From the NCBI GenBank assembly GCA_037200965.1, contig JBBCGK010000001.1, positions 448,001 to 512,000 of the forward strand: a stretch of DNA of 64,000 bases, read 5' to 3'. Made by a program: the position numbers and the translations under genes. Below, piece by piece: positions 1 through 64,000 of the stretch. Under the pieces are notes generated by a model. That model was given only the letters and a program-made list of their open reading frames with translations, did no database searches and was not told the DNA's origin. Source of the DNA: a bacterium. Lineage in GTDB: Bacteria; Patescibacteriota; Minisyncoccia; Phycocordibacterales; Phycocordibacteraceae. Within the stretch, counting starts at the first letter, position 1. Every line of letters begins with the position of its first letter.

Positions 1-375
1 CTTCGGCGGGAGGTCAACCGTACCGTTCGAGCTCGCGATGATCACATTCCCCGCTCCGTAGAGATCGATGCGATACGGGGCGCTGCGGGCGGCAGCGGAT
101 GGATTCTGATTCTCGACGTACGCGATCACATCGGTACGGCCCGCGCGAGGCGAGAGCGCCCTGACGAATTGCACCACCGGAGCTTCGGTCTTGACCGCAC
201 AAAGGTACGGACAGGGTCCGCCGCAGTCCACGCCTTCTTCGCCCTGGTTCTGCTTCGTGTCGGTACATGAAGGCGCCCTATACACCGCGGCAAACAGAAT
301 GGCCGCCGCGAGCACAGCCGCAAGGGCGATAAGCCCCCCGAGTATCCAGAATCTTCGTCGCGCTGCCCAGGACAT
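1..375 (-). CDS. hypothetical membrane-anchored protein, N-terminal part (3' end beyond window start)
   Basis: Own translation of the minus strand from ATG at 373-375: MSWAARRRFWILGGLIALAAVLAAAILFAAVYRAPSCTDTKQNQGEEGVDCGGPCPYLCAVKTEAPVVQF... It stays open to position 1 and has an N-terminal TM helix. It is absent from the ORF track because no stop lies inside the window. Confidence 0.5.
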   Translation of the reverse strand, partial: MSWAARRRFWILGGLIALAAVLAAAILFAAVYRAPSCTDTKQNQGEEGVDCGGPCPYLCAVKTEAPVVQFVRALSPRAGRTDVIAYVENQNPSAAARSAPYRIDLYGAGNVIIASSNGTVDLPPK

Positions 376-743
376 ATCTCTAGTATAAACGAATGCAGCC
401 AACTCAACGAGTCGGCCGCAAACTCACCTTATGATCTCTTATCGTCTGAAAAGCACGCGGTCGACCGAAGCTTGGAATCGGCGTTTGCAGAAAGCGCATC
501 CGCTTCCCGCGAACATATGTTCGTAGATAGCAGCAAGCGATGCATGCGGGTCCGCCGACGCTCCTAAACAGGTAGCGTAGGTGCCCACAAAAGGAACTTC
601 CCATTCATCAATTGCCGCGATGTGCGGATATTTGTTCGCTAACGCCAAAACTTCTGCCGATTCTTGTCCCGAAGTTCTCATGGGCCTTACTCCTTCTCTC
701 CTTTACCGGGAACTCGTAAATACGGTGCAAGGTTACGAAAACA

Positions 744-870
744 CGCCCGCAGTGCTGGCGACTACCTACTCTCCCCCTTGCGGAGTACCATCGGTTCAAG
801 AGGGCTTGACTGCCGAGTTCGGAATGAGATCGGGTATGACCCCTCCGACAAATCACCAGCACCGCGGGCG
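744..870 (-). rRNA. rrf: 5S ribosomal RNA
   Basis: The reverse complement reads CGCCCGCGGUGCUGG...CCGAUCUCAUUCCGAACUCGGCAGUCAAGCCCUCUUGAACCGAUGGUACUCCGCAAGGGGGAGAGUAGGUAGUCGCCAGCACUGCGGGCG. The terminal helix I pairing and the loop C / GAAC / AGUAGG motifs are conserved. Confidence 0.8.
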
Positions 871-1250
871 CGTTTTATAAAACGGCACGCACGATGCAAA
901 CGAGATACGTATAGATGGAAAATGCGAGCGCGCGCAGATTGTGGCACGCAGAGTTCCGCACAGTAGACTCGGCATATTAGTATTCCTCCGCTCCGGCAAT
1001 TGCTTGCCTTCCACGTAGAACCTATCAACCTGGTAATCTCCCAGGTGCCTGATAACGATTTCTAATCTTGGAGCACGCTTCCCGCTTATATGCTTTCAGC
1101 GGTTATCGCAACCCGACATAGCTACCCAGCGGTGCCCTTGGCAGGACAGCTGGCAGACCAGAGGTCAGTTCATCCCGGTCCTCTCGTACTAGGGACGACC
1201 CTCCTCAAAAATCAACGCCTGTAGTAGATAGGAGACCAACCTGTCTCACG

Positions 1251-1925
1251 CATGTTCTCACGCATTACTGCGTGCATCGGACTGTAACTTCATCGGTTCT
1301 CGATGTTCAACGTTCAGTCTCTACGGGCGATATACCTCCGTATCCGCTTCTTGGAGTAGTTCAGTTCTCCGAAAGCGTTTACGAGTTCGAGCAATTTCTT
1401 GAATGCTGCCTGATTCTGTTCGCGCTTCTTGCAGTCCAGGACCTTCTTCAGGAGAGCGATCTGTTTCTTCTTCAACCGAACGAAAGGTTCGACGAGTCGG
1501 ATCATCTCTTCTAAGTCGTCAAGACGCTGCACCGTGTACTCGCACACGCCATCCTTGCGTTCCCGAAGGGAACCGAACGGCATAAGCGTACACATCTTCT
1601 CGAAAGAATCCTTCGACTTGGCGGACTGGAAGAACACTATCGCTGGTGCAATCTGGTATCCGAACCGATAGGTTGAATTAGGTTTTGCACGAACGTAGAT
1701 GCTTCCATCCCCATCGAGGAATCCTGCGAGATAAGCCCTGTCAGTGTCAGATAGGCGAATTTGCTTCATATCTTCCCTCGGTATTATCCTACCATATGAC
1801 AGGTTAGGACTTCACCGATATAAGTTGAATTGTCGTACTGCATTCCTGCAATACGCCGCCGTGATCATGTCTTCTGCCTCGGGGCTCAGACCGTTCAGTG
1901 GCCGATGCTTTCATCTAGCCGCTGA
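1251..1925 (-). mobile_element. group I intron in 23S rRNA (insertion near E. coli position ~2593)
   Basis: The 5' exon ends ...GGGUUCAGACCGU (U before the splice site). The 3' exon resumes CGUGAGACAGG directly after an intron-terminal G. E. coli has a contiguous ...AGAACGUCGUGAGACAG here. The intervening 675 nt contains a LAGLIDADG ORF. Confidence 0.7.
1314..1769 (-). CDS. LAGLIDADG homing endonuclease (single-motif type), intron-encoded
   Basis: 151 aa with the motif [13 protein letters not shown] near the N-terminus, wholly inside 23S intron 1. Confidence 0.8.
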
Positions 1926-2894
1926 ACGGTCTGAACCCAACTCACGTAACATTTTAATTGGCGAACAGCCAAACGCTTGGGACCTTCTCCAGCCCCGCGC
2001 TATGTTGAGTCGACATCGAGGTGCCGAACTCCGCCGTCGCTATGGACGCTTGGGCGGAACTAGCCTGTTATCCCCAGAGTAACTTTTATCCGTTGAGCTC
2101 TGGCCGCATCTAAGGCGTACCATCGGATCACTATGCTCTGCTTTCGCATCTGCTCGGGATGTACCCCTTGCAGTTAAGCTCTCTTATGCCATTACACTAT
2201 CGGCACGGTTTCCATTCGCGCCTAGAGAACCTTAATAGACTCCTCCGTTACTTTTTAGGCGTGTGGTACTCAATCGCTTGAGCGCGCGATCACGGAATCG
2301 CACCTCTATGTCGCCATAGAGATCGGACTATATCTTCATCACCTTGCGGTGAGATCGGCGTGTAGTCTCTGAGGGTTCTCTTACGAGTCTTCCCTGCTGA
2401 TTGTCCGCACCGGACGGATTTTCACTCTTTCGAGTACCGCCGGATACCCGGATGTTCCAGCATTTGGCCGATTTGCTTGTACCGGTTGCCCGGCACAGTC
2501 CCCCTTTTTTATATTTATCGGTTTTCGGATGATGGTCGAACGGGCGCCGCTTTCGAGGATAGCGCCCCACCAAAACTGCCTACCACGCACGGTCCCGAGG
2601 AGGATCCCTCCTCGGTTAGGAACTGCACAATTCAAGAGTGGTATTTCACTGACGAGTCCACGGGAGCCGAAACCCCCGCTTCAACCTCTCCCACCTATGC
2701 TACGCAGGAATCACGCAGCCCCAATACGAAGCTGCAGTAAAGCTTCTGGGGTCTTTTCGTCTAACTACAGGTAACCGGCATCTTCACCGGTAATGCATTT
2801 TCACCGAGCGAGTCCTCGAGACAGTTCCCCAGTCATTACGCCATTCGTGCACGTCGGAATTTACCCGACAAGGAATTGCGCTCTTCTATTCCTC

Positions 2895-3858
2895 TACGAA
2901 GGACCATTTCTTCACCCCCGAAGGGGTGCGCGGCGTATGGCCTCTCTTGTGAGCCGCGGATCTGCTATGCGTTGCCGCATAACGAGGTAGCTTGTCATGA
3001 CGTAATCTTTCGAACTGTTTACGGTCTCCTACAATCGTCCCAATCCGTTCCGCGCTCGATCGCTCGAACGCGGAACCTTAGGCATATCTCCTTCCTGTCG
3101 CCAGGAGGTTGGACTTTATCATCTCGCGTCTCAAGCGAGTCCGACGTAAAGTCTCTGAGGATTCATGTGTTCAATTACTAATCCGGGAGCGTCGCGAGCA
3201 TCTCTTGTAGAGCGTGCTTGCGGCCCTTTCCTTGTTGATTCATCGAGTATGCGAGTGTTGCTATCCTCACAAACCCTTCCTTCGTCCAGTGCTCCCGCTT
3301 CTCCATTGCCGCGACGATCTCCTTGAAGATCACGAATGTCTCGGCTTTGACGAGAAGCGGGTATCGCTCGAAGAACGGTATAACCCGCTCGACGATTGAA
3401 CGTCTCGAATCGATGCTGAAGTTGAGGACGGGATGAGTTCCGGATTTTCGATATATCGACCCTGTCCCGAAGGTTTCCTTCATGAGTTCAAGCACCTCGC
3501 GGTGCTTCTCATGCTGGTATACCTGGAAACAAGGATTGATCATCCATCCGAACTTTTGGGTCGGATGCTTGATGATCGATACCGAGAAGCTTCCCTCTCC
3601 GTCCACGAATCCTGCTACATAGTAGTTGCGCTGATGTCGCTTGCCACGGAAGTAGCTCATGACATCAGCCGAGTTATTCAGTCTCATGGCTAAGTTTGTT
3701 AGTTGTGAGACGAACACATGTCTTTCCTGCTGATTGACTGCACCGCGCGCATTGTTACCTGCTCGGTAGCGGCGGATACACCAGTTATTCCAGCATTTGG
3801 TCGGATTTTATAATCGCCCGACTTTTGACCTACTTGCGCAGGTTTGTAGGGTCCACGA
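2895..3858 (-). mobile_element. group I intron in 23S rRNA (helix 69 region, E. coli ~1917-1931)
   Basis: The exon sequence ...GUCGGCGAUAACUAUAA (E. coli ...GGCCGUAACUAUAACGG) stops at ~3859. The exon ...CGCAAUUCCUUGUCGGGUAAAUUCCGAC resumes at ~2880-2905. About 960 nt lie between them and contain a LAGLIDADG ORF. Boundaries are +/-30 nt. Confidence 0.6.
3178..3717 (-). CDS. LAGLIDADG homing endonuclease, intron-encoded
   Basis: 179 aa with the motif YVAGFVDGEGSFS, inside 23S intron 2. Confidence 0.8.
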   Translation of the reverse strand: MFVSQLTNLAMRLNNSADVMSYFRGKRHQRNYYVAGFVDGEGSFSVSIIKHPTQKFGWMINPCFQVYQHEKHREVLELMKETFGTGSIYRKSGTHPVLNFSIDSRRSIVERVIPFFERYPLLVKAETFVIFKEIVAAMEKREHWTKEGFVRIATLAYSMNQQGKGRKHALQEMLATLPD

Positions 3859-4029
3859 TTATAGTTATCGCCGACATTCACCAGGGCATATACAGCCCAG
3901 CACTATATCCGAAGACATAGCACCCTCCGTACTTAACCTTCTGGCATCGGTCAGGCGTCACCCCCTATACATCCTCTTACGAGTTCGCAGGGAGCTGTGT
4001 TTTTGGTAAACAGTTGCCAGGGAATCTTT

Positions 4030-4407
4030 CGCTGCGGCCCGCGCACCACTTTAGCCTCAACTCTTTTGGAAGGAGCGGAAACTAAAGTACTCGACGATCA
4101 AGACATGTTGTGAATCCGGATATCCGTTCCGATCTTCGTGGAATTATCCACAAAGAAAAGTCGGGGGCGTCTCCGTTCTACAACGTCATCCATCAGCTGG
4201 CCCAGGTCTTCCGGGCCGCAGATGTATTTCTGATCATCGTTCACGAACTCTAACGTGCACTCGGAAGCACTCGGATAACGATACTTGAACGACCTCAACT
4301 CTCTGGTCGTGAGCATCGTATACAGTACTTCGAGGTCAAGTTTTGTTCTTTGCTGCGTCATTTTGCTCTCCATATGTTGAGGACAAAGTGGTGCGCGGGC
4401 AGGCCTT
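4030..4407 (-). other. ORF-bearing helix insertion (IVS-like expansion) in 23S rRNA domain IV
   Basis: In rRNA sense, ...GGCCUGCCCGCGCACCACUUUGUCCUCAAC is followed by ~300 nt and then GUUGAGGCUAAAGUGGUGCGCGGGCCGCAGCGAAAGAUUCCCUGGCAACUGUUUACCAAAAACACAG. The two arms are near-perfect complements (~25 bp stem). The insertion replaces the short E. coli helix near positions 1840-1900. Confidence 0.6.
4098..4373 (-). CDS. hypothetical 91-aa protein encoded inside the 23S helix insertion
   Basis: ATG (MESKMTQQRTKLDLEVLYTMLTTRELRSFKYRYPSASECTLEFVNDDQKYICGPEDLGQLMDDVVERRRPRLFFVDNSTKIGTDIRIHNMS) starts 2 nt after the 5' stem arm. The stop lies just before the 3' arm. The composition is protein-like. 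No homing-endonuclease motif was recognised. Confidence 0.35.
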   Translation of the reverse strand: MESKMTQQRTKLDLEVLYTMLTTRELRSFKYRYPSASECTLEFVNDDQKYICGPEDLGQLMDDVVERRRPRLFFVDNSTKIGTDIRIHNMS

Positions 4408-5642
4408 ATCGCTAACTTACGGCCGCTTTTTTGCCGAGTTCCTTGAGGACCTCTCACTCGTTCGTCTTGGTCTTCTCGACCTGACCACCTGTGTCGGTTT
4501 ACGGTACGGTCGTCGCACATTAAGCTTAGAAGTTTTTCTTGGAACCGCGCTCTCTACTCTCCGCTCCCCCGTGGGAGAACGTTGCGGCTACGCTCGGAAT
4601 AGCGCATGGCGGATTTACCTACCACACTTCCTCGCGCAACCGACCCAAATCCAATTATGGGCGGTAGATACAGCAGTCCGTCGCTCCATCGCATATGCGA
4701 ACGGTCACGGAATATTAACCGTGTGTCCATCGGGTTCGGCTCTCGCCTACCCCTTAGGCCCGACTAACCCAGAGTTGATCATCATGGCTCTGGAAACCTT
4801 GGTCTTTCGACGTGCGGGGTTCTCACCCGCATTGTGGTTACTTGTACCGGCATCCTCACTTCCGTACGCTCCACGACGGGTTACCCCTTACGCTTCAGCG
4901 CATACGGAACGCTCTCCTACCGCATACCTTTCCCGAAGGAAAGGTACACCCGCAGTTTCGGCACTACGCTTAACCCCGATCATCTTCGGCGCAGGAACCC
5001 TCGATGAGTGAGCTGTTACGCTTTCTTTAAATGGTGGCTGCTTCTAAGCCAACATCCTCATTGTCGAAGGATTCCCACTTCCTTAAGTCGTACTGAGCGT
5101 AGATTTTGGGGCCTTAACTTGCGATCTGGGCTCTTCCCCTCTCGACCAGTGGAGCTTCGCCCCCACGGTCTAACTGCCATATTCTTGACCCTTGGTATTC
5201 GGAGGTTGATAGGGTCAACGAGATTTCTCCCTGTTTGACCCTTCCAGTGCTCTACCCCCAAGGGGAACATATGACGCCAACCCAAAAGCTGTTTCGGAGA
5301 GAACCAGCTATTACTAGATTCGATTAGCTTTTCACTCCTTACCACAAGTCATCCGAAGACGTTGTACGATCTACCGGTTCGGGCCTCCATCCGTCTTTCG
5401 ACGAACTTCACCCTGCTCATGGCAAGCTCATCTAGCTTCGGGTCGTATGCATACTACAGGCGCGCTATTAACACTCGGTTTCCCTGAAGCTCCATCCGGT
5501 AAAGGATTTAGCTACGCAGCATGCATACACTCGCCGGCTCATTCTTCAATAGGCACGCTGTCACGGATACGGCTTGCGCCGTTCCGCTCCAACCCCTTGT
5601 AAGTGCACGGTTTCAGTTCTATTTCACTCCCCTCTCGGGGTG

Positions 5643-5682
<40 letters not shown>

Positions 5683-6355
5683 CTGCGTGATATTTAGCCT
5701 TACCGGTTAGTTCCGGCAGATTCATTCGAGCTATTCGTGTCTCGAACTACTCAGGAACGGAAGCACAAGAGAGATCTCTATTTCGCGTACGGGGCCATTA
5801 CCCTCTGGGGCGCTGCTTCCCAGCAGCTTCCGCTATAGAGACCTTTTGTAACTCCTGCCGTATAAATACGGCGCTTCCGCCCTACAACCCCGAAGATCGA
5901 AACCTTCGGTTTGGGCTCTTCCCGTTTCGCTCGCCGCTACTAAGGGAATCGCGAGAGACGTGTTCCACCCCCTCGACGAATCGAGGAGCCGGAACACGGC
6001 TCGCTGTTGTTTTCTATTCCTCCGGGTACTGAGATGTTTCACTTCCCCGGGTACGCTTCCATCCTCTGTCGAGGCGGATTCCCGATATACGGGAGGGTTT
6101 CCCCATTCGGAAATCTTCGGATCAAAGGCTATAAGCCGCCTCCCCGAAGCATATCGCTGGCTGATCGCGTCCTTCATCGCTCACGCAAGCCTAGGCATCC
6201 ACCGTGCACCCTTATGTCTCCTGTGCGGAGATCTGTTCACCACAATCTGATAGCACTTGCATTTTGCTGACCGCACGGGCTTAGCCCATACGGTTTTGCT
6301 TACCATCTATACGTATTCGTATGTCAAAGGGCGCACTATCCACGCGATTTTTCCG

Positions 6356-6384
6356 ACTAAAAAACCGCTCAGAGGAGCGGTCGC
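6356..6384 (-). terminator. hairpin plus U-run (minus sense), possible insulator or terminator upstream of the 23S promoter region
   Basis: Minus sense reads GCGACCGCUCCUCUGAGCGGUUUUUU, a 7-bp stem followed by six U. Confidence 0.3.
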
Positions 6385-6573
6385 ATTTGCATGCAAGGCC
6401 TTCCGGCCTTTATCCGCTACTCGTTGTTAGGGTTTTTCGGGTCGGTATCACGTGTAGGGAGAGTATAGGGGAGGGGGCAAAGGCTGTCAACAAGGGCATG
6501 AGTGGGTGGTTTATAAGGTCCGCCCGCAGATTTGACAAGAATATAGAACTAGTCCATAGTTATATACGAAACA

Positions 6574-6768
6574 GTGGAGAGTCGGCCTAAAGGCCGATAT
6601 GCTCATATGAAGCCAGGAGTTACGCCTCAGATGAAGGAAACAACCAGGACTGCTAAGGAGCGGCGCGAGCGGTCAAGAATTGCCATGTTGATTGTCGGCA
6701 TTCCTGTTATTTCGATCGTTCTGGCACTGATCGGGTTAGGGGTTCTTCTCTTGCATGGGCCCTTTTGA
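6574..6768 (+). CDS. small hypothetical membrane protein
   Basis: 64-aa ORF with a C-terminal TM segment (IAMLIVGIPVISIVLALIGLGVLLL). It is short, so support is weak. Confidence 0.25.
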   Translation: MESRPKGRYAHMKPGVTPQMKETTRTAKERRERSRIAMLIVGIPVISIVLALIGLGVLLLHGPF

Positions 6769-6842
6769 CGGACTGATGTGTTGGGAGTGCGAAGCGAGCA
6801 ATCGCTTCCCTCCCTGCCCATCGGTTTTTGTTTTTATAGACT

Positions 6843-6887
6843 AAAAACAAACACGCCGCGCTTCTGCGCGGCGTGTTTGTTTTAAAA
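6843..6887 (-). terminator. bidirectional rho-independent terminator
   Basis: AAAAACAAACACGCCGCGC-TTCT-GCGCGGCGTGTTTGTTTT, a 13-bp GC-rich stem flanked by an A-run and a T-run, 12 nt past the stop of the 6899..7579 gene. Confidence 0.75.
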
Positions 6888-6898
6888 CCCGAGAAACC

Positions 6899-7579
6899 TT
6901 ATCCGACCTGCTCGCGAACCTTGTCGATGTAGCGGGCAGCCGCTGCCTGGCCGCCAAGGCCGAAGGCAAGGCCCACCGCCAGGGAAACCGCGATGACGAC
7001 GCCCGTGAAGAGGGTCTGCACGAAGGCGGTCGCGACCTGAAGCTGCGCGAGCGCCGCGAGGATCGCGAAGATCCAGATCGCCCATCTTGCGACGGAGCCG
7101 AGGAAGTTCGCCGACGGCATGTTCGCCGCGCGCGCTGCGCCCGCGACGAGGTTCTGCACCACGTCCGCGATCACCGCTGCGACGAGAAGGATAAGGACGG
7201 CCACGATAACCTGCGGGAGATACCCGAGCACTACTTCGCGAAGGAAGATCGTCACGTCGGAGAGCCCGAGTACGTCGAGGGACGCGATGAGGAACACGAC
7301 GATGAAGAACCACTTGACCAGGGCGCCAAGGAACGCGCCGGAGTTAAGGGTGAATCCTGCGCGGGTGAGGACGCGCTCTACGCCCGCCGAACGGAGCGCC
7401 TGATCGACGCGGATCGAGTTAATGATCTGCGCGACCACGCGGCCGACGCCTGCGCCGATAAGCCAACCGATGACGAAGATGATGATCGCGACGACGAGCG
7501 TCGGGATGAACTGCACGAGGCCGTAGAAGAGACCCAAAAACGACTGGCTGAGCACGTCTGACCAAGTAGTGAGAAACAT
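6899..7579 (-). CDS. integral membrane protein with repeated short TM-helix modules (mechanosensitive-channel-associated TM_helix-like)
   Basis: 226 aa that is almost entirely hydrophobic helices with a recurring LxxVVxxIIxxxxG pattern. Confidence 0.6.
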   Translation of the reverse strand: MFLTTWSDVLSQSFLGLFYGLVQFIPTLVVAIIIFVIGWLIGAGVGRVVAQIINSIRVDQALRSAGVERVLTRAGFTLNSGAFLGALVKWFFIVVFLIASLDVLGLSDVTIFLREVVLGYLPQVIVAVLILLVAAVIADVVQNLVAGAARAANMPSANFLGSVARWAIWIFAILAALAQLQVATAFVQTLFTGVVIAVSLAVGLAFGLGGQAAAARYIDKVREQVG

Positions 7580-7726
7580 AGTGTGGGTAGTTTTTATAAT
7601 TGTCCCTCGAGGCTGCCTCTCTTGGAACGGTTATCCGGTAAAGCCGGCCCGGGTCTCCCCGTGTGGCCTGCTGTCTATAAGTGTAGCAGGGATGGGCAAA
7701 AACAGCCTTTCGGGTGTGGATAGTTT

Positions 7727-8293
7727 TTAGGAAGGTTTGAGCCCTATTTTATCGAAAATGGCCCGGTGCGGATAGTCGAGAACGTTCCGTATGAGGCGGT
7801 CGTAGACGCCCAGACGGTAGCGGAAGTCTTCCGTGGAGAACGAGGCGTAGCGTATCTCGCGCCCGAGCTCGGCTTCGATGCCGTGAACCGCTGCCTTAAG
7901 CGCCCGCTCGACAAGCTTGTCGCCTACGATAAGCAAGTCGATCTCGGATTCGGCGACGCCCGTGAAGAGCCCTGAAGTAACGACAAGGCGAAGAGTTCCT
8001 CCTTTTCTAAGTGCGGCCAGAACTTCGGCATTCTCCACGTTCGTCGTCGTGCGCACGAAGTCGGCAAGCGCGTCGTAATACGGGAAACGCTTCTCGGCGG
8101 CATACCCGCTTCCCCGCTTCTTGATAACGCCCGCGGCGGCAAGGGTGCTTATCTCCTTGCGCGCCGCGGCTTTTGAAAGCTTCGTCCGGAATGCCGCGTC
8201 GGAAACGGAGAACGCGGATGCGGGGTTGAAAATGAAAAGACGAAGGAGCTTGAGGCGGGCGTTCGAGCCGAAGAGTTTCGCGAGCGGATCCAT
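7727..8293 (-). CDS. hypothetical protein with N-terminal winged-HTH-like region
   Basis: ORF with likely start MDPLAKLFGSNARLKLLRLF. The helix-turn-helix-like segment is SKAAARKEISTLAAAGVIKKRG. Confidence 0.5.
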   Translation of the reverse strand: MDPLAKLFGSNARLKLLRLFIFNPASAFSVSDAAFRTKLSKAAARKEISTLAAAGVIKKRGSGYAAEKRFPYYDALADFVRTTTNVENAEVLAALRKGGTLRLVVTSGLFTGVAESEIDLLIVGDKLVERALKAAVHGIEAELGREIRYASFSTEDFRYRLGVYDRLIRNVLDYPHRAIFDKIGLKPS

Positions 8294-8400
8294 ATTCGAT
8301 TCCGCGCATTCTACCGCGCTTCGAAGTCCCGTGTCCAAGCCTTGACGAAAACAACAAAAAACGCCCTGTGGGGGCGTTTTTTGTTGTTTTCGCTTTCGGA

Positions 8401-8874
8401 TTATTTGAGCGTAACCTTCGCTCCTGCCTCCTCGAGCTTCTTCTTGAGTTCATCGGCTTCCTCCTTCTTCATGTCGGCCTTCACGACCGACGGAGCCGCG
8501 TCGACGAGATCCTTCGCCTCCTTGAGACCAAGGCCGAGCGCCTCCTTCACCACCTTGATGACGGCGATCTTCGATGCGCCGGAGTCGGTAAGTTCGACGG
8601 TTGCGGTCGACTTCCCTTCCTCGGCGGGACCCGCGGCTGCGGGACCCGCGACCGCGACTGCCGCAGCCGAGACGCCGAACTTCTTCTCGAGCACCTTCAC
8701 GAGTTCTGAGAGCTCAAGAACAGTCATGTTCTCAACTTCCTCGACAAGCTTCTTGAACTTTGCCGGTACCTCCACCTTCTCCTCTTCTTTCGGGGCTGCC
8801 GCAGGAGCCGGAGCCGCCTCCGGCGCAGCTGCCTCGGGGGCCGCCGCTTCCTCTACCTTCTTTTCTTCGTCCAT
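8401..8874 (-). CDS. rplL: 50S ribosomal protein L7/L12 with an Ala/Pro/Glu-rich N-terminal extension
   Basis: ...[17 protein letters not shown]...[56 protein letters not shown] matches the L12 C-terminal domain. The N-terminus [33 protein letters not shown] is extra. Confidence 0.9.
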
Positions 8875-8899
8875 AGTAATGAGTTAAATGGGAATAAAG

Positions 8900-9394
8900 T
8901 TATGCCGCTTTCTTTTCCGCGATCTTGTTGAGCGCGACCACGAATCCCTGGATAGGGCTATTGATCACGTTCACGAACATGCCGCGAAGCACCGGTACCG
9001 GCGGGATGGTGGCGATGGCCGTCATCTGGCCCGCATCCGCGAATGCGTTCTCGAACACGCCGCCGACAATCGCGAGCGCTTCCTTGAGCTTCTTCGCGTG
9101 CTCGTAGATCGAGCGGGCGGGAAGCGTCGCGTCTCCCTTGCCCCAGGCGATCGCGATTTCTCCGGCAAGCTCCGGAACGTCTCCGGTATAGCCTCGCTCG
9201 GCGAGCGCGCGACGGATAAGCGTCTTCTTCGCGACATAGAACCCGACGCCCTCGGCGCGAAGCGCCTTGCGCATTTTGGTCGTGTCCGCGACCGAAAGCT
9301 TGTGGAAGCGCACGAATACGACCGAAGCCGCTTCGCCAAGCGCGCCCTTGAGCTTTTCAACGATGTCTACTTTCTTTTGTTTGGTGATTGCCAT
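8900..9394 (-). CDS. rplJ: 50S ribosomal protein L10
   Basis: MAITKQKKVDIVEKLKGALGEAASVVFVRFHKLSVADTTKMRKALRAEGVGFYVAKKTLIRRA... is L10-like and sits immediately upstream of rplL on the same strand. Confidence 0.85.
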   Translation of the reverse strand: MAITKQKKVDIVEKLKGALGEAASVVFVRFHKLSVADTTKMRKALRAEGVGFYVAKKTLIRRALAERGYTGDVPELAGEIAIAWGKGDATLPARSIYEHAKKLKEALAIVGGVFENAFADAGQMTAIATIPPVPVLRGMFVNVINSPIQGFVVALNKIAEKKAA

Positions 9395-9610
9395 GTGATT
9401 TGTTAGTACGAAACGACACTGGTCCCGGAAGCTTTCGCTTCCGGGACCGAAGGAGGGCTCGACCTCTTTCACCCCGCATGAGGGGATCAAGATGTGCCTC
9501 GGCAGGGTTTACGGCCTTTCGGGCCACCTGCTGTCTTCGGTCCGTACCCGGCCACCATACTAAATGGTGGCCGATAAGGCAAGCGCCGCTTCATGAAGGT
9601 TCTTCATGAA
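9395..9610 (-). promoter_or_regulatory. structured 5' leader of rplJ-rplL (L10-leader-like autoregulatory region)
   Basis: Three strong hairpins lie upstream of the rplJ start: GGTCCCGGAAGC-TTTC-GCTTCCGGGACC, CCGGCCACCAT-ACTAA-ATGGTGGCCG and CTTCATGAAG-GTT-CTTCATGAAG. Confidence 0.5.
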
Positions 9611-9672
9611 ATCTTCGTAATCCGTAGGTTCTACTGATTGCGTTCCCCTTAGAAACCGTTACCCTCTACACT

Positions 9673-10350
9673 ATGCGCATCCTTATCGTGGAAGACGAGC
9701 CGCAGCTCGCCGAAAACCTCAAGAAGGGCCTTGAAATGAAGGGGTTCGCCGTCGACTGGGTCGCCGAGAGCGAGAAGGCGCGGACCCGGATCATGCTCTA
9801 TAAGAACGAGTACGACCTCATACTCCTTGACCTCATGCTTCCGGGCCTCGGAGGCGACGCCATCTGCCGGGAAGCCAGGGAAGCGGGGGTGAAGACGCCG
9901 ATCATTATCCTCACCGCCAAGGCCGAAGCCGAAGAGAAGGTGTCGCTCCTCAACTCGGGAGCGGACGACTACGTCGTAAAGCCGTTCTCGTTCGACGAGC
10001 TTGTCGCCCGCATAAACGCCGTGCTGCGGCGCCCCGAAAGCGCGCTTCCCGCCGCGCTTACCGTCCGCGATATCATTCTTGACCCGGCAACGAGACAAGT
10101 CACCAAAGCCGGCGAGAAAATCGCGCTTACACTCAAGGAATACTCTCTCCTCGAATACTTCATGCGCCGGCCGGGCGAAGCGCTTACCCGGGAAGACGTG
10201 CTCGATCATGTCTGGAATTTCGACTTCTCCGGGTTCAGTAACGTGCTTGACGTGCATATGAAGAATCTCCGCAAGAAGCTCGACGATTACGCGGGCGGCA
10301 CTCCCCTCTTCGAGACGGTGCGGGGCGTAGGGTACCGCCTGAATCCGTAA
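9673..10350 (+). CDS. OmpR-family two-component response regulator (REC + winged-helix DNA-binding)
   Basis: MRILIVEDEPQL...DLILLDLMLPGLGG...ILTAK (receiver) and ...TLKEYSLLEYFMRRPGEALTREDVLDHVW...VDVHMKNLRKKL...RGVGYRL (trans_reg_C). Confidence 0.9.
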   Translation: MRILIVEDEPQLAENLKKGLEMKGFAVDWVAESEKARTRIMLYKNEYDLILLDLMLPGLGGDAICREAREAGVKTPIIILTAKAEAEEKVSLLNSGADDYVVKPFSFDELVARINAVLRRPESALPAALTVRDIILDPATRQVTKAGEKIALTLKEYSLLEYFMRRPGEALTREDVLDHVWNFDFSGFSNVLDVHMKNLRKKLDDYAGGTPLFETVRGVGYRLNP

Positions 10351-10351
10351 C

Positions 10352-10519
10352 ATGGCCGATATCCCCCACGACATCCGCAGTTCCCTCGCGATCATCAAGA
10401 GCGGTACCGAACTCGCGCTCATGAATCCCGGGCTTGATCCTGAGTCGAAAAAGATATTCGATTCCACGCTTCGCGAAATCGACCGCATACACGAACTTCT
10501 GAAACAGCTTCCGAAATAA
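10352..10519 (+). pseudogene. histidine-kinase remnant: 55-aa ORF with only the H-box/DHp phosphoacceptor segment
   Basis: MADIPHDIRSSLAIIKSGTELALMNPGLDPESKKIFDSTLREIDRIHELLKQLPK matches the HisKA H-box (HDxRxPL). It starts 1 nt after the regulator stop. There is no sensor or ATPase domain, and a terminator follows. Confidence 0.55.
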
Positions 10520-10530
10520 AATCCGGGTAA

Positions 10531-10566
10531 ATCAAAACCGCCCCGTACGGGGCGGTTTTGATTTCT
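10531..10566 (+). terminator. bidirectional rho-independent terminator
   Basis: AAAACCGCCCCGTACGGGGCGGTTTTGATTT lies between convergent genes. Confidence 0.75.
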
Positions 10567-10577
10567 AGCGTGAGAAT

Positions 10578-12134
10578 TTACTTAATCCACGCACGGGTCT
10601 TCGGACCGAAGTAGCCAGCAGCAGGCGTGATGCCGACCGATGCCTGGTACTTTGCGAGCGCGGCCTGGGTAAGGGCCCCGAAGAGGTCGGTTTCCATACC
10701 AGCCGACCCTGGTCCCGTCGCGGCGACCATGAAGCCATGTGCGTTGAGCCACATCTGGAGAGCCTTCACGTCGGCTCCGCTTGAACCGATGGTGAGGTCG
10801 CGGGTGAAGGAAGCCGAAACTCCTCCCATCGCGTTTGCCTGCGCCATAAGTGCTGCGAGCTGCGCGTTGAGGGCTGCAAGCTGCGCTTCTACGCTCGTCG
10901 AGGTGGTAGTCGTGGTGGTGGTAGAACCGGAAGTGCTCGAGCTCGAAGAAGACGAGCCGCCGGAGCTGTGGTGATGGCTTCCGCCACCGCCACCGTTTGT
11001 GCTTCCCGCGCCCGCTCCCACTTCAACGTCGGTGCTGTAAGTGAAGGCGGTTCCTGCGACAGCGGCCGTACAGGTAACCATGACATCGTCTTCGGTACAG
11101 GTGACATCCGTATTCGAAGCAAGCTGCCCGTTCAGTGCTTCAACGACCTGCTGGGCAGTAACATCGGTTCCGGAGCTGTAACTATAATCAGTATCGTTGA
11201 TCGTTACCGTGTACTTCGCGCGAATGACGCTTCCCGGAGTAAAGGTAACTACCTGTGCGGTCGTGCCGTAGTTAGAATCGCCAAGGACGATTGACCCGTT
11301 CGCTCCGTTCGCCCGCGTGAAGGTCAGGTTGGCCGCGCTCGGGTTCGTTACAACGTATGCGCCCGTCGAGCCGTAGCTGGTACCGCCGGTGTACGTAGCA
11401 GCAGCGAGAGCCGCAGCAACTTGATTCGCGGTGAGCACGGACGTGCCGAGGTTGATGACGACACCGTCAACCGTCACCGAATGGTCGCCAGCGTTTGCCG
11501 GGAGACCAGCGGGAATGACGACGGTCGTCGTTGCCGGGATGGCGTTTGCGCCCCCGGCAAGCGCGGTGAGCGTAAATCCTGCGTTCGTCACGCCTTCGGC
11601 CCAATAGCCAGAGTTGACGGCAATATTTCCTGCTGCGCCAGCCGTGTCGTTTGTCAGGACCAGGATTCCCCCGCCGCTGTTAGAGGACGTAATGGTGAGT
11701 GCGGAGGTGACTCCATTGATTGCCGTGTTGATAAGTGCGGCAACGCTTGCGGCGTCGGTCGCGGCGCTAACTGCGATCTCGATGCCTCCTGCTACGCCGT
11801 TGGCATCTTTACAAGCCTGGGCCGTACCCGCATCGCTTGAAAGCGAGTTATCCACGTCGAAGTAGAAACAGACCGCGGTCGCGGCGACTCCGGTGTGCGA
11901 GAGGATGAAGTAATCGTTGTTCGCGAGGTTCGCTTTCGCGACGGCCGTCAGGGTTGACGTTGCCGCGATTGCTACGGTACCGCCGGTAAGGGCGATAGCC
12001 GGGATCGAAGCGGTCTCGGTATTGGCCACAGTTTCCTGTGCGGTCAGGGTCGGCGTGACCGCTGCAAGCCCGACCGAAGGAAGGACAAGAAGCGCGAGCG
12101 CCAGGACCGGGGTTAATAGGGCAAGCTTTTTCAT
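10578..12134 (-). CDS. secreted Thr/Ala/Gly-rich surface protein with C-terminal peptidoglycan-binding (PG_binding_1) domain
   Basis: Start MKKLALLTPVLALALLVLPSVGLAAV (signal peptide). Long low-complexity T/A/G/S region with poly-Ser/Thr and HHH. Coiled coil AQLAALNAQLAALMAQANA. C-terminus FTRDLTIGSSGADVKALQMWLNAHGF...GYFGPKTRAWIK. Confidence 0.75.
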   Translation of the reverse strand: MKKLALLTPVLALALLVLPSVGLAAVTPTLTAQETVANTETASIPAIALTGGTVAIAATSTLTAVAKANLANNDYFILSHTGVAATAVCFYFDVDNSLSSDAGTAQACKDANGVAGGIEIAVSAATDAASVAALINTAINGVTSALTITSSNSGGGILVLTNDTAGAAGNIAVNSGYWAEGVTNAGFTLTALAGGANAIPATTTVVIPAGLPANAGDHSVTVDGVVINLGTSVLTANQVAAALAAATYTGGTSYGSTGAYVVTNPSAANLTFTRANGANGSIVLGDSNYGTTAQVVTFTPGSVIRAKYTVTINDTDYSYSSGTDVTAQQVVEALNGQLASNTDVTCTEDDVMVTCTAAVAGTAFTYSTDVEVGAGAGSTNGGGGGSHHHSSGGSSSSSSSTSGSTTTTTTTSTSVEAQLAALNAQLAALMAQANAMGGVSASFTRDLTIGSSGADVKALQMWLNAHGFMVAATGPGSAGMETDLFGALTQAALAKYQASVGITPAAGYFGPKTRAWIK

Positions 12135-12234
12135 CGTTAAATTAAAGTTGAGACTAATAAATACTTCTTCAGTATACCTACGCACTCCGCATGAAGATAA
12201 GTTATCCCCCATTGGTTCTTCCCTCCCTCAAACG

Positions 12235-12264
12235 CAAAACCCCCGCTTTCGCGGGGGTTTTGCT
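12235..12264 (-). terminator. rho-independent terminator
   Basis: AAAACCCCCGCTTTCGCGGGGGTTTT lies 52 nt beyond the stop of the 12317..14293 gene. Confidence 0.7.
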
Positions 12265-12316
12265 GCCTGACAACTCGTCTGGCTAACGTGTTCCGGAACG
12301 AATCCCGGAAAGCTCG

Positions 12317-14293
12317 TTAGTCAGCCGTGATGTACACAGCGTCGGTCTCGTAGTCCGCATTGTCGAGGTCGACATTGAACTTCGAGAGCGGCGTGAGGTC
12401 ATTCTCTACAGAGTAGTTGACCTCAGCGAGCTGGATCGCGTACTGACCGGTGCCGGTCAAGGTGAGCGGATCAAGAGTGACGGTGAGCGTGAACGTTTCC
12501 GTCGCGCCTGCGTCAACCTTGAAGTTTCCGTTCTTCGTGTGCGCCGTCGAAGAAAGCGTTGCCGTCTTCGAGTCGAACGCGACCGAGGTGGTTGCACCGT
12601 TCTTGATGATGTCGTAGACCGCACCGGCAGTGTCGTTGCCAAGCGTCGAGCTTGCAGCCGTCTTACCGATGAAGATCGGATCATCCTCGTCAGCCGTCAC
12701 ATCGAACTTGATGATGAAGGTACCGTACGCATCGGAGTTGTCGGTCGAAGCCGTTACCGATTGCGAGGTGCTCTTCGGCGCGACATCGAAGCCGGTCTCC
12801 GAGACCATGTGGTCTTCAGAGGTTGCCGAGCCGGAGATGTCGGTCGATTCGACTTCGTCACCGCTTTCGACGCCCTCAGCCTCTACGCTCGAGTGATCGA
12901 TCGCGAAGGTGATGGTGTTCGGAAGGTCGGAAGCGTATCCGCTGTCCGAAGCGAACTCGACGGAGAGGGTGAAGGTCTTGGTGCTGTCACCGTCAACCTG
13001 CGCCTCAATGTCGTCAAAGTCGATGGTTCCGTCATCGTTGATGTCGCCATCGTACTCATCATCGCCGTCGGAGACGGTCGCCTTCCGGATGATATCCGAT
13101 ACATCGGCGGTGTTGAAGAGATCAGAGCTCGTCGCGACCGTGATGGTGAAGTCGGTGATGAGCGTATCCGCGTTGTCCTTGTTGCGGACATCCCATGCGA
13201 ATACGTCATATGCGTCCGAGGACTGGTCGTTCTCGACCTTAAGGGTCGTGGCATCCGGATTCTCGTCGCTTTCGCGGATCGAGAGGTCACCGTTCTCCTC
13301 GGCCTGGAAGTCGAAGCCAACCTTGTCGCTCGTCTTACCCGTGTACTGCTGGATGCCAGCGGCATCGATTGCGCGGATACCCTGGTCGGTCTCTACGGAG
13401 AGATCGAAGGATCCGTCATCGACATCGTCGTCGTCCATGTTGTCCGCGATGTCCGCTGCGAAGGTGAGCTCGGCAGTGCTGCCGTCCCTCACCATGTAAT
13501 CGAAGCCGGAAACCGAGATAGTGTAGACGCCGTCATCCTGGTCATCCCAATCGGCACGGCTGTCGGCATTGACATCGGCAAGCTTCTTGCCGTTGCCCCA
13601 TACCGAGATCGTGTCGAAGTAGTCCCAAGGGCGCTCGCTTGCGGAACCCGAACCGGTGAATTCCACCGTGAGTTCTGCGCGCTGCACGTTCACGTCACCG
13701 CCGTCAACGTCGAACTTCGCCGTTGCAAGCTTGACGTCCTGCTCGCCTTCCGCGCCGTCTCCGTCCTCCGAGCGGAGGTCGAAGTCAGTGAGGTCCGCCT
13801 CGCCGCCCTTAAGGGTCGTCGTGGTGGTCGTGGTCGAGCCGCCAGTCGTGGTGGTCGTGGTGGTCGTAGCGGACATCGAAGCGACCTTGGCGCGAGTGAT
13901 CGGACCGAAGTAGCCTGCTGCCGGGCTTACGCCGTTTGCAGCCTGCCATGCGGCGAGAGCCGCCTTGGTCTGAGCACCGAAGTAGCCGGTTGCGCCAGCT
14001 GGGATCGCGAAGCCTTTCGCGATGAGCCAGGTCTGGAGCGCGGTTACGTCTGCGCCGGTCGAACCGATGGTGAGGTCACGAGTGAACGTGGTGCTCGTCG
14101 TGGTGGTCGTAGAGCCGTTCACCTGCGCCTGAAGCGCTGCGATGGTCTGCATGAGCGTCGCGATCTGCGCCTGGAGATCCGCCTGGCTCTGTGCGTGTGC
14201 CGGAGCAACTGCCGCAACAAAGGAAAGCGAAGCCGCCATAGCGAGACCGGCCGCAACTGCAGCGATCTTGGAGATCGAAGTTGCTTTAGTCAT
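12317..14293 (-). CDS. secreted surface protein: N-terminal coiled coil + PG_binding_1 domain, poly-Thr linkers, long acidic (D/E-rich) beta-rich region
   Basis: MTKATSISKIAAVAAGLAMAASLSFVAAVAPAHA (signal). ADLQAQIATLMQTIAALQAQV. FTRDLTIGSTGADVTALQTWLIAKGF...GYFGAQTKAALAAWQAANGV...GYFGPITRAKV. TTTTTTTTGGSTTTTTTT. Then ~450 aa that are D/E/T/S-rich. Confidence 0.8.
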   Translation of the reverse strand: MTKATSISKIAAVAAGLAMAASLSFVAAVAPAHAQSQADLQAQIATLMQTIAALQAQVNGSTTTTTSTTFTRDLTIGSTGADVTALQTWLIAKGFAIPAGATGYFGAQTKAALAAWQAANGVSPAAGYFGPITRAKVASMSATTTTTTTTGGSTTTTTTTLKGGEADLTDFDLRSEDGDGAEGEQDVKLATAKFDVDGGDVNVQRAELTVEFTGSGSASERPWDYFDTISVWGNGKKLADVNADSRADWDDQDDGVYTISVSGFDYMVRDGSTAELTFAADIADNMDDDDVDDGSFDLSVETDQGIRAIDAAGIQQYTGKTSDKVGFDFQAEENGDLSIRESDENPDATTLKVENDQSSDAYDVFAWDVRNKDNADTLITDFTITVATSSDLFNTADVSDIIRKATVSDGDDEYDGDINDDGTIDFDDIEAQVDGDSTKTFTLSVEFASDSGYASDLPNTITFAIDHSSVEAEGVESGDEVESTDISGSATSEDHMVSETGFDVAPKSTSQSVTASTDNSDAYGTFIIKFDVTADEDDPIFIGKTAASSTLGNDTAGAVYDIIKNGATTSVAFDSKTATLSSTAHTKNGNFKVDAGATETFTLTVTLDPLTLTGTGQYAIQLAEVNYSVENDLTPLSKFNVDLDNADYETDAVYITAD

Positions 14294-14831
14294 AACTTGG
14301 TGTGCTTGTTTAATTTGGAACGCATGCGTCCGCGGCGTAACTGATAAGGTGCCGCGGCGCGCATGCGCGTTTTAAGTAATGTGAGTTCGCACAAGAACTT
14401 CGCACTTTCAAACTACCCCGCGAAACGCGGTATCGACCTGCGCTCCCCGGGTTAGTTGGCAAGGTTTGGCGGAATTCGGCGGTTCTTTCGTAGAGGTAAA
14501 GCGGTCGTTCGGTACTCCGTTTTAGCAAACGGGCAAACACGCGGATGCTCCCGCGATTTTCTATGTACGCGCTTTCACGCGTTATTTCATTTTCAAAGTC
14601 CGGTCACTTCTGCCTGCTGCCCCGTATACAGTGACTGGATCAAAGTATACGGGATAGCCGCGGCGTTCTATACCGCAAGAAGCCTGTATGAATGTGGATA
14701 ACCGACTCCGCCTGGAAAACACAAAGAGGCCGTTTCCGGCCGCAGTCGTGATTACCGGTAGGTCGTCACCACATATAGAAGATACCTCCTGCGGCGGCCT
14801 AAGTCAATCTACCTCTAACTACCCAAAGAAA

Positions 14832-15617
14832 TTATGAAGGCTGCCCGGCAAGGCGATATGAGGTCCACCTGCGTTCCCCCGCTTTAATCACAACTCCTTC
14901 ATCGACAAGGGCCTGGAGCTCCCGCTGGATAGTCTTCTCGCTTACGTCTCGTATTACCATCGAAACATCCTTTATATAGAGGGGGCCTTTCCCGCGCAGT
15001 ACGGCAAGTACGGCATCGCGGCGTCCTGATTTGCGCGGTTTGTCCGATATTTGTCCTATATGTCCTATATGCTCCGGGCGGTTCGCCGGTGTCCCCGGAC
15101 GCGATTGCGGAATGGGTTTTACAAGCGTCTGAATGTTTCTTTGCGTCAGGATCTTGGCGAGTTCGGCAAGGGTCGGCGTGTTCTCAAGCATGACGCGCGG
15201 CTCCTCATAGGCAGCAACTTCCTGGAGAAGTTCCCGGGCCTCATGCGCGATTAGGTCGGCATTCATGGAAGAGAGGAGGCCTCCGGTACGGGCGATCGCC
15301 AAAACACTTGAGAGCGCAAGAAGCTCGCGGGAAAGAGCCTCGCGCGCTTCTCGCGGTGCGAGTATCGCGCCGTCTATGAGGCCGACGGCGACCGCGTCGA
15401 TCTTGTCTCTTAGAGAGGGCGCGCGGGAAAATGCCGGACTTACTAAATGCACGGCTTTCGCGAGGCGCTCCGCTTTCTTGTAAATGAATACGCGACGTAT
15501 GTCCTTATCGAATATGTTGGAGAATATGCTCTTCTCTAGGACAAAGTCAGACAAGTCGGGGTTATAAGGACGCTGTGCGCTTGACTGGATTTCTGGATGT
15601 TGTCCTTTTTCCGCCAT
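14832..15617 (-). CDS. hypothetical protein with C-terminal winged-HTH-like region
   Basis: 261-aa ORF. The C-terminus ...IKDVSMVIRDVSEKTIQRELQALVDEGVVIKAGERRWTSYRL resembles a DNA-binding wHTH. Confidence 0.5.
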   Translation of the reverse strand: MAEKGQHPEIQSSAQRPYNPDLSDFVLEKSIFSNIFDKDIRRVFIYKKAERLAKAVHLVSPAFSRAPSLRDKIDAVAVGLIDGAILAPREAREALSRELLALSSVLAIARTGGLLSSMNADLIAHEARELLQEVAAYEEPRVMLENTPTLAELAKILTQRNIQTLVKPIPQSRPGTPANRPEHIGHIGQISDKPRKSGRRDAVLAVLRGKGPLYIKDVSMVIRDVSEKTIQRELQALVDEGVVIKAGERRWTSYRLAGQPS

Positions 15618-15722
15618 AAAGTCTTTTATGTAGTTCGTCCTTGAGAAGGAGTATATGTCTTATATACCGCTCGCGCAAATGTGTATAACACCGCCAGAAA
15701 ACCTAAGTGGTACAATGCTTAA

Positions 15723-17960
15723 ATGAAGAAAGCCAAGAAGAAAAATGTCGAGACGTACGAAACGCTGTTGCGGATCGCTGCGGCCATAGTACTTCTCGCC
15801 CTTGGCGCGCTTATGGGACTTGCGGCGTTCGCGGACCTTGGCGGATCTCCTCTTGCGGGTCCAGTCGGCTCTACGATATTCGGGTTTGCGTATCTTCTCG
15901 TCGGTATCGGCGCATTTCTTCTGCCGCTCCTTATGATTTGGCTTGGAATCTATGCGGGTTTCAGGCGTCCGCGCATCGCGCCCCTTACCGCAGCCGGTAC
16001 CGCGCTCATCCTCGCTGCGGTGCTCGCTTTCGCCGGGCTGTTTTCCAAAACCGTCGGAGGCCTTGCAGGTGCTTCCCTTGGAGACGAACTTCAACAGTTC
16101 TTCGGATTTTGGGGGGCGCTTGTCCTGGTACTTGCGATAGCAGCTGCGGGGATCGTTATCGTAAGCGATGTGGCGGCCATAGTACGTGTACTGGTAAACG
16201 CGCTCGCCGCGCTTGGCCGGGCAATCGGGAACGCGTGGCTTGCGGCGATTGCGCGCAGGCGCGAACGAAGGCTTGAGCGACAGGCGCAGGAGCTTGAAGA
16301 CAACATTGCTACAGAATCTTCGGAAACGGAGGCCGAAGTGGCACCACAGGAAGTATCGGATGAGCTCGTCGAGCGAGACCCGCTCGTCACGATGTTTAAC
16401 GAAAGCCCGTCCCAAGCCCGTGCGGCGTCCCCCGGCGGCATCCCGAGCTTTGATGCCGAGTACGACGCCCCTCCCCTCTCACTCCTTGGGGGCGACAAGG
16501 GCAAGCCTGACGTAGGCGACATAAAGGCGAACGCCAATATCATCAAGCGCACGTTCCAAAATTTCGGCATTAACGTGGAGATGGACGAAGTATCGGTTGG
16601 CCCTACCGTCACGCGCTACGCGATAAAACCGGCGGAAGGAGTGCGACTTTCAAAAATAATATCGCTCCAAAACAACCTTGAGCTTGCACTCGCCGCGCAT
16701 CCCGTGCGCATCGAGGCGCCGATCCCAGGCAAGTCGCTTGTCGGTATCGAGGTCCCGAACGCCTCAAAAGCGACCGTGGGCCTCGGCGGCGTTATGGGCG
16801 CGCCGGAGTGGACCAAGAGCGCGAAGCCGCTTCTCGCGGCGCTTGGCCGTGATATCACCGGCACGCCGCACTACGTGAACATCGCGAAGATGCCGCACGG
16901 ACTTGTCGCGGGCGCGACCGGTTCCGGAAAGTCGGTTGCCATGCACGCAATCATCACTTCCCTGCTCTATCGGAACGGCCCGAACCAGCTGCGGTTCATC
17001 ATGGTCGACCCGAAGCGCGTCGAGCTCACCCTCTATAACGGCATCCCCCACCTTCTCACGCCCGTCATCACCGACTCGAAGAAGGCGATCCTTGCGCTTA
17101 AGTGGGCGGCGAAGGAAATGGAACGCCGCTACAACATCCTCGAGGCCGAGACCGTGCGCGATATTGATTCCTATCACGCGACCGTCTTTGAGCCCGCAAA
17201 GAAACTTAAGGGCGAGGCGCGCCCGGAAGCGATGCCGTTCATTGTCATCGTCATCGACGAGCTCGCCGATATTATGCAGACCTATCCGCGGGAACTCGAA
17301 GCGGCTATCGTGCGCCTTGCGCAGATGAGCCGCGCCGTGGGCATCCACCTGGTCCTTTCGACACAGCGCCCTTCGGTGAATGTCATCACCGGCCTCATCA
17401 AGGCGAACGTGCCAACGCGTATGGCGCTTCAGGTGGCCTCGCAGATCGATTCGCGCACCATTCTCGACTCGGGCGGCGCCGAAATGCTTCTTGGCGCCGG
17501 GGACATGCTCTATCTCTCGGCCGATATGCAAAAGCCGGTACGCATCCAGACCGCCTATATAGGAGAGGGTGAAGTGAAGAAGGTGGTGCAGTATATAAAA
17601 AAGAACAATGCGGGCGATCTTTCTTCGCTTGACCTTGGAGGTACAGGCGGCGCATCTGAAGGCCCGAATGACGCGATCCTCATGGCGGGAGAAGATGACG
17701 ACGTGGACGACGACCTCTACACACAGGCAAAGGCAGCGGTCGAAGAAGCGGGCCGGGCTTCCACGTCGTACCTGCAGCGCAAGCTCCGCATCGGATATTC
17801 CCGCGCGGCCCGCCTCATGGATCTCCTTGAGGCCAAGGGGGTCATCGGCACTGCCGATGGCAGTAAGCCCCGAGAGGTGCTCACGGCAGCGGGAGCCGCG
17901 GCAGCCGCGTCTTCCGCCGATCTCTCCCCTTCCGAAGATGAAGAACCGTCAGTCTTCTAG
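15723..17960 (+). CDS. ftsK: DNA translocase FtsK/SpoIIIE
   Basis: N-terminal TM segments. Walker A GATGSGKSVAMHAIITSLL. Walker B FIVIVIDELADIM. C-terminal gamma (winged-helix) domain TSYLQRKLRIGYSRAARLMDLLEAKGVIG. Confidence 0.9.
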   Translation: MKKAKKKNVETYETLLRIAAAIVLLALGALMGLAAFADLGGSPLAGPVGSTIFGFAYLLVGIGAFLLPLLMIWLGIYAGFRRPRIAPLTAAGTALILAAVLAFAGLFSKTVGGLAGASLGDELQQFFGFWGALVLVLAIAAAGIVIVSDVAAIVRVLVNALAALGRAIGNAWLAAIARRRERRLERQAQELEDNIATESSETEAEVAPQEVSDELVERDPLVTMFNESPSQARAASPGGIPSFDAEYDAPPLSLLGGDKGKPDVGDIKANANIIKRTFQNFGINVEMDEVSVGPTVTRYAIKPAEGVRLSKIISLQNNLELALAAHPVRIEAPIPGKSLVGIEVPNASKATVGLGGVMGAPEWTKSAKPLLAALGRDITGTPHYVNIAKMPHGLVAGATGSGKSVAMHAIITSLLYRNGPNQLRFIMVDPKRVELTLYNGIPHLLTPVITDSKKAILALKWAAKEMERRYNILEAETVRDIDSYHATVFEPAKKLKGEARPEAMPFIVIVIDELADIMQTYPRELEAAIVRLAQMSRAVGIHLVLSTQRPSVNVITGLIKANVPTRMALQVASQIDSRTILDSGGAEMLLGAGDMLYLSADMQKPVRIQTAYIGEGEVKKVVQYIKKNNAGDLSSLDLGGTGGASEGPNDAILMAGEDDDVDDDLYTQAKAAVEEAGRASTSYLQRKLRIGYSRAARLMDLLEAKGVIGTADGSKPREVLTAAGAAAAASSADLSPSEDEEPSVF

Positions 17961-17975
17961 GGCGCCGAAGACGCC

Positions 17976-18302
17976 ATGCTAGTCCGTATAGCTATCCCCC
18001 TGGTACTTCTCGCCATTCTTGGCTTCGGGGTCGTGAAAGGACTGCCGCTTGTCCTCGGGCCCCGCATCGTCCTTTCTTCCCCCGCAGACGGGGCCGTTAT
18101 TCCCGACGGATTCCTCGTGGTCTCCGGCACCGCGTACCGGATCGACTCGCTCACCCTCAACGGCGCAAAGATTCTCCCGGAGGCCAGCGGGCACTTCGAG
18201 AAGCTCCTGGTACTCCCTTCGGGGCATACTATACTGTCCCTGACCGCCGCCGACCGCTTCGGGAGGTCCACGATCCTTCGCCGCACGGTCGTCGTTCCGT
18301 AG
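17976..18302 (+). CDS. hypothetical membrane-anchored protein
   Basis: 108 aa with an N-terminal TM helix (IAIPLVLLAILGFGVV) directly downstream of ftsK. Confidence 0.45.
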   Translation: MLVRIAIPLVLLAILGFGVVKGLPLVLGPRIVLSSPADGAVIPDGFLVVSGTAYRIDSLTLNGAKILPEASGHFEKLLVLPSGHTILSLTAADRFGRSTILRRTVVVP

Positions 18303-18352
18303 TCCTTTGTTTCAGATTTATTTCATAACTTACCCGTTAGCCTTACGAAACC

Positions 18353-19402
18353 ATGGCCGCCAAGAAATCCGCAAAGACCGCAGAAAAAGAAAATCAGGCC
18401 GAAGGGGCCGCGCCTCAGTCCGACAAGCAGAAGTCTATCGACCGTGCGATCAAGGAAATCCAGACCAAGTTCGGCGATGAGGCCATCATGACGTATGGCT
18501 CCACTTCCCCGGCAAAAATCGCATTCGTTCCGACGGGCTCGATCGGGCTCGACGCGGCGCTCGGGATCGGCGGGCTTCCCCGCGGCCGCATCATCGAAAT
18601 ATACGGGCCAGAATCCTCAGGCAAGACGACGCTTGCGCTCCATGTGATAAGCGAAGCACAGAAGCTTGGCGGCATCTGCGCGTTCGTCGACGCCGAACAT
18701 GCGCTTGATCCGGAATACGCACGCAGGATCGGCGTACGGCTCCAAGAGCTTTTGATATCGCAGCCGGATACCGGCGAACAGGCGCTCGAGATCGTCGAGA
18801 GCCTCGTGCGCGCCGGCTCGGTCGACGTGATCGTGGTCGACTCGGTCGCCGCGCTTACCCCGAAAGACGAGATCGAGGGCGACATGGGACAGGCCCAGAT
18901 GGGCAAGCAGGCCAGACTCATGTCCCAGGCGCTCAGGAAGCTCACGGCCATCACCGCGAAGTCGAAGACCATCATCATTTTCATCAACCAGATCCGCATG
19001 CAGCTCGGCGTGATGTTCGGGAATCCCGAGACGACGACCGGCGGCAAAGCCCTCAAGTTCTATACTTCCGTGCGCCTCGACATCAGGCGCATCGCATCCA
19101 TCAAGAAGGGCGAAGAAGTTGTCGGCGGGAGGGTGCGGGTGAAGGTGGTGAAGAACAAGGTGGCGGCGCCCTTTAAGACCACCGAGTTCGATCTCCTCTA
19201 TAACGAAGGCATCAGCCGCGAAGGCGAGCTTATCGCGCTTGGTGAGAAGTATGAGCTCGTGCAGAAATCAGGCAATACGTACAAATTCGGCGAACAGAAG
19301 CTTGCCGTCGGGTACGATGCTTCGCGCACCTTCCTCAGGGAGAACAAGGCTATCGCGAACGATCTTCTGAAGCAGATCAGAGCGAAGCTTGCGGAGGGGT
19401 AA
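18353..19402 (+). CDS. recA: recombinase RecA
   Basis: ...[55 protein letters not shown]...[13 protein letters not shown]... is the canonical RecA core. Confidence 0.95.
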
Positions 19403-19408
19403 ATTCTT

Positions 19409-20149
19409 ATGAGGGAAGGATACGTCGCTCCGAAGCAATCAGGTGAGACATCGCCTGAAATGCGGATTACCGCTTGTATCGGAGCAAAGGCGGATTTCGA
19501 CCCGTACACACGAGCAGATATACACGATTTGGACGCCATCCCCGTCGACTATTACGGGAACACAAAAAAATGGAACCGCTTCAATCAACTTAATGGAGGC
19601 GAGGGTACCTATGTAATTTCGGCCATCGATGCAAGCAATAAGGAATCGAAAGATTATCTCGACTGTACCGGTCTTGCCGCCGTAGGCACGGATAAGAGAT
19701 CTGGTGAAACTGTTTCGCTTTTGACTCATCAAGACCCCAAACAGATCGTACAAGAACACCGCGATCGGTACATTGTCGATATGACATCGCGTTTAATGGA
19801 ATTGCATGACAACTGCTCCCCTCATTCAATCGATGTGATGCTTTTTGGTGGAGCGGCAAGGAATTCCGAAGATATGAAAGGGTACCGAGAATCAATTATG
19901 CTTCTAAGGAAACTGTGCGAAAAGACCCTAGGCATCGATCCGCATGTCGTAGTAGGACCGAACAATCCTGATTTTAATCAATGGGATTGGGAGGTTGGAG
20001 CGGTACTCGATACCAAGCATCGGCGACTTTATATTACTCGAGCGCCACAAGATACAGTTCGTGATGCCGAAACTAGTTTTGGATTCAAAGCTTCTGAACT
20101 CGAAAACGTCGAGAGGCGGTGGCGAAACCCTTCCAACGGAAAAACTTAA
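19409..20149 (+). CDS. hypothetical protein (AT-richer than surroundings)
   Basis: 246-aa ORF starting 7 nt after the recA stop. It has no recognisable motifs. Its composition is visibly lower-GC than recA. Confidence 0.5.
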   Translation: MREGYVAPKQSGETSPEMRITACIGAKADFDPYTRADIHDLDAIPVDYYGNTKKWNRFNQLNGGEGTYVISAIDASNKESKDYLDCTGLAAVGTDKRSGETVSLLTHQDPKQIVQEHRDRYIVDMTSRLMELHDNCSPHSIDVMLFGGAARNSEDMKGYRESIMLLRKLCEKTLGIDPHVVVGPNNPDFNQWDWEVGAVLDTKHRRLYITRAPQDTVRDAETSFGFKASELENVERRWRNPSNGKT

Positions 20150-20168
20150 TGGGTATCGTTTAGAATTT

Positions 20169-20504
20169 CTAGGCTTGTACTGAAATAGCAGCAGAAAAAA
20201 CAAACGCCCGCGCGGTCTCGCGCGCAAGATAGACAACCGCCACGAGCACGACGAGCGAAAGCAGCTGTACCGGCAGGCGTGTGTCAAGAAATGCAGAGAC
20301 CCAGAAGTGCATAAAGGCGTTTATATGCGCGAGCGACGGCGCGTTCGCAAATACCTTCGCCACCCACACTTCCCTGCCGATGCCGTAGAGCGCGAATGCG
20401 GCAAGAATAAGTGCCCCGGTCTCGAGGCTCAGGGCCATGCGCGAAGCGCGTATGATGCGCACCCGGCGCATCACGGTTTTCTGGATCGCAGAGGTTGGTT
20501 CCAT
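20169..20504 (-). CDS. putative membrane anti-sigma factor (partner of the ECF sigma)
   Basis: 111 aa with TM helices. It starts 14 nt after the stop of the ECF sigma gene on the same strand. Confidence 0.4.
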   Translation of the reverse strand: MEPTSAIQKTVMRRVRIIRASRMALSLETGALILAAFALYGIGREVWVAKVFANAPSLAHINAFMHFWVSAFLDTRLPVQLLSLVVLVAVVYLARETARAFVFSAAISVQA

Positions 20505-20517
20505 ACGGAAAAGATAA

Positions 20518-21102
20518 CTAGCGCTGCTTGTTAAAAGTTTCCCTGAAAAGCTTCTTCGCCCGGTGTACCCGCGTCTTCACGGCCGAGACGCTCGCGCCTT
20601 CTATTCGCGCCATTTCCTCTTGGTTTTTTCCTTCAAGGAATTGGAGTCTCAAAAGCCTTGCGGCGGACTCCGGAAGCTTCGCGAGCGCCTGGAGCACCTC
20701 GTCCCTAGCGGTAAGGTCAGCAACGAAATCCTCGCGGTCGGCGATGCGCTCGAAGCTTTCGGGCTCTAACTCGGTGCGCACGCCCCGCTCGGCTTTCAGT
20801 TTCTGATACTTGGTATAGGCGACCCGGTTGAGGATGGCATACGCCCAGGAAGAGAAGCTCGCGCCCTCCTGGGCCTCATAGCGGTCGGCGTAGAGGTATA
20901 TGCGGGTGAAGGCGTCCTGCACCGCCTCTTCCGCGTCCTCGTCGCTCCGGAGTATCGCTTTGGCCCGCCGGAGCAGGGGTGCCTCGTAGCGGGCGACGAG
21001 GATGGCGAAATGCTCGGGAGAACTTCGGGAAAGGACGAGTATCTCGGCGTCGGGAAGCTCGGGGGCCGCCTCTCTTGAAAAGCTCATAATAGCCTGTATC
21101 AT
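20518..21102 (-). CDS. ECF-type RNA polymerase sigma-70 factor
   Basis: Region 2 (AEEAVQDAFTRIYLYADRYEAQEGASFSSWAYAILNR). Region 4 (LPESAARLLRLQFLEGKNQEEMARIEGASVSAVKTRVHRAKKLFRE). Confidence 0.85.
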   Translation of the reverse strand: MIQAIMSFSREAAPELPDAEILVLSRSSPEHFAILVARYEAPLLRRAKAILRSDEDAEEAVQDAFTRIYLYADRYEAQEGASFSSWAYAILNRVAYTKYQKLKAERGVRTELEPESFERIADREDFVADLTARDEVLQALAKLPESAARLLRLQFLEGKNQEEMARIEGASVSAVKTRVHRAKKLFRETFNKQR

Positions 21103-21177
21103 ACGCTACATCCGCGGGTCGGACATTTTTTATAACCGCCCTTCCCCGCCGTTAGTTTCAAGCACTAATCAATCCCT

Positions 21178-21753
21178 ATGGCAGTACTCAGCTACAACGA
21201 GATAGTCCCGAAGGTCGTGATCGAATACGAAGGCGCTCCGTACGAGGTGCTCTCCTCGCACGTGTTCCGCATGCAGATGAGGAAGCCCGTGAACCAGACC
21301 AAGCTCCGAAGCATGCTCACGGGCAAGGTCACCGAGATATCCTTTCACCAGAGCGAAACGGTCAAGGAAGCCGATATCTCGACTATGGAAGCGAACTATC
21401 TCTATACCAACCGCGGCCAGTCGTGGTTTGCCGAAACCGGCAACGCGAAGAACCGTTTCTTTTTCGAGGAGGACGCCGTATCTGACAAGGTGAAATACCT
21501 GGTCCCAAATTCGGAAGTCGAGATATTCCAATACGAGGGCAAGCAGGTCTCCGTGAAGATTCCGGTCAAGATCGATCTTAAAGTCACCGACGCTCCCCCG
21601 GCCGTCAAAGGAAACACCGCCCAGGGCGGCAGCAAGCTCGTCACGCTTGAGAGCGGGGCGACCGTAAACGTTCCGCTCTTCATAAACGAGGGGGATATCC
21701 TCCGCCTCAACACGGACACGGGCGAATACGTGGAACGGGTCGAGAAAGCGTAA
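21178..21753 (+). CDS. efp: elongation factor P
   Basis: MAVLSYNEIVPKVVIEYEGAPYEVLSSHVFRMQMRKPVNQTKLRSMLTGKV... has the three-domain EF-P length and pattern. Confidence 0.9.
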   Translation: MAVLSYNEIVPKVVIEYEGAPYEVLSSHVFRMQMRKPVNQTKLRSMLTGKVTEISFHQSETVKEADISTMEANYLYTNRGQSWFAETGNAKNRFFFEEDAVSDKVKYLVPNSEVEIFQYEGKQVSVKIPVKIDLKVTDAPPAVKGNTAQGGSKLVTLESGATVNVPLFINEGDILRLNTDTGEYVERVEKA

Positions 21754-21756
21754 AGC

Positions 21757-21790
21757 GAAATGGCGGGACCCCGGGGTCCCGCCATTTACT
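21757..21790 (+). terminator. rho-independent terminator after efp
   Basis: AAATGGCGGGACCCCGGGGTCCCGCCATTT begins 4 nt after the efp stop. Confidence 0.7.
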
Positions 21791-21808
21791 GCAGCTCCGT
21801 TTCTTCGA

Positions 21809-22360
21809 TCATCGTGACCTCCGGCCGGTCCGAACGGTCACGGAAGAGTCCGAAGCGACGAACGTCAGTCCGTCAGGCGTAAGCGCGTAGGGAAGGAGGA
21901 AATATGATTTTCCCTGCGGTACGCCATATTCGCCTTCCCGTCCGAACCATTGCGAGCGAATACCAAAGACGGTGAAAACCCGCGCGACCGCGATTACGCG
22001 GCACGCTCCCGCGCCGGAGATCGCGACAAATCGCGCTCTTGCTACGCGTAGCGATACCGCATGCTCGAGCCTCTGCGTCATGTCGTGCCGAGCTACCGCT
22101 TGAACGACTGGTTCCGGCCATTTCAAACATTCAGCCGCTTTCACGCTTGCCGCCCGAATCTCGGCTACAGTCAATCGCCCGCCGACCGCTGACGGGCGAT
22201 CATACAGGTCGACAGACCAATCAAGCGCCATGATGAACATCATCCCGAGCGTGAATATGATGCTCGACCTCGGGATTGCCGCCTCTACTTCGGCAAGCAG
22301 TCTTTGCAACGTTTTGAGCCCAAGCACCGCAGCGCGCCGAGGCCAGGTTTGAATCCGCAT
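21809..22360 (-). CDS. hypothetical protein (weak call)
   Basis: 183-aa ORF in a GC-rich stretch with no recognised motif. It may be spurious. Confidence 0.25.
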   Translation of the reverse strand: MRIQTWPRRAAVLGLKTLQRLLAEVEAAIPRSSIIFTLGMMFIMALDWSVDLYDRPSAVGGRLTVAEIRAASVKAAECLKWPEPVVQAVARHDMTQRLEHAVSLRVARARFVAISGAGACRVIAVARVFTVFGIRSQWFGREGEYGVPQGKSYFLLPYALTPDGLTFVASDSSVTVRTGRRSR

Positions 22361-22445
22361 CGCTTTCGGGCCTCGTTAAGGTACGGGCGGCACCCCGTGT
22401 GCCGCCGCTTCCTGAAGCGGAGAGTGCCACAGCAAAAATGTAAAC

Positions 22446-22476
22446 GCAAGAAGGCGGTAAAAACCGCCTTCTTGTA
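22446..22476 (-). terminator. rho-independent terminator downstream of rpsR
   Basis: Minus sense reads CAAGAAGGCGGUUUUUACCGCCUUCUUG followed by a U-rich tract. Confidence 0.55.
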
Positions 22477-22492
22477 GTTTGCCTAACGAGAA

Positions 22493-22699
22493 TTACGCCG
22501 CGAGGTACGGCATGAGGGCCATGTAGCGGGCGCGCTTTATCGCCTGCGTGATATCGCGCTGCTTTCCGGCCGGAAGTCCGGTGCGCTTTCTGGGGAGCAT
22601 CTTCGCGTGCGGGCTCGTGAACTGGCGAAGATATTCCACATCCTTGTAATCGATGTGCTTCTTAAGCTCTACCTCTTCCCGTTCGGATTGATATGCCAT
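22493..22699 (-). CDS. rpsR: 30S ribosomal protein S18
   Basis: ...YKDVEYLRQFTSPHAKMLPRKRTGLPAGKQRDITQAIKRARYMALMPY is the S18 signature. Confidence 0.9.
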   Translation of the reverse strand: MAYQSEREEVELKKHIDYKDVEYLRQFTSPHAKMLPRKRTGLPAGKQRDITQAIKRARYMALMPYLAA

Positions 22700-22709
22700 A
22701 GGTGATTAT

Positions 22710-23159
22710 TTAAAACGGAATGTCTTCCGGGTTGATGTCTTCGTCCGGGTACTGGATCTCGTCGGCGGGCGCGCCCTTGTCCTGGCTTCCCTCTCCCGCG
22801 CCCTCCTGGCCGCGGGTACCTCCGCCCATTCCGGCACCCGCAGGACCGAACTGGAAGTTCTCGACGACGATCTCGGAGCGGTACTTCTTCTGCCCTTCGC
22901 TCTCCCAGGAACGGGTCTGCATGCGGCCTTCGACGAAGATCGCCTTGCCTTTCTTCATGTACTGGCCGATAACTTCCGCCTGGCGGCCGAACGCCACGAT
23001 GTTATGGAACTCGGTCGACTCCTGCTTCGCCCCCTCCTTGTTCTTGTATGTACGGTTGGTCGCGATCGAAAACGACGCGACTTGCTGGCCCGAAGGGAGC
23101 GCGCGGAGTTCCGGATCGCGGGTGAGGTTGCCGTAGACGAAAGCTTTGTTGAGATACAT
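22710..23159 (-). CDS. ssb: single-stranded DNA-binding protein
   Basis: OB-fold N-terminus (AFVYGNLTRDPELRALPSGQQVASFSIATNRTYKNKEG...). Gly-rich linker. Acidic C-terminal tail ...DEDINPEDIPF. Confidence 0.9.
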   Translation of the reverse strand: MYLNKAFVYGNLTRDPELRALPSGQQVASFSIATNRTYKNKEGAKQESTEFHNIVAFGRQAEVIGQYMKKGKAIFVEGRMQTRSWESEGQKKYRSEIVVENFQFGPAGAGMGGGTRGQEGAGEGSQDKGAPADEIQYPDEDINPEDIPF

Positions 23160-23171
23160 CTGGGTAAGGTA

Positions 23172-23660
23172 TTAGACGGTCGTAGCCGTTTCAAGCGCCG
23201 CGTCGAGCTCGACTTCGGAGATGCCCTCCTCCTTTTGCGGAACCTGCATGCGGATAGAGCGCAGATCGGCCGCATGACGAGCGGCCTCACGGTCAGTCTT
23301 CACATCGATAAAGCGAATGATGCGCTTCTCTTCCCCCGCTTTCGAGATAACTGCAGCATGTCCTTCGCCTTTCGCTTCATATGCGATCCATGCGAAGAAC
23401 GCGCTGTTGAAGTCGCGGCGTCCGCCTACATCGCTTCTTGAGATGGTGTACGCGAGCGGGATACTTTCCGGCTCTCCCTCGGCAACGATCTCGCCTGCGG
23501 CTTCTGCCGCATCGCGGATGCCCTGATAGACCTTCTTCACTTCCTCGCTTGGAAGCTCGGGGTCGATATGGAAACCAAGCTCGTATACGCGGGCCTCGCC
23601 ATCATCGATGTCGGCGTCGAATTCCGCGCTCTCCGCTGCCTGATCCTTCTTCTTGGCCAT
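23172..23660 (-). CDS. rpsF: 30S ribosomal protein S6 with extended termini
   Basis: The core YELGFHIDPELPSEEVKKVYQGIRDAAEAAGEIV...IPLAYTI...FFAWIAYEAKGEGHAAVI is S6-like. Gene order rpsF-ssb-rpsR. Confidence 0.7.
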   Translation of the reverse strand: MAKKKDQAAESAEFDADIDDGEARVYELGFHIDPELPSEEVKKVYQGIRDAAEAAGEIVAEGEPESIPLAYTISRSDVGGRRDFNSAFFAWIAYEAKGEGHAAVISKAGEEKRIIRFIDVKTDREAARHAADLRSIRMQVPQKEEGISEVELDAALETATTV

Positions 23661-23717
23661 AATAGGGGCATCCTAGCACGCTGCCCTACCCCTCGCAAGG
23701 CAGCTTTAAAGCGTAAA

Positions 23718-24515
23718 TCAGGCGAGCTTAAAGATCCGCCTGGCGTTTATAAGAAGCGCTTCGCGGACAGTTTCGACTTCCTCCCCGCGGATGCGGGCGA
23801 TGGCGGAGACGACATCCATGACGGCCAAAGGATCGTTCCTCTTCCCCCTGCGGGATGAGGGAGCGACGTAGGGAGAATCGGTTTCGGAGAGAAGGTGCGT
23901 AAGGGGCGCGGCGCGTACCACCTCGTCATAGTCGTGGGTAAAAGTGAGCACGGCCGTATAGGACGTAGTGAAATCAAGCGCGAAGAGCTTGCGCGCCTCT
24001 TCGATGCCGCCTACGAAGAAATGTACATTTCCGGTAAGGCGGTCTCCGTGCTCGCGCTTCGCGCTTTCGAGAATATCGATGAGATCGCTATATGCGTCGA
24101 CCGTTCCCTTGGAAGGCCGCGCATGAATCATCAGGGGCTTCCCGGTCTCGGCTGCAAGCACGACATGGCTCTCGAATACCGCTCGCTGTTTTTTCTTCGC
24201 TTCGTCGCTTGTATCAACGGGGCGGAAATAGTCTAGCCCGCACTCCCCTATCGAAACTACCTTCGGGTGCGCGGCAAGCGAGCGGAAGGCCGTCTCGTCG
24301 AATCTTTCTTCGGGCGTGTCGTTCGGATGGAGTCCGACAGAGGCGTAGAAGTCGGGACGGCTCTCCACGAGGACTATCGCCTGCTCGGAAGACTTCCGGT
24401 CGACGCCGACAACGATGCCGCCGACCTCATTCTCCGCAAGATTCTCGAAGAGCCTTCCTCGGTCCTCGTCGAACAGGTCGAACTGGACGTGGCAATGCGC
24501 ATCGAAATACTTCAT
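23718..24515 (-). CDS. tatD: TatD-family metal-dependent hydrolase/DNase
   Basis: MKYFDAHCHVQFDLF...SVGLHPND...SIGECGLDYF...PLMIHAR...VHFFVGG...SETDSPYVAP. Confidence 0.85.
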   Translation of the reverse strand: MKYFDAHCHVQFDLFDEDRGRLFENLAENEVGGIVVGVDRKSSEQAIVLVESRPDFYASVGLHPNDTPEERFDETAFRSLAAHPKVVSIGECGLDYFRPVDTSDEAKKKQRAVFESHVVLAAETGKPLMIHARPSKGTVDAYSDLIDILESAKREHGDRLTGNVHFFVGGIEEARKLFALDFTTSYTAVLTFTHDYDEVVRAAPLTHLLSETDSPYVAPSSRRGKRNDPLAVMDVVSAIARIRGEEVETVREALLINARRIFKLA

Positions 24516-24549
24516 GCGGTTGAACGATAGCATAAAAAGGTCTGAGTGA

Positions 24550-24585
24550 GTTGCACAACCTCCTTTTTACGAACGATCCTGCAGG
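24550..24585 (-). repeat. 36-bp array repeat, copy 1 (distal to cas genes; 34 nt from the tatD start)
   Basis: Exact match to the 36-mer. Confidence 0.95.
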
Positions 24586-24594
24586 TTAAAAGCC

Positions 24595-24903
24595 GTGACT
24601 GATTTTCATCGAAAGCACGGCTACGACGTGGGGACCGGGAACATGGCGGTCATGTCGCTCAGAATTGGACTACTCATAGAAGAACTGGGTGAACTCCACG
24701 CCGTGGTTTCAAAGGGTGTTGGCGACATTTCAGAGGAACACGCAGACCTCTTGTATCTACTTCTTGGAAACTGCGTCACGCTTGGTATTGATATAGAAAC
24801 TGCTTTCTTTGCAAAACATGCCATTAACATGCGGAGGGAAGCCAAGGTAGTGAGGGGGAACCGCCGTGTATCGGATTGGTCCCATGAAAAATCTCAGGAA
24901 TGA
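24595..24903 (+). CDS. MazG-like nucleoside triphosphate pyrophosphohydrolase (all-alpha NTP-PPase)
   Basis: 102 aa. ...RIGLLIEELGELHAVVSKGVGDISEEHADLLYLLLGNCVTLGIDIETAF is the EExxE...EExxD MazG signature. The start is 9 nt after repeat 1. Confidence 0.7.
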   Translation: MTDFHRKHGYDVGTGNMAVMSLRIGLLIEELGELHAVVSKGVGDISEEHADLLYLLLGNCVTLGIDIETAFFAKHAINMRREAKVVRGNRRVSDWSHEKSQE

Positions 24904-25931
24904 AAGCTACAGTCATCATCGGTGCGCAGTATGGCAGCGAAGGAAAAGGTAAGATTGCAGCTTATCTTTCAGATGAGTTCGCTCGTGCAGTTCGAACTGG
25001 CGGGCCAAACTCGGGGCATACCGTCGAGCGCAATGGCACGTTCTATCAAGTTCGAGCGGTCCCTAGTGCCTTCGTGAACCAACAATGTCGCCTCGCGATT
25101 GGTGCCGGGGCCATAATAAACACTGCCGTACTATTAGGAGAATTAACGGCATGTGGTATTGTCGAGGGGCGTTTGATAGTTGACCCTCAGGCTGTCATAA
25201 TTGATGAAGAATATCAAAATTCGGAACTAGATTTAATCAGTTCGATTTCGTCCACCGGACAAGGCGTTGGTGCAGCAATCGCAGCTAAGGTCTTACGTCG
25301 GAAAGTAACTCTCGCAAGAGACGTGCCCGAGTTGCGGCCACTGCTTGCCGATGTTGCTGGCACGATCAATTCCGAACTCCAACAAGGCCTAGCTGTAATG
25401 ATTGAGGGGTCGCAAGGATTTTTCTTGAGTTTGCATCATGGTTACTATCCGTTTGTAACAGGCAGGGAAACGACCGCAAGTTCATTTTGCGCCGAAGTAG
25501 GAATCGGTCCCAAAGATGTGGGTCAAGTGATTGGAGTTCTCCGCACCCACCCGATTAGAGTTGGCGGCCCTTCGGGACCTCTTCAAGACGAAATCGATTG
25601 GCAGACCGTCACCGCCGAGTCGGGCTACCCAACACCGCTGTTAGAGATAACTACCGTTACCAAACGAATTCGACGCGTCGGGAGGTTCTCAATGGCCGAA
25701 GCTAAACGATCTTTGATGATCAATTCGGCGACCCAAATTGCTTTAAACTTCGTCGACTACTTGGACCATGCAAACTTTGGACTTAGAAGCTACACCGCAC
25801 TGACTGCTTCAACAAAAAAATTCATCGACGCACTAGAGACACAAACGGGAGTTCCCGTTTCGCTGGTGGGCACGGGGCCCCGTAACAGCGATATGATAGA
25901 CTTACGACGCGAAAAGAACCTCCCCCATTAG
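24900..25931 (+). CDS. short-form adenylosuccinate synthetase homologue (PurA family; candidate PurZ-like)
   Basis: GAQYGSEGKGKI (P-loop). GGPNSGHTV. ISSTGQGVGAA. MIEGSQGFFLSLHHGYYPFVTGRETTAS. TTVTKRIRRVGRFSMAEAKRSL. GVPVSLVGTGPRNSDMIDLR. These align along E. coli PurA. The protein is 343 aa against 432 aa. Its start ATGA overlaps the MazG-like stop. Confidence 0.8.
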   Translation: MKATVIIGAQYGSEGKGKIAAYLSDEFARAVRTGGPNSGHTVERNGTFYQVRAVPSAFVNQQCRLAIGAGAIINTAVLLGELTACGIVEGRLIVDPQAVIIDEEYQNSELDLISSISSTGQGVGAAIAAKVLRRKVTLARDVPELRPLLADVAGTINSELQQGLAVMIEGSQGFFLSLHHGYYPFVTGRETTASSFCAEVGIGPKDVGQVIGVLRTHPIRVGGPSGPLQDEIDWQTVTAESGYPTPLLEITTVTKRIRRVGRFSMAEAKRSLMINSATQIALNFVDYLDHANFGLRSYTALTASTKKFIDALETQTGVPVSLVGTGPRNSDMIDLRREKNLPH

Positions 25932-25939
25932 ATACCAGC

Positions 25940-26692
25940 ATGAAAAACCAATACTTTGGCGACTTGAGCGACTATAAGAAGTACGGTTTGCTGCGCACAC
26001 TTTCGATTGAGGGTGAGTGCTCGCTCACTGTGTGTTGGATGCTGACGCGAGATGATCAAAGTACCGACGGGCGGCATACAACTTATTTGGCGGACGTAAG
26101 AGAATGGCGCAACCATGAGCCGTTGGTATTTGATCTACTCGCGGACGCAGTCTTCAAAAATTCCCGTAATCTCGAAATAGTTGAAAAGTCCGGACTAATA
26201 CCGAACTCAAACTACTTTCGTGAGGAAATCGGCGATGCTCCCTCCCAACGGGAAGCTTTTTTTGCCCGATTGGCAGATGAAGCCCGCAATTCTGATATTG
26301 TGTTCTTGGACCCCGACAACGGCCTTGAAGTGAAGTCAGTCCCCTATGGCTCCAAGGGAGCACATAAGTACATTTATCGGTCTGAAATCGAAAAGTTATC
26401 TCGGAATGGACTTTCAATCTTGCTGTATCAACATTTTGGTCGGAAAGAACGGTCTGAGTTTATCCGAGCTATTGCATTGAAACTCATCGATTGGCTGAAT
26501 GTGGAGGAAGTATTTTCACTTCGGACGACGCATACCGTATTTTTTCTTGTGCCGAAAGCTGCCCACAGGTCGCGAATAGATCGATCCCTCCAGGCAGTAA
26601 ATAGACAATGGGGAGATAAGATCTTTATCGAGATACACTCTAAGGAGTCTGTATCAACGGTTACAACGAAAAATCAGTTAGACCTACTCTAA
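25940..26692 (+). CDS. hypothetical protein
   Basis: 250-aa ORF that is AT-richer than the core genome. No confident motif was found. Confidence 0.5.
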   Translation: MKNQYFGDLSDYKKYGLLRTLSIEGECSLTVCWMLTRDDQSTDGRHTTYLADVREWRNHEPLVFDLLADAVFKNSRNLEIVEKSGLIPNSNYFREEIGDAPSQREAFFARLADEARNSDIVFLDPDNGLEVKSVPYGSKGAHKYIYRSEIEKLSRNGLSILLYQHFGRKERSEFIRAIALKLIDWLNVEEVFSLRTTHTVFFLVPKAAHRSRIDRSLQAVNRQWGDKIFIEIHSKESVSTVTTKNQLDLL

Positions 26693-26765
26693 GTAAGTGA
26701 GCAACATGGATATTGGAAAGGAGCCTGACTTCGCCTCGGATGCCTACTTTGATAATCCGCAACAA

Positions 26766-26801
26766 GTTGCACAACCTCCTTTTTACGAACGATCCTGCAG
26801 G
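26766..26801 (-). repeat. 36-bp array repeat, copy 2
   Basis: Exact match to the 36-mer. Confidence 0.95.
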
Positions 26802-26803
26802 AC

Positions 26804-27418
26804 GATATCCACAAATCACTGCTGCGCAGCGCGGGCCTCGCGCATCTCTCGGCGGATGAGATTGGGGACTTGAGGGACTTGGCAGCGCATGAGCTACGGA
26901 ATGAGACCGCGGACCGCGGTGGTCTCATGGCGGGATTGCGACTGCGCCTGCAACAATGCGACACACGGCTATCACGCCTTACAGACGCGCTCCTCGACCA
27001 CCTCATCGAAAAGCAGGAATACGAAGCCAAGAAGGCCGCGCTCCTGGGCGAGCGGCGCGAACTGCTAGACAAACTGGAAAGCCCGGAGGCTTCGCGTCAA
27101 CCCGCCGACGGCGTGCTGCAAGCATTGGAACTGCCAGATGTCGTGGAAACACGCTACGAAATGGCTTTGCCGGACCAACGGCGCCGCATTGCGTCTGCAA
27201 TCGCTTGGAACCTAACTGGTAGCGGAAAAGAGGCCGTACCTGAGCTGAAATCTCCGTACCGGGAGATCGTACAGTGGCGTCTTTCCAATCCGGTGCGCCG
27301 TAACGGGGAGCGATCGGAACCTGACATAAAGCTGCTATACGAAGCGCTCAAAGAAGTCTGCCGGCGAGAAGACAAGCCGCCGCAACGTCCCCAACGTCCT
27401 GATGTCTCCGGCATATAA
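26804..27418 (+). pseudogene. coiled-coil protein fragment entering at repeat 2 (possibly the C-terminal part of a recombinase-like protein)
   Basis: The reading frame is open from 26693 through repeat 2 (...CTTSFLRTILQDDIHKSLLRSAGLAHLSADEIGDLRDLAAHELRNE...). It then continues as LQQCDTRLSRLTDALLDHLIEKQEYEAKKAALLGERRELLDKLES. It has no credible own start. Confidence 0.35.
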
Positions 27419-28715
27419 GGCGACATACTTTTTCGAGAATTGTCGCGCCTTATGCCGCGTGAATGTCAGGCAGATGCTGTTCTGCATGGATGCGAGCATC
27501 AGCTACTTCGCCCGCACCAACTTCCGCAACCGAAACCAGCTCTTCGGTGTGAGGCAAGCCGACCGTCTTTCGCACCTGTACGTCATCGGCAAGACTGGCA
27601 CGGGCAAGTCCACCCTCCTTGAAACCCTCGCCCGGCAAGACCTTCGGGCCGGGCGCGGCTTCGCCCTCATAGACCCGCACGGCGATCTCGTGGAACGGAT
27701 CGCGAGGGACGCGCCGGAAGCCGTCTATCTGAACGCCCCCGATCCCTCCCAGCCCTTCGGCTATAATCCGCTCCGGAGGGTCAGGGACGACAAGATACCG
27801 CTTGCCGTCTCGGGCTTCCTCGAAACCCTCAAGAAGCTCTGGCCCGACGCGTGGGGCGTGCGCATGGAGCACGTCCTTAGGAATACGCTGTATGCGCTAT
27901 TCGAGCAGGAGGATGCGCGGCTTCCCGATATCCTCCGCCTCTATGCCGACGAGACATACCGGAAGGCGCTCGCCAAGGGGATTAGGAACGATACCGTCCG
28001 CCGCTTCTGGCTCCATGAGTTCGAGCACTTCCACTTTCGCCAGAGGGCGGACGCCGTGGCTCCGATACAAAACAAGATCGGGGCGCTCCTTGCCGACCCC
28101 ACGCTCTATCGCATCCTCGTCGAGCCAAAGGAGGATATCCGCTTCCGTGCCCTCATGGACGGCGGCGGGGTTCTTCTGGTCAATCTCTCGAAGGGCAAAC
28201 TTGGCGAGGACAGCTCGCACATCCTCGGCGCGCTCATCGTCTCGACCCTGGGCCTTGCTGCCTTTAGTCGGGCCGACAGTCCCCCAACCTCCCGCCGCCC
28301 TTTCTTCGTCTATATCGACGAATTCCAGTCCTTCACGACCCTTATGCTCGCCGACATGATGTCGGAGCTGCGGAAGTACGGCGTGGGCCTTACCTTGGCG
28401 CACCAATATATGCACCAGCTTGAACCCGAGATACGGCATGCGGTTCTGGGGAACGCTGGGACGCTCATATCATTCCGTGTTGGCCCCGAGGATGCGTCAA
28501 TCCTGGCGAAGGAGTTTCAGCCGACGTTTGACACACACGATCTCCTGAACCTGCCTAACCACCATATCTATCTGAAGCTGATGATTGATGGGGTGCCGGG
28601 CGGGGCGTTTAGTGCAAATACAGTCGATCATTCGACGCGGGGAGAGACAAAGCTCGCACCGCTACGAAGGACTTCAGACTTGAATGCGGGCGAAAGCGCG
28701 TCTGACTATGTGTGA
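27402..28715 (+). CDS. P-loop NTPase of the FtsK-HerA/TraG (DUF87 / AAA_10-like) superfamily
   Basis: Walker A SHLYVIGKTGTGKSTLLETL. Walker B RRPFFVYIDEFQSF. DPHGDL. Arginine-finger-like RKYGVGLTLAHQ. The real start may be the internal M at ~27474. Confidence 0.7.
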   Translation: MSPAYKATYFFENCRALCRVNVRQMLFCMDASISYFARTNFRNRNQLFGVRQADRLSHLYVIGKTGTGKSTLLETLARQDLRAGRGFALIDPHGDLVERIARDAPEAVYLNAPDPSQPFGYNPLRRVRDDKIPLAVSGFLETLKKLWPDAWGVRMEHVLRNTLYALFEQEDARLPDILRLYADETYRKALAKGIRNDTVRRFWLHEFEHFHFRQRADAVAPIQNKIGALLADPTLYRILVEPKEDIRFRALMDGGGVLLVNLSKGKLGEDSSHILGALIVSTLGLAAFSRADSPPTSRRPFFVYIDEFQSFTTLMLADMMSELRKYGVGLTLAHQYMHQLEPEIRHAVLGNAGTLISFRVGPEDASILAKEFQPTFDTHDLLNLPNHHIYLKLMIDGVPGGAFSANTVDHSTRGETKLAPLRRTSDLNAGESASDYV

Positions 28716-28850
28716 GCGGGATCACGTTTTTTTGCAGATGGCACGCCCGCGTGGGCTGTTTTGGTAATTGCCATAGCGTCTTGGCAACAACTGGGCGTCA
28801 GTACCTGGCTTCCCTCACAGGTTGAATATATTACAGTATAGCTCAACCAT

Positions 28851-29855
28851 ATGTTGAGTCGCCGCATGCCCGGTATTACCGAATTACTTTTGAAAATCGC
28901 GCCCAAGATCGGCGCAAAAGTGCTGATCGAGCCTGAGTGGGGCTACGTCGGGCAAATCGCCTTCCGAAGCGGTCGCAAGCGGTACTTCCGGTTCTCCAGC
29001 GTTGACGTGAATACGCTGGGCGCATCGGAAGTCGCGAAGGACAAAGATTTTGCGAACTTCTTCATGAAGCACATGGGTTATCCCATCGTGAAAGGAAAAA
29101 CGTTCTTCCGGGACGACTGGGCAGAGACAATCCGCTCCAAGCGAAAGATCACGGCCGCCTATCGATACGCGCGACGGCTGGGATTTCCGGTGATTGTGAA
29201 GCCTAACAGCGGCAGTCAGGGGAAAGCAGTATGCTTGGCTCGCACGAAGCGTCAATTCTATCGCGGAATGCGGGCGACCTTTGAGGTGGACAAAGTCGCG
29301 CTTGTCCAAATACCTGTTTCAGGAAAAGACTACCGCATCGTGGTCTTGGACCGAGAAATCATTTCGGCGTACTACAGGGTTCCGCTAAGCGTCGTCGGCA
29401 ATGGAAAAGCTTCCGTAGCGGCGTTGCTCAAGTCGAAGCAGAAAGAGTTTCGGCGCGCCGGGCGCGACACGGCGATCAGGGCCGACGATCCGCGCATAGC
29501 GGAAAAGCTCGAGCATCAGGGACTGAGCTTCGCTTCCGTTCTCCGAAAGGATCAAAAGGTTTTTCTTTTGGATAACGCCAACCTTTCGACGGGCGGCGAA
29601 TCGGAAGACGTAACGGAAAGCGTGCACAAGGAGTTCAGGAAAATCGCGGTGTCGCTTACGAGGGATATGGGACTGCGCCTGTGCGGCGTCGATCTCATGA
29701 TAGACGGGGATATCTCGGAGCCGCCCAAAACGTATTGGGTGCTTGAAGTCAATTCGGCCCCGGGGCTCGATCATTATGCGAAAAGCGGCGCGGCACAAAA
29801 CAAAATCGTCGAAAAGATGTATACGACGGTGCTTAAGAGCTTGGATCGTGACTAG
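28851..29855 (+). CDS. ATP-grasp family ligase (RimK / cyanophycin-synthetase-like fold)
   Basis: YRYARRLGFPVIVKPNSGSQGKAV. DYRIVVLDREIISAYYR. ANLSTGGESEDVT. CGVDLMIDGDI...YWVLEVNSAPGLDHY. Confidence 0.65.
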   Translation: MLSRRMPGITELLLKIAPKIGAKVLIEPEWGYVGQIAFRSGRKRYFRFSSVDVNTLGASEVAKDKDFANFFMKHMGYPIVKGKTFFRDDWAETIRSKRKITAAYRYARRLGFPVIVKPNSGSQGKAVCLARTKRQFYRGMRATFEVDKVALVQIPVSGKDYRIVVLDREIISAYYRVPLSVVGNGKASVAALLKSKQKEFRRAGRDTAIRADDPRIAEKLEHQGLSFASVLRKDQKVFLLDNANLSTGGESEDVTESVHKEFRKIAVSLTRDMGLRLCGVDLMIDGDISEPPKTYWVLEVNSAPGLDHYAKSGAAQNKIVEKMYTTVLKSLDRD

Positions 29856-29947
29856 CTCGTGTATAGTCCATACGACCGATCTTCCTGACACCAATAGGCA
29901 TCGGCCAAATCGTGATTGCTGACCAACGTTTTGCGCCGAGCGACCGC

Positions 29948-30238
29948 CTAGTCGGGATCGTAGGGATTATTGGTATCCGTGCCATTGCGCGAGGAACCAG
30001 ACGGCGAACTATACGGATCGACGCGCTTGTGACCTTGCTCGCCCGTATAGGGGTTCACGTTTGGATACGTCGAGTAATTGTTATAGGGATTGCTGTCAGG
30101 CGATGAGCGATGGTGTGGCGGAACATACGTGCCGTCCTTCCGCACATAGCCTCTGACACTGACGTCCTTCGCTGCCGCCTCAGCGCCAGTGGCCAGCAGG
30201 GTCGTGAAGACCAAAAGGGCGGCAAAAATCTTGCGCAT
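29948..30238 (-). CDS. small secreted hypothetical protein (Pro/Tyr/Asn-rich)
   Basis: MRKIFAALLVFTTLLATGAEAAAKDVSVRGYVRKDGTYVPPHH... has a signal peptide. Confidence 0.5.
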   Translation of the reverse strand: MRKIFAALLVFTTLLATGAEAAAKDVSVRGYVRKDGTYVPPHHRSSPDSNPYNNYSTYPNVNPYTGEQGHKRVDPYSSPSGSSRNGTDTNNPYDPD

Positions 30239-30348
30239 ATTAACTCCGATCAAAAATGCGGCTCGATGCTAGTTTAGTGGCTGGCGCAGGGCCAGAGGAA
30301 TAATCTTCGCAAGCGTGCGTCAGGCCACGCCCTACGGTAACGCGTCGA

Positions 30349-31314
30349 TCAGTTCGCCTCGTCGAAAATCCCATTCAGGATCGCCCCAAGCCGCACCCCT
30401 GCCGCCTGCAAGCGCTCTTCCACGATGGCGGCGCGGTCTTCCTTGTAGTTGCCGTCGGGCGCGAAGACGCGAACGGCGCCACCGGTATACGTCTCGCTGT
30501 CTTCGGAATAGCGGCAGGTGGTGCCGGAGAGCGTACAGTATCCGGTGTCGGGCGCGCGGGAGACGGTGAGCGATTCGTTGGCCCATACCATCGGATCGAG
30601 CGACGCCTTCCACGTTGCCCGCTGCTCGTCCGTGATTTCCTTTTGAAGAACATTGCCAAACGCCTCGCGCCCAGGGCCTGCTGGCTTCGTCTGCGCGATG
30701 TGGAGATCACGCATGACTTGTTCGGGAATGCAGGTGTCCCACACGGTATGGAGCGCGGTTTTGCCGTCATAGGCGCAGCCCGAGACGCCCTTCACGCCGA
30801 CGCTGTTGCCGCCGCGATCATCGGCATACGAAATGTGGAGCGGCTGGTGTATGTCGCCGAGCCAGTGCCCGAGGAATTTGAGGGCCGTGCGCTTCTTGTC
30901 GGTTGAGGCATTCGGGTCTTTGAGGATGGCGATATCGGCGGGGATGGCCGTGAAAAGGCACGTCGCCGCATTCACGCACTTGGCCTCGGGGAAGCTCGTC
31001 CAATCGCGCGGCATATTGATGAAGTGCTCCGCCCTCCGGCTGCTTTGCACATCGCCCTTCTCGTCCGGCCAGGTGCAGGCCCCGTGGAAGGTTCTCGGTA
31101 TCTCCTTGCCGTCAGCGTCCTTAAGCGGGGTTTCTGAGCGGATAAGCTTGTTGACCGCCTTGCGGGCCGTCGGCGTGAGCTCCTTGTATGCGATCTCGCA
31201 GACCGCCTCGTGGCCGGTGCCGCCGAAGGCGAGGGCACCGCTCGTTGTGAGACAAAGACTGACGAAGCCACCAGCTCCAAACAGCGCAAGAAGAACCCGC
31301 CGACGTCCACCCAT
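30349..31314 (-). CDS. S1/P1-family zinc-dependent secreted nuclease
   Basis: Signal peptide. FGGTGHEAVCEIAY. HFINMP. LKFLGHWLGDIHQPLH. LHTVWD. These are the S1-P1 nuclease Zn-ligand motifs. Confidence 0.8.
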   Translation of the reverse strand: MGGRRRVLLALFGAGGFVSLCLTTSGALAFGGTGHEAVCEIAYKELTPTARKAVNKLIRSETPLKDADGKEIPRTFHGACTWPDEKGDVQSSRRAEHFINMPRDWTSFPEAKCVNAATCLFTAIPADIAILKDPNASTDKKRTALKFLGHWLGDIHQPLHISYADDRGGNSVGVKGVSGCAYDGKTALHTVWDTCIPEQVMRDLHIAQTKPAGPGREAFGNVLQKEITDEQRATWKASLDPMVWANESLTVSRAPDTGYCTLSGTTCRYSEDSETYTGGAVRVFAPDGNYKEDRAAIVEERLQAAGVRLGAILNGIFDEAN

Positions 31315-31444
31315 GTACCCGCTCCCCCTCACTATTCGTGCCCAGGATGCGAGGACTCGCCCTAGCCGAAGAACGGATGATGCCCGGATGATTTCACCCG
31401 TCCAAGAGGAATGTGCGCCTTAGACTTCGTATCGGGCCGGGCCT

Positions 31445-32350
31445 ATGCTGCTTCTATTGGTGGGGTGTTTCTCAGGGGGTATTGGCATGACTAGCGGCAC
31501 GCGAGTTTTTCCGACGCGTTCGTATCGGGCATCATTTCCCATTCATGCGCTTCTTGCCGTCTTCGCGCTTCTCGTCGCGGGTGCGTATGGCCCGGCCGGT
31601 TCGGCCTTGGCCGCGACCAGCGCGGCGTCCTTCTGCCTTGACGCATGCCCCGAGGGCGCGCCGGCAAAGAACAAGACGGTCGTGCACCATGTCTATGCGC
31701 TCAGCTCGAACCCCGACACGAAATTCGCCGATTGGGTCGCGTACAAGATCTCCAAAGCGACCATCGGGTCGAACTGTTCGCGCAAGTGGGCGAAGGACCC
31801 GGACCTAGCGGCCGGCACCACGCTCAAGCCCGCCGATTACAAGGACATCAGTGCGGCGCTCCAGTCCGACCGGGGCCATCAAGCGCCCTTGGCAAGCCTA
31901 TGCGGCTCGAAGTTCAATGCCGAGGCGAACTATCTCTCGAACATCACCCCACAAAAGTCCGACCTCAATCAGGGCGCATGGGTGCGGCTCGAAACCGCCG
32001 AACGCAAGCTCATTACGGGCGGCACCGCGAAGACCGTGTATACCGTCACCGGGACGCTCTACGAAAAGAAGATGCCGCCGCTTCCCAAGGCGAGCGTCAA
32101 GCACAAAGTCCCTTCGGGCTATTGGAAGATCGTCGCCGTCGAGACGGACGACGGGATCGACGCCGTGGCGTTCGTCATGCCGCAGGATACACCCAAAGCC
32201 GCCGATTATTGCGAAACGCGCACCACCATCGGCGACGTTGAGACGCGCTCGGGCCTCAAGTTCTTCCTCGATCTCAACGAGACCGACCGCACGCAGCTTG
32301 AGGAGAGCGAGGCGAAGACCGGCCTCTATGAGGATTTGGGCTGCGAGTAG
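31445..32350 (+). CDS. secreted DNA/RNA non-specific endonuclease (Serratia nuclease / Endonuclease_NS family)
   Basis: N-terminal signal/TM. Active-site motif SDRGHQAPLAS (DRGH). Confidence 0.8.
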   Translation: MLLLLVGCFSGGIGMTSGTRVFPTRSYRASFPIHALLAVFALLVAGAYGPAGSALAATSAASFCLDACPEGAPAKNKTVVHHVYALSSNPDTKFADWVAYKISKATIGSNCSRKWAKDPDLAAGTTLKPADYKDISAALQSDRGHQAPLASLCGSKFNAEANYLSNITPQKSDLNQGAWVRLETAERKLITGGTAKTVYTVTGTLYEKKMPPLPKASVKHKVPSGYWKIVAVETDDGIDAVAFVMPQDTPKAADYCETRTTIGDVETRSGLKFFLDLNETDRTQLEESEAKTGLYEDLGCE

Positions 32351-32371
32351 CACGAGCGCGGGAAGATACGG

Positions 32372-32660
32372 CATGCGCAAGGCATTCATACTGACGCTGG
32401 TGGCGTTCTCCGCACTTGCGGCAACCCCACTCATCGCGCGGACCACGGATGCGGAAGTCCGGGGACAAATGATCCGCGAGTCCATCGCAAGCTATCCCGG
32501 CAACTGCCCGTGTCCGTACAGCACGATGCGAAACGGGCGCTCCTGCGGCGGGCGAAGCGCGTACAGTCGGCCCGGCGGATATGCTCCGCTGTGCTACCCG
32601 TCTGACGTTTCGGACGATATGGTGCGCGGCTATCGAAGCACGCATGGGCTCGGGAACTGA
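32372..32660 (+). CDS. small secreted Cys-rich hypothetical protein
   Basis: MRKAFILTLVAFSALAATPLIA (signal), then ...SYPGNCPCPYSTMRNGRSCGGRSAYSRPGGYAPLCYP. Confidence 0.45.
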
Positions 32661-32856
32661 TCGATCCGATTGATATCTGGCGAAGCGCGCAAACGCTCAT
32701 CTCGCTCTATGGCGATGAGGCGGAACAGTTCGCGCTTCGCCGCGCCGCTACCCTGCTCGGCGAAGGAGACCGGGAGGGCCATGCGGCAATGGCAAGCGTT
32801 GCGGAAGCGGTGAAGAAGCTGCGGCAGGAGCGGCCCGAAAGCGGCGATGCCGTCCA

Positions 32857-33264
32857 CTAGTCGGCGTCCGGCAGCTTATCGGAAGCCTCGGCAAACTCCC
32901 GCACCAGCGCGACGATGTGCTTGCGCCGGGCGGGCGACTTGACCTGCGCGAACGCTCTCGCAAGCGCCCGCCCGTCGGCGCTCGAAAGCAGCGGCATTTC
33001 TTCCGCGAACAGTGCCGAACGGGCTTTGTCGTATGCCTCGGAAACGAAGTATTCCCAGGGCAGATCAAGCACCACCATCATCCGCAACAGCGCTTCAAGC
33101 GGCAGCCGGTTGGTTCCCTTTTCATACTTCTGCATCTGTTGGAAACTAACGCCGAGGCGCTTTCCGAGAGCGAGTTGCGACAGGCCGCGCAGCGTCCGTG
33201 CGGCAAATATCTTTTGGCCGATAATCTTATTGATCTCTGACGAACTGTGCTTGCGCGGGGCCAT
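32857..33264 (-). CDS. XRE-family (Cro/C1-type) HTH transcriptional regulator
   Basis: IGQKIFAARTLRGLSQLALGKRLGVSFQQMQKYEKGTNR. Confidence 0.75.
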   Translation of the reverse strand: MAPRKHSSSEINKIIGQKIFAARTLRGLSQLALGKRLGVSFQQMQKYEKGTNRLPLEALLRMMVVLDLPWEYFVSEAYDKARSALFAEEMPLLSSADGRALARAFAQVKSPARRKHIVALVREFAEASDKLPDAD

Positions 33265-33340
33265 TCTCAATCCCGTTATACTATCGATCTCGCAAATTCT
33301 ATGGCGCGAAAACCCCATTGTCGCGCGCAATCTCAGCCTG

Positions 33341-34324
33341 TTACGCCTCCTTCATCCACTCCCGGTGCATGCGCTCCCATTCCGGGCGCGGCGCTTCGAA
33401 CTCTTCCCGGAACCACGGCATATGCTCTGGCACGAAGACCGTCTCGCGCAGGAACGCGAGCGTCGATTTGACGGCGGGTTTTGCGGCATGCACGCGGTTA
33501 TATGAGATGTAGAGCTTGCCGGGAAGGCGAAACGCAAGCGGAAGGGCGACGAGGTCCGGGTCGCCAAGCGCGTGGTAGGTAGGTGCGAGCGCGATGCCCG
33601 CGCCAAAATGCAGGCACCGCTCGAAGAAGCTCGTCTGGTTGGTGAGGATCGACACGTTCTTGACGACGTTTCCGCCCGACCATGCGGCCCAGGATGCCGT
33701 GCGCGTCTGATACTGGGCGAGATCGAGCAACCGGTGCTCGCTAAGCGCTTCGCTCGTCTGCGGCGTCCCGTGTTTTTGCAGATAGGACTTCGACGCGAAC
33801 AGGGCGTAATGGACGGTCGCGAGCGGCCTCGACACCTGATCCGAATTTCCCGGATCGTAGAAGTGGATGCGGATGTCGAAGCTGTCGCTTCGGGGCGCGG
33901 TGATGTCCTGATCGGGCGATACCTTGAGCTCAATGTTCGGATGCCGTTCGAGGAAGCTCGGCATGAACTGCGCCAGCCAGAGGCTCGCAACCCCGTCCGC
34001 GACCAGGATGCGGCAGTCGCCTTGAACGCTGCCTCCGCTGTCCTTCGCGTCCCTGCGAAGGAGCGCAATGCATTTGCGCGCCTCAAACGCGTTCGGAAGC
34101 AGACGTTCGCCGAGGTCGGTGAGCGCGCAGCCGTCGGTGCCGCGTATGAATACGCGCCCGCCGATCCACTGTTCGAAGCTGCGCAGCCGCTTGCTCACGG
34201 TTGCCTGCGTTGATCCGAGCATCGCCGCGGCCCGCTTGATGCTGCCGCCCTCGGCGATTGCGAGAAAATAGCGGAGATCGTTCCACTGCTCGGGCGAGGG
34301 GTCATCACTATTGGAAAGTACCAT
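33341..34324 (-). CDS. LysR-family transcriptional regulator
   Basis: N-terminal HTH LRYFLAIAEGGSIKRAAAMLGSTQATVSKRLRSFEQWIGGRVFIR, followed by a ~200-aa substrate-binding domain. Confidence 0.85.
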   Translation of the reverse strand: MVLSNSDDPSPEQWNDLRYFLAIAEGGSIKRAAAMLGSTQATVSKRLRSFEQWIGGRVFIRGTDGCALTDLGERLLPNAFEARKCIALLRRDAKDSGGSVQGDCRILVADGVASLWLAQFMPSFLERHPNIELKVSPDQDITAPRSDSFDIRIHFYDPGNSDQVSRPLATVHYALFASKSYLQKHGTPQTSEALSEHRLLDLAQYQTRTASWAAWSGGNVVKNVSILTNQTSFFERCLHFGAGIALAPTYHALGDPDLVALPLAFRLPGKLYISYNRVHAAKPAVKSTLAFLRETVFVPEHMPWFREEFEAPRPEWERMHREWMKEA

Positions 34325-34425
34325 CTTCCGTCCCTTGGCTTCCGGGCGGCGATAATCGAATGGCAATTTAAGCTCCGGCAACAAAAAAATGCATAAGGCG
34401 CCAGGCGGCGCCGTGGAGTAATTCC

Positions 34426-35592
34426 TTGGAAAAGAACGATTTTAGCGCGATACGAAGCGGTACCTACGGGCCCGAACATGCCGCAGCGCATCCCGATGGG
34501 GGAAGCGTATGGCTGCGTCCGGCCGGGGTCGGGGATATTCCGTTTGTGCATAGCCTGACCGTCTCGGACATCTCCGCCGAAACGGCACCGGAGGAGGTTA
34601 TTCGGGCTGTTCACGCCCGCAATCCCGATGCCCTGTGGCTTATCGAGCGCCAAAGAGGCGGGGAGCCACCGGCCCCTATCGGCTATTTCGGCTTCCTGCC
34701 GCTCACCGATCCCGGTCTCGACGCGCTCAAGGAAGGCGCGCTCGACCGCAAGAGCCCGCCGCTTGAGCTTGTGGCCGAGGGCGGCACGCGTCCGGCGGCG
34801 GTGTACGTGTGGGGCGTCGTGGCGCATCGCCTAGTGCGGGTCACCGCGCCGCTCCTCACCCTCGCGCTTTCGCCTTACATCGACGTTCCCTTCTACACCG
34901 TCTCCCAGACCGAAGAGGGGCTGCGCTCGGCCCGTAGGCGCGGCTTCGTGCCGGTCGATGCGCGGATCGGCGACCGGGGCGGGCTCGTGCTGCTGCCGCT
35001 TGGCAGCCTTCTTGCGCCGCCGCCAAGCAAAGTCGCGCAGCTCGACGTGATCGTGGCCTCGAACGCCGAGCACCTCATGATGTGCGCCTATGTTCGCGGC
35101 GTGGTGTTCGGCGCGGAGCAGCTCGCCCCCTACCGCGAGGAATTCGACGGCAACGACTTCTGCGGCATCCAGCTTCTGGGGTTCGTGAACAACGAGCCTG
35201 CGGCAGTGCTTCGCATCCGTCACTTCGCGTCATTCGCGAAATTCGAGCGGTATGCCGTGCTCGAGCGCTTCCGCAAAACGCGGATCAAGTACGAAATCCT
35301 GGAGTTCGGAATCGAGCTGTGCCGCCGCAAGGGATACACGAAGCTCTACGCGCACTCGCAGGTGCGCCTCGTCCGCTTCTATGAGCGGTTCGGCTTTCGT
35401 CTGTGCGCCGCGCAGCGTCCGCTCGTCTTCGCGGATCACGAATACGTCGAGATCGAAGCCGACCTCGCGCCGCATCCCGAGGCGATCACGACCGCCACCG
35501 ATCCCTACGTGATCATCCGACCCGAAGGGGCGTGGGACAGGCGCGGCGTTCTTGACCAGTCAGCGGCACGGCCCGCGACTAATCCCGTCTAG
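34426..35592 (+). CDS. GNAT-family N-acetyltransferase (tandem acetyltransferase-like domains)
   Basis: Two GNAT-like cores, one near 34.6-34.9 kb and a second ...CAYVRGVVFGAEQ...YTKLYAHSQVRLVRFYERFGF. Transcribed divergently from the LysR gene. Confidence 0.6.
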   Translation: MEKNDFSAIRSGTYGPEHAAAHPDGGSVWLRPAGVGDIPFVHSLTVSDISAETAPEEVIRAVHARNPDALWLIERQRGGEPPAPIGYFGFLPLTDPGLDALKEGALDRKSPPLELVAEGGTRPAAVYVWGVVAHRLVRVTAPLLTLALSPYIDVPFYTVSQTEEGLRSARRRGFVPVDARIGDRGGLVLLPLGSLLAPPPSKVAQLDVIVASNAEHLMMCAYVRGVVFGAEQLAPYREEFDGNDFCGIQLLGFVNNEPAAVLRIRHFASFAKFERYAVLERFRKTRIKYEILEFGIELCRRKGYTKLYAHSQVRLVRFYERFGFRLCAAQRPLVFADHEYVEIEADLAPHPEAITTATDPYVIIRPEGAWDRRGVLDQSAARPATNPV

Positions 35593-36098
35593 GAGTGCTC
35601 GACATGGCCGGAACGCTCGATTGCTTTGTCCGCCTTGTTGAACTCGACACCTGCGTGCGTGAGTTGGCACAGCGCAAGCGCGCGAATAATAGGATCAGCA
35701 TATCCGATCTTGATGACGTTCTCCTGGCGCTTGCTGAAGCTCGGGAAACGATCCAGGACGACGCGTATGACGAGATGGCGAGGCGGCGAGCGATAACAAC
35801 GGCGGACATAATGCAGTTCGCAAAAGATTAGCGAAAGCGCGCGGCTCTATTCAAAACGCGGCCTACGACAAGTTCGCAACTATTCGTCCGACAACACTCG
35901 CCCGATAACGGATCATTCGGCAACCAGAGGATAATGAGTATATCGCGGGAGCGAAGCATAGGAGACGATGCAGTGCATAGTCCGTCATAAATTCAACGGC
36001 GGCATCCTGATGGTAGCTGTATAACAGCGTGGTGCCGGAACTTCCCCTTGTAGCCAATACCGGGCTTCGTTACAAAGCTTCAAGGGGAGGCTATATGC

Positions 36099-37734
36099 AT
36101 GCTTAATCACACCTTTGGAGTGATCTCGCTGGGTCGTTTCCTCACTGCTATACGTCCTGCGCGTTATGCGGTCCGCTCTGCCAATCGAACACGCTTCGGC
36201 CAAGGGCTGGTCTCGGTCCGCACCCTAGTCGTCGCTGCGTGCGTTGCAATGAGTTGGCTAGCCGCATTGCCGCAAGCCGCCATCGCGAGCAGCGTCTTGA
36301 TGAGCGTGCCAGGCGAAAGCGACGTAAACTCGGCGGGTGCCTTCACATATTCACTTCCTATTGCAGTTCCGCCCGGGACTGCCCGCATCGTACCGCGACT
36401 GTCGCTTGATTATTCCAGTCAAAGCGGCAATGGCCTCCAAGGCCTCGGCTGGTCGCTTTCCGGATTGCCGGCAATAGGAAGATGCGCGCGCACGGTGGCG
36501 CAAGACGGCGTGCATGGCAGTGTCAATTACGACGGCAGCGACAAATTCTGCTTGGAAGGCCAGCGCCTAGTCGCCCTAAGCGGCGTCTATGGCGCGAACA
36601 ATACGGAATATCGTACCGAAATAGAGAGTTTCACCAAAATTATTTCATACGGAACGGCGGGTAACGGGCCAGCCTCGTTCAAAGCGTGGACCAAGTCCGG
36701 TCAAATCCTGGAATTCGGAAACACGGCGGATTCCCGTATCGAAGCGGTCGGCAAGACAACGGTGCGCGCGTGGGCCGTCAATAAGGTTTCCGATGCCAAA
36801 GGAAACTACGTCACGGTCGAATACACCGACGACCAAACTAACGGAGAGGCGTATCCGGTTCGGATTGATTATACCGGCAATCCCAACGCAACGCCGGTGG
36901 TTATGCCGTACAATTCCGTGCAGTTCACATACACAACGCGCGCAGATATCACGATTGCCTATCAGGCCGGTTCGCAGCAGAAGATCACAAAACTTCTCAC
37001 CAATATTAAGACTTATCAAGCCGCGAATTTGGTTTCCGACTATCGCCTTGCCTATCAAGCCGGCTCATCGCTCGCACATTCGCGTCTAACGTCCATCACG
37101 TTATGTGATGGGTCGGGTACGCCGGTATGCCTTGCCCCCACGACCTTTGGCTGGCAGGGTGGCAGCGGTAGCCTGCCGACAATGACCGGGACCGCATCCA
37201 CTATCATTCCGACGCAAAGCGGTGATTTCAACGTTGACGGATTAACAGACCCCTTTGTCAAAGCCCCGTATTTTGGAACTCAGAGCGGAACGTTCGTCGC
37301 GAGCGGCATGACTATAAGCTATACCGACCCCATATCGGGATTGCCGTGGTCGGGTCTAACGGCTTTCCCCAACACAATGGTCGGGTTTGTATTGGGTGAT
37401 ACCGACGGAGACGGGTATAGCGACGTCACCGCGATGCGGGGTATCGCACATGGCGCTTATGCCAGGTTGGTGGTTACGCGCAACGACCAGCTCGGAAATC
37501 TTGGTCAGATCGGCCTGATCGATCCGCTGCATGCTGGCGCCATATTCAGCGGCGACTTCAATGGAGACGCGCGCACGGACGTTTTCGTGACGGGTGTAGC
37601 TTCTTATAACAGTACGACGTATCTGAGCCTGGGGACCGGATCGTTCACCGCCATCAACATGAGTTCGGTATATGAACCCATCACGACCGCCGATTTTGAT
37701 GGTGACGGATGCACCGATTTCTTGGGATCGACTA
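36099..37734 (+). pseudogene. N-terminal portion of an SpvB-domain / FG-GAP-repeat polymorphic-toxin (Tc-toxin TcB / RHS-like) protein, cut at repeat 3
   Basis: SpvB-type N-terminus (RLSLDYSSQSGNGLQGLGWSLSGLPAIGRCARTVAQDGVHGSVNYDGSDKFCLEGQRLV). FG-GAP-like Ca-binding repeats (FNVDGLTD, GDTDGDGYSDV, GDFNGDARTDVF, ADFDGDGCTDFLGS). The homology ends exactly where the 36-mer begins. The 160 aa after the repeat are frame-read-through junk. Confidence 0.7.
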
Positions 37735-37770
37735 GTTGCACAACCTCCTTTTTACGAACGATCCTGCAGG
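37735..37770 (-). repeat. 36-bp array repeat, copy 3
   Basis: Exact match to the 36-mer. It cuts into the SpvB/FG-GAP ORF. Confidence 0.95.
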
Positions 37771-37784
37771 TTTCCGTTAATCTT

Positions 37785-39125
37785 CTAAGTCTCTTGTTGA
37801 GACGCAACACAGCCCCACGCCGCTTTTACCGAGTCATAGATAAAGCCTACCGTCAGAACCTTGGATATAACCGTCGTGGTTGGCAACGCCGTGCCTTCTG
37901 CCACGAACGACGCCCCCCAGGTAATCGCCCGGGCCGTACCGTCGTCTTTGATCCTGAAGATGAGCGTCTGGAAGTTCGTGGGTGTACCGGAGAGATTTGT
38001 CGTCATCGACGTGATCGCGGTCGCAAGAGCAGTAATCGTCACGGCGTCGCACCCATCGCTATTCACTGTAGGGGTTGCCGAAGAAACAATCGTCGTTATG
38101 CGTGGAGTATTTCTCTTATTTGCAAGAGTCTGTGTACCATTGTTAGTCACGACACTGTCAGCGTTTGTGCCTGCAACCGAGATTCTCAAATCTCCTGTTC
38201 CAACGGTAAGCACTCCTGAGGTGTGCGTTGCAACCCAGTTACCGTTACTAATGTTCCAGGTAAAACCAGTAGCACTAAAGAGATCGGCCCATCCAAGCGC
38301 GGTCGTCCCAAGAGCGGCAATATCATTCGTGACCGGGGAAAGAGCGGAGGAGGTAAGTTGTATCGTTCCTGTTCCGTTGATAGCCAGACCAAGCGTATTG
38401 GTTGTAGGAAGGTAGAGGCGATTACCGGTAGCAGTTGAAGAGGTAGGAGCAAAGCCAGCCGCAGTTGCCAGCGATGCCAACGTCAAAGCTCCGGCGTCGG
38501 TCAAGGTTGCATTGGTGGATGTTGCTTGTGCGCCGCGCGAAGTACCATCGGACCGAAGTATAGATTCATCTGTGGCAAAAGTGGCGGCAGCGGTGACTAC
38601 ATTACTCGGTATATCGCTTGTAAGAGCGACGGTACCCGTGGACGCCGGAAGGGTAATGGTGTTAGTTCCAGCGATTGCCGTAGGGACGAGGGCGATGGTA
38701 CCGGAAGTTGAACCCGAGAAGGTTACACCCTGGGTACCGGAAATGATGCCAGTGGTGTCAGCAATAAGCACTGCCGAGTTCTGGATCAGCTTACCAGTGG
38801 TAGTGTCGAAGCGGGCCACGGCGTTATCAGTTGCTGAAGCCGGGCCTACAACATAGGTAGCAAGGGAAGCAGTCGTAGGAATAACATAGCCGCTTTGGAG
38901 CGCTATAGCGATCGTTCCGGAAGTAGTGATCGGTACGCCGGATACCGTAAGTCCTGTCGGTACCGTAGCGTCAACGGATGTAACCGTACCTCCTCCTCCG
39001 GGGAGGTCTATAAGAAGCCTGTGCGTCGTCGGGTCTGCATATAGACGCACAGGCGTCTTGCCGTCAGCGCTTGAAGCTGCTATCAGCGTTGGAACATCGT
39101 TCTGGTCTCGGTAAGCATCAGCCAT
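37785..39125 (-). CDS. phage tail-fibre-like protein (Thr/Gly/Ala-rich beta-helical)
   Basis: MADAYRDQNDVPTLIAASSADGKTPVRLYADPTTHRLLIDL, then ~400 aa of T/G/S/A-rich repeats. The stop lies 14 nt from repeat 3. Confidence 0.55.
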   Translation of the reverse strand: MADAYRDQNDVPTLIAASSADGKTPVRLYADPTTHRLLIDLPGGGGTVTSVDATVPTGLTVSGVPITTSGTIAIALQSGYVIPTTASLATYVVGPASATDNAVARFDTTTGKLIQNSAVLIADTTGIISGTQGVTFSGSTSGTIALVPTAIAGTNTITLPASTGTVALTSDIPSNVVTAAATFATDESILRSDGTSRGAQATSTNATLTDAGALTLASLATAAGFAPTSSTATGNRLYLPTTNTLGLAINGTGTIQLTSSALSPVTNDIAALGTTALGWADLFSATGFTWNISNGNWVATHTSGVLTVGTGDLRISVAGTNADSVVTNNGTQTLANKRNTPRITTIVSSATPTVNSDGCDAVTITALATAITSMTTNLSGTPTNFQTLIFRIKDDGTARAITWGASFVAEGTALPTTTVISKVLTVGFIYDSVKAAWGCVASQQET

Positions 39126-39127
39126 AA

Positions 39128-39318
39128 TCAGGTACTTTGTACGAGTAATTCCCCGGCACTATTGGCGTAGAGCACCACAGGCGTCTTGCCGTCAGCGCTT
39201 GAGACAGCCATGAGTGCAGGAACAAAGTTTGCGTCCCGCAGATCGTCTACCGGCCCAAAGTCCGACCCGGTAGTGTCGTCGTCCGCCATAAGCGCATGTG
39301 TTGAAGGGTCAGCAACGA
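39128..39318 (-). pseudogene. partial tandem duplicate of the tail-fibre N-terminus, running into repeat 4
   Basis: ...FVPALMAVSSADGKTPVVLYANSAGELLVQ is paralogous to DVPTLIAASSADGKTPVRLYADPTTHRLLI of the downstream gene. The frame begins inside the 36-mer. Confidence 0.5.
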
Positions 39319-39354
39319 GTTGCACAACCTCCTTTTTACGAACGATCCTGCAGG
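39319..39354 (-). repeat. 36-bp array repeat, copy 4
   Basis: Exact match to the 36-mer. Confidence 0.95.
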
Positions 39355-39451
39355 AGTATGAGTACTGATACCGTCCAATCTGCCATTGAATATGCGCGAC
39401 ACTCGCCGTCGTGACGACGTTGAGTTAAGTCAATGGCGATTTATGTTACTG

Positions 39452-39973
39452 TCACCGGACCGGCACGAACCCTTCGGGAAGAAACTGCGTCGGGTCCTTC
39501 CACGGTTCAATAGCAACTGCTTTGGGGTATTTGCTTATCATGTAAGCATCGGTGCAATACACCAAACTTTCGGGATCATCGTCCGAAGGCTCAAGGCCTG
39601 AAAATTCAACCATCACAGATTTCTGGTTGGTAATTTTTCCAAAGGTGTCAATGAACCGCTTGATTTTGTCAAACTCACGCACAAAATCGTCGGGCTCAAA
39701 TAGATAGGAATACACTACTACTGTATTCTCGCCGACGATCCGTTCGGAACCGTCCTCATTTTTCACGCGGAAACGCCCAGCGGCGAGCGGCAATTGGGTT
39801 ACACCGCCATTGATCCGCACCATAATTTCCATGGCGCTATCGACCCATTTGTCAAAATTTTCAACAGGCTTCTGATCGCGATCTTGGTTAGGCAAATAAA
39901 CTGCAAACCGTTGTACCGATTCAGATGTATCGGCACCTAGCGCGGTCTTGAGGTCAAAATCTACGAGCGCCAT
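39452..39973 (-). CDS. hypothetical protein
   Basis: 173-aa ORF that is AT-richer than the core genome. No confident motif. Confidence 0.45.
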   Translation of the reverse strand: MALVDFDLKTALGADTSESVQRFAVYLPNQDRDQKPVENFDKWVDSAMEIMVRINGGVTQLPLAAGRFRVKNEDGSERIVGENTVVVYSYLFEPDDFVREFDKIKRFIDTFGKITNQKSVMVEFSGLEPSDDDPESLVYCTDAYMISKYPKAVAIEPWKDPTQFLPEGFVPVR

Positions 39974-39994
39974 GATCGCTTCCTATTAGCCATC

Positions 39995-40024
39995 AATGAA
40001 AAGGCCCCATAGCCGGGGCCTTAA
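39995..40024 (-). terminator. rho-independent terminator after the PRTase-like gene
   Basis: Minus sense reads AAGGCCCCGGCUAUGGGGCCUUUUCAUU. Confidence 0.6.
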
Positions 40025-40059
40025 AGTAGGCAAAATGCCAAATTGCAACGCTGATGCCG

Positions 40060-40695
40060 CTACCGCGGTCTTGAAGGTCTCCGAATTCCGAGCACCGTTT
40101 TAGGGTCCCGCTTGATCTTTAGAAACCGTCCAAATCCCGAACGAGCGTCTTCAGGTTTCTCCGCTTGTTGGGAAGCTGAACGAATCGCTGTCACTATCTC
40201 GTTAGCAGCTTCTGATATGGGCGGCAAATTTTGCCGGTTATAGTCGCCTGGCGGGATTCCCGCGTGCTTCTTTTTCATATGATTTTCTCCTGTTTCTTCA
40301 CAGGGTTGCGACCCATCGGTCTCAGCCCCGTGTTGATCGGGAGAAAGCCCTTCAAGAATCGGGCCGCGTACGTCGGTTTCCCAGGTTAAGGCTTCGACGC
40401 GAATATCCTGGCCACGGTCCGTCCTTATGCTTTCGCGATGGGGACCATACCCACATAGTACCACAGCGGCATGCGTAGTCGCGCCCGAAATCTCGTGGAC
40501 TATATCCGCAGCAGCGCCAATACCAGCGCCCGTTACTATCAAGTCATAGACCATCAAGATGCGATCACCGGAAAGCGGTTTGTCTGCCGTTATTGCTACG
40601 CCCTTCGCCCAACGCGTCTCGCGATAGATGCAGGCGGGCAATCCGGTTTCGGCGACGAGGGACGAGAGCATCGAAATCGCGCCGACCGGCCCCAT
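40060..40695 (-). CDS. phosphoribosyltransferase (PRTase) domain protein
   Basis: PRPP-binding motif RILMVYDLIVTGAGIGAAADIV. The start abuts repeat 5 at ~35 nt. Confidence 0.6.
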   Translation of the reverse strand: MGPVGAISMLSSLVAETGLPACIYRETRWAKGVAITADKPLSGDRILMVYDLIVTGAGIGAAADIVHEISGATTHAAVVLCGYGPHRESIRTDRGQDIRVEALTWETDVRGPILEGLSPDQHGAETDGSQPCEETGENHMKKKHAGIPPGDYNRQNLPPISEAANEIVTAIRSASQQAEKPEDARSGFGRFLKIKRDPKTVLGIRRPSRPR

Positions 40696-40729
40696 CTCTT
40701 TTTCGATAAAGCACAATCGCGTAATGCCG

Positions 40730-40765
40730 GTTGCACAACCTCCTTTTTACGAACGATCCTGCAGG
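40730..40765 (-). repeat. 36-bp array repeat, copy 5
   Basis: Exact match to the 36-mer. It cuts into the patatin-like ORF. Confidence 0.95.
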
Positions 40766-41363
40766 AAACCATGAGAGAACCCGAGTTGATCTCGGTGGCC
40801 ACGATCTTCAAAGGCGACAACTCGTTAAATTCCTCATAGTTCAGGTCAGCGAACCGAATTCGATCAGGCACTCCATCGTGATCACGACCATTTGCGGCAT
40901 ATAATTCCCGCATACGTTCTCGAAGAACTGTGTTGATGAATTCACGAATGGGCGTTGTGGTGAAAAAGCCTAAGTGCCGCCATATGCGCAGCATTCCAAA
41001 CGTAACTAGGGGAGCTGTTAAAAAAGACAATAATACACCCCCCAACGCCGTAGCGGACAATGCCCATCGAAGTCCCTGGCGGAGGCGAACAAATCTACGC
41101 CAATCATCAGCCCCCAATAACGTTACGGGGGTCAAGTTATGTAGGCTGAGAATATTTTGATCCCTAATGTCGGGATTCATCAAAGTCGAAGCACTGTATC
41201 CCGCCGCGACTAGCGTTGCCACGATCGCGCCAGCTGACGCCCCGGCTACACCTACGAAGGCGAGCCCATTCTTCGCGGCACCCTCCAAAGCACCAATATG
41301 CGCTATGCCCTTAGCACCGCCACCTTCGAATATGCCAAAGGCTGGCCTCTTAGCGTCCATCAC
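40766..41363 (-). pseudogene. patatin-like phospholipase, C-terminally truncated at repeat 5
   Basis: Oxyanion hole FEGGGAKGIAH and nucleophile elbow GASAGAIVATL are present. The reading frame runs straight into the 36-mer (…EINSGSLMVS|CRIVRKKEVVQ) before any DGG catalytic-Asp motif. Confidence 0.65.
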
Positions 41364-41496
41364 TGTATGTATCCTTTCGCAAATCAGGTCGGGGCCTGCA
41401 CAAACGACAGAACATCGGACAGGCTGGTGAAATAATGAGATACCAGCCTTCGCACATTGCTGTTCCGCATACAGATACAGCAGTTGCTAGTTCAAA

Positions 41497-43068
41497 TCAG
41501 TTCAGTTGCTCCCGCACCAACGAAAGATCGTTGAACAACGTTCTCGTAAGATTCGGGATTTTTTCCAGTTTGTCTGCTTGTATTAACTTCGCCATAAAAC
41601 GAATGCTTCCCTCCACTCGCTCGTCATAGAATATTTCGTGCAGAAACTTCCGCCCCTGCCGCAAATCCGTAGCATCAAACAGAAATTCCAGCTTGGCTTC
41701 GTTATCGACCATAGCAACTGCACGCCAAAAGAATCGAGGAAAATTCGCTGTCAGGAGGCTCTTGCGGACTATCTTGCTTAGGGAGGAGCGCGAAACAATC
41801 TCGCGTTTCAGATCGCTTGGGCCATTCAAAAATATGTCCCACTCGAAACGAGCCATATCACTATTGCTCGATAATTTTTTAAGCATCTCTAAAATATGAT
41901 CAAATGCCAGGATAGCATCGTACACGTCGTCAAATCGGACGCGAATTTTGCTATAGAGCGGCACGAGACACAAATCCGCGCGAGCACGGGTTATCTTCGT
42001 CCCACGCTTTCGAGACCAAGTTGTCGTTATGATGTTAGATGGGCCGCTCAGCTTGATCTCAGAGTATGGGCCGATGCCGTCGTCATGCGCATACAGTTTG
42101 GTTATGCGCGTCGCCCGTAGAAGAAAACCCGTGCGAGGTTCGGGTACTATGGGACCAGTTGTGGGCCCAAGGCCGCTGAGTGCGACCGCGTGAAATGCTC
42201 GTTTGCTTTTCTTGGAGCGTTCTAAGTTGAAGTCAAAACTCAGAATGATCGGAATATTGCCCCTCAAGAATGCATTTGCTGCGGCTTGGATATTGGCTCG
42301 CTCGGGCGTCATAAACAAATCCGCTTCGAGACCGACATTGCGCAAAACGCCAGCCATTTGATCGATATCCAAGCCGTCGTTCGGGAGAGCTAGGCCAGCT
42401 GTTGGCAGCGAAGCAAACGCTCGTTTGGTTATTTCAATAGGTGATAAGATTGGATTGTCATACAAATTCGCCGTGCCATGCAGTGTAGTCCACAGAGCGC
42501 TGGTAGCGCATGCGCCAACCTCTCGGTCTTGTTCTTGAAAAGGCAGCGCACGTACAGGCAGATCTATGCCGAAAAGATTTGGTACATATCCGCGCTCAGT
42601 GAGGAAGCGACTCGATGGATTACTCCCAACCGGCGCCAAACACGTTCGCCCAATGATGGTTTCGGGAAGAGGTTTGACAACTACAAAGCCGTGATATCCC
42701 AAGACGTCGAACCTACACTCACCGCGGCCCGAAACGAAAAGCGCTTCGACCATATCTTTATCGAACGGTTGCCGAAAAAAGTGAATTCGTGAACATTCTT
42801 TCGGATAGTTCGCGTGGCATCTCGCGTAGTATCCTGTATGATCTTCGGCGAAATGCTTGTCGATGTAGTCGCGCTCAAATACAAGAGTTTCGATTTTCGC
42901 GGCTTCACAGTAACGAGCTAGAAAAATGACCTGGGGCTTTTGTGCAATTTGCTCCAGTCTAGGTTTAAATGCTCCGGCAACAAAAAGCGCTACCAAGTTC
43001 TCTCGATTGTACTTGAGTACTTGGTAGCGCTCGCCCATGTGATCTAACTGAATATCCGCGTACGTCAC
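41497..43068 (-). CDS. hypothetical protein with a possible papain-like (C39-type) cysteine peptidase motif
   Basis: 523 aa, AT-richer. The segment EQDREVGACATSALWTTLHG resembles the Q...C motif of C39 peptidases. This is weak. Confidence 0.45.
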   Translation of the reverse strand: MTYADIQLDHMGERYQVLKYNRENLVALFVAGAFKPRLEQIAQKPQVIFLARYCEAAKIETLVFERDYIDKHFAEDHTGYYARCHANYPKECSRIHFFRQPFDKDMVEALFVSGRGECRFDVLGYHGFVVVKPLPETIIGRTCLAPVGSNPSSRFLTERGYVPNLFGIDLPVRALPFQEQDREVGACATSALWTTLHGTANLYDNPILSPIEITKRAFASLPTAGLALPNDGLDIDQMAGVLRNVGLEADLFMTPERANIQAAANAFLRGNIPIILSFDFNLERSKKSKRAFHAVALSGLGPTTGPIVPEPRTGFLLRATRITKLYAHDDGIGPYSEIKLSGPSNIITTTWSRKRGTKITRARADLCLVPLYSKIRVRFDDVYDAILAFDHILEMLKKLSSNSDMARFEWDIFLNGPSDLKREIVSRSSLSKIVRKSLLTANFPRFFWRAVAMVDNEAKLEFLFDATDLRQGRKFLHEIFYDERVEGSIRFMAKLIQADKLEKIPNLTRTLFNDLSLVREQLN

Positions 43069-43529
43069 ACTGTGAACGGGATACGCCGACGGTCAGGAGA
43101 AATCTGGTTGGCTTGTTCTCGACTTTCAATTGCCTTGAGCATTGGCGAAAGACGCTTAGCGACTTGCGCAGTAAGATCAGTTCTGGAGGCCGTCGCCTTG
43201 GACTTGGGCCGTGCAGAACTCTTCGTCTTTTTGTGACGCATAGCGCAACCTCCAATTTCGGTGAGCAGGATGTTGCCCTCAGTTCCAGCCCGGCGGGTAT
43301 AAACTCCAACACGGGGATCAAAATCAAGCTCATGGACTTGACTTCCTGGAACGGGGCCGCCTAGGGCTCCCCTGTAACGAATCAGCCCTGTTCTTAACGT
43401 ACCACGAGCGCCTTCGTATCCCCAATATTTTGTATGTGGATAATCCACCAACACAAGTTCTTTGAATGGTGAGGCTGGCCGTTGCCTTTCCTCAGTGGCG
43501 TCGCCGTCCGTTGACCCAATCGCCTGCAT
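43065..43529 (-). CDS. hypothetical protein
   Basis: 154-aa ORF whose stop overlaps the next gene start (ATGA). Confidence 0.4.
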   Translation of the reverse strand: MQAIGSTDGDATEERQRPASPFKELVLVDYPHTKYWGYEGARGTLRTGLIRYRGALGGPVPGSQVHELDFDPRVGVYTRRAGTEGNILLTEIGGCAMRHKKTKSSARPKSKATASRTDLTAQVAKRLSPMLKAIESREQANQISPDRRRIPFTV

Positions 43530-43668
43530 AACAATTTAATGCCTTCCTTCTGGCAGCAGACCACTAGGAGCGGCAGACGGCCGTTCATTATCAGCGTGGA
43601 TCATTGGCTGGACCGAGCCCCAATCGGTGACTGATTCGTACGGCTAAAGACCGCTCGGGTCAACTAAG

Positions 43669-43704
43669 GTTGCACAACCTCCTTTTTACGAACGATCCTG
43701 CAGG
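43669..43704 (-). repeat. 36-bp array repeat, copy 6 (cas-proximal)
   Basis: Exact match to the 36-mer, 32 nt from the cas2 stop codon. Confidence 0.95.
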
Positions 43705-43736
43705 AGTCCGTGTATATTGAGCGGTAACGCGAATTA

Positions 43737-44033
43737 CTAGACAATCTCAAAGGACTTGATCTTATAATACTCCCCGATAACGGCATCGGCAGTTGAATTA
43801 AGTGCGCATGATTTGCAGGAAGAAAATAGATGCAGCCGATCCCGTTTTCCCGTGAATAGCGATCGCATCTTCATTTCAAATTCCCGGCGCTCCTTAAAGG
43901 AAAGGCGTCCGACGTAGAGAGTCTGTTGAAGTGCGGATAAACCATAGTCCTTTGATAACTTTTCCGCGCGGATCTGGCGCTGCCGATTGGCGGTTCTCCA
44001 GGCGACTATTGCAAGGAAGCATGGATCATTCAT
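43737..44033 (-). CDS. cas2: CRISPR-associated endoribonuclease Cas2
   Basis: 98 aa. FLAIVAWRTANRQRQIRAEKLSKDYGLSALQQTLYVGRLSFKERREFEMKMRSLF..KRDRLHLF fits the Cas2 pattern (l.lv.YDi..rrr.k..k.L..yG.r.Q.Svf.c.l...). It is ATGA-coupled to cas1. Confidence 0.75.
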   Translation of the reverse strand: MNDPCFLAIVAWRTANRQRQIRAEKLSKDYGLSALQQTLYVGRLSFKERREFEMKMRSLFTGKRDRLHLFSSCKSCALNSTADAVIGEYYKIKSFEIV

Positions 44034-45085
44034 GGTGCCGCATATTCAAACGGCACATATAAGGGCGCTTTTTCAAGAAATACCCGGCTTAAGAGCTCGC
44101 TCTGTTCCGTAATGGTATTGCGGAGCGTACGGCGTTTCCCGTGATGGAGGACTTTCGACTCGAGGCGCTTAAGCACCGCCTCAACCACCTTGCTCTTTCC
44201 TTGCGCAGAAAGCCGATATTCGATCTTGCTTACCTGCTCGAAATCGCCGCGCTTGCCAAGTTCCTGAGAAATGAAGAGCGGCATGACTGCAGCGTCGACG
44301 ACGGGGACCCGAAACTCTTCGACCAGATCGAGGACGAGCGCGGGCTTGCCGTAACGCTCGGAATGATAAAGTCCGAGATACGGGTCGAGACCGATATAAA
44401 GGCACGCCCGCTCGACTTCGTTATAGAGGATGCCGTATCCGTAATTAAGAGCGCTGTTGAACTTGTCCCTGCCTTGCGGTATCCGGCCCGGGAACTTAAA
44501 AAGCGATTTCATGCCTTGCCAATAGCGCTCTGCAATGGATCCTTCAAGGCCAAGCAGTTCCTCGTTCACCCGGTTGCTCGGAAGCAGCTTCGCTATCGAC
44601 TCAAAAACCGCCTCCGCCTGCATCCGCTCCTTCGCATTCTCCGCACCGTATCGGTCGGCAAGATGGCGCATAAAGCGGATTTGGTTGCGGCACTTACCGA
44701 CAACGAAGGTACGCGCAAGTTCGAAGGATTTAGCCGGATCGGAGGAAGTCGTAAGCTGTGCGCGGCGCAATGTCGCGAGCCCCTTCGGGTCGCTTGAGAA
44801 AATGCGCCCGACGGGTTTCCCAAATGCGCCGAGATAGACGATATCGACTTCGTGCTCGAGCGCGAGTTGCACCGCATGCATGGAAATGGAGGACGGACGG
44901 AGTATGACGATCTTAGCAAGCCGCCGGACCGGATACTCCTTCTTAACCCGGAGAAGCTTTACCGCAGTTCCCCGCTTGCGACGCCTGCCACCCCCAAGCG
45001 GCTTTCGCGGAACCGGGAGACTGACCGTAATACGCTCGCCCGTCGCGCCGATGAAGCTGCCATAGGTATCTATCAGCAAATCCAT
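44030..45085 (-). CDS. cas1: CRISPR-associated integrase Cas1
   Basis: 351 aa. GRDKFNSALNYGYGILYNEVERACLYIGLDPYLGLYHSERYGKPALVLDLVEEFRVPVVD is the Cas1 catalytic-core signature. N-terminal beta domain MDLLIDTYGSFIGATGERITV. Confidence 0.9.
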   Translation of the reverse strand: MDLLIDTYGSFIGATGERITVSLPVPRKPLGGGRRRKRGTAVKLLRVKKEYPVRRLAKIVILRPSSISMHAVQLALEHEVDIVYLGAFGKPVGRIFSSDPKGLATLRRAQLTTSSDPAKSFELARTFVVGKCRNQIRFMRHLADRYGAENAKERMQAEAVFESIAKLLPSNRVNEELLGLEGSIAERYWQGMKSLFKFPGRIPQGRDKFNSALNYGYGILYNEVERACLYIGLDPYLGLYHSERYGKPALVLDLVEEFRVPVVDAAVMPLFISQELGKRGDFEQVSKIEYRLSAQGKSKVVEAVLKRLESKVLHHGKRRTLRNTITEQSELLSRVFLEKAPLYVPFEYAAP

Positions 45086-45091
45086 GGGGCG

Positions 45092-45120
45092 TATATACTA
45101 CCGCCTTGACCTAGTGTCAA
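45092..45120 (-). promoter_or_regulatory. near-consensus sigma70-type promoter immediately upstream of cas1
   Basis: Minus sense reads TTGACA-ctaggtcaaggcggtag (17 nt)-TATATA. The -10 element ends 6 nt before the cas1 ATG, giving a near-leaderless transcript. Confidence 0.5.
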
Positions 45121-45140
45121 GGATCACGCAACGCCCTCGC

Positions 45141-46571
45141 TTACCCAAGCCTCGGAAACAGATTCTCCGGTTTCTTATTTTCCGTAACCGCCTCTTTTAT
45201 TTTCTCGCTCGTCGACGGCATGAAAGGACTGAGGAAACGGGCAATCCAATAGAGCTCGGCGGCGAGCCCGGCAATGATCGCTCTTCCCTTTTCCGGATCG
45301 TTCTTCACGAGCTTGAACGGCTCTTCGGCCGTGATGCGTTCGTCGGCAGCTTGTATGCGCGCGAATATGTAATCGAGCGCCTGATCGAAACGGAAAGCTG
45401 CGAACGCATCAATATATTCTTTCGGAAACGCTTCCGACGGGGCAGGACGCGCGACCGGCTCCGGAAGGTGCGTCTCGGCAAGCTTCATCACACGCGCGAC
45501 GAGGTTCCCGAGGCCGTTCGTAAGATTCGCGGTATACCACTCATCAAGCCGCTCCCACGTGACATCGGAATCTTCAACCGGATGCACGTGCCGAAGCAGC
45601 ATGTAGCGGGTGGCGTCCGTACCGTATTTCGCAACAAGCTCGCCCGGGCTTATGACATTCCCGAGACTCTTGCTCATCCGCTGCCCGCCGGAATTTATGA
45701 ATCCGTGATAGAAGACCTGATCGGTGTTCTTAATGCCGGCCGAAAAGAGCATCGCCTGCCACATAAGCGACTGGAATCGCACCTGATCCTTCCCTGCCGT
45801 CTGGAGCGTTTGTCCTTCCTCCCAGAACTTCTTGAAATTGCCGTCCGCGTCTCCGGGCCATCCGAGCGCCGAGATGTAGTTCGTAAGAGCGTCGAACCAG
45901 ACGTACATAACCTGCGTATCGTCTCCCGGAACCGGAACCCCCCACGAAAGCCGCGCTTTCTCGCGCGAGATACTGAAATCCTCGAGCCCTCCTTTCACGA
46001 AGCTGAGCGCCTCCTCCCTCCTCCACTCAGGAATTACGACATCCGGACGGGCGAGGTACTCGATCAGGCGGTCCTGATACTTTGAATATCTAAAGAAATG
46101 ATTTTCTTCCGAAATCTCCTGGAGCTCGAGATTTGGGTGGAGCACGCAATGCCCGTCGGCCAGCTCCTTTTCCGTCTTGTACGCTTCGCATCCGACGCAA
46201 TACCAGCCAACATAGGCCTTCTTATATATATCCCCCGCTGCCTCGCACCGCTTCCACATCTCCTCGGCAGCCCTGATATGCTCGGGGCTCGTCGTCCGCA
46301 TGAACCCGTCGTTAGTGAGTGCGAGCGTCTCCCTAAGCGAGCGTACCCGTCCCGCATAGTCGTCGACGTAGGCCTGCACATCCTGTCCTACTTTTTCGGC
46401 TGACTGGAATATCTTTTGCCCGTGCTCGTCGGTTCCAGTCGAGAAAAATACTTCTTCGCCAGAAAGCCGCCAGAAACGCGCAAGCGCGTCGGCCTGCACA
46501 AGCTCGAGCGCGAAGCCGATATGCTGATCGGCATTCACGTACGGAATCGTTGTCGTTACGTATCTCGCCAT
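45141..46571 (-). CDS. metG: methionyl-tRNA synthetase
   Basis: HIGH-type motif (PYVNADQHIGFA) and KMSKS (QRMSKSLGN). CxxC knuckle (WYCVGCEAY...CVLH). Confidence 0.9.
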   Translation of the reverse strand: MARYVTTTIPYVNADQHIGFALELVQADALARFWRLSGEEVFFSTGTDEHGQKIFQSAEKVGQDVQAYVDDYAGRVRSLRETLALTNDGFMRTTSPEHIRAAEEMWKRCEAAGDIYKKAYVGWYCVGCEAYKTEKELADGHCVLHPNLELQEISEENHFFRYSKYQDRLIEYLARPDVVIPEWRREEALSFVKGGLEDFSISREKARLSWGVPVPGDDTQVMYVWFDALTNYISALGWPGDADGNFKKFWEEGQTLQTAGKDQVRFQSLMWQAMLFSAGIKNTDQVFYHGFINSGGQRMSKSLGNVISPGELVAKYGTDATRYMLLRHVHPVEDSDVTWERLDEWYTANLTNGLGNLVARVMKLAETHLPEPVARPAPSEAFPKEYIDAFAAFRFDQALDYIFARIQAADERITAEEPFKLVKNDPEKGRAIIAGLAAELYWIARFLSPFMPSTSEKIKEAVTENKKPENLFPRLG

Positions 46572-47603
46572 TTATGCCGCAAGGCGCGCGCGCTCCCTGC
46601 GCGCCTTGTCAATGTCGCTCACGAACTCCTGGAGAATCGCCGCGAGCGGGACCGAGAGGAAAACCCCGAGGAACCCGGCGAGTTCCCCGCCCGCGATAAG
46701 GGCGACGATGACGAGGAGCGGCGGCACGCCGATGATCTTCTTCACCACGAGCGGGTAGATGAGGTTCGCCTCGAACTGGTTCACGACGACGAAGAGCCCG
46801 GCGACAATGAACGCAAGGGGCGTCCCGCCGAATGTCCAGGCGACGACGATCGCCGGAACCGCCGCGATGAAGGAGCCGAAGACCGGGATGATTTCGCACA
46901 TCGCCGTGAAGATGCCAAGAAGCAGAGCATAGGGAACGCCGAGAATGAGGAGGCCGAGATAGACGAGAATGCCTGCGAGAAGCGACATGAGAAGCTGTCC
47001 CTGCATCCAGAGGCCGATCTTCTGCTGCGAACGCCGCCAGAGGCCGACGACATACTGCTCCTTCGAGACCGGCGTGATGAGGCGTATGAAATCCTCGACG
47101 CCCGACTCCTGCACGGAGAAATAAAACGAGAGGACGATAACGAGGAAGAGCGAGAACGCGCCGCCGAAGAACGCGGCAAGAAGATTGATCGCGCCTTGGG
47201 AACCGGCCGCAAGCCCGTCGCGAAGCGCGAGCAGCTCGCCAAGCACGTTGCCTCCCCCGCCCTGGTCGGTGAGCGAAGCGGGAAGATTCACGCTCTCAAG
47301 ATAGTGCGGGACGCTTGAGAAGAAGCCGCCCGCCTCGTCGAGTATCGGCGGGAAGAAGAAAAACAGCACGATGAACACCGCGCCGAACACGATGAGATAC
47401 ATGGCAAGGACCGCCAACACGCGCGGGAAGCGGTACCGCATAAAGAAATGCACGCCGGGGCGTATCGCCGAGGCGAGGACGACGGCGGTAATGAGGAGAA
47501 GCACGAGGCCCTTGAGCGTCCAGAGGGCATAGGCGCCCGCGGCGATAACGAGCGCCATGAGCATCGTTCCCGGGGTGATGGTGATCGAGAACTGCTTATC
47601 CAT
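46572..47603 (-). CDS. AI-2E family transporter (UPF0118 / PerM-like permease)
   Basis: ~8 TM helices. The conserved ...LLGIFTAMCEIIPVFGSFIAAVPAIVVAW... core. Confidence 0.7.
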   Translation of the reverse strand: MDKQFSITITPGTMLMALVIAAGAYALWTLKGLVLLLITAVVLASAIRPGVHFFMRYRFPRVLAVLAMYLIVFGAVFIVLFFFFPPILDEAGGFFSSVPHYLESVNLPASLTDQGGGGNVLGELLALRDGLAAGSQGAINLLAAFFGGAFSLFLVIVLSFYFSVQESGVEDFIRLITPVSKEQYVVGLWRRSQQKIGLWMQGQLLMSLLAGILVYLGLLILGVPYALLLGIFTAMCEIIPVFGSFIAAVPAIVVAWTFGGTPLAFIVAGLFVVVNQFEANLIYPLVVKKIIGVPPLLVIVALIAGGELAGFLGVFLSVPLAAILQEFVSDIDKARRERARLAA

Positions 47604-47668
47604 GGCGGAATAGTAACACAAAGGGCGCTCCGAATGGAGCGCCCTGAGTTTCCGTTTCCGGCACTCCT

Positions 47669-48184
47669 TCAGCGTGCCGCAGCGCCAAGCTGCTCGTCGG
47701 GGAGCCTGTCGTCGGGCGACATGAAGAGCGCAACCACCCCAAGGACGACAGACAGAAATCCGAATCCCGGATTAGCTCCGAGGCCTGCGGAGAGGAGCAC
47801 GAGCGCGGGCATGGTGAGCGAAATCGTCGTCGCCCCCAAGTGGAGGACCGGGTGTTCGATCGCGTTCACGCTGCGCGGATAGCCGAAGTCCGAGACGTAA
47901 AGCAGAAGAAGCAGTGTGGCTGCGGTACTCGCGACGCCGATCACCCAAGAACCGCCGAGGAAAAGCATGACGGTGCCCGCGGCCGCAAAGACTGCCGAAG
48001 GCGCCGCAATGGTTGCCTGCATTTTATTCATCTTTTGCAGGATGCCCATGCCGACCGCAAGCAAGAATACAATACCCATCACCCTATTCTGCTGGGCGAG
48101 CACATTGACATGAAACAGGGAGCTGGTGACGTAAAAGTACAAAGGACCGGTTGCCATGAGGGCAGCCGCGAATATCTTGTTCAT
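47669..48184 (-). CDS. hypothetical integral membrane protein
   Basis: ~170 aa with 5-6 TM helices. Confidence 0.5.
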   Translation of the reverse strand: MNKIFAAALMATGPLYFYVTSSLFHVNVLAQQNRVMGIVFLLAVGMGILQKMNKMQATIAAPSAVFAAAGTVMLFLGGSWVIGVASTAATLLLLLYVSDFGYPRSVNAIEHPVLHLGATTISLTMPALVLLSAGLGANPGFGFLSVVLGVVALFMSPDDRLPDEQLGAAAR

Positions 48185-48276
48185 GAGCAATCTCCCGATT
48201 TGGCACGCAGGATGCGGGCCGAGCCTCTGAGCAGCAGAGTAGCGCTGCTTGTAGAAAGTGCAAGAGGTTCTTCTGC

Positions 48277-49674
48277 TTATGAAAGCGTTGCCCTTAGTCT
48301 CTCGGCAACCTGCCCGACCGTAAGGCGCTCCTGCGCTCCGGTATCCCGGTCGCGAAGCGTCACGGTGTCCTTAAGTTCCGGCATCTCCCCGAGCGTATCG
48401 AAGTCGATTGTCACGCACCAGGGCGTTCCGATCTCGTCCTGCCTCCGGTAGCGCTTGCCGATGTTGCCGTTATCGTCCCAGGCGATTGCCGGATGGATCT
48501 TCTTAAGGGCCGCGCGCACTTCCCTCGCCTTTTCGACGAGTTCCGGCTTGTTTTTGAGGAGCGGAAAGACCGCCGCTTTCACCGGCGCGACCTTCGGCGA
48601 GAGCGCGAGACGTATCCGCTTTTCTCCGCCAAGTTCGTCCTCCTGATACGCATCGAGAAGAATCGCGAAGAACAGGCGCCCGACACCTCCCGAGGATTCT
48701 ATGATGTGCGGGATGAAGCGGGTGCCGCTTTCTTCGTCGAAGTAATCGAGCGACTTCCCGCTTCCTTTCGAGTGCTGCGTAAGGTCGTAATCGCCGCGCG
48801 CGTGAATACCCTCGAGCTCGTCGAACCCCCACGGGAAACGATATTCGATATCCCACGCGTCTTTCGCATAGAACACGAGATTCTCATGCCGTTTCCAGCG
48901 AAGATTGTCCGCGTCAAATCCCAGTTCGAGGATCGCATTCCATCGGTACTCCCTGAGTTTCTCGTACTCGGACATCTCCTGCTCCGGACGCGTAAAATAC
49001 TGCATTTCCATCTGTTCGAACTCGCGCCCGCGAAAGAGAAACTGCCGCGGCGATATTTCGTTCCGGAACGCCTTGCCGATCTGCGCGATGCCAAACGGCA
49101 ATTTCATGGGGTTCGAGTCGAGCACGTTCTTGTAGTCCACGTAAATGCCCTGGCATGTCTCTCCGCGAAGATATGCCGGGGCGCTGCCCTGTTCGGTGAA
49201 GTCGCCGAGATTCGACTTCACGAGCAGATTGAACTTTCGCGCCAGAGAGAAATCGTGGCTCCCGCACTTCTCGCACGCGATTTCCGCCCGGTGCGCGTCG
49301 AAGAGCTTGTTTATCTCGTCCTCGCTCATCTTCTCGTCAGCCACGATTCCTATCGATTCGAGCGCCTTATCAACCCGTATGCGCGTATTGCACACCTTGC
49401 ACTCCGCCATCGGGTCTGAGAAGCCTTTCGTATGGCCGCTCGCTTCCCAGACGCGCGGATTCATGAAGATCGCCGCATCGAGGCCGACGATATCGTCCCG
49501 ATCGTATACCATCTTTCTCCACCACTGCGCTTTCAGGTTGTTTTCGAGTTCGACGCCGAGAGGGCCGAAATCGTAGACCCCGGCGAAACCGCCGTAGATT
49601 TCGGAGCTCGGATACACGAACCCCCGGCGCTTCGCGAGCGACACGATCTTCTCCATCTTGTCCGCAGCCTCCAT
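48277..49674 (-). CDS. glyQS: glycyl-tRNA synthetase (alpha2 dimeric, class II)
   Basis: RRGFVYPSSEIYGGFAGVYDFGPLGVELENNLKAQWW..., class II motifs, C-terminal anticodon-binding domain. Confidence 0.9.
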   Translation of the reverse strand: MEAADKMEKIVSLAKRRGFVYPSSEIYGGFAGVYDFGPLGVELENNLKAQWWRKMVYDRDDIVGLDAAIFMNPRVWEASGHTKGFSDPMAECKVCNTRIRVDKALESIGIVADEKMSEDEINKLFDAHRAEIACEKCGSHDFSLARKFNLLVKSNLGDFTEQGSAPAYLRGETCQGIYVDYKNVLDSNPMKLPFGIAQIGKAFRNEISPRQFLFRGREFEQMEMQYFTRPEQEMSEYEKLREYRWNAILELGFDADNLRWKRHENLVFYAKDAWDIEYRFPWGFDELEGIHARGDYDLTQHSKGSGKSLDYFDEESGTRFIPHIIESSGGVGRLFFAILLDAYQEDELGGEKRIRLALSPKVAPVKAAVFPLLKNKPELVEKAREVRAALKKIHPAIAWDDNGNIGKRYRRQDEIGTPWCVTIDFDTLGEMPELKDTVTLRDRDTGAQERLTVGQVAERLRATLS

Positions 49675-49702
49675 ATCGAATCCGTTATAGCAAAGCCGCG
49701 GA

Positions 49703-51577
49703 TTATTGCACGTCCGACGTGTCCGGACGGTACGCCGGATCGCGGTCCATTTGCGTCGTGACGACGCTTCCCTGTCCCGTGACCGTCACCTGCGCGAAAC
49801 GGTCGACGCCCGTGATCGTCGGCGCGTTTACCAAGACCGGACTTCCCCCGCGCTGGTTGACGCTTGGCGTGAAGCCGATCTGGAACATCGCCTGAGCCGA
49901 GGCGCCTGCGGCTATGTCGCCCGCGCTCCAGGTAACGGTGCGGGACGACGGGTTATAGGAAACGGAACCGTCGGCGGGAGAGGTCGCGCCGGTGAAGCGT
50001 ACATAGGGCGGCAGCGTCGCCGAGACGCTCGCGCCCGCAAGCGCGTTCGCGCTGTTCTTCACGTTCCAGACGATCGTGTAGGTAGTCTCGCTGTTGGCCA
50101 CGGGCGGAAAGGGTCCCATGTTGAGGAACGGCCCGGCCGTGTAGAGCCCGTAGGAATCGAGCGTGAGCGCGGTCACGAGCCGTATGGTGCTCACCATCGT
50201 CGACGACACGCTTTCGGGAACCGAGGATTCCCCGACGCGCGTTCCGGCGACCGAAGTAGTGAGCGTGAGCGTCGGGTTGCGGAGATTTCCTTCCGAAAGC
50301 GTCGAGAAGCTGAACGAGCCGATACCGGATTCTCCCGGAGAAAGCGAAGAGAGCGAAGGATCGGTCTGGCCGTTGAAGACGATCGTGTTGTCGGCGGAGC
50401 GGAAGAAGCCGCGGTCGACGCGCACGCTCCCGGGATCGAGCGCGGCGCCCGAAAGCGCTATCTCGATGCTCGCGTTCGTGATCGCGGTCGACAGCGCGTT
50501 CTTCCAGGACACGCGGCCCTGTATCGGAGCTCCGGCGGACGCGGTGCTCTGGGTCGATGTGCTGCCGTTAAGCGTAAGCGTGGTCGCAAGAAACGGCGCC
50601 GCTATCTTCACCGTCGCGTCCTGCGTCATATAGGCGAGCGAGAGCGCCTGCGCGTTCGTCGGGCTTCCGGTACCGACCGTAAAGCGGAAAATGCGGGTAT
50701 CTCCCTGCCCTCCCGCGAGCATGCCGGTGATCTTGATTTCCTTCGTGTCCCCCGGCTGAAGGGTCCCGAGCGGGAATGTATTGCCTTCCGGAGCGATGCT
50801 GGTCGAGGAAACGCTGAAGCCGAACGGATAGGCGGCTTGGAGAAGCACACCCGAAACGGGAGTCGTCGCGTTCGAGCGCACGGTCACATTGAGCGTGATG
50901 GGCTTCCCTGATACCGCTTCCGAGAGCGTCGCAACCGAAACCGAGATCGGCGCCGTCGAGATGGCGAGGCTGTACGATGACTGCTTTATGAACGTCGCGT
51001 TCGAATTCTGCGCGCCGTACGAAAGCGTGACGGGCAGCGCTACCTGGTCGCCCCCTTTCCCGAAGATGACCGCCTTGACCGAGCGCGTAACGGAAGCGCC
51101 CGGGGCGAGCGCGCCCAGGTTCTCGCTGTAGCGCGGGAGCGGCGTAAGCACGTTGTCCGCGGAGCGCGTCCCTTCGGGAAAATCGATCGTGAGGATGGCG
51201 TTCGTAACCGCGACCGGGTTCCTGTTCGTGACGGTGACCGAAAGCGGAACCGTGTCTCCCCCGGCGACCGATGTGGGACCCTGGAGCGCTATCGCGATGT
51301 TATCGGCCGAGACGCTGCGGCTTCCGGAAAGGAACAGATATGCGGCGGCACCCGCAGCGACGATGAAAAAGACCAGGGCGAAGATGAAGAATTTGGTCGC
51401 GAAGCGCATAGGCCGGTGCGTATCTCTTATGACTTCGGGCGCATCTTCCCACGCGTGCGGCAGATCGCGCGCATCCCGGCCGCGAAAGTCCGGGCGCGGC
51501 GCCTCGATATCCATCTGGGGCGCATAGAGCTTCTTGCGGGCGCGCTCGAGGCTGCTTTCATCTTCTTCAGGGGGCAT
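49703..51577 (-). CDS. membrane-anchored surface protein with repeated Ig-like (DUF11/CARDB-like) domains
   Basis: N-terminal TM (FFIFALVFFIVAAGAAAYLFL), then ~550 aa of Ser/Thr/Val-rich beta repeats (…VTVTNRNPVAVTNAILTIDFPEG…). Confidence 0.6.
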   Translation of the reverse strand: MPPEEDESSLERARKKLYAPQMDIEAPRPDFRGRDARDLPHAWEDAPEVIRDTHRPMRFATKFFIFALVFFIVAAGAAAYLFLSGSRSVSADNIAIALQGPTSVAGGDTVPLSVTVTNRNPVAVTNAILTIDFPEGTRSADNVLTPLPRYSENLGALAPGASVTRSVKAVIFGKGGDQVALPVTLSYGAQNSNATFIKQSSYSLAISTAPISVSVATLSEAVSGKPITLNVTVRSNATTPVSGVLLQAAYPFGFSVSSTSIAPEGNTFPLGTLQPGDTKEIKITGMLAGGQGDTRIFRFTVGTGSPTNAQALSLAYMTQDATVKIAAPFLATTLTLNGSTSTQSTASAGAPIQGRVSWKNALSTAITNASIEIALSGAALDPGSVRVDRGFFRSADNTIVFNGQTDPSLSSLSPGESGIGSFSFSTLSEGNLRNPTLTLTTSVAGTRVGESSVPESVSSTMVSTIRLVTALTLDSYGLYTAGPFLNMGPFPPVANSETTYTIVWNVKNSANALAGASVSATLPPYVRFTGATSPADGSVSYNPSSRTVTWSAGDIAAGASAQAMFQIGFTPSVNQRGGSPVLVNAPTITGVDRFAQVTVTGQGSVVTTQMDRDPAYRPDTSDVQ

Positions 51578-51612
51578 ACGGTATGAGTATAGCGCATGCG
51601 TCCATAAGGTAC

Positions 51613-52167
51613 TTATGTAATATTTTCAAAGCTGGCAGCCCTGTTTTCAACCGGAAATGGAACCGTTGGAATTTCCTTCCCAAGAAAGGGGGCGAGCGTA
51701 TCCCATCCGTCGCCTCCGGCTATATTCATGATAAGAGAATCGCCGGACCGGTCTTTGAAATACGCATCGAGTTCTGCCTGGTATCTCCAATAGTCTTCGG
51801 CCCACGCTTTCCGGTCCACGGTCAGCCAGTCGTGCTTGTAATCCGGATCCCGCTGGTTTCGGATGACGTGTTTCTCCCTGCTATCAAGCCAGCCTTCGAG
51901 ATCACGGATAGTGAGGATAAACTTGCTTCCCGGATATTGTTCGTCCAGTTCCCTGAAATAATATTTGCCGTTGAAATCAGAAAAGAAATTATAGTCTTCC
52001 AAAGACTCGAAGAAACGCCGGTTTCGGCTCTTCTCTTCCTCAATAACATCGCACAGCCTCCTGTCCTCGTACAACCAGTGAAGAGACCGGAAACCCAGCA
52101 CCTCGCATGCGCGGGTAAGAGAGGTTGTGCCGGATTTATTGAAACCTATATTGAAAACCTTATTCAT
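51613..52167 (-). CDS. sulfotransferase-family protein
   Basis: PAPS 5'-phosphosulfate-binding loop GFNKSGTTSL. AT-richer than flanking genes. Confidence 0.55.
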   Translation of the reverse strand: MNKVFNIGFNKSGTTSLTRACEVLGFRSLHWLYEDRRLCDVIEEEKSRNRRFFESLEDYNFFSDFNGKYYFRELDEQYPGSKFILTIRDLEGWLDSREKHVIRNQRDPDYKHDWLTVDRKAWAEDYWRYQAELDAYFKDRSGDSLIMNIAGGDGWDTLAPFLGKEIPTVPFPVENRAASFENIT

Positions 52168-52713
52168 AACCCCGATGCCGTAAGGCCCCGGTTGATGCGG
52201 GACACAACGGAACTGCGATTGGCGCTAATGGCTGCCAGTTCCGCGGAGCCGAATGCGCCGGGTGCTTCGGCTCCCGCATCGAGCCCGAGCGCCCGAAGTA
52301 TGCGGAGTGCCGCAAGACACTCCGCAGCATCATGCTCGCTTTCGGGACGCGATGCGAGCGCTTCAAGAAAACCCGAGAAGACCGCGTAGAGAGCGGGGTC
52401 GGCCGACTCCCCCGCGACGAGACGGAGGATAAGGCCGGAAACGCGGGCCGCCCTAAGGCGCGCGCCGTGCGGCATGGCCTGGAAGCGGTTTTGGGACAGG
52501 ACCGCGCCCGACAACCGCCAGGCATCCTTTCCGCGAACGAGTATGACTTCGCTTTCCGAAAGAGTTTGGAGCGCGGCGGCAAGCTTCGCACCCGGCTTTC
52601 TGAGTCCCTGGGCACGGGCGCGCACGAGGCCGAGGTCGGTCGTAAGGAGGGTAACGAGGGCGCTGTCTTCGGAGAGCGGAGCGCGCGCGAGCACGATAGC
52701 GGATGTCCCGTAC

Positions 52714-52724
<11 letters not shown>
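52164..52724 (-). CDS. recO: DNA repair protein RecO (short form)
   Basis: [48 protein letters not shown]... is a RecO N-terminal OB-fold. Confidence 0.6.
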
Positions 52725-56085
<3,361 letters not shown>

Positions 56086-56119
56086 AGTCCCCTATCGTAT
56101 CATGCGGGGTTTTTTGCTT

Positions 56120-56785
56120 CTAATCCGTGACTTTCTGGGCCAGACAAATGATCGTCTTAACTTTTATTACCGCACTTTTAAACTCATAAGATGGTGCTAA
56201 GTTGCAGAACGGATGATTGATCTCTTCAAACGAGAGAATATCGAAGCCGCCCCTTACTAGGGCTTCTTGCATTTCGCTATCTGCCTTCGCAAGATTATGG
56301 ACAGTCGTATAAACCGTTTCATCTCCGAGGCGCAAAGGAATCTCGGTGTTATAAAGAACAGGATCGCTTAGTTCGAAAGTATTGAATGTTGCTAAGAAGT
56401 ATCCTCCGTTCGCAAGAACGCGCGCGACCTCCGCAATCGGGCTCTGTACATTTTTAAAATGATGGAGTACGAAATTCGCGAAAACCACTTGAAAATATCC
56501 GTCTTCAAACGGTATCGCCTCCCCGCCCGCTTCAATAAAGTTGATATCTGAGGCGGCCTCACGCGCACGGCTTATCATTTCTGCGCTCGAATCAATACCG
56601 ATGACTTCCGCCGCGCCCATGTCTCGAAAGAGAATCGCGTACCTCCCATCGCCGCACCCGAAGTCCAAGATGCGCTTACCAGAGACGCCTATTTCGTTGA
56701 GAATCTCGAGCGAACGCTTGTCCGTAACATTGAAGGAATTCTTCGCTTTGTAGTAGGAATCCGTGACTGTCTTTGAGTACTCCAT
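56120..56785 (-). CDS. class I SAM-dependent methyltransferase
   Basis: Motif I ILDFGCGDGRY. Motif post-I EVIGIDSSAEM. AT-richer than core. Confidence 0.7.
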   Translation of the reverse strand: MEYSKTVTDSYYKAKNSFNVTDKRSLEILNEIGVSGKRILDFGCGDGRYAILFRDMGAAEVIGIDSSAEMISRAREAASDINFIEAGGEAIPFEDGYFQVVFANFVLHHFKNVQSPIAEVARVLANGGYFLATFNTFELSDPVLYNTEIPLRLGDETVYTTVHNLAKADSEMQEALVRGGFDILSFEEINHPFCNLAPSYEFKSAVIKVKTIICLAQKVTD

Positions 56786-56856
56786 ATTCCAATATGGAAA
56801 GCATAACAACGCATAGAAGCATTGCAAAATGAACCTTTGGTAGTAGAGTAAATTAC

Positions 56857-57210
56857 GTGAAAATTCTCCTGAATGAGCTCGTATTCATGGTTGCCACGGC
56901 GTCTATGAAAAAGAAAGAACGTCTCCTCAGCCGTTTGAAATCGACATCGAAATCGAGCTCTGTTCGGACCTGCCCGGCACAAGCGACGATGTACGAGACA
57001 CTATTTCATTGGTTCGACCTGAAGGAAGAGATTAAAACTATCGTCGAGGAGAAGAGCTTTAATCTCGTAGAGCGGTTGGCAAGCGAAATCATGGATCTTG
57101 TGCTTGCGCACAAACAAGCATGCTCGGTTCAAGTTTCCGTCAAGAAGCCCCAGGCATGGAAAGGCAGCGGCTATCCGAGCGTTACGCTCAGGAAGGTAAA
57201 AGGAATATAA
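56857..57210 (+). CDS. dihydroneopterin-aldolase-like (FolB-fold) protein
   Basis: C-terminal ...FNLVERLASEIMDLVLAHKQACSVQVSVKKPQAWKGSGYPSVTLRKV resembles the FolB signature. Confidence 0.4.
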   Translation: MKILLNELVFMVATASMKKKERLLSRLKSTSKSSSVRTCPAQATMYETLFHWFDLKEEIKTIVEEKSFNLVERLASEIMDLVLAHKQACSVQVSVKKPQAWKGSGYPSVTLRKVKGI

Positions 57211-57791
57211 TGAACTACAAAACTCTGGTGGCGCAGATTGCGGGCCTGGATTGGACTCAGGCTGTGCCGCAGGACATCATTATTTTGTCGAAATATACTG
57301 CAGTCGAATTCGCAAGCAGCCTGCGAGAAGCGATGAGACTTTATCCAGATGACAGCCGTCTTAAGGAAATGGCAGACGGGGAGCTGAAAACGGACAATAT
57401 GTCGTTCGATGATTATTCCGGCCCCGGCGATCATTGGGAGTATCTGGCACATTTCATTAATACATTTGGCATCGTTCCATCGAATCCTGGGATAGAAGAA
57501 TCGGCGCGGCGCTATACGGGATCGGTCGAAGCATTATCCCCTTCCGATAGAGCCATGACGGTCTTCTCTCGGGAGGAAGAGCTTACGCTTATTTTCCGGA
57601 AGATAATCGATGCGCATGATTGGAACGCTCTCGGATTTGGATTTTACAGACACTACCTCGAATCGCATATCCTTTTCGATTCCGGAGAAGGCGGGCATCA
57701 CCACCTGACCGAACACTTCCCGTTGCACGAGAACGTGCTTGAAGCGTTTTACCGAAGTCGATTGGAACTTTATTCTGCTCTCTTTAAATAA
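57210..57791 (+). CDS. hypothetical protein
   Basis: ATG at 57210 overlaps the previous stop (TAATG). 193 aa. AT-richer. Confidence 0.45.
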   Translation: MNYKTLVAQIAGLDWTQAVPQDIIILSKYTAVEFASSLREAMRLYPDDSRLKEMADGELKTDNMSFDDYSGPGDHWEYLAHFINTFGIVPSNPGIEESARRYTGSVEALSPSDRAMTVFSREEELTLIFRKIIDAHDWNALGFGFYRHYLESHILFDSGEGGHHHLTEHFPLHENVLEAFYRSRLELYSALFK

Positions 57792-57794
57792 AAG

Positions 57795-58688
57795 TTATTT
57801 GCTTACAGTAATCTGCTCCGGACTCTCGATAACGATCTCGGCCTTGCCCTGGTATTCCCTGATCTCGCCCGTGAGGACGAGGGTTTTGCCCTGATATTGT
57901 TTAATGTTGGCGAACTCGCGCGCCGCGGAAGCGAATATGACCGCACTGAAGGGGCACGTCTTATAAGAAGAGCAGTAGTCGAAGAAGATCGTGCCGCTTT
58001 TTGAGGTATAGACCTTCGCGATGCGGCCGGTGACGGCGGCGTATTCCCCGATATGGTTCTTCGCCTGCGCATAATCGTACGTACCCCGTATTTCTCTCGG
58101 ATTTGAAGTACTGGCCGCGGAAACGACCGGTATCGCGCCGCCCTTATTAGCCGCGATGATCTTCTTCAAAAGCCCGAGGTACTGATCATGCACGTAGCCG
58201 TTCGTGCCGATCTCGAGCAGCTCGTCGTTCGCGTTCGTCGCGCTTGCCGTCCAGTTATAGCTGCCCGACGCATATCCCGCGTCCGTCACGATTGCCTTGA
58301 TGTGCATGATGCCGTCTTCGTGCGCCTGCGTCGCGATCAATATTCCGGCCGCAACGAGCTTTTTGATAACTCCCTGTTCGAAACTTTCGCCCGCTTGCCC
58401 TCGATCGACGATTCCCTCGACGATCAACCCCCGCTTCTTCGCGCGCACGAGCGCGTCGGCGATGTCGTCTTTGGTGAACGTATAGATGGCGAAATAGACA
58501 TATTCGGTTGCTTGGTCGATAAGCGAGATAATCTCCTTGTCGTTCTTATGCGCGTCGAGGCTATAGACCACGCGGAACTGATGCTCGGTGTACGCTTTCG
58601 CGACGAAGGCGCAGATGAGCGCAAGACAAACAGCGCTGATGAGAAGAGTTTTGTGGCGAAGAAGGTATGTGCGAAAGCCGGATGCCAT
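57795..58688 (-). CDS. phospholipase D-family protein (Nuc-like HxK nuclease/phosphodiesterase) with N-terminal membrane anchor
   Basis: HKD motif IMHIKAIVTD...GSYNWT. N-terminal TM LLISAVCLALICAFVA. Confidence 0.7.
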   Translation of the reverse strand: MASGFRTYLLRHKTLLISAVCLALICAFVAKAYTEHQFRVVYSLDAHKNDKEIISLIDQATEYVYFAIYTFTKDDIADALVRAKKRGLIVEGIVDRGQAGESFEQGVIKKLVAAGILIATQAHEDGIMHIKAIVTDAGYASGSYNWTASATNANDELLEIGTNGYVHDQYLGLLKKIIAANKGGAIPVVSAASTSNPREIRGTYDYAQAKNHIGEYAAVTGRIAKVYTSKSGTIFFDYCSSYKTCPFSAVIFASAAREFANIKQYQGKTLVLTGEIREYQGKAEIVIESPEQITVSK

Positions 58689-58912
58689 CCGGAGTTTCTA
58701 GCAAAAGCTGCTTAAGATATTTTTAAAATGACAGCGTGCGGTCTATAGGTTCTCTTGCGCTGCAAATCTACATTCCTCGCAAAAAGAGACCCGCGCCTTT
58801 GGCGCGGGTCTAAAGACTTTCCGATCTCGACGGCTGCCCCGACAACGAGATACGCTTCTAATTGATTGCCTTCCGTACGGACAAGTTCTCGATTCTTTCG
58901 GGGCCGGTGACG

Positions 58913-59245
58913 TTATCGACGGCGCAGCAGCCTAAGAAACCAGACGTTGAACTTAATCGAACAAAGCACTCCGGGAATTAACAACGCCCCCCAGGCAAAA
59001 TCCGCCAGAGATACGGGGCGCCGCAGAGCCAACCAATCGCCGGATAGAGACCATTCCGGATGCCTTGTATGGGCGATAATTAAGAACCCGAGCGCGAGGA
59101 CGAACACCGAAACCAAGGAAATAAAGAATGTTGATCGTCCGCGATTCTCGAGCATCGCTTCAAGCAAGGCAGTGAAGCACAGTGCGACAGTCGTTACCGC
59201 ACCCGTCACGAGTTGCGGCCAGTGCGCATACAGCCAACCAGACAT
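58913..59245 (-). CDS. small hypothetical membrane protein
   Basis: 110 aa with 3 TM helices. Confidence 0.4.
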   Translation of the reverse strand: MSGWLYAHWPQLVTGAVTTVALCFTALLEAMLENRGRSTFFISLVSVFVLALGFLIIAHTRHPEWSLSGDWLALRRPVSLADFAWGALLIPGVLCSIKFNVWFLRLLRRR

Positions 59246-59507
59246 TTGCGAGACTCCTTTTTGAATTTAGGCCTTGCGAACAAGGCTTTGGTTAGAGAGG
59301 CTGGGGTGGCAGGCTTTTGTTTGGCGAAAGCCAGAAACCTTAACCGCCGAAGCGGTCGTAGGGATAAACCCTAGCGTGTGTATGCCCCGTTCTTCATCAG
59401 TGACACGCAGCCTGATGAGTACTTACCGCTACTATACCTCAGGAGATCGTCGAGTCAATCTCTCAATCGCGCAGCATTCCCTTTTACAAAACTGGCCCTC
59501 CAAGCGG

Positions 59508-61154
59508 CTACATCCGCTCCGGCGCCTTGATGCCAAGAAGCCAGAGTCCCCGTTCCATGGTTTTCTCAAATACCCGCGCGACCTCGAGCTTGTACGCTTC
59601 GTGCTCGCCGCCGATGATTTGCTCCTTCGCGTAGAATGCGTTCCATGCAGATGCAAGCTCGGTGAGGTACGTTACAACCTGATTCGGAGCAAGCGCGGAG
59701 GCAGCACGGGTGACGATAGACGGGAAGCGCATGAGCAGCCGCTCGATGACGTACGGCTCCGCCGGGGCATCGCCCGTTGCAGCTGTGCCCACCTTCGCGA
59801 TGATGGATTTCGCGCGCACCAGCGCGTATTGGAGATACGGCCCCGAATCCCCCTCAAGCGACAGCGACTTCTCTTTGTCGAAAATGATGTCGGAGCCCGG
59901 CACCTGACGCAATATCATGTATTTGATTGCGCCTACAGCAACCTCGTTCGCGACAAACGGATCCTCATTCTTCTCAAATACTTTCTCGGTAACGTCCCGC
60001 AGAAAGGCATCCGCGGTTATGACATTACCCTCGCGCGATGACATCTTTCCCGCCGTAAGGCGGAGGAATCCTGTCGCTACATGCACCATCTTGCGCGCAA
60101 GCTCCGGAGCTATTTCGGAAAGCGCCGCGAGCACGGTCTTGAAGCGTCCGGTCTGCTCATTGCCCGTAAGGATGATGACCTTGTCGGAAGGCCACCGCTC
60201 TTCCTTGAGGAAAGCGAAGCCGATATCCTTCGCTTCATACGTTGGAGTATCATGCGAGGTGATGAAAACCATCGTGTGAACTCCCTTATTCTCCCCGTTG
60301 TAGATTATGGCTCCATCACTCTCTTCGAAGATTCCTTTCTTGAGACCTTCATGTACGATCTTAATGCCAAGCTGCGTTGTATCGCTATCAAAAAACTCAA
60401 AATCGAAGCGTGTCCCCAGAAGCTGCCAGATGCGGCGGAATTCTTTCATCGAAACTTCCCTCCCCTTGCGCCAGAGCTCCATGAGTTCGCGGTCGGTACC
60501 CGCATAGATTGCTTGATTGAGGGCGTCTATCTCCGCTTGCGCCCGTGGCTCGTCCTCATAAGCGCGCGACCCTTCGATATATGCCTCGCCTATCTCTTTT
60601 GCCGTCGTCGGCTCGGTAATACCCCGCTTACGCAGTCCCCAGAGCGCCTTCGCGACATTCGGGCCGACATCGCCGCCGAAGGTATCGCGCGCCACCGTCG
60701 CGCCCGCGTTCTCGATAAGGCGCGAGAGCGACTCGCCGACCACCGTGCCGACGAGATGCCCTAAGTGCATCTCTTTAAAAGGATTCGGTACAGAATATTC
60801 GATGATGACGCGCTTCCCTATTTCTTCGACTCCCTTCCCCCATCTATCCCCGGCTGCGAGCGCTCTATACACCGCTTCGGTGACCGCGCCACGAGAGAGT
60901 GTGACGTTCACGAATCCCGGTCCCGCGACTTCGACGCGGGAAGCATCGGAACCCAGTGCCGCGCGAAGCGCCTCCGCGATCTCTTCCGCGATTTCCTTCG
61001 GATTCTTCCCGAACTTCTTGGCCGCCGCCATCGCGGCGTTCACGGCGAAATCGCCGTGCGAAAGATCCGCGGGCCACTCGACCGCGAATGCGGTCTCCAC
61101 CGTTCCGAGTTCCGCAAGCTTGTCCGCCACCGCCTTCCGTATCCGTTCTTCCAT
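59508..61154 (-). CDS. argS: arginyl-tRNA synthetase
   Basis: HIGH-type (PNPFKEMHLGHLVGTVVGE), DALR anticodon-binding C-terminal domain, characteristic length. Confidence 0.9.
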   Translation of the reverse strand: MEERIRKAVADKLAELGTVETAFAVEWPADLSHGDFAVNAAMAAAKKFGKNPKEIAEEIAEALRAALGSDASRVEVAGPGFVNVTLSRGAVTEAVYRALAAGDRWGKGVEEIGKRVIIEYSVPNPFKEMHLGHLVGTVVGESLSRLIENAGATVARDTFGGDVGPNVAKALWGLRKRGITEPTTAKEIGEAYIEGSRAYEDEPRAQAEIDALNQAIYAGTDRELMELWRKGREVSMKEFRRIWQLLGTRFDFEFFDSDTTQLGIKIVHEGLKKGIFEESDGAIIYNGENKGVHTMVFITSHDTPTYEAKDIGFAFLKEERWPSDKVIILTGNEQTGRFKTVLAALSEIAPELARKMVHVATGFLRLTAGKMSSREGNVITADAFLRDVTEKVFEKNEDPFVANEVAVGAIKYMILRQVPGSDIIFDKEKSLSLEGDSGPYLQYALVRAKSIIAKVGTAATGDAPAEPYVIERLLMRFPSIVTRAASALAPNQVVTYLTELASAWNAFYAKEQIIGGEHEAYKLEVARVFEKTMERGLWLLGIKAPERM

Positions 61155-61224
61155 TGAGCCGAGTCTAGCAGAAAACCCCGCCGACGCGAGCGCGCAGGCG
61201 GGGTTTCCATAAGCACGCGCGGAA

Positions 61225-61737
61225 TTATCTGTCCTTATCGGCTTTCGCGTGCATGAAGAAGTTCATGACCGGCCACTTGTCGAGGCGATACCACGGCCAG
61301 CGCGGCCCGTCCTTCGCTTCGCCGATCGACCAATCGCGCACGGTGTCGGCGTTCACTTCAAACGCACCGTCGAGCATGCCGCTGAAGCTGACATAGTCAC
61401 CATCCGAGATCGCGCCAAGCGAAGAGCCGGAGCTGTCCGCTTCCACAAAATCAGTGTCGGCGTCGGTATCGATCCGCCAGGTGAGTGAGGTGCCGTTCAC
61501 GGCCGTAACGGCAGTGATAACATCGTCCGAGATATCGGTGACTTTCGCCCCGCGGACAAGCGTCGAGCCGTTGCCGGAAATCGAGATTGAGACGGTGGTC
61601 TTATCGATGGCCGGTATCTTGAGGTTATTGTCGGAGTTATCGTCGTGCGCAAGCGCGAAGGCCGGAAGAACGGCGAAGGCGAGTCCGGCAGCAATCGTCC
61701 CTGTCGTTCGTAAAAACGCGAGTTCGGTACGTCTCAT
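61225..61737 (-). CDS. secreted hypothetical protein
   Basis: MRRTELAFLRTTGTIAAGLAFAVLPAFALA (signal). 170 aa. The upstream M codons in the track ORF overlap glyA. Confidence 0.5.
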   Translation of the reverse strand: MRRTELAFLRTTGTIAAGLAFAVLPAFALAHDDNSDNNLKIPAIDKTTVSISISGNGSTLVRGAKVTDISDDVITAVTAVNGTSLTWRIDTDADTDFVEADSSGSSLGAISDGDYVSFSGMLDGAFEVNADTVRDWSIGEAKDGPRWPWYRLDKWPVMNFFMHAKADKDR

Positions 61738-61861
61738 GGAGGTTAAGTTTAGGGTGGGTAAGGCTATGGAGATCATAGCCGAACGCCCCGCCTGCGTTAC
61801 GCAATTCGCGGGGCGCGGCTGCGTAACAGCATACTCAGAGGAGATGAAGGGCGGATGAAAT

Positions 61862-63124
61862 CTACGGGAACGATTCTGGAATCGGGCGCAAAAGCGCGAG
61901 CGCCCGGATTTCTCCCCGCACGCGGGCGACGGTCGCCTCGTCGCGCTTGGCAAGGACCTCAAGCATGAGTTCCGCGACGCGTTTCGAGTCTGTTGCATCA
62001 AACCCACGCGTCGTGATTGCGGGCGTGCCGAAGCGGATGCCGGACGGGTCCATGGGCTTCCTGGAGTCGTCGGCGATCATATTCTTATTAAGCGTCATGC
62101 CCGCAGCATCGAGAAGTTTCTCCGCTTCCCCTCCCGAGAGGCCGAGGGAACCGGACACATCCGCCAGAAGGAGATGGTTATCAGTACCGCCCGCGATGAG
62201 GCGCATACCGCCCGACGTGAAAACCTCCGCCATCGCTTTCGCGTTGTCGACCACCTGCTTCGCGTAGGTCTTGAACGAGGGCCGGAGCGCCTCGCCAAAC
62301 GCGACCGCTTTCGCCGCGATCTGATGCATGTGCGGGCCGCCTTGAAGGCCCGGGAACACGGCCTTGTCGATTTTTTTGGCGAGCACCTCGTCTTCGCGCG
62401 TGAGGATGAGCCCGCCGCGCGGTCCCCGCAGCGTCTTGTGCGTCGTGGTCGTCATGAGGTCGAAACCGTAATCAAAGGGATTTTTTGCCGCGCCTCCGGC
62501 GATAAGCCCCGCGATATGCGACACGTCGGCGACCGCGACGGCGCCGACCTCCTTCGCCGCATCCGCGATCTTTTGCCAGTCGAGCTCGCGCGGGTACGCG
62601 GAGAACCCGGCAAGAATCACTTTCGGACGTTCCTTCTTCGCGGTCTCAAGAAGCGCGCCGTAGTCTATCTCGCCGGTGTCGGCGTTTTTCATGCCGTACC
62701 GTACGAAATTGAATATCTTCGAGATATAGGTCACGGGGCTCCCGTGCGTGAGATGTCCGCCGTGCGAGAGATCCATCCCGAGTATCGTGTCGCCCGGCTC
62801 CATAAGCGCCATGTACGCGGCGATGTTCGCGTTCGCCCCCCCGAGCGGCTGCACGTTCGCGAAGCCCGCGCCAAAGAGCTTCTTCGCCCGATCGATCGCG
62901 AGAAGCTCGATTTTATCCGTGAACTCCTGGCCGCCGTAGTAGCGCCTGCCGGGGTACCCTTCCGAGTATTTGTTGGTAAGTGCGCTTGCCATCGCCTCGC
63001 GGACGGCGCGGGAGACGTAATTCTCCGAAGGGATGAGCTCGAGGCTCTCTGTCTGCCGTTCTTCCTCAGCCAGAAGAATTGCCGCGACTGCGGTATCTTC
63101 CTTCTCGATGGTATGAAAATGCAT
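61862..63124 (-). CDS. glyA: serine hydroxymethyltransferase
   Basis: ...SENYVSRAVREAMASALTNKYSEGYPGRRYYGG...THKTLRGPRGG... PLP-lysine region. Confidence 0.9.
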   Translation of the reverse strand: MHFHTIEKEDTAVAAILLAEEERQTESLELIPSENYVSRAVREAMASALTNKYSEGYPGRRYYGGQEFTDKIELLAIDRAKKLFGAGFANVQPLGGANANIAAYMALMEPGDTILGMDLSHGGHLTHGSPVTYISKIFNFVRYGMKNADTGEIDYGALLETAKKERPKVILAGFSAYPRELDWQKIADAAKEVGAVAVADVSHIAGLIAGGAAKNPFDYGFDLMTTTTHKTLRGPRGGLILTREDEVLAKKIDKAVFPGLQGGPHMHQIAAKAVAFGEALRPSFKTYAKQVVDNAKAMAEVFTSGGMRLIAGGTDNHLLLADVSGSLGLSGGEAEKLLDAAGMTLNKNMIADDSRKPMDPSGIRFGTPAITTRGFDATDSKRVAELMLEVLAKRDEATVARVRGEIRALALLRPIPESFP

Positions 63125-63199
63125 CCTGCCATCTTGGCACAAAAGACCACGATATCAAGAAATGGAAACATTTCTTCCTTTGCTATACTTCGTACGCAT

Positions 63200-64000
63200 A
63201 TGAGCGCTATCACCCTCACGCGCATCCACTCTCCGAAGTCCACCGCGGACATGCTCCGGCAGATCGTTTTCCGCGGGGTGTATGATAGGCGCGGAAGCTC
63301 CGTACGGCCTTATGAGGACGCGCGCTTCTCCATCACGACGGTTTACCCACAAAGCTCGCCCGGAGGGTCGCCGGAAATCAAGATCGGGAAAAGACGCGAA
63401 CCCCTTTTTACCCCGCAGCCGACCATCTACGAGAATCAGACGAAGATTCTGGAGGAGGTGGATTCGTTCCTGCTCGGGCACGACGTGCGTATGAGCGAAC
63501 TGCGCGGCGCCGTCGAGTATTCGTGGGAAGGCCGGGGGGACTTCCATATCCTTCCGCCCGTCATCGAAAAGCACACCTTTCACCTCCGGGACGGATACCT
63601 TGATCTGGGGAAGTTATTGAAACGCTTCAAGGGCCTCCACGTTAAAGACGCCCGCGGAAAACTCCACCGCCTCTCGGACCGCTATCTGCGCTCGTTTTAT
63701 ATAGACGAGGTGAGCAAGATCGAACACCTCGACGTATTCAACTCGAACGTTCCGATCATCAACTACGGACTCGGGCATAACGGCGCTTTCAGCTTCTATA
63801 TCGTCTGCGACGGCGCGCACCGGCTTGACCTTATCCTCGAAAAAATAAAGAAGCCCATGAACGTGCTCCTGGTCGAGCACCTGGAAAAGGACGCGCATCT
63901 CTACCCCTATTACGCCTTTCCCGTCCCGTTCCGGCCGTCGCTCCGGCTCTCAAGCAAGCTCTCCGAAAAGATGTACCACCGCCTGGAGCGCGACAAGATT
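63200..64000 (+). CDS. hypothetical protein, N-terminal 267 codons (continues beyond window end)
   Basis: Own translation from ATG at 63200: MSAITLTRIHSPKSTADMLRQIVFRGVYDRRGSSVRPYEDARFSITTVYPQSSPGGSPEIKIGKRREPLF... No stop through 64000. High-GC third positions. Not in the ORF track because it has no in-window stop. Confidence 0.5.
   Translation, partial: MSAITLTRIHSPKSTADMLRQIVFRGVYDRRGSSVRPYEDARFSITTVYPQSSPGGSPEIKIGKRREPLFTPQPTIYENQTKILEEVDSFLLGHDVRMSELRGAVEYSWEGRGDFHILPPVIEKHTFHLRDGYLDLGKLLKRFKGLHVKDARGKLHRLSDRYLRSFYIDEVSKIEHLDVFNSNVPIINYGLGHNGAFSFYIVCDGAHRLDLILEKIKKPMNVLLVEHLEKDAHLYPYYAFPVPFRPSLRLSSKLSEKMYHRLERDKI

Follow-up and report, generated by a model that had tools for sequence, protein, structure and literature searches.

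A cas1-cas2 pair adjoining identical 36-nt repeats and kilobase-long inserts in a patescibacterial genome

The Cas1-Cas2 complexes known to date measure their substrate, and we know of no Cas1-Cas2 that integrates kilobase DNA in vivo. The literature that we searched in full text holds no description of kilobase spacers accompanying Cas1-Cas2, though other papers may exist. Among relatives with normal arrays, the nearest are archaeal type III-A loci, in which Cas1 is ~32% identical to the protein described here and the repeat is 37 nt long; arrays with a period of 72-80 bp are found only in archaeal Cas1 relatives at about 30-35% identity.

The locus under study lies in a 64-kb stretch of patescibacterial DNA, analyzed as a whole and referred to below as the window. 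A cas1-cas2 pair is followed there by six perfect 36-nt repeats, all in one orientation and sharply bounded, distributed over 19.2 kb (24550-43704), where chance expectation is 0. The features, read in the direction of cas1, are as follows.

45141-46571: metG, the upstream neighbor of cas1
45092-45122, minus strand: promoter-like element and hairpin preceding cas1, read from the sequence, with a putative function
44030-45085, minus strand: cas1, 351 aa (PF01867, 215 bits; TIGR00287, 221 bits)
43737-44033, minus strand: cas2, 98 aa, divergent, with a 4-nt overlap with cas1
43705-43736, minus strand: 32-nt 'leader' from the cas2 stop to the first repeat, ending ...GGACT
43669-43704, minus strand: repeat 1, leader-proximal, CCTGCAGGATCGTTCGTAAAAAGGAGGTTGTGCAAC, 36 nt
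40766-43668, minus strand: giant spacer 1, 2903 bp, GC 0.51
40730-40765, minus strand: repeat 2, identical 36-nt copy
39355-40729, minus strand: giant spacer 2, 1375 bp, GC 0.52
39319-39354, minus strand: repeat 3, identical 36-nt copy
37771-39318, minus strand: giant spacer 3, 1548 bp, GC 0.54
37735-37770, minus strand: repeat 4, identical 36-nt copy
26802-37734, both strands: giant spacer 4, 10,933 bp, GC 0.60
26766-26801, minus strand: repeat 5, identical 36-nt copy
24586-26765, plus strand: giant spacer 5, 2180 bp, GC 0.49
24550-24585, minus strand: repeat 6, distal; next come a 34-nt tail (24516-24549) and the tatD ATG (24515)
23718-24533: tatD, beyond the distal repeat, with its syntenic start at 24515

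In length, near-identity and common orientation, the repeats are those of a CRISPR array (~23-55 nt). The regular short spacers of such arrays (~21-72 bp) are not seen; those in the window measure 1375-10,933 bp. Neither Tandem Repeats Finder nor a search for short-range repeats reveals an ordinary CRISPR array in the window, and there are no degenerate extra copies of the repeat, including within the 10.9-kb insert. In Rfam, neither CRISPR-DR nor any other RNA family matches the repeat or the leader. The repeat hairpin has 83.9% of cells paired and a covariation score of 0.205, compared with 0.149 in shuffles. The 3' end of the repeat (...TGTGCAAC) is conserved and resembles that of the archaeal type III-A relatives, whose similar 37-nt repeat fits descent from an ordinary CRISPR system. 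The kilobase length of the spacers is the real anomaly, which an earlier note on this DNA did not register in its finding.

That note had described a cas1-cas2 pair, and both genes are indeed present. Cas1 carries the expected domain and catalytic-type residues (E181, H241, D253, and E256), which are invariant across the clade in a 35-sequence alignment, and it is accompanied by an adjacent cas2 with weaker profile support. The best PDB match of Cas1 is the CRISPR Cas1 7cr6 at 113 bits; 6opm, which we take to be a casposase, scores 75 bits. No NCBIfam subtype model is matched at its cutoff, the best scores (cutoffs in parentheses) being 166 for I-D (385), 163 for Cas4g/Cas1g (560), and 154 for I-C (385). 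Cas2 attains 18 bits in Pfam, under the gathering score of 23.8. It is matched by four PADLOC Cas2 models (best E=9e-7) and can be aligned with the Cas2 of M. stamsii, itself TIGR01573-positive, and a profile of the clade's Cas2 proteins retrieves only Cas2 chains from the PDB (best E=1e-4). In place of the canonical N-terminal Asp (YDI), Cas2 has W-R/E-T throughout the clade.

The hairpin upstream of cas1 consists of CCTTGAC (45122-45116), the loop actag, and GTCAAGG (45110-45104), and the -35 element TTGACA (45120-45115) doubles as part of one of its arms. A 17-nt spacer, the -10 element TATATA (45097-45092), and a further 6 nt lead to the cas1 ATG, a spacing that would predict a leaderless cas1 mRNA. 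The 'near-consensus promoter' of the earlier note is therefore accurate in its elements and spacing (TTGACA-17-TATATA, 6 nt to the ATG) and too generous in its adjective, as the -10 agrees at 4/6 positions and misses the invariant T. A consensus promoter scan with a chance expectation of ~1.1 promoter-like sites per 2 kb did not call the site upstream of cas1, because its -10 is without the final T. The pattern TTGAC[AT]-N4-5-GTCAA followed by TAT[AT]T at equal spacing is kept in L002 and L010, the two closest relatives with other genes upstream; it is not kept in L003. The first repeat follows the cas2 stop after exactly 32 nt (43705-43736), as had been stated. Among the relatives this gap spans 11-38 nt where measured (22-38 nt for the leader in the 10 of 20 loci that allowed a measurement), and the leader ends in GCT in nine of 10 measured loci and in GTC in L002. 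Neither here nor in the relatives is there a leader of ~100-500 nt, AT-rich, as in CRISPR arrays.

No Cas effector family was detected in the ORFs of the window that were scanned, which comprise nearly all those of at least ~180 aa, and the module is an orphan in the 64 kb, as the earlier note had it. Within ±10 kb, no effector is conserved or annotated in 29 loci (26 compared and three annotated). Effector genes near the module, or a standard subtype whose arrays in relatives are normal, would have spoken against the note's account; no effector lies beside the module in any related locus, and the arrays of the clade depart from the normal form. In the 26 relatives' loci compared, conservation within ±10 kb is confined to cas1 and cas2, which adjoin each other in 24 of them, and precomputed Pfam annotation of the three further loci contains no Cas domain besides Cas1.

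This layout is found throughout the Cas1 clade and suggests that a CRISPR integrase has lost its length ruler and stores large DNA fragments. Kindred repeats of 36-38 nt, spaced 0.18-8 kb apart, are found in L002/L009, L011, L012, L015, L019, L021, L024-L028, L036, L038, and L257. Across the clade, 41 unique inter-repeat segments range from 140 to 10,933 bp (median 1,379), and none falls within 25-50 bp. The repeat family is present in at least 120 metagenome contigs, and a ~70-bp period occurs in none of the 80 with listed repeat positions. Scanning the IMG/VR viral contigs with a degenerate repeat pattern, which matched 27 of the loci collected at that point, yielded no match. Cas1 is intact in most loci and across more than 100 clusters at 50-100% identity, and is frameshifted or partial in L034, L036, and L039. 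The architecture is also found in contigs with long-read-style names, including a complete chromosome and a circular-labelled contig of 1.08 Mb.

Cas modules that are 99.8% identical nonetheless carry wholly different inserts. No inserts common to related arrays were found, and polarity therefore remains a matter of inference; no strain pair differing by one leader-proximal unit was found either. The sequence beyond repeat 1 is not the same in L003 and L005-7, a comparison limited by contig ends. The module itself occupies many unrelated genomic neighborhoods, and its left border, ~102 nt ahead of the cas1 ATG, is sharp. One MAG holds it in at least three copies that are 99.8% identical and differ in context. 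The L003 unit is flanked by an 18-nt duplication, which is absent in the other 16 loci tested, and no significant inverted copy of the repeat is located upstream of cas1 in 14 loci.

Both flanking genes named in the earlier note, metG upstream of cas1 and tatD past the array, were recovered. The nearest relative, with 81% identical MetG, has a syntenic neighborhood throughout, and its metG and tatD overlap by 4 nt; the whole 20.6 kb between the two genes in the window is therefore an insertion. The order of units is the same in three assemblies, namely that of the window, GCA_015655515.1, and GCA_037975565.1.

The inserts of the window are gene-bearing DNA of foreign composition, and their content is foreign and truncated. 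Giant spacer 1 contains a 154-aa ORF, a complete 523-aa gene from a widely scattered family, and a cut patatin gene, which ends after ~199 codons, ahead of the catalytic Asp region. The independent Logan contig L173 comprises spacer 1 with 29 nt of repeat at either end. Beyond this array there is no near-identical copy of the 523-aa gene, the closest match being 49% identical, and no protospacer for spacer 1 was identified. Giant spacer 2 includes a boundary-open ORF that represents only the C-terminal part of a phosphoribosyltransferase, together with a 173-aa ORF. Giant spacer 3 encodes a 446-aa modular protein of phage type (tail-fibre-like), which matches phrog_3030 and has 379 relatives in IMG/VR viral contigs. 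Giant spacer 4 features a TraG/phrog_5156-type ATPase, ATP-grasp, S1/P1 nuclease, NS endonuclease, HTH, LysR, and GNAT genes, and an SpvB/FG-GAP gene truncated at repeat 4. The genes of giant spacer 5 run antisense to the array: one is MazG-like, one PurA/PurZ-like, and the third is a 250-aa ORF. Homologs of its PurA-like gene occur in 219 phage records, with at least 80% of the query covered in 211; those from GenBank phages are only 33-36% identical, and IMG/VR contains no close relative. Spacers 1-3 share the orientation of cas1-cas2. The GC content of the inserts is 0.49-0.60, compared with 0.575 for the host, and no similarity was detected between the inserts and the remaining window that would indicate a self-derived origin.

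ORFs are interrupted at the segment ends with roughly the frequency that random cuts would give, the median open stretch being 114 codons as against 137-157 for random cuts. Gene orientation within inserts is unbiased (45 vs 35 ORFs), and coding density is about 0.8-0.9. Complete genes include the 523-aa gene, nucleases, and the PurA-like gene. The insert ends show no PAM-like or recombination-core motif, and there are no terminal direct repeats, which would be expected had the inserts arrived by crossover at a short spacer. Inserts at other loci contain transposases, a phage-type integrase (one insert), a MazF toxin, outer-membrane β-barrel proteins, and housekeeping-type genes, and many of the genes are cellular and not of phage origin. 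A CysRS gene is found inside a 'spacer' of L257, and in L036 part of cas1, a module fragment, lies between repeats. Such inserts, with ordinary or essential-looking genes or a portion of cas1, could reflect rearrangement instead of capture.

On balance we favor a CRISPR-derived Cas1-Cas2 integrase, devoid of effectors and of a ruler, that archives long exogenous DNA; on the best reading the system is typical of a large CPR/Patescibacteria clade. This account starts from what is seen directly, that is, the anatomy of the locus, its conservation in the clade, the empty site, the content of the inserts, and the lack of any other conserved gene nearby. Cas1-Cas2 would target the repeat beside the very short leader, and each event would duplicate the 36-37-nt repeat through staggered attack followed by gap repair, the course that CRISPR adaptation takes. 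Insertion would be leader-proximal. The ruler that limits incoming DNA to ~35 bp would have been lost, and long dsDNA fragments (0.14-11 kb) would therefore be inserted. The captured DNA would derive from other bacteria as well as from phages and mobile elements; its end points would be arbitrary, it could lie either way round, and the outcome would be an archive of foreign DNA growing downstream of cas2. Against this account stand the substrate measurement of known Cas1-Cas2 complexes, the failure to find strains one leader-proximal unit apart, and the 'spacers' that rearrangement could explain. As to its use, we suggest only tentatively the capture and storage of imported DNA with occasional gene gain; a defense memory, possibly homology-based or acting through long RNA and distinct from classical crRNA-guided interference, seems more doubtful. 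The earlier note's preference for storage or capture over interference agrees with inserts that are kilobase-sized, randomly cut and oriented, and heterogeneous, but is tempered by the possibility of effectors elsewhere in the genome.

Those effectors are the substance of one competing explanation, in which CRISPR immunity is at work, the repeats give rise to processed transcripts, a distant type III Csm complex or class 2 nuclease, for instance, uses repeat-adjacent guides of 30-40 nt, and the rest of each spacer is trimmed. Type III and Cas12a crRNAs are 3'-trimmed, and a long spacer is no bar in principle to guides; the repeat hairpin with its modest covariation and the kinship of the repeat 3' end to archaeal type III-A point the same way. 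We nevertheless consider it rather unlikely, given that no effector appears in the 64 kb or within ±10 kb of 29 loci, that CPR genomes of ~1 Mb are mostly without CRISPR effectors, and that many inserts are cellular genes unrelated to phages; it also leaves unexplained why all 41 spacers are at least 140 bp long if ~35 nt sufficed. An integron-like platform would capture complete gene cassettes and express them from a promoter on the cas side to the host's adaptive advantage, with the repeats acting as attC-like sites. The coding-dense inserts with some complete genes, the module directly upstream with its promoter-like site, and the co-oriented spacers 1-3 speak for it. The cutting of ORFs at a near random rate, with patatin, SpvB, and PRTase truncated at repeats, the 45 vs 35 split in orientation, the identity of the repeats, and the absence of a conserved tyrosine recombinase or other gene speak against it, and we regard this explanation as improbable.

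The repeats might instead serve non-Cas recombination (homologous exchange with repeat-bearing elements, Xer-type, or other), cas1-cas2 being a type III relic. The frameshifted or partial cas1 genes of L034, L036, and L039, the module fragment between repeats in L036, and the single insert with a phage-type integrase are in keeping with such a process. Cas1 is nevertheless intact in most loci with invariant catalytic residues, the first repeat is constantly a short distance from cas2, the repeat is present in no IMG/VR viral contig, no recombinase is conserved nearby, and the inserts lack terminal duplications and core-site motifs, all of which make this an improbable account as well. Even less likely, in our judgment, is a selfish, casposon-like mobile cas1-cas2 whose sloppy integrase piles up DNA as neutral junk. 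The sharp left border, the three or more near-identical copies in one MAG, the many unrelated neighborhoods, and the 18-nt duplication flanking L003 do suggest mobility, but 14 loci show no terminal inverted repeats and the other 16 loci no duplication, there is no PolB or casposon gene, cas2 is present, and Cas1 is nearer to the CRISPR type than to 6opm. Finally, unrelated contigs might have been joined at a collapsed CRISPR repeat, since the 36-nt repeat is close to common assembly k-mer sizes and the source is a metagenome-assembled genome. We deem such an artifact extremely improbable: the unit order is equal in three assemblies, a Logan unitig reads spacer 1 with repeat ends, and the architecture recurs in long-read-style contigs, including the complete chromosome. 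Nor could such joins have formed between pieces without the repeat.

To return to the integrase reading in its broadest form, we judge the chances evenly balanced that this CPR clade has a domesticated Cas1-Cas2 that has kept its target geometry, lost its ruler, and writes kilobase DNA of phages, plasmids, and host bacteria into the chromosome. If so, it would constitute a route of DNA capture and horizontal transfer not recognized before, or a memory independent of crRNA, and a present-day intermediate, with casposon-type integration of large DNA on one side and the acquisition of CRISPR spacers on the other. Insertion of fragments by Cas1-Cas2 would mean that length control is separable from target recognition, which bears on the origin of CRISPR from casposons. 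Engineering interest would also attach to a natural integrase that needs no RNA guide to put kilobase DNA into a defined 36-nt site. CPR episymbionts with minimal genomes would be sampling the DNA of phages and of neighbor or host bacteria, and their inserts could serve as a log of encounters, in which a possible Z-genome phage cluster and outer-membrane proteins figure. Standard CRISPR finders overlook this whole class of repeat arrays.

Among known systems, the archaeal type III-A (csm) adaptation module, exemplified by Methanospirillum stamsii, shares a catalytic Cas1, an overlapping adjacent cas2, and a 36-37-nt partly palindromic repeat that ends in ...TGCAAC and lies just downstream of cas2; its repeats are likewise identical and its inserts unique. 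The clade differs in its inserts, which measure 140-10,933 bp where about 35-45 bp is usual, in the short leader, in the lack of csm or other effectors, and in the loss of the Cas2 catalytic Asp. Casposons (Cas1-solo 'casposase') resemble it in having a Cas1-family integrase, kilobase DNA insertion, and short-target duplication, and the module itself appears to be mobile between sites. In contrast to casposons, the clade has no terminal inverted repeats and no PolB, cas2 is present, the integrase lies outside the inserted DNA, a 36-nt repeat is reused many times in place of a 14-15-bp target duplication, and Cas1 scores higher against CRISPR Cas1 than against 6opm, the presumed casposase. With integrons it has in common an integrase gene beside a one-directional series of kilobase, repeat-bounded units whose content is highly variable among close relatives; unlike integrons, it has no conserved IntI tyrosine recombinase, its repeats are identical and not variable attC hairpins, and its units, random fragments lying either way round, contain truncated genes. 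The isolated cas1-cas2 and orphan CRISPR loci of genome surveys also combine adaptation genes with a lack of interference genes, but here the orphan state is clade-wide, the integrase is intact, and the change in spacer size is systematic, a pattern distinct from sporadic decay.

Six perfect copies of a 36-nt repeat, CCTGCAGGATCGTTCGTAAAAAGGAGGTTGTGCAAC, lie on one strand between cas2 and tatD; the number expected by chance is zero. Their edges are sharp and the flanking sequences are unrelated among copies, and no degenerate copies occur elsewhere. Tandem Repeats Finder and short-range repeat searches identified no CRISPR array in the window. The segments between consecutive repeats, numbered from the cas2 side, are kilobases long, and the locus is laid out as follows.

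45141-46571: metG, directly upstream of cas1
44030-45085, minus strand: cas1, 351 aa (PF01867, 215 bits; TIGR00287, 221 bits)
43737-44033, minus strand: cas2, 98 aa, divergent, overlapping cas1 by 4 nt
43669, 40730, 39319, 37735, 26766 and 24550, same strand: the six repeats
Segment 1, 2903 bp: a 154-aa ORF, a complete 523-aa gene and a cut patatin gene
Segment 2, 1375 bp: first ORF open from the boundary, matching only the C-terminal part of phosphoribosyltransferases
Segment 3, 1548 bp: a 446-aa protein that matches a PHROG and has 379 relatives among IMG/VR viral contigs
Segment 4, 10933 bp: TraG/terminase-like ATPase, ATP-grasp, S1/P1 and NS nucleases, HTH, LysR and GNAT proteins
Segment 5, 2180 bp (24586-26765): a MazG-like pyrophosphohydrolase gene directly upstream of a PurA/PurZ-like synthetase gene

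The closest relative by MetG (L254, 81% identity) matches the window's gene order on both sides (IleRS, RecO, GlyRS-type ligase, AI-2E transporter, MetG, TatD, SSB, S18, EF-P, sigma factor, RecA, FtsK). Its metG and tatD overlap by 4 nt, whereas in the window the junction sequences put the stop of metG 20.6 kb away from the ATG of tatD at its syntenic start (24515). Because the two genes overlap in an otherwise identical order, the entire 20.6-kb island is an insertion, made up of cas1-cas2, the six repeats, the five segments and, between the last repeat and the syntenic start, a 34-nt tail (24516-24549). The ORF-list start of tatD (23718-24533) is an upstream in-frame ATG at 24533. Formerly translationally coupled to metG, tatD now relies on transcription leaving the array. 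Segment GC ranges from 0.49 to 0.60, compared to 0.575 in the host flanks, and the segments share no DNA or protein similarity with the rest of the window.

That the island is an assembly artefact is extremely improbable. The units recur in unchanged order in GCA_015655515.1 and in GCA_037975565.1, and an independent Logan contig consists of segment 1 bounded at both ends by 29 nt of repeat. Relatives from assemblies named in long-read style, and taken here to be long-read based, have like architecture; they include OY969557.1, a complete chromosome, and a contig of 1.08 Mb labelled circular. These observations contradict an artefact.

The flanks of the window are housekeeping DNA (rRNA, FtsK, RecA, sigma factor, tRNA ligases, SHMT); no tRNA genes were found in the 64 kb. 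A 5S rRNA gene occupies 753-860 (minus), and the 23S rRNA within 753-6226 (minus) extends over 4345 nt, compared with 2925 nt for the model, and holds a group I intron (2304-2520). CPR bacteria typically have long insertions in their rRNA. In the isoleucyl-type class I tRNA ligase (52714-56085, minus, 1123 aa), residues 502-674 are an inserted histidine-phosphatase (His_Phos_1) domain that splits the catalytic domain into halves; the syntenic L254 ligase (1121 aa) shares it.

The earlier note described an orphan cas1-cas2 pair adjoining metG, exactly 32 nt from cas2 stop to repeat 1 and TTGACA-17 nt-TATATA-6 nt-ATG ahead of cas1, all of which are present. It also reported no Cas effector, and none was found among window ORFs of about 180 aa or more, nearly all of them scanned (Pfam, NCBIfam or PADLOC). 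Cas2 scores only 18 bits with Pfam, under the gathering score; four PADLOC Cas2 models match it, and Cas2 chains are the sole PDB matches of the clade Cas2 profile. A basic insertion, PRKPLGGGRRRKRGTAVKLLRVKK, lies near the Cas1 N-terminus (residues ~25-45, window 44951-45013). Judged from protein length (350-352 versus 333-340 aa), the closest relatives also have it; the clade consensus lacks it.

The claim of a near-consensus promoter holds in part. The -35 box is perfect. TTGAC[AT]-N4-5-GTCAA with a TAT-rich hexamer at 17-18 nt spacing, ending 6-8 nt before the ATG, is retained in L002 and L010, the closest two relatives whose upstream genes differ, which speaks for a functional element. 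The -10 box matches at only four of six positions and lacks the last T, which is usually invariant. The promoter scan makes no call at this site, with about one promoter-like site per 2 kb expected by chance, and the -35 box doubles as an arm of a 7-bp hairpin (CCTTGAC...GTCAAGG). From its spacing, the conserved element would yield a leaderless cas1 mRNA.

The kilobase-spaced architecture is a property of the clade. A search with the window Cas1 gives 458 homologues at E<1e-20, of which the best 120 are 50-100% identical, and those named are Patescibacteria, Paceibacterota or Parcubacteria. Loci were drawn from a one-genome-per-species scan (42 loci), exact-protein look-ups and a degenerate-repeat-pattern metagenome scan (at least 120 contigs). 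A 36-38-nt repeat was found 22-38 nt after cas2 in 10 of 20 CPR loci tested, with the clade consensus CCTGCA-N8-TCG-N3-AA-N7-TGTGCAAC; the leader ends in GCT in nine of these ten and in GTC in L002. Where a locus has two or more repeats, hundreds to thousands of bp separate them, as in four loci (spacing in bp).

L002: 1369, 1416, 1377, 2414
L021: 249, 2563, 181, 616, 4043, 423, 178
L036: 1119, 2495, 2555, 2262, 1835
L257: ~7045, 628, 793

The 41 unique inter-repeat segments measure 140-10,933 bp (median 1,379), with no segment of canonical size, and none of 80 metagenome contigs with listed repeat positions has a ~70-bp period. The clade repeat is absent from IMG/VR contigs. L257 has four copies of a variant repeat, CCTACACACATACTACGCACAATAGACATTGTGTAAC (11335-19837). 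Its first segment, of 7 kb, holds an entire gene for cysteinyl-tRNA ligase along with transposase fragments and ATP-grasp genes, raising the question of whether host genes can land between repeats.

The module itself seems to be copied or to move as one piece. Five loci with unrelated upstream DNA (L024, L027, L033, L034 and L025, ~9899-11402) share the cas1-cas2-leader-repeat unit at 97-99.8% identity, with a sharp start ~102 nt before the ATG (TGTCCACGACGGGGACCC...); one MAG carries at least three near-identical copies. In L003, an 18-nt sequence, AGGGAGTATGAGCGGGAT, flanks the unit on both sides (9969-9986 and 11419-11436), with similarity reaching 28 nt at 86%. It also does so in L004, L008 and L057, and could be a target duplication from module insertion; 16 other loci showed no such duplication. 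In L036 (CAVYRH010000003.1, 9966-11120), a repeat directly adjoins a cas1 that has lost its 5' part (residues 112-346 remain); then come cas2, the leader and a further repeat. Since repeats bound this fragment, part of the module is itself an insert, in an array starting ~12 kb upstream at a second, frameshifted cas1-cas2 copy (L034).

Several insert genes are cut at the repeats. The patatin gene ends at a repeat after ~199 codons, just ahead of the catalytic-Asp region, and repeat 4 truncates the SpvB/FG-GAP gene of segment 4. The neighboring 523-aa family of segment 1 is spread over many phyla (35-49% identity). We read the 446-aa protein as tail-fibre-like; within its ORF, a 74-nt direct repeat (39037-39110 and 39165-39238; identity 74%, separation 128 nt) probably reflects a protein module that is repeated. 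The PurA/PurZ-like synthetase (PRK04293, 362 bits; PurZ model, 219 bits; phrog_1211, 244 bits) has homologues in 219 phage records, 211 of which cover at least 80% of the query. A MazG-like gene beside such a synthetase gene is the arrangement of aminoadenine (Z-genome) phages, and segment 5 may be a fragment of such a phage infecting a CPR or neighboring bacterium. Inserts at other loci encode methyltransferases, outer-membrane beta-barrel and TPR proteins, DNA polymerase III delta', D-Tyr-tRNA deacylase, NDK, spermidine synthase, IS200 and IS66 transposases, a phage-type integrase, RadC and MazF toxin.

Insert ends cut reading frames nearly as often as random cut points: open stretches touching a boundary have a median of 114 codons (137-157 for random cuts), and 53% reach 100 codons (68-69%). 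ORFs of at least 100 aa have no orientation relative to the array (45 same strand, 35 opposite). The first and last eight positions hold no motif, and no insert ends are duplicated. Arrays with 97-99.8% identical cas1-cas2, including the copies within one MAG, have no inserts in common. Random-like ends, unbiased orientation, mixed content and the lack of common inserts fit unselective capture of exogenous DNA. L003 and L005-L007, with identical Cas1 and upstream context from differing samples, have different DNA directly after repeat 1; this looks like strain-level insert gain or loss, on contigs that stop before a second repeat.

We infer that Cas1-Cas2 integrates DNA without a ruler, duplicating the repeat. 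The complex would still attack both ends of the leader-proximal repeat, with repair then duplicating it; this would account both for the exactness and constancy of the 36-37-nt unit and for a leader that is fixed and very short. It would no longer measure its substrate, and therefore any long duplex whose ends it can hold would be integrated. No strain pair differing by a single new unit was found. Repeat-mediated recombination by another enzyme, with cas1-cas2 a relic, is rather improbable; in all-versus-all comparison (+-10 kb, 26 loci), cas1 and cas2 are the only conserved ORFs besides shadow ORFs overlapping them.

A normal immune system with its effector encoded elsewhere is unlikely. In loci for which Pfam annotation was precomputed, Cas1 is the only Cas domain. 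We give an integron-like expression platform little credence, as integron-like cassettes do not fit the ends, orientation, content and turnover of the inserts; nor do mobile elements inserted into an ordinary array. A selfish, casposon-like module would account for the sharp border and multiple copies, but inverted repeats and general flanking duplications are absent, and we consider it very improbable. Returning to ruler-less integration, the breadth of insert content and random truncation speak for imported DNA being captured or stored more than for classical interference, in line with the proposal of the earlier note. A defence role via long transcripts or homology is possible. Full-text search found no description of Cas1-Cas2 with kilobase spacers in the literature covered.

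Subtype-specific Cas1 models do not reach cutoff for the window protein. Its best PDB match is a CRISPR Cas1 (7cr6, 113 bits), ahead of the casposase 6opm (75 bits). The nearest relatives outside CPR are archaeal (30-35% identity), with normal arrays whose period is 72-80 bp and whose repeat, similar and 37 nt long, ends in ...GGACTGCAAC; the Methanospirillum stamsii locus is a complete type III-A system (Cas10/Csm1, Csm2, Csm3, Csm4, Csm5). In L038, a CPR locus with 40% identical Cas1, repeats are already 3.5 kb apart. The simplest reading is that the system descends from an adaptation module of ordinary, type III-associated kind and lost the effector and spacer-length control inside CPR. The repeats can fold into a hairpin, for which covariation support is modest; it is compatible with RNA processing or with integrase recognition. 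Finally, partial direct copies of the repeat core, CTGTCGCAAAA, lie 59-79 nt upstream of cas1 in some loci (L016 and L017), resembling the repeat-like regulatory elements known from other CRISPR loci.
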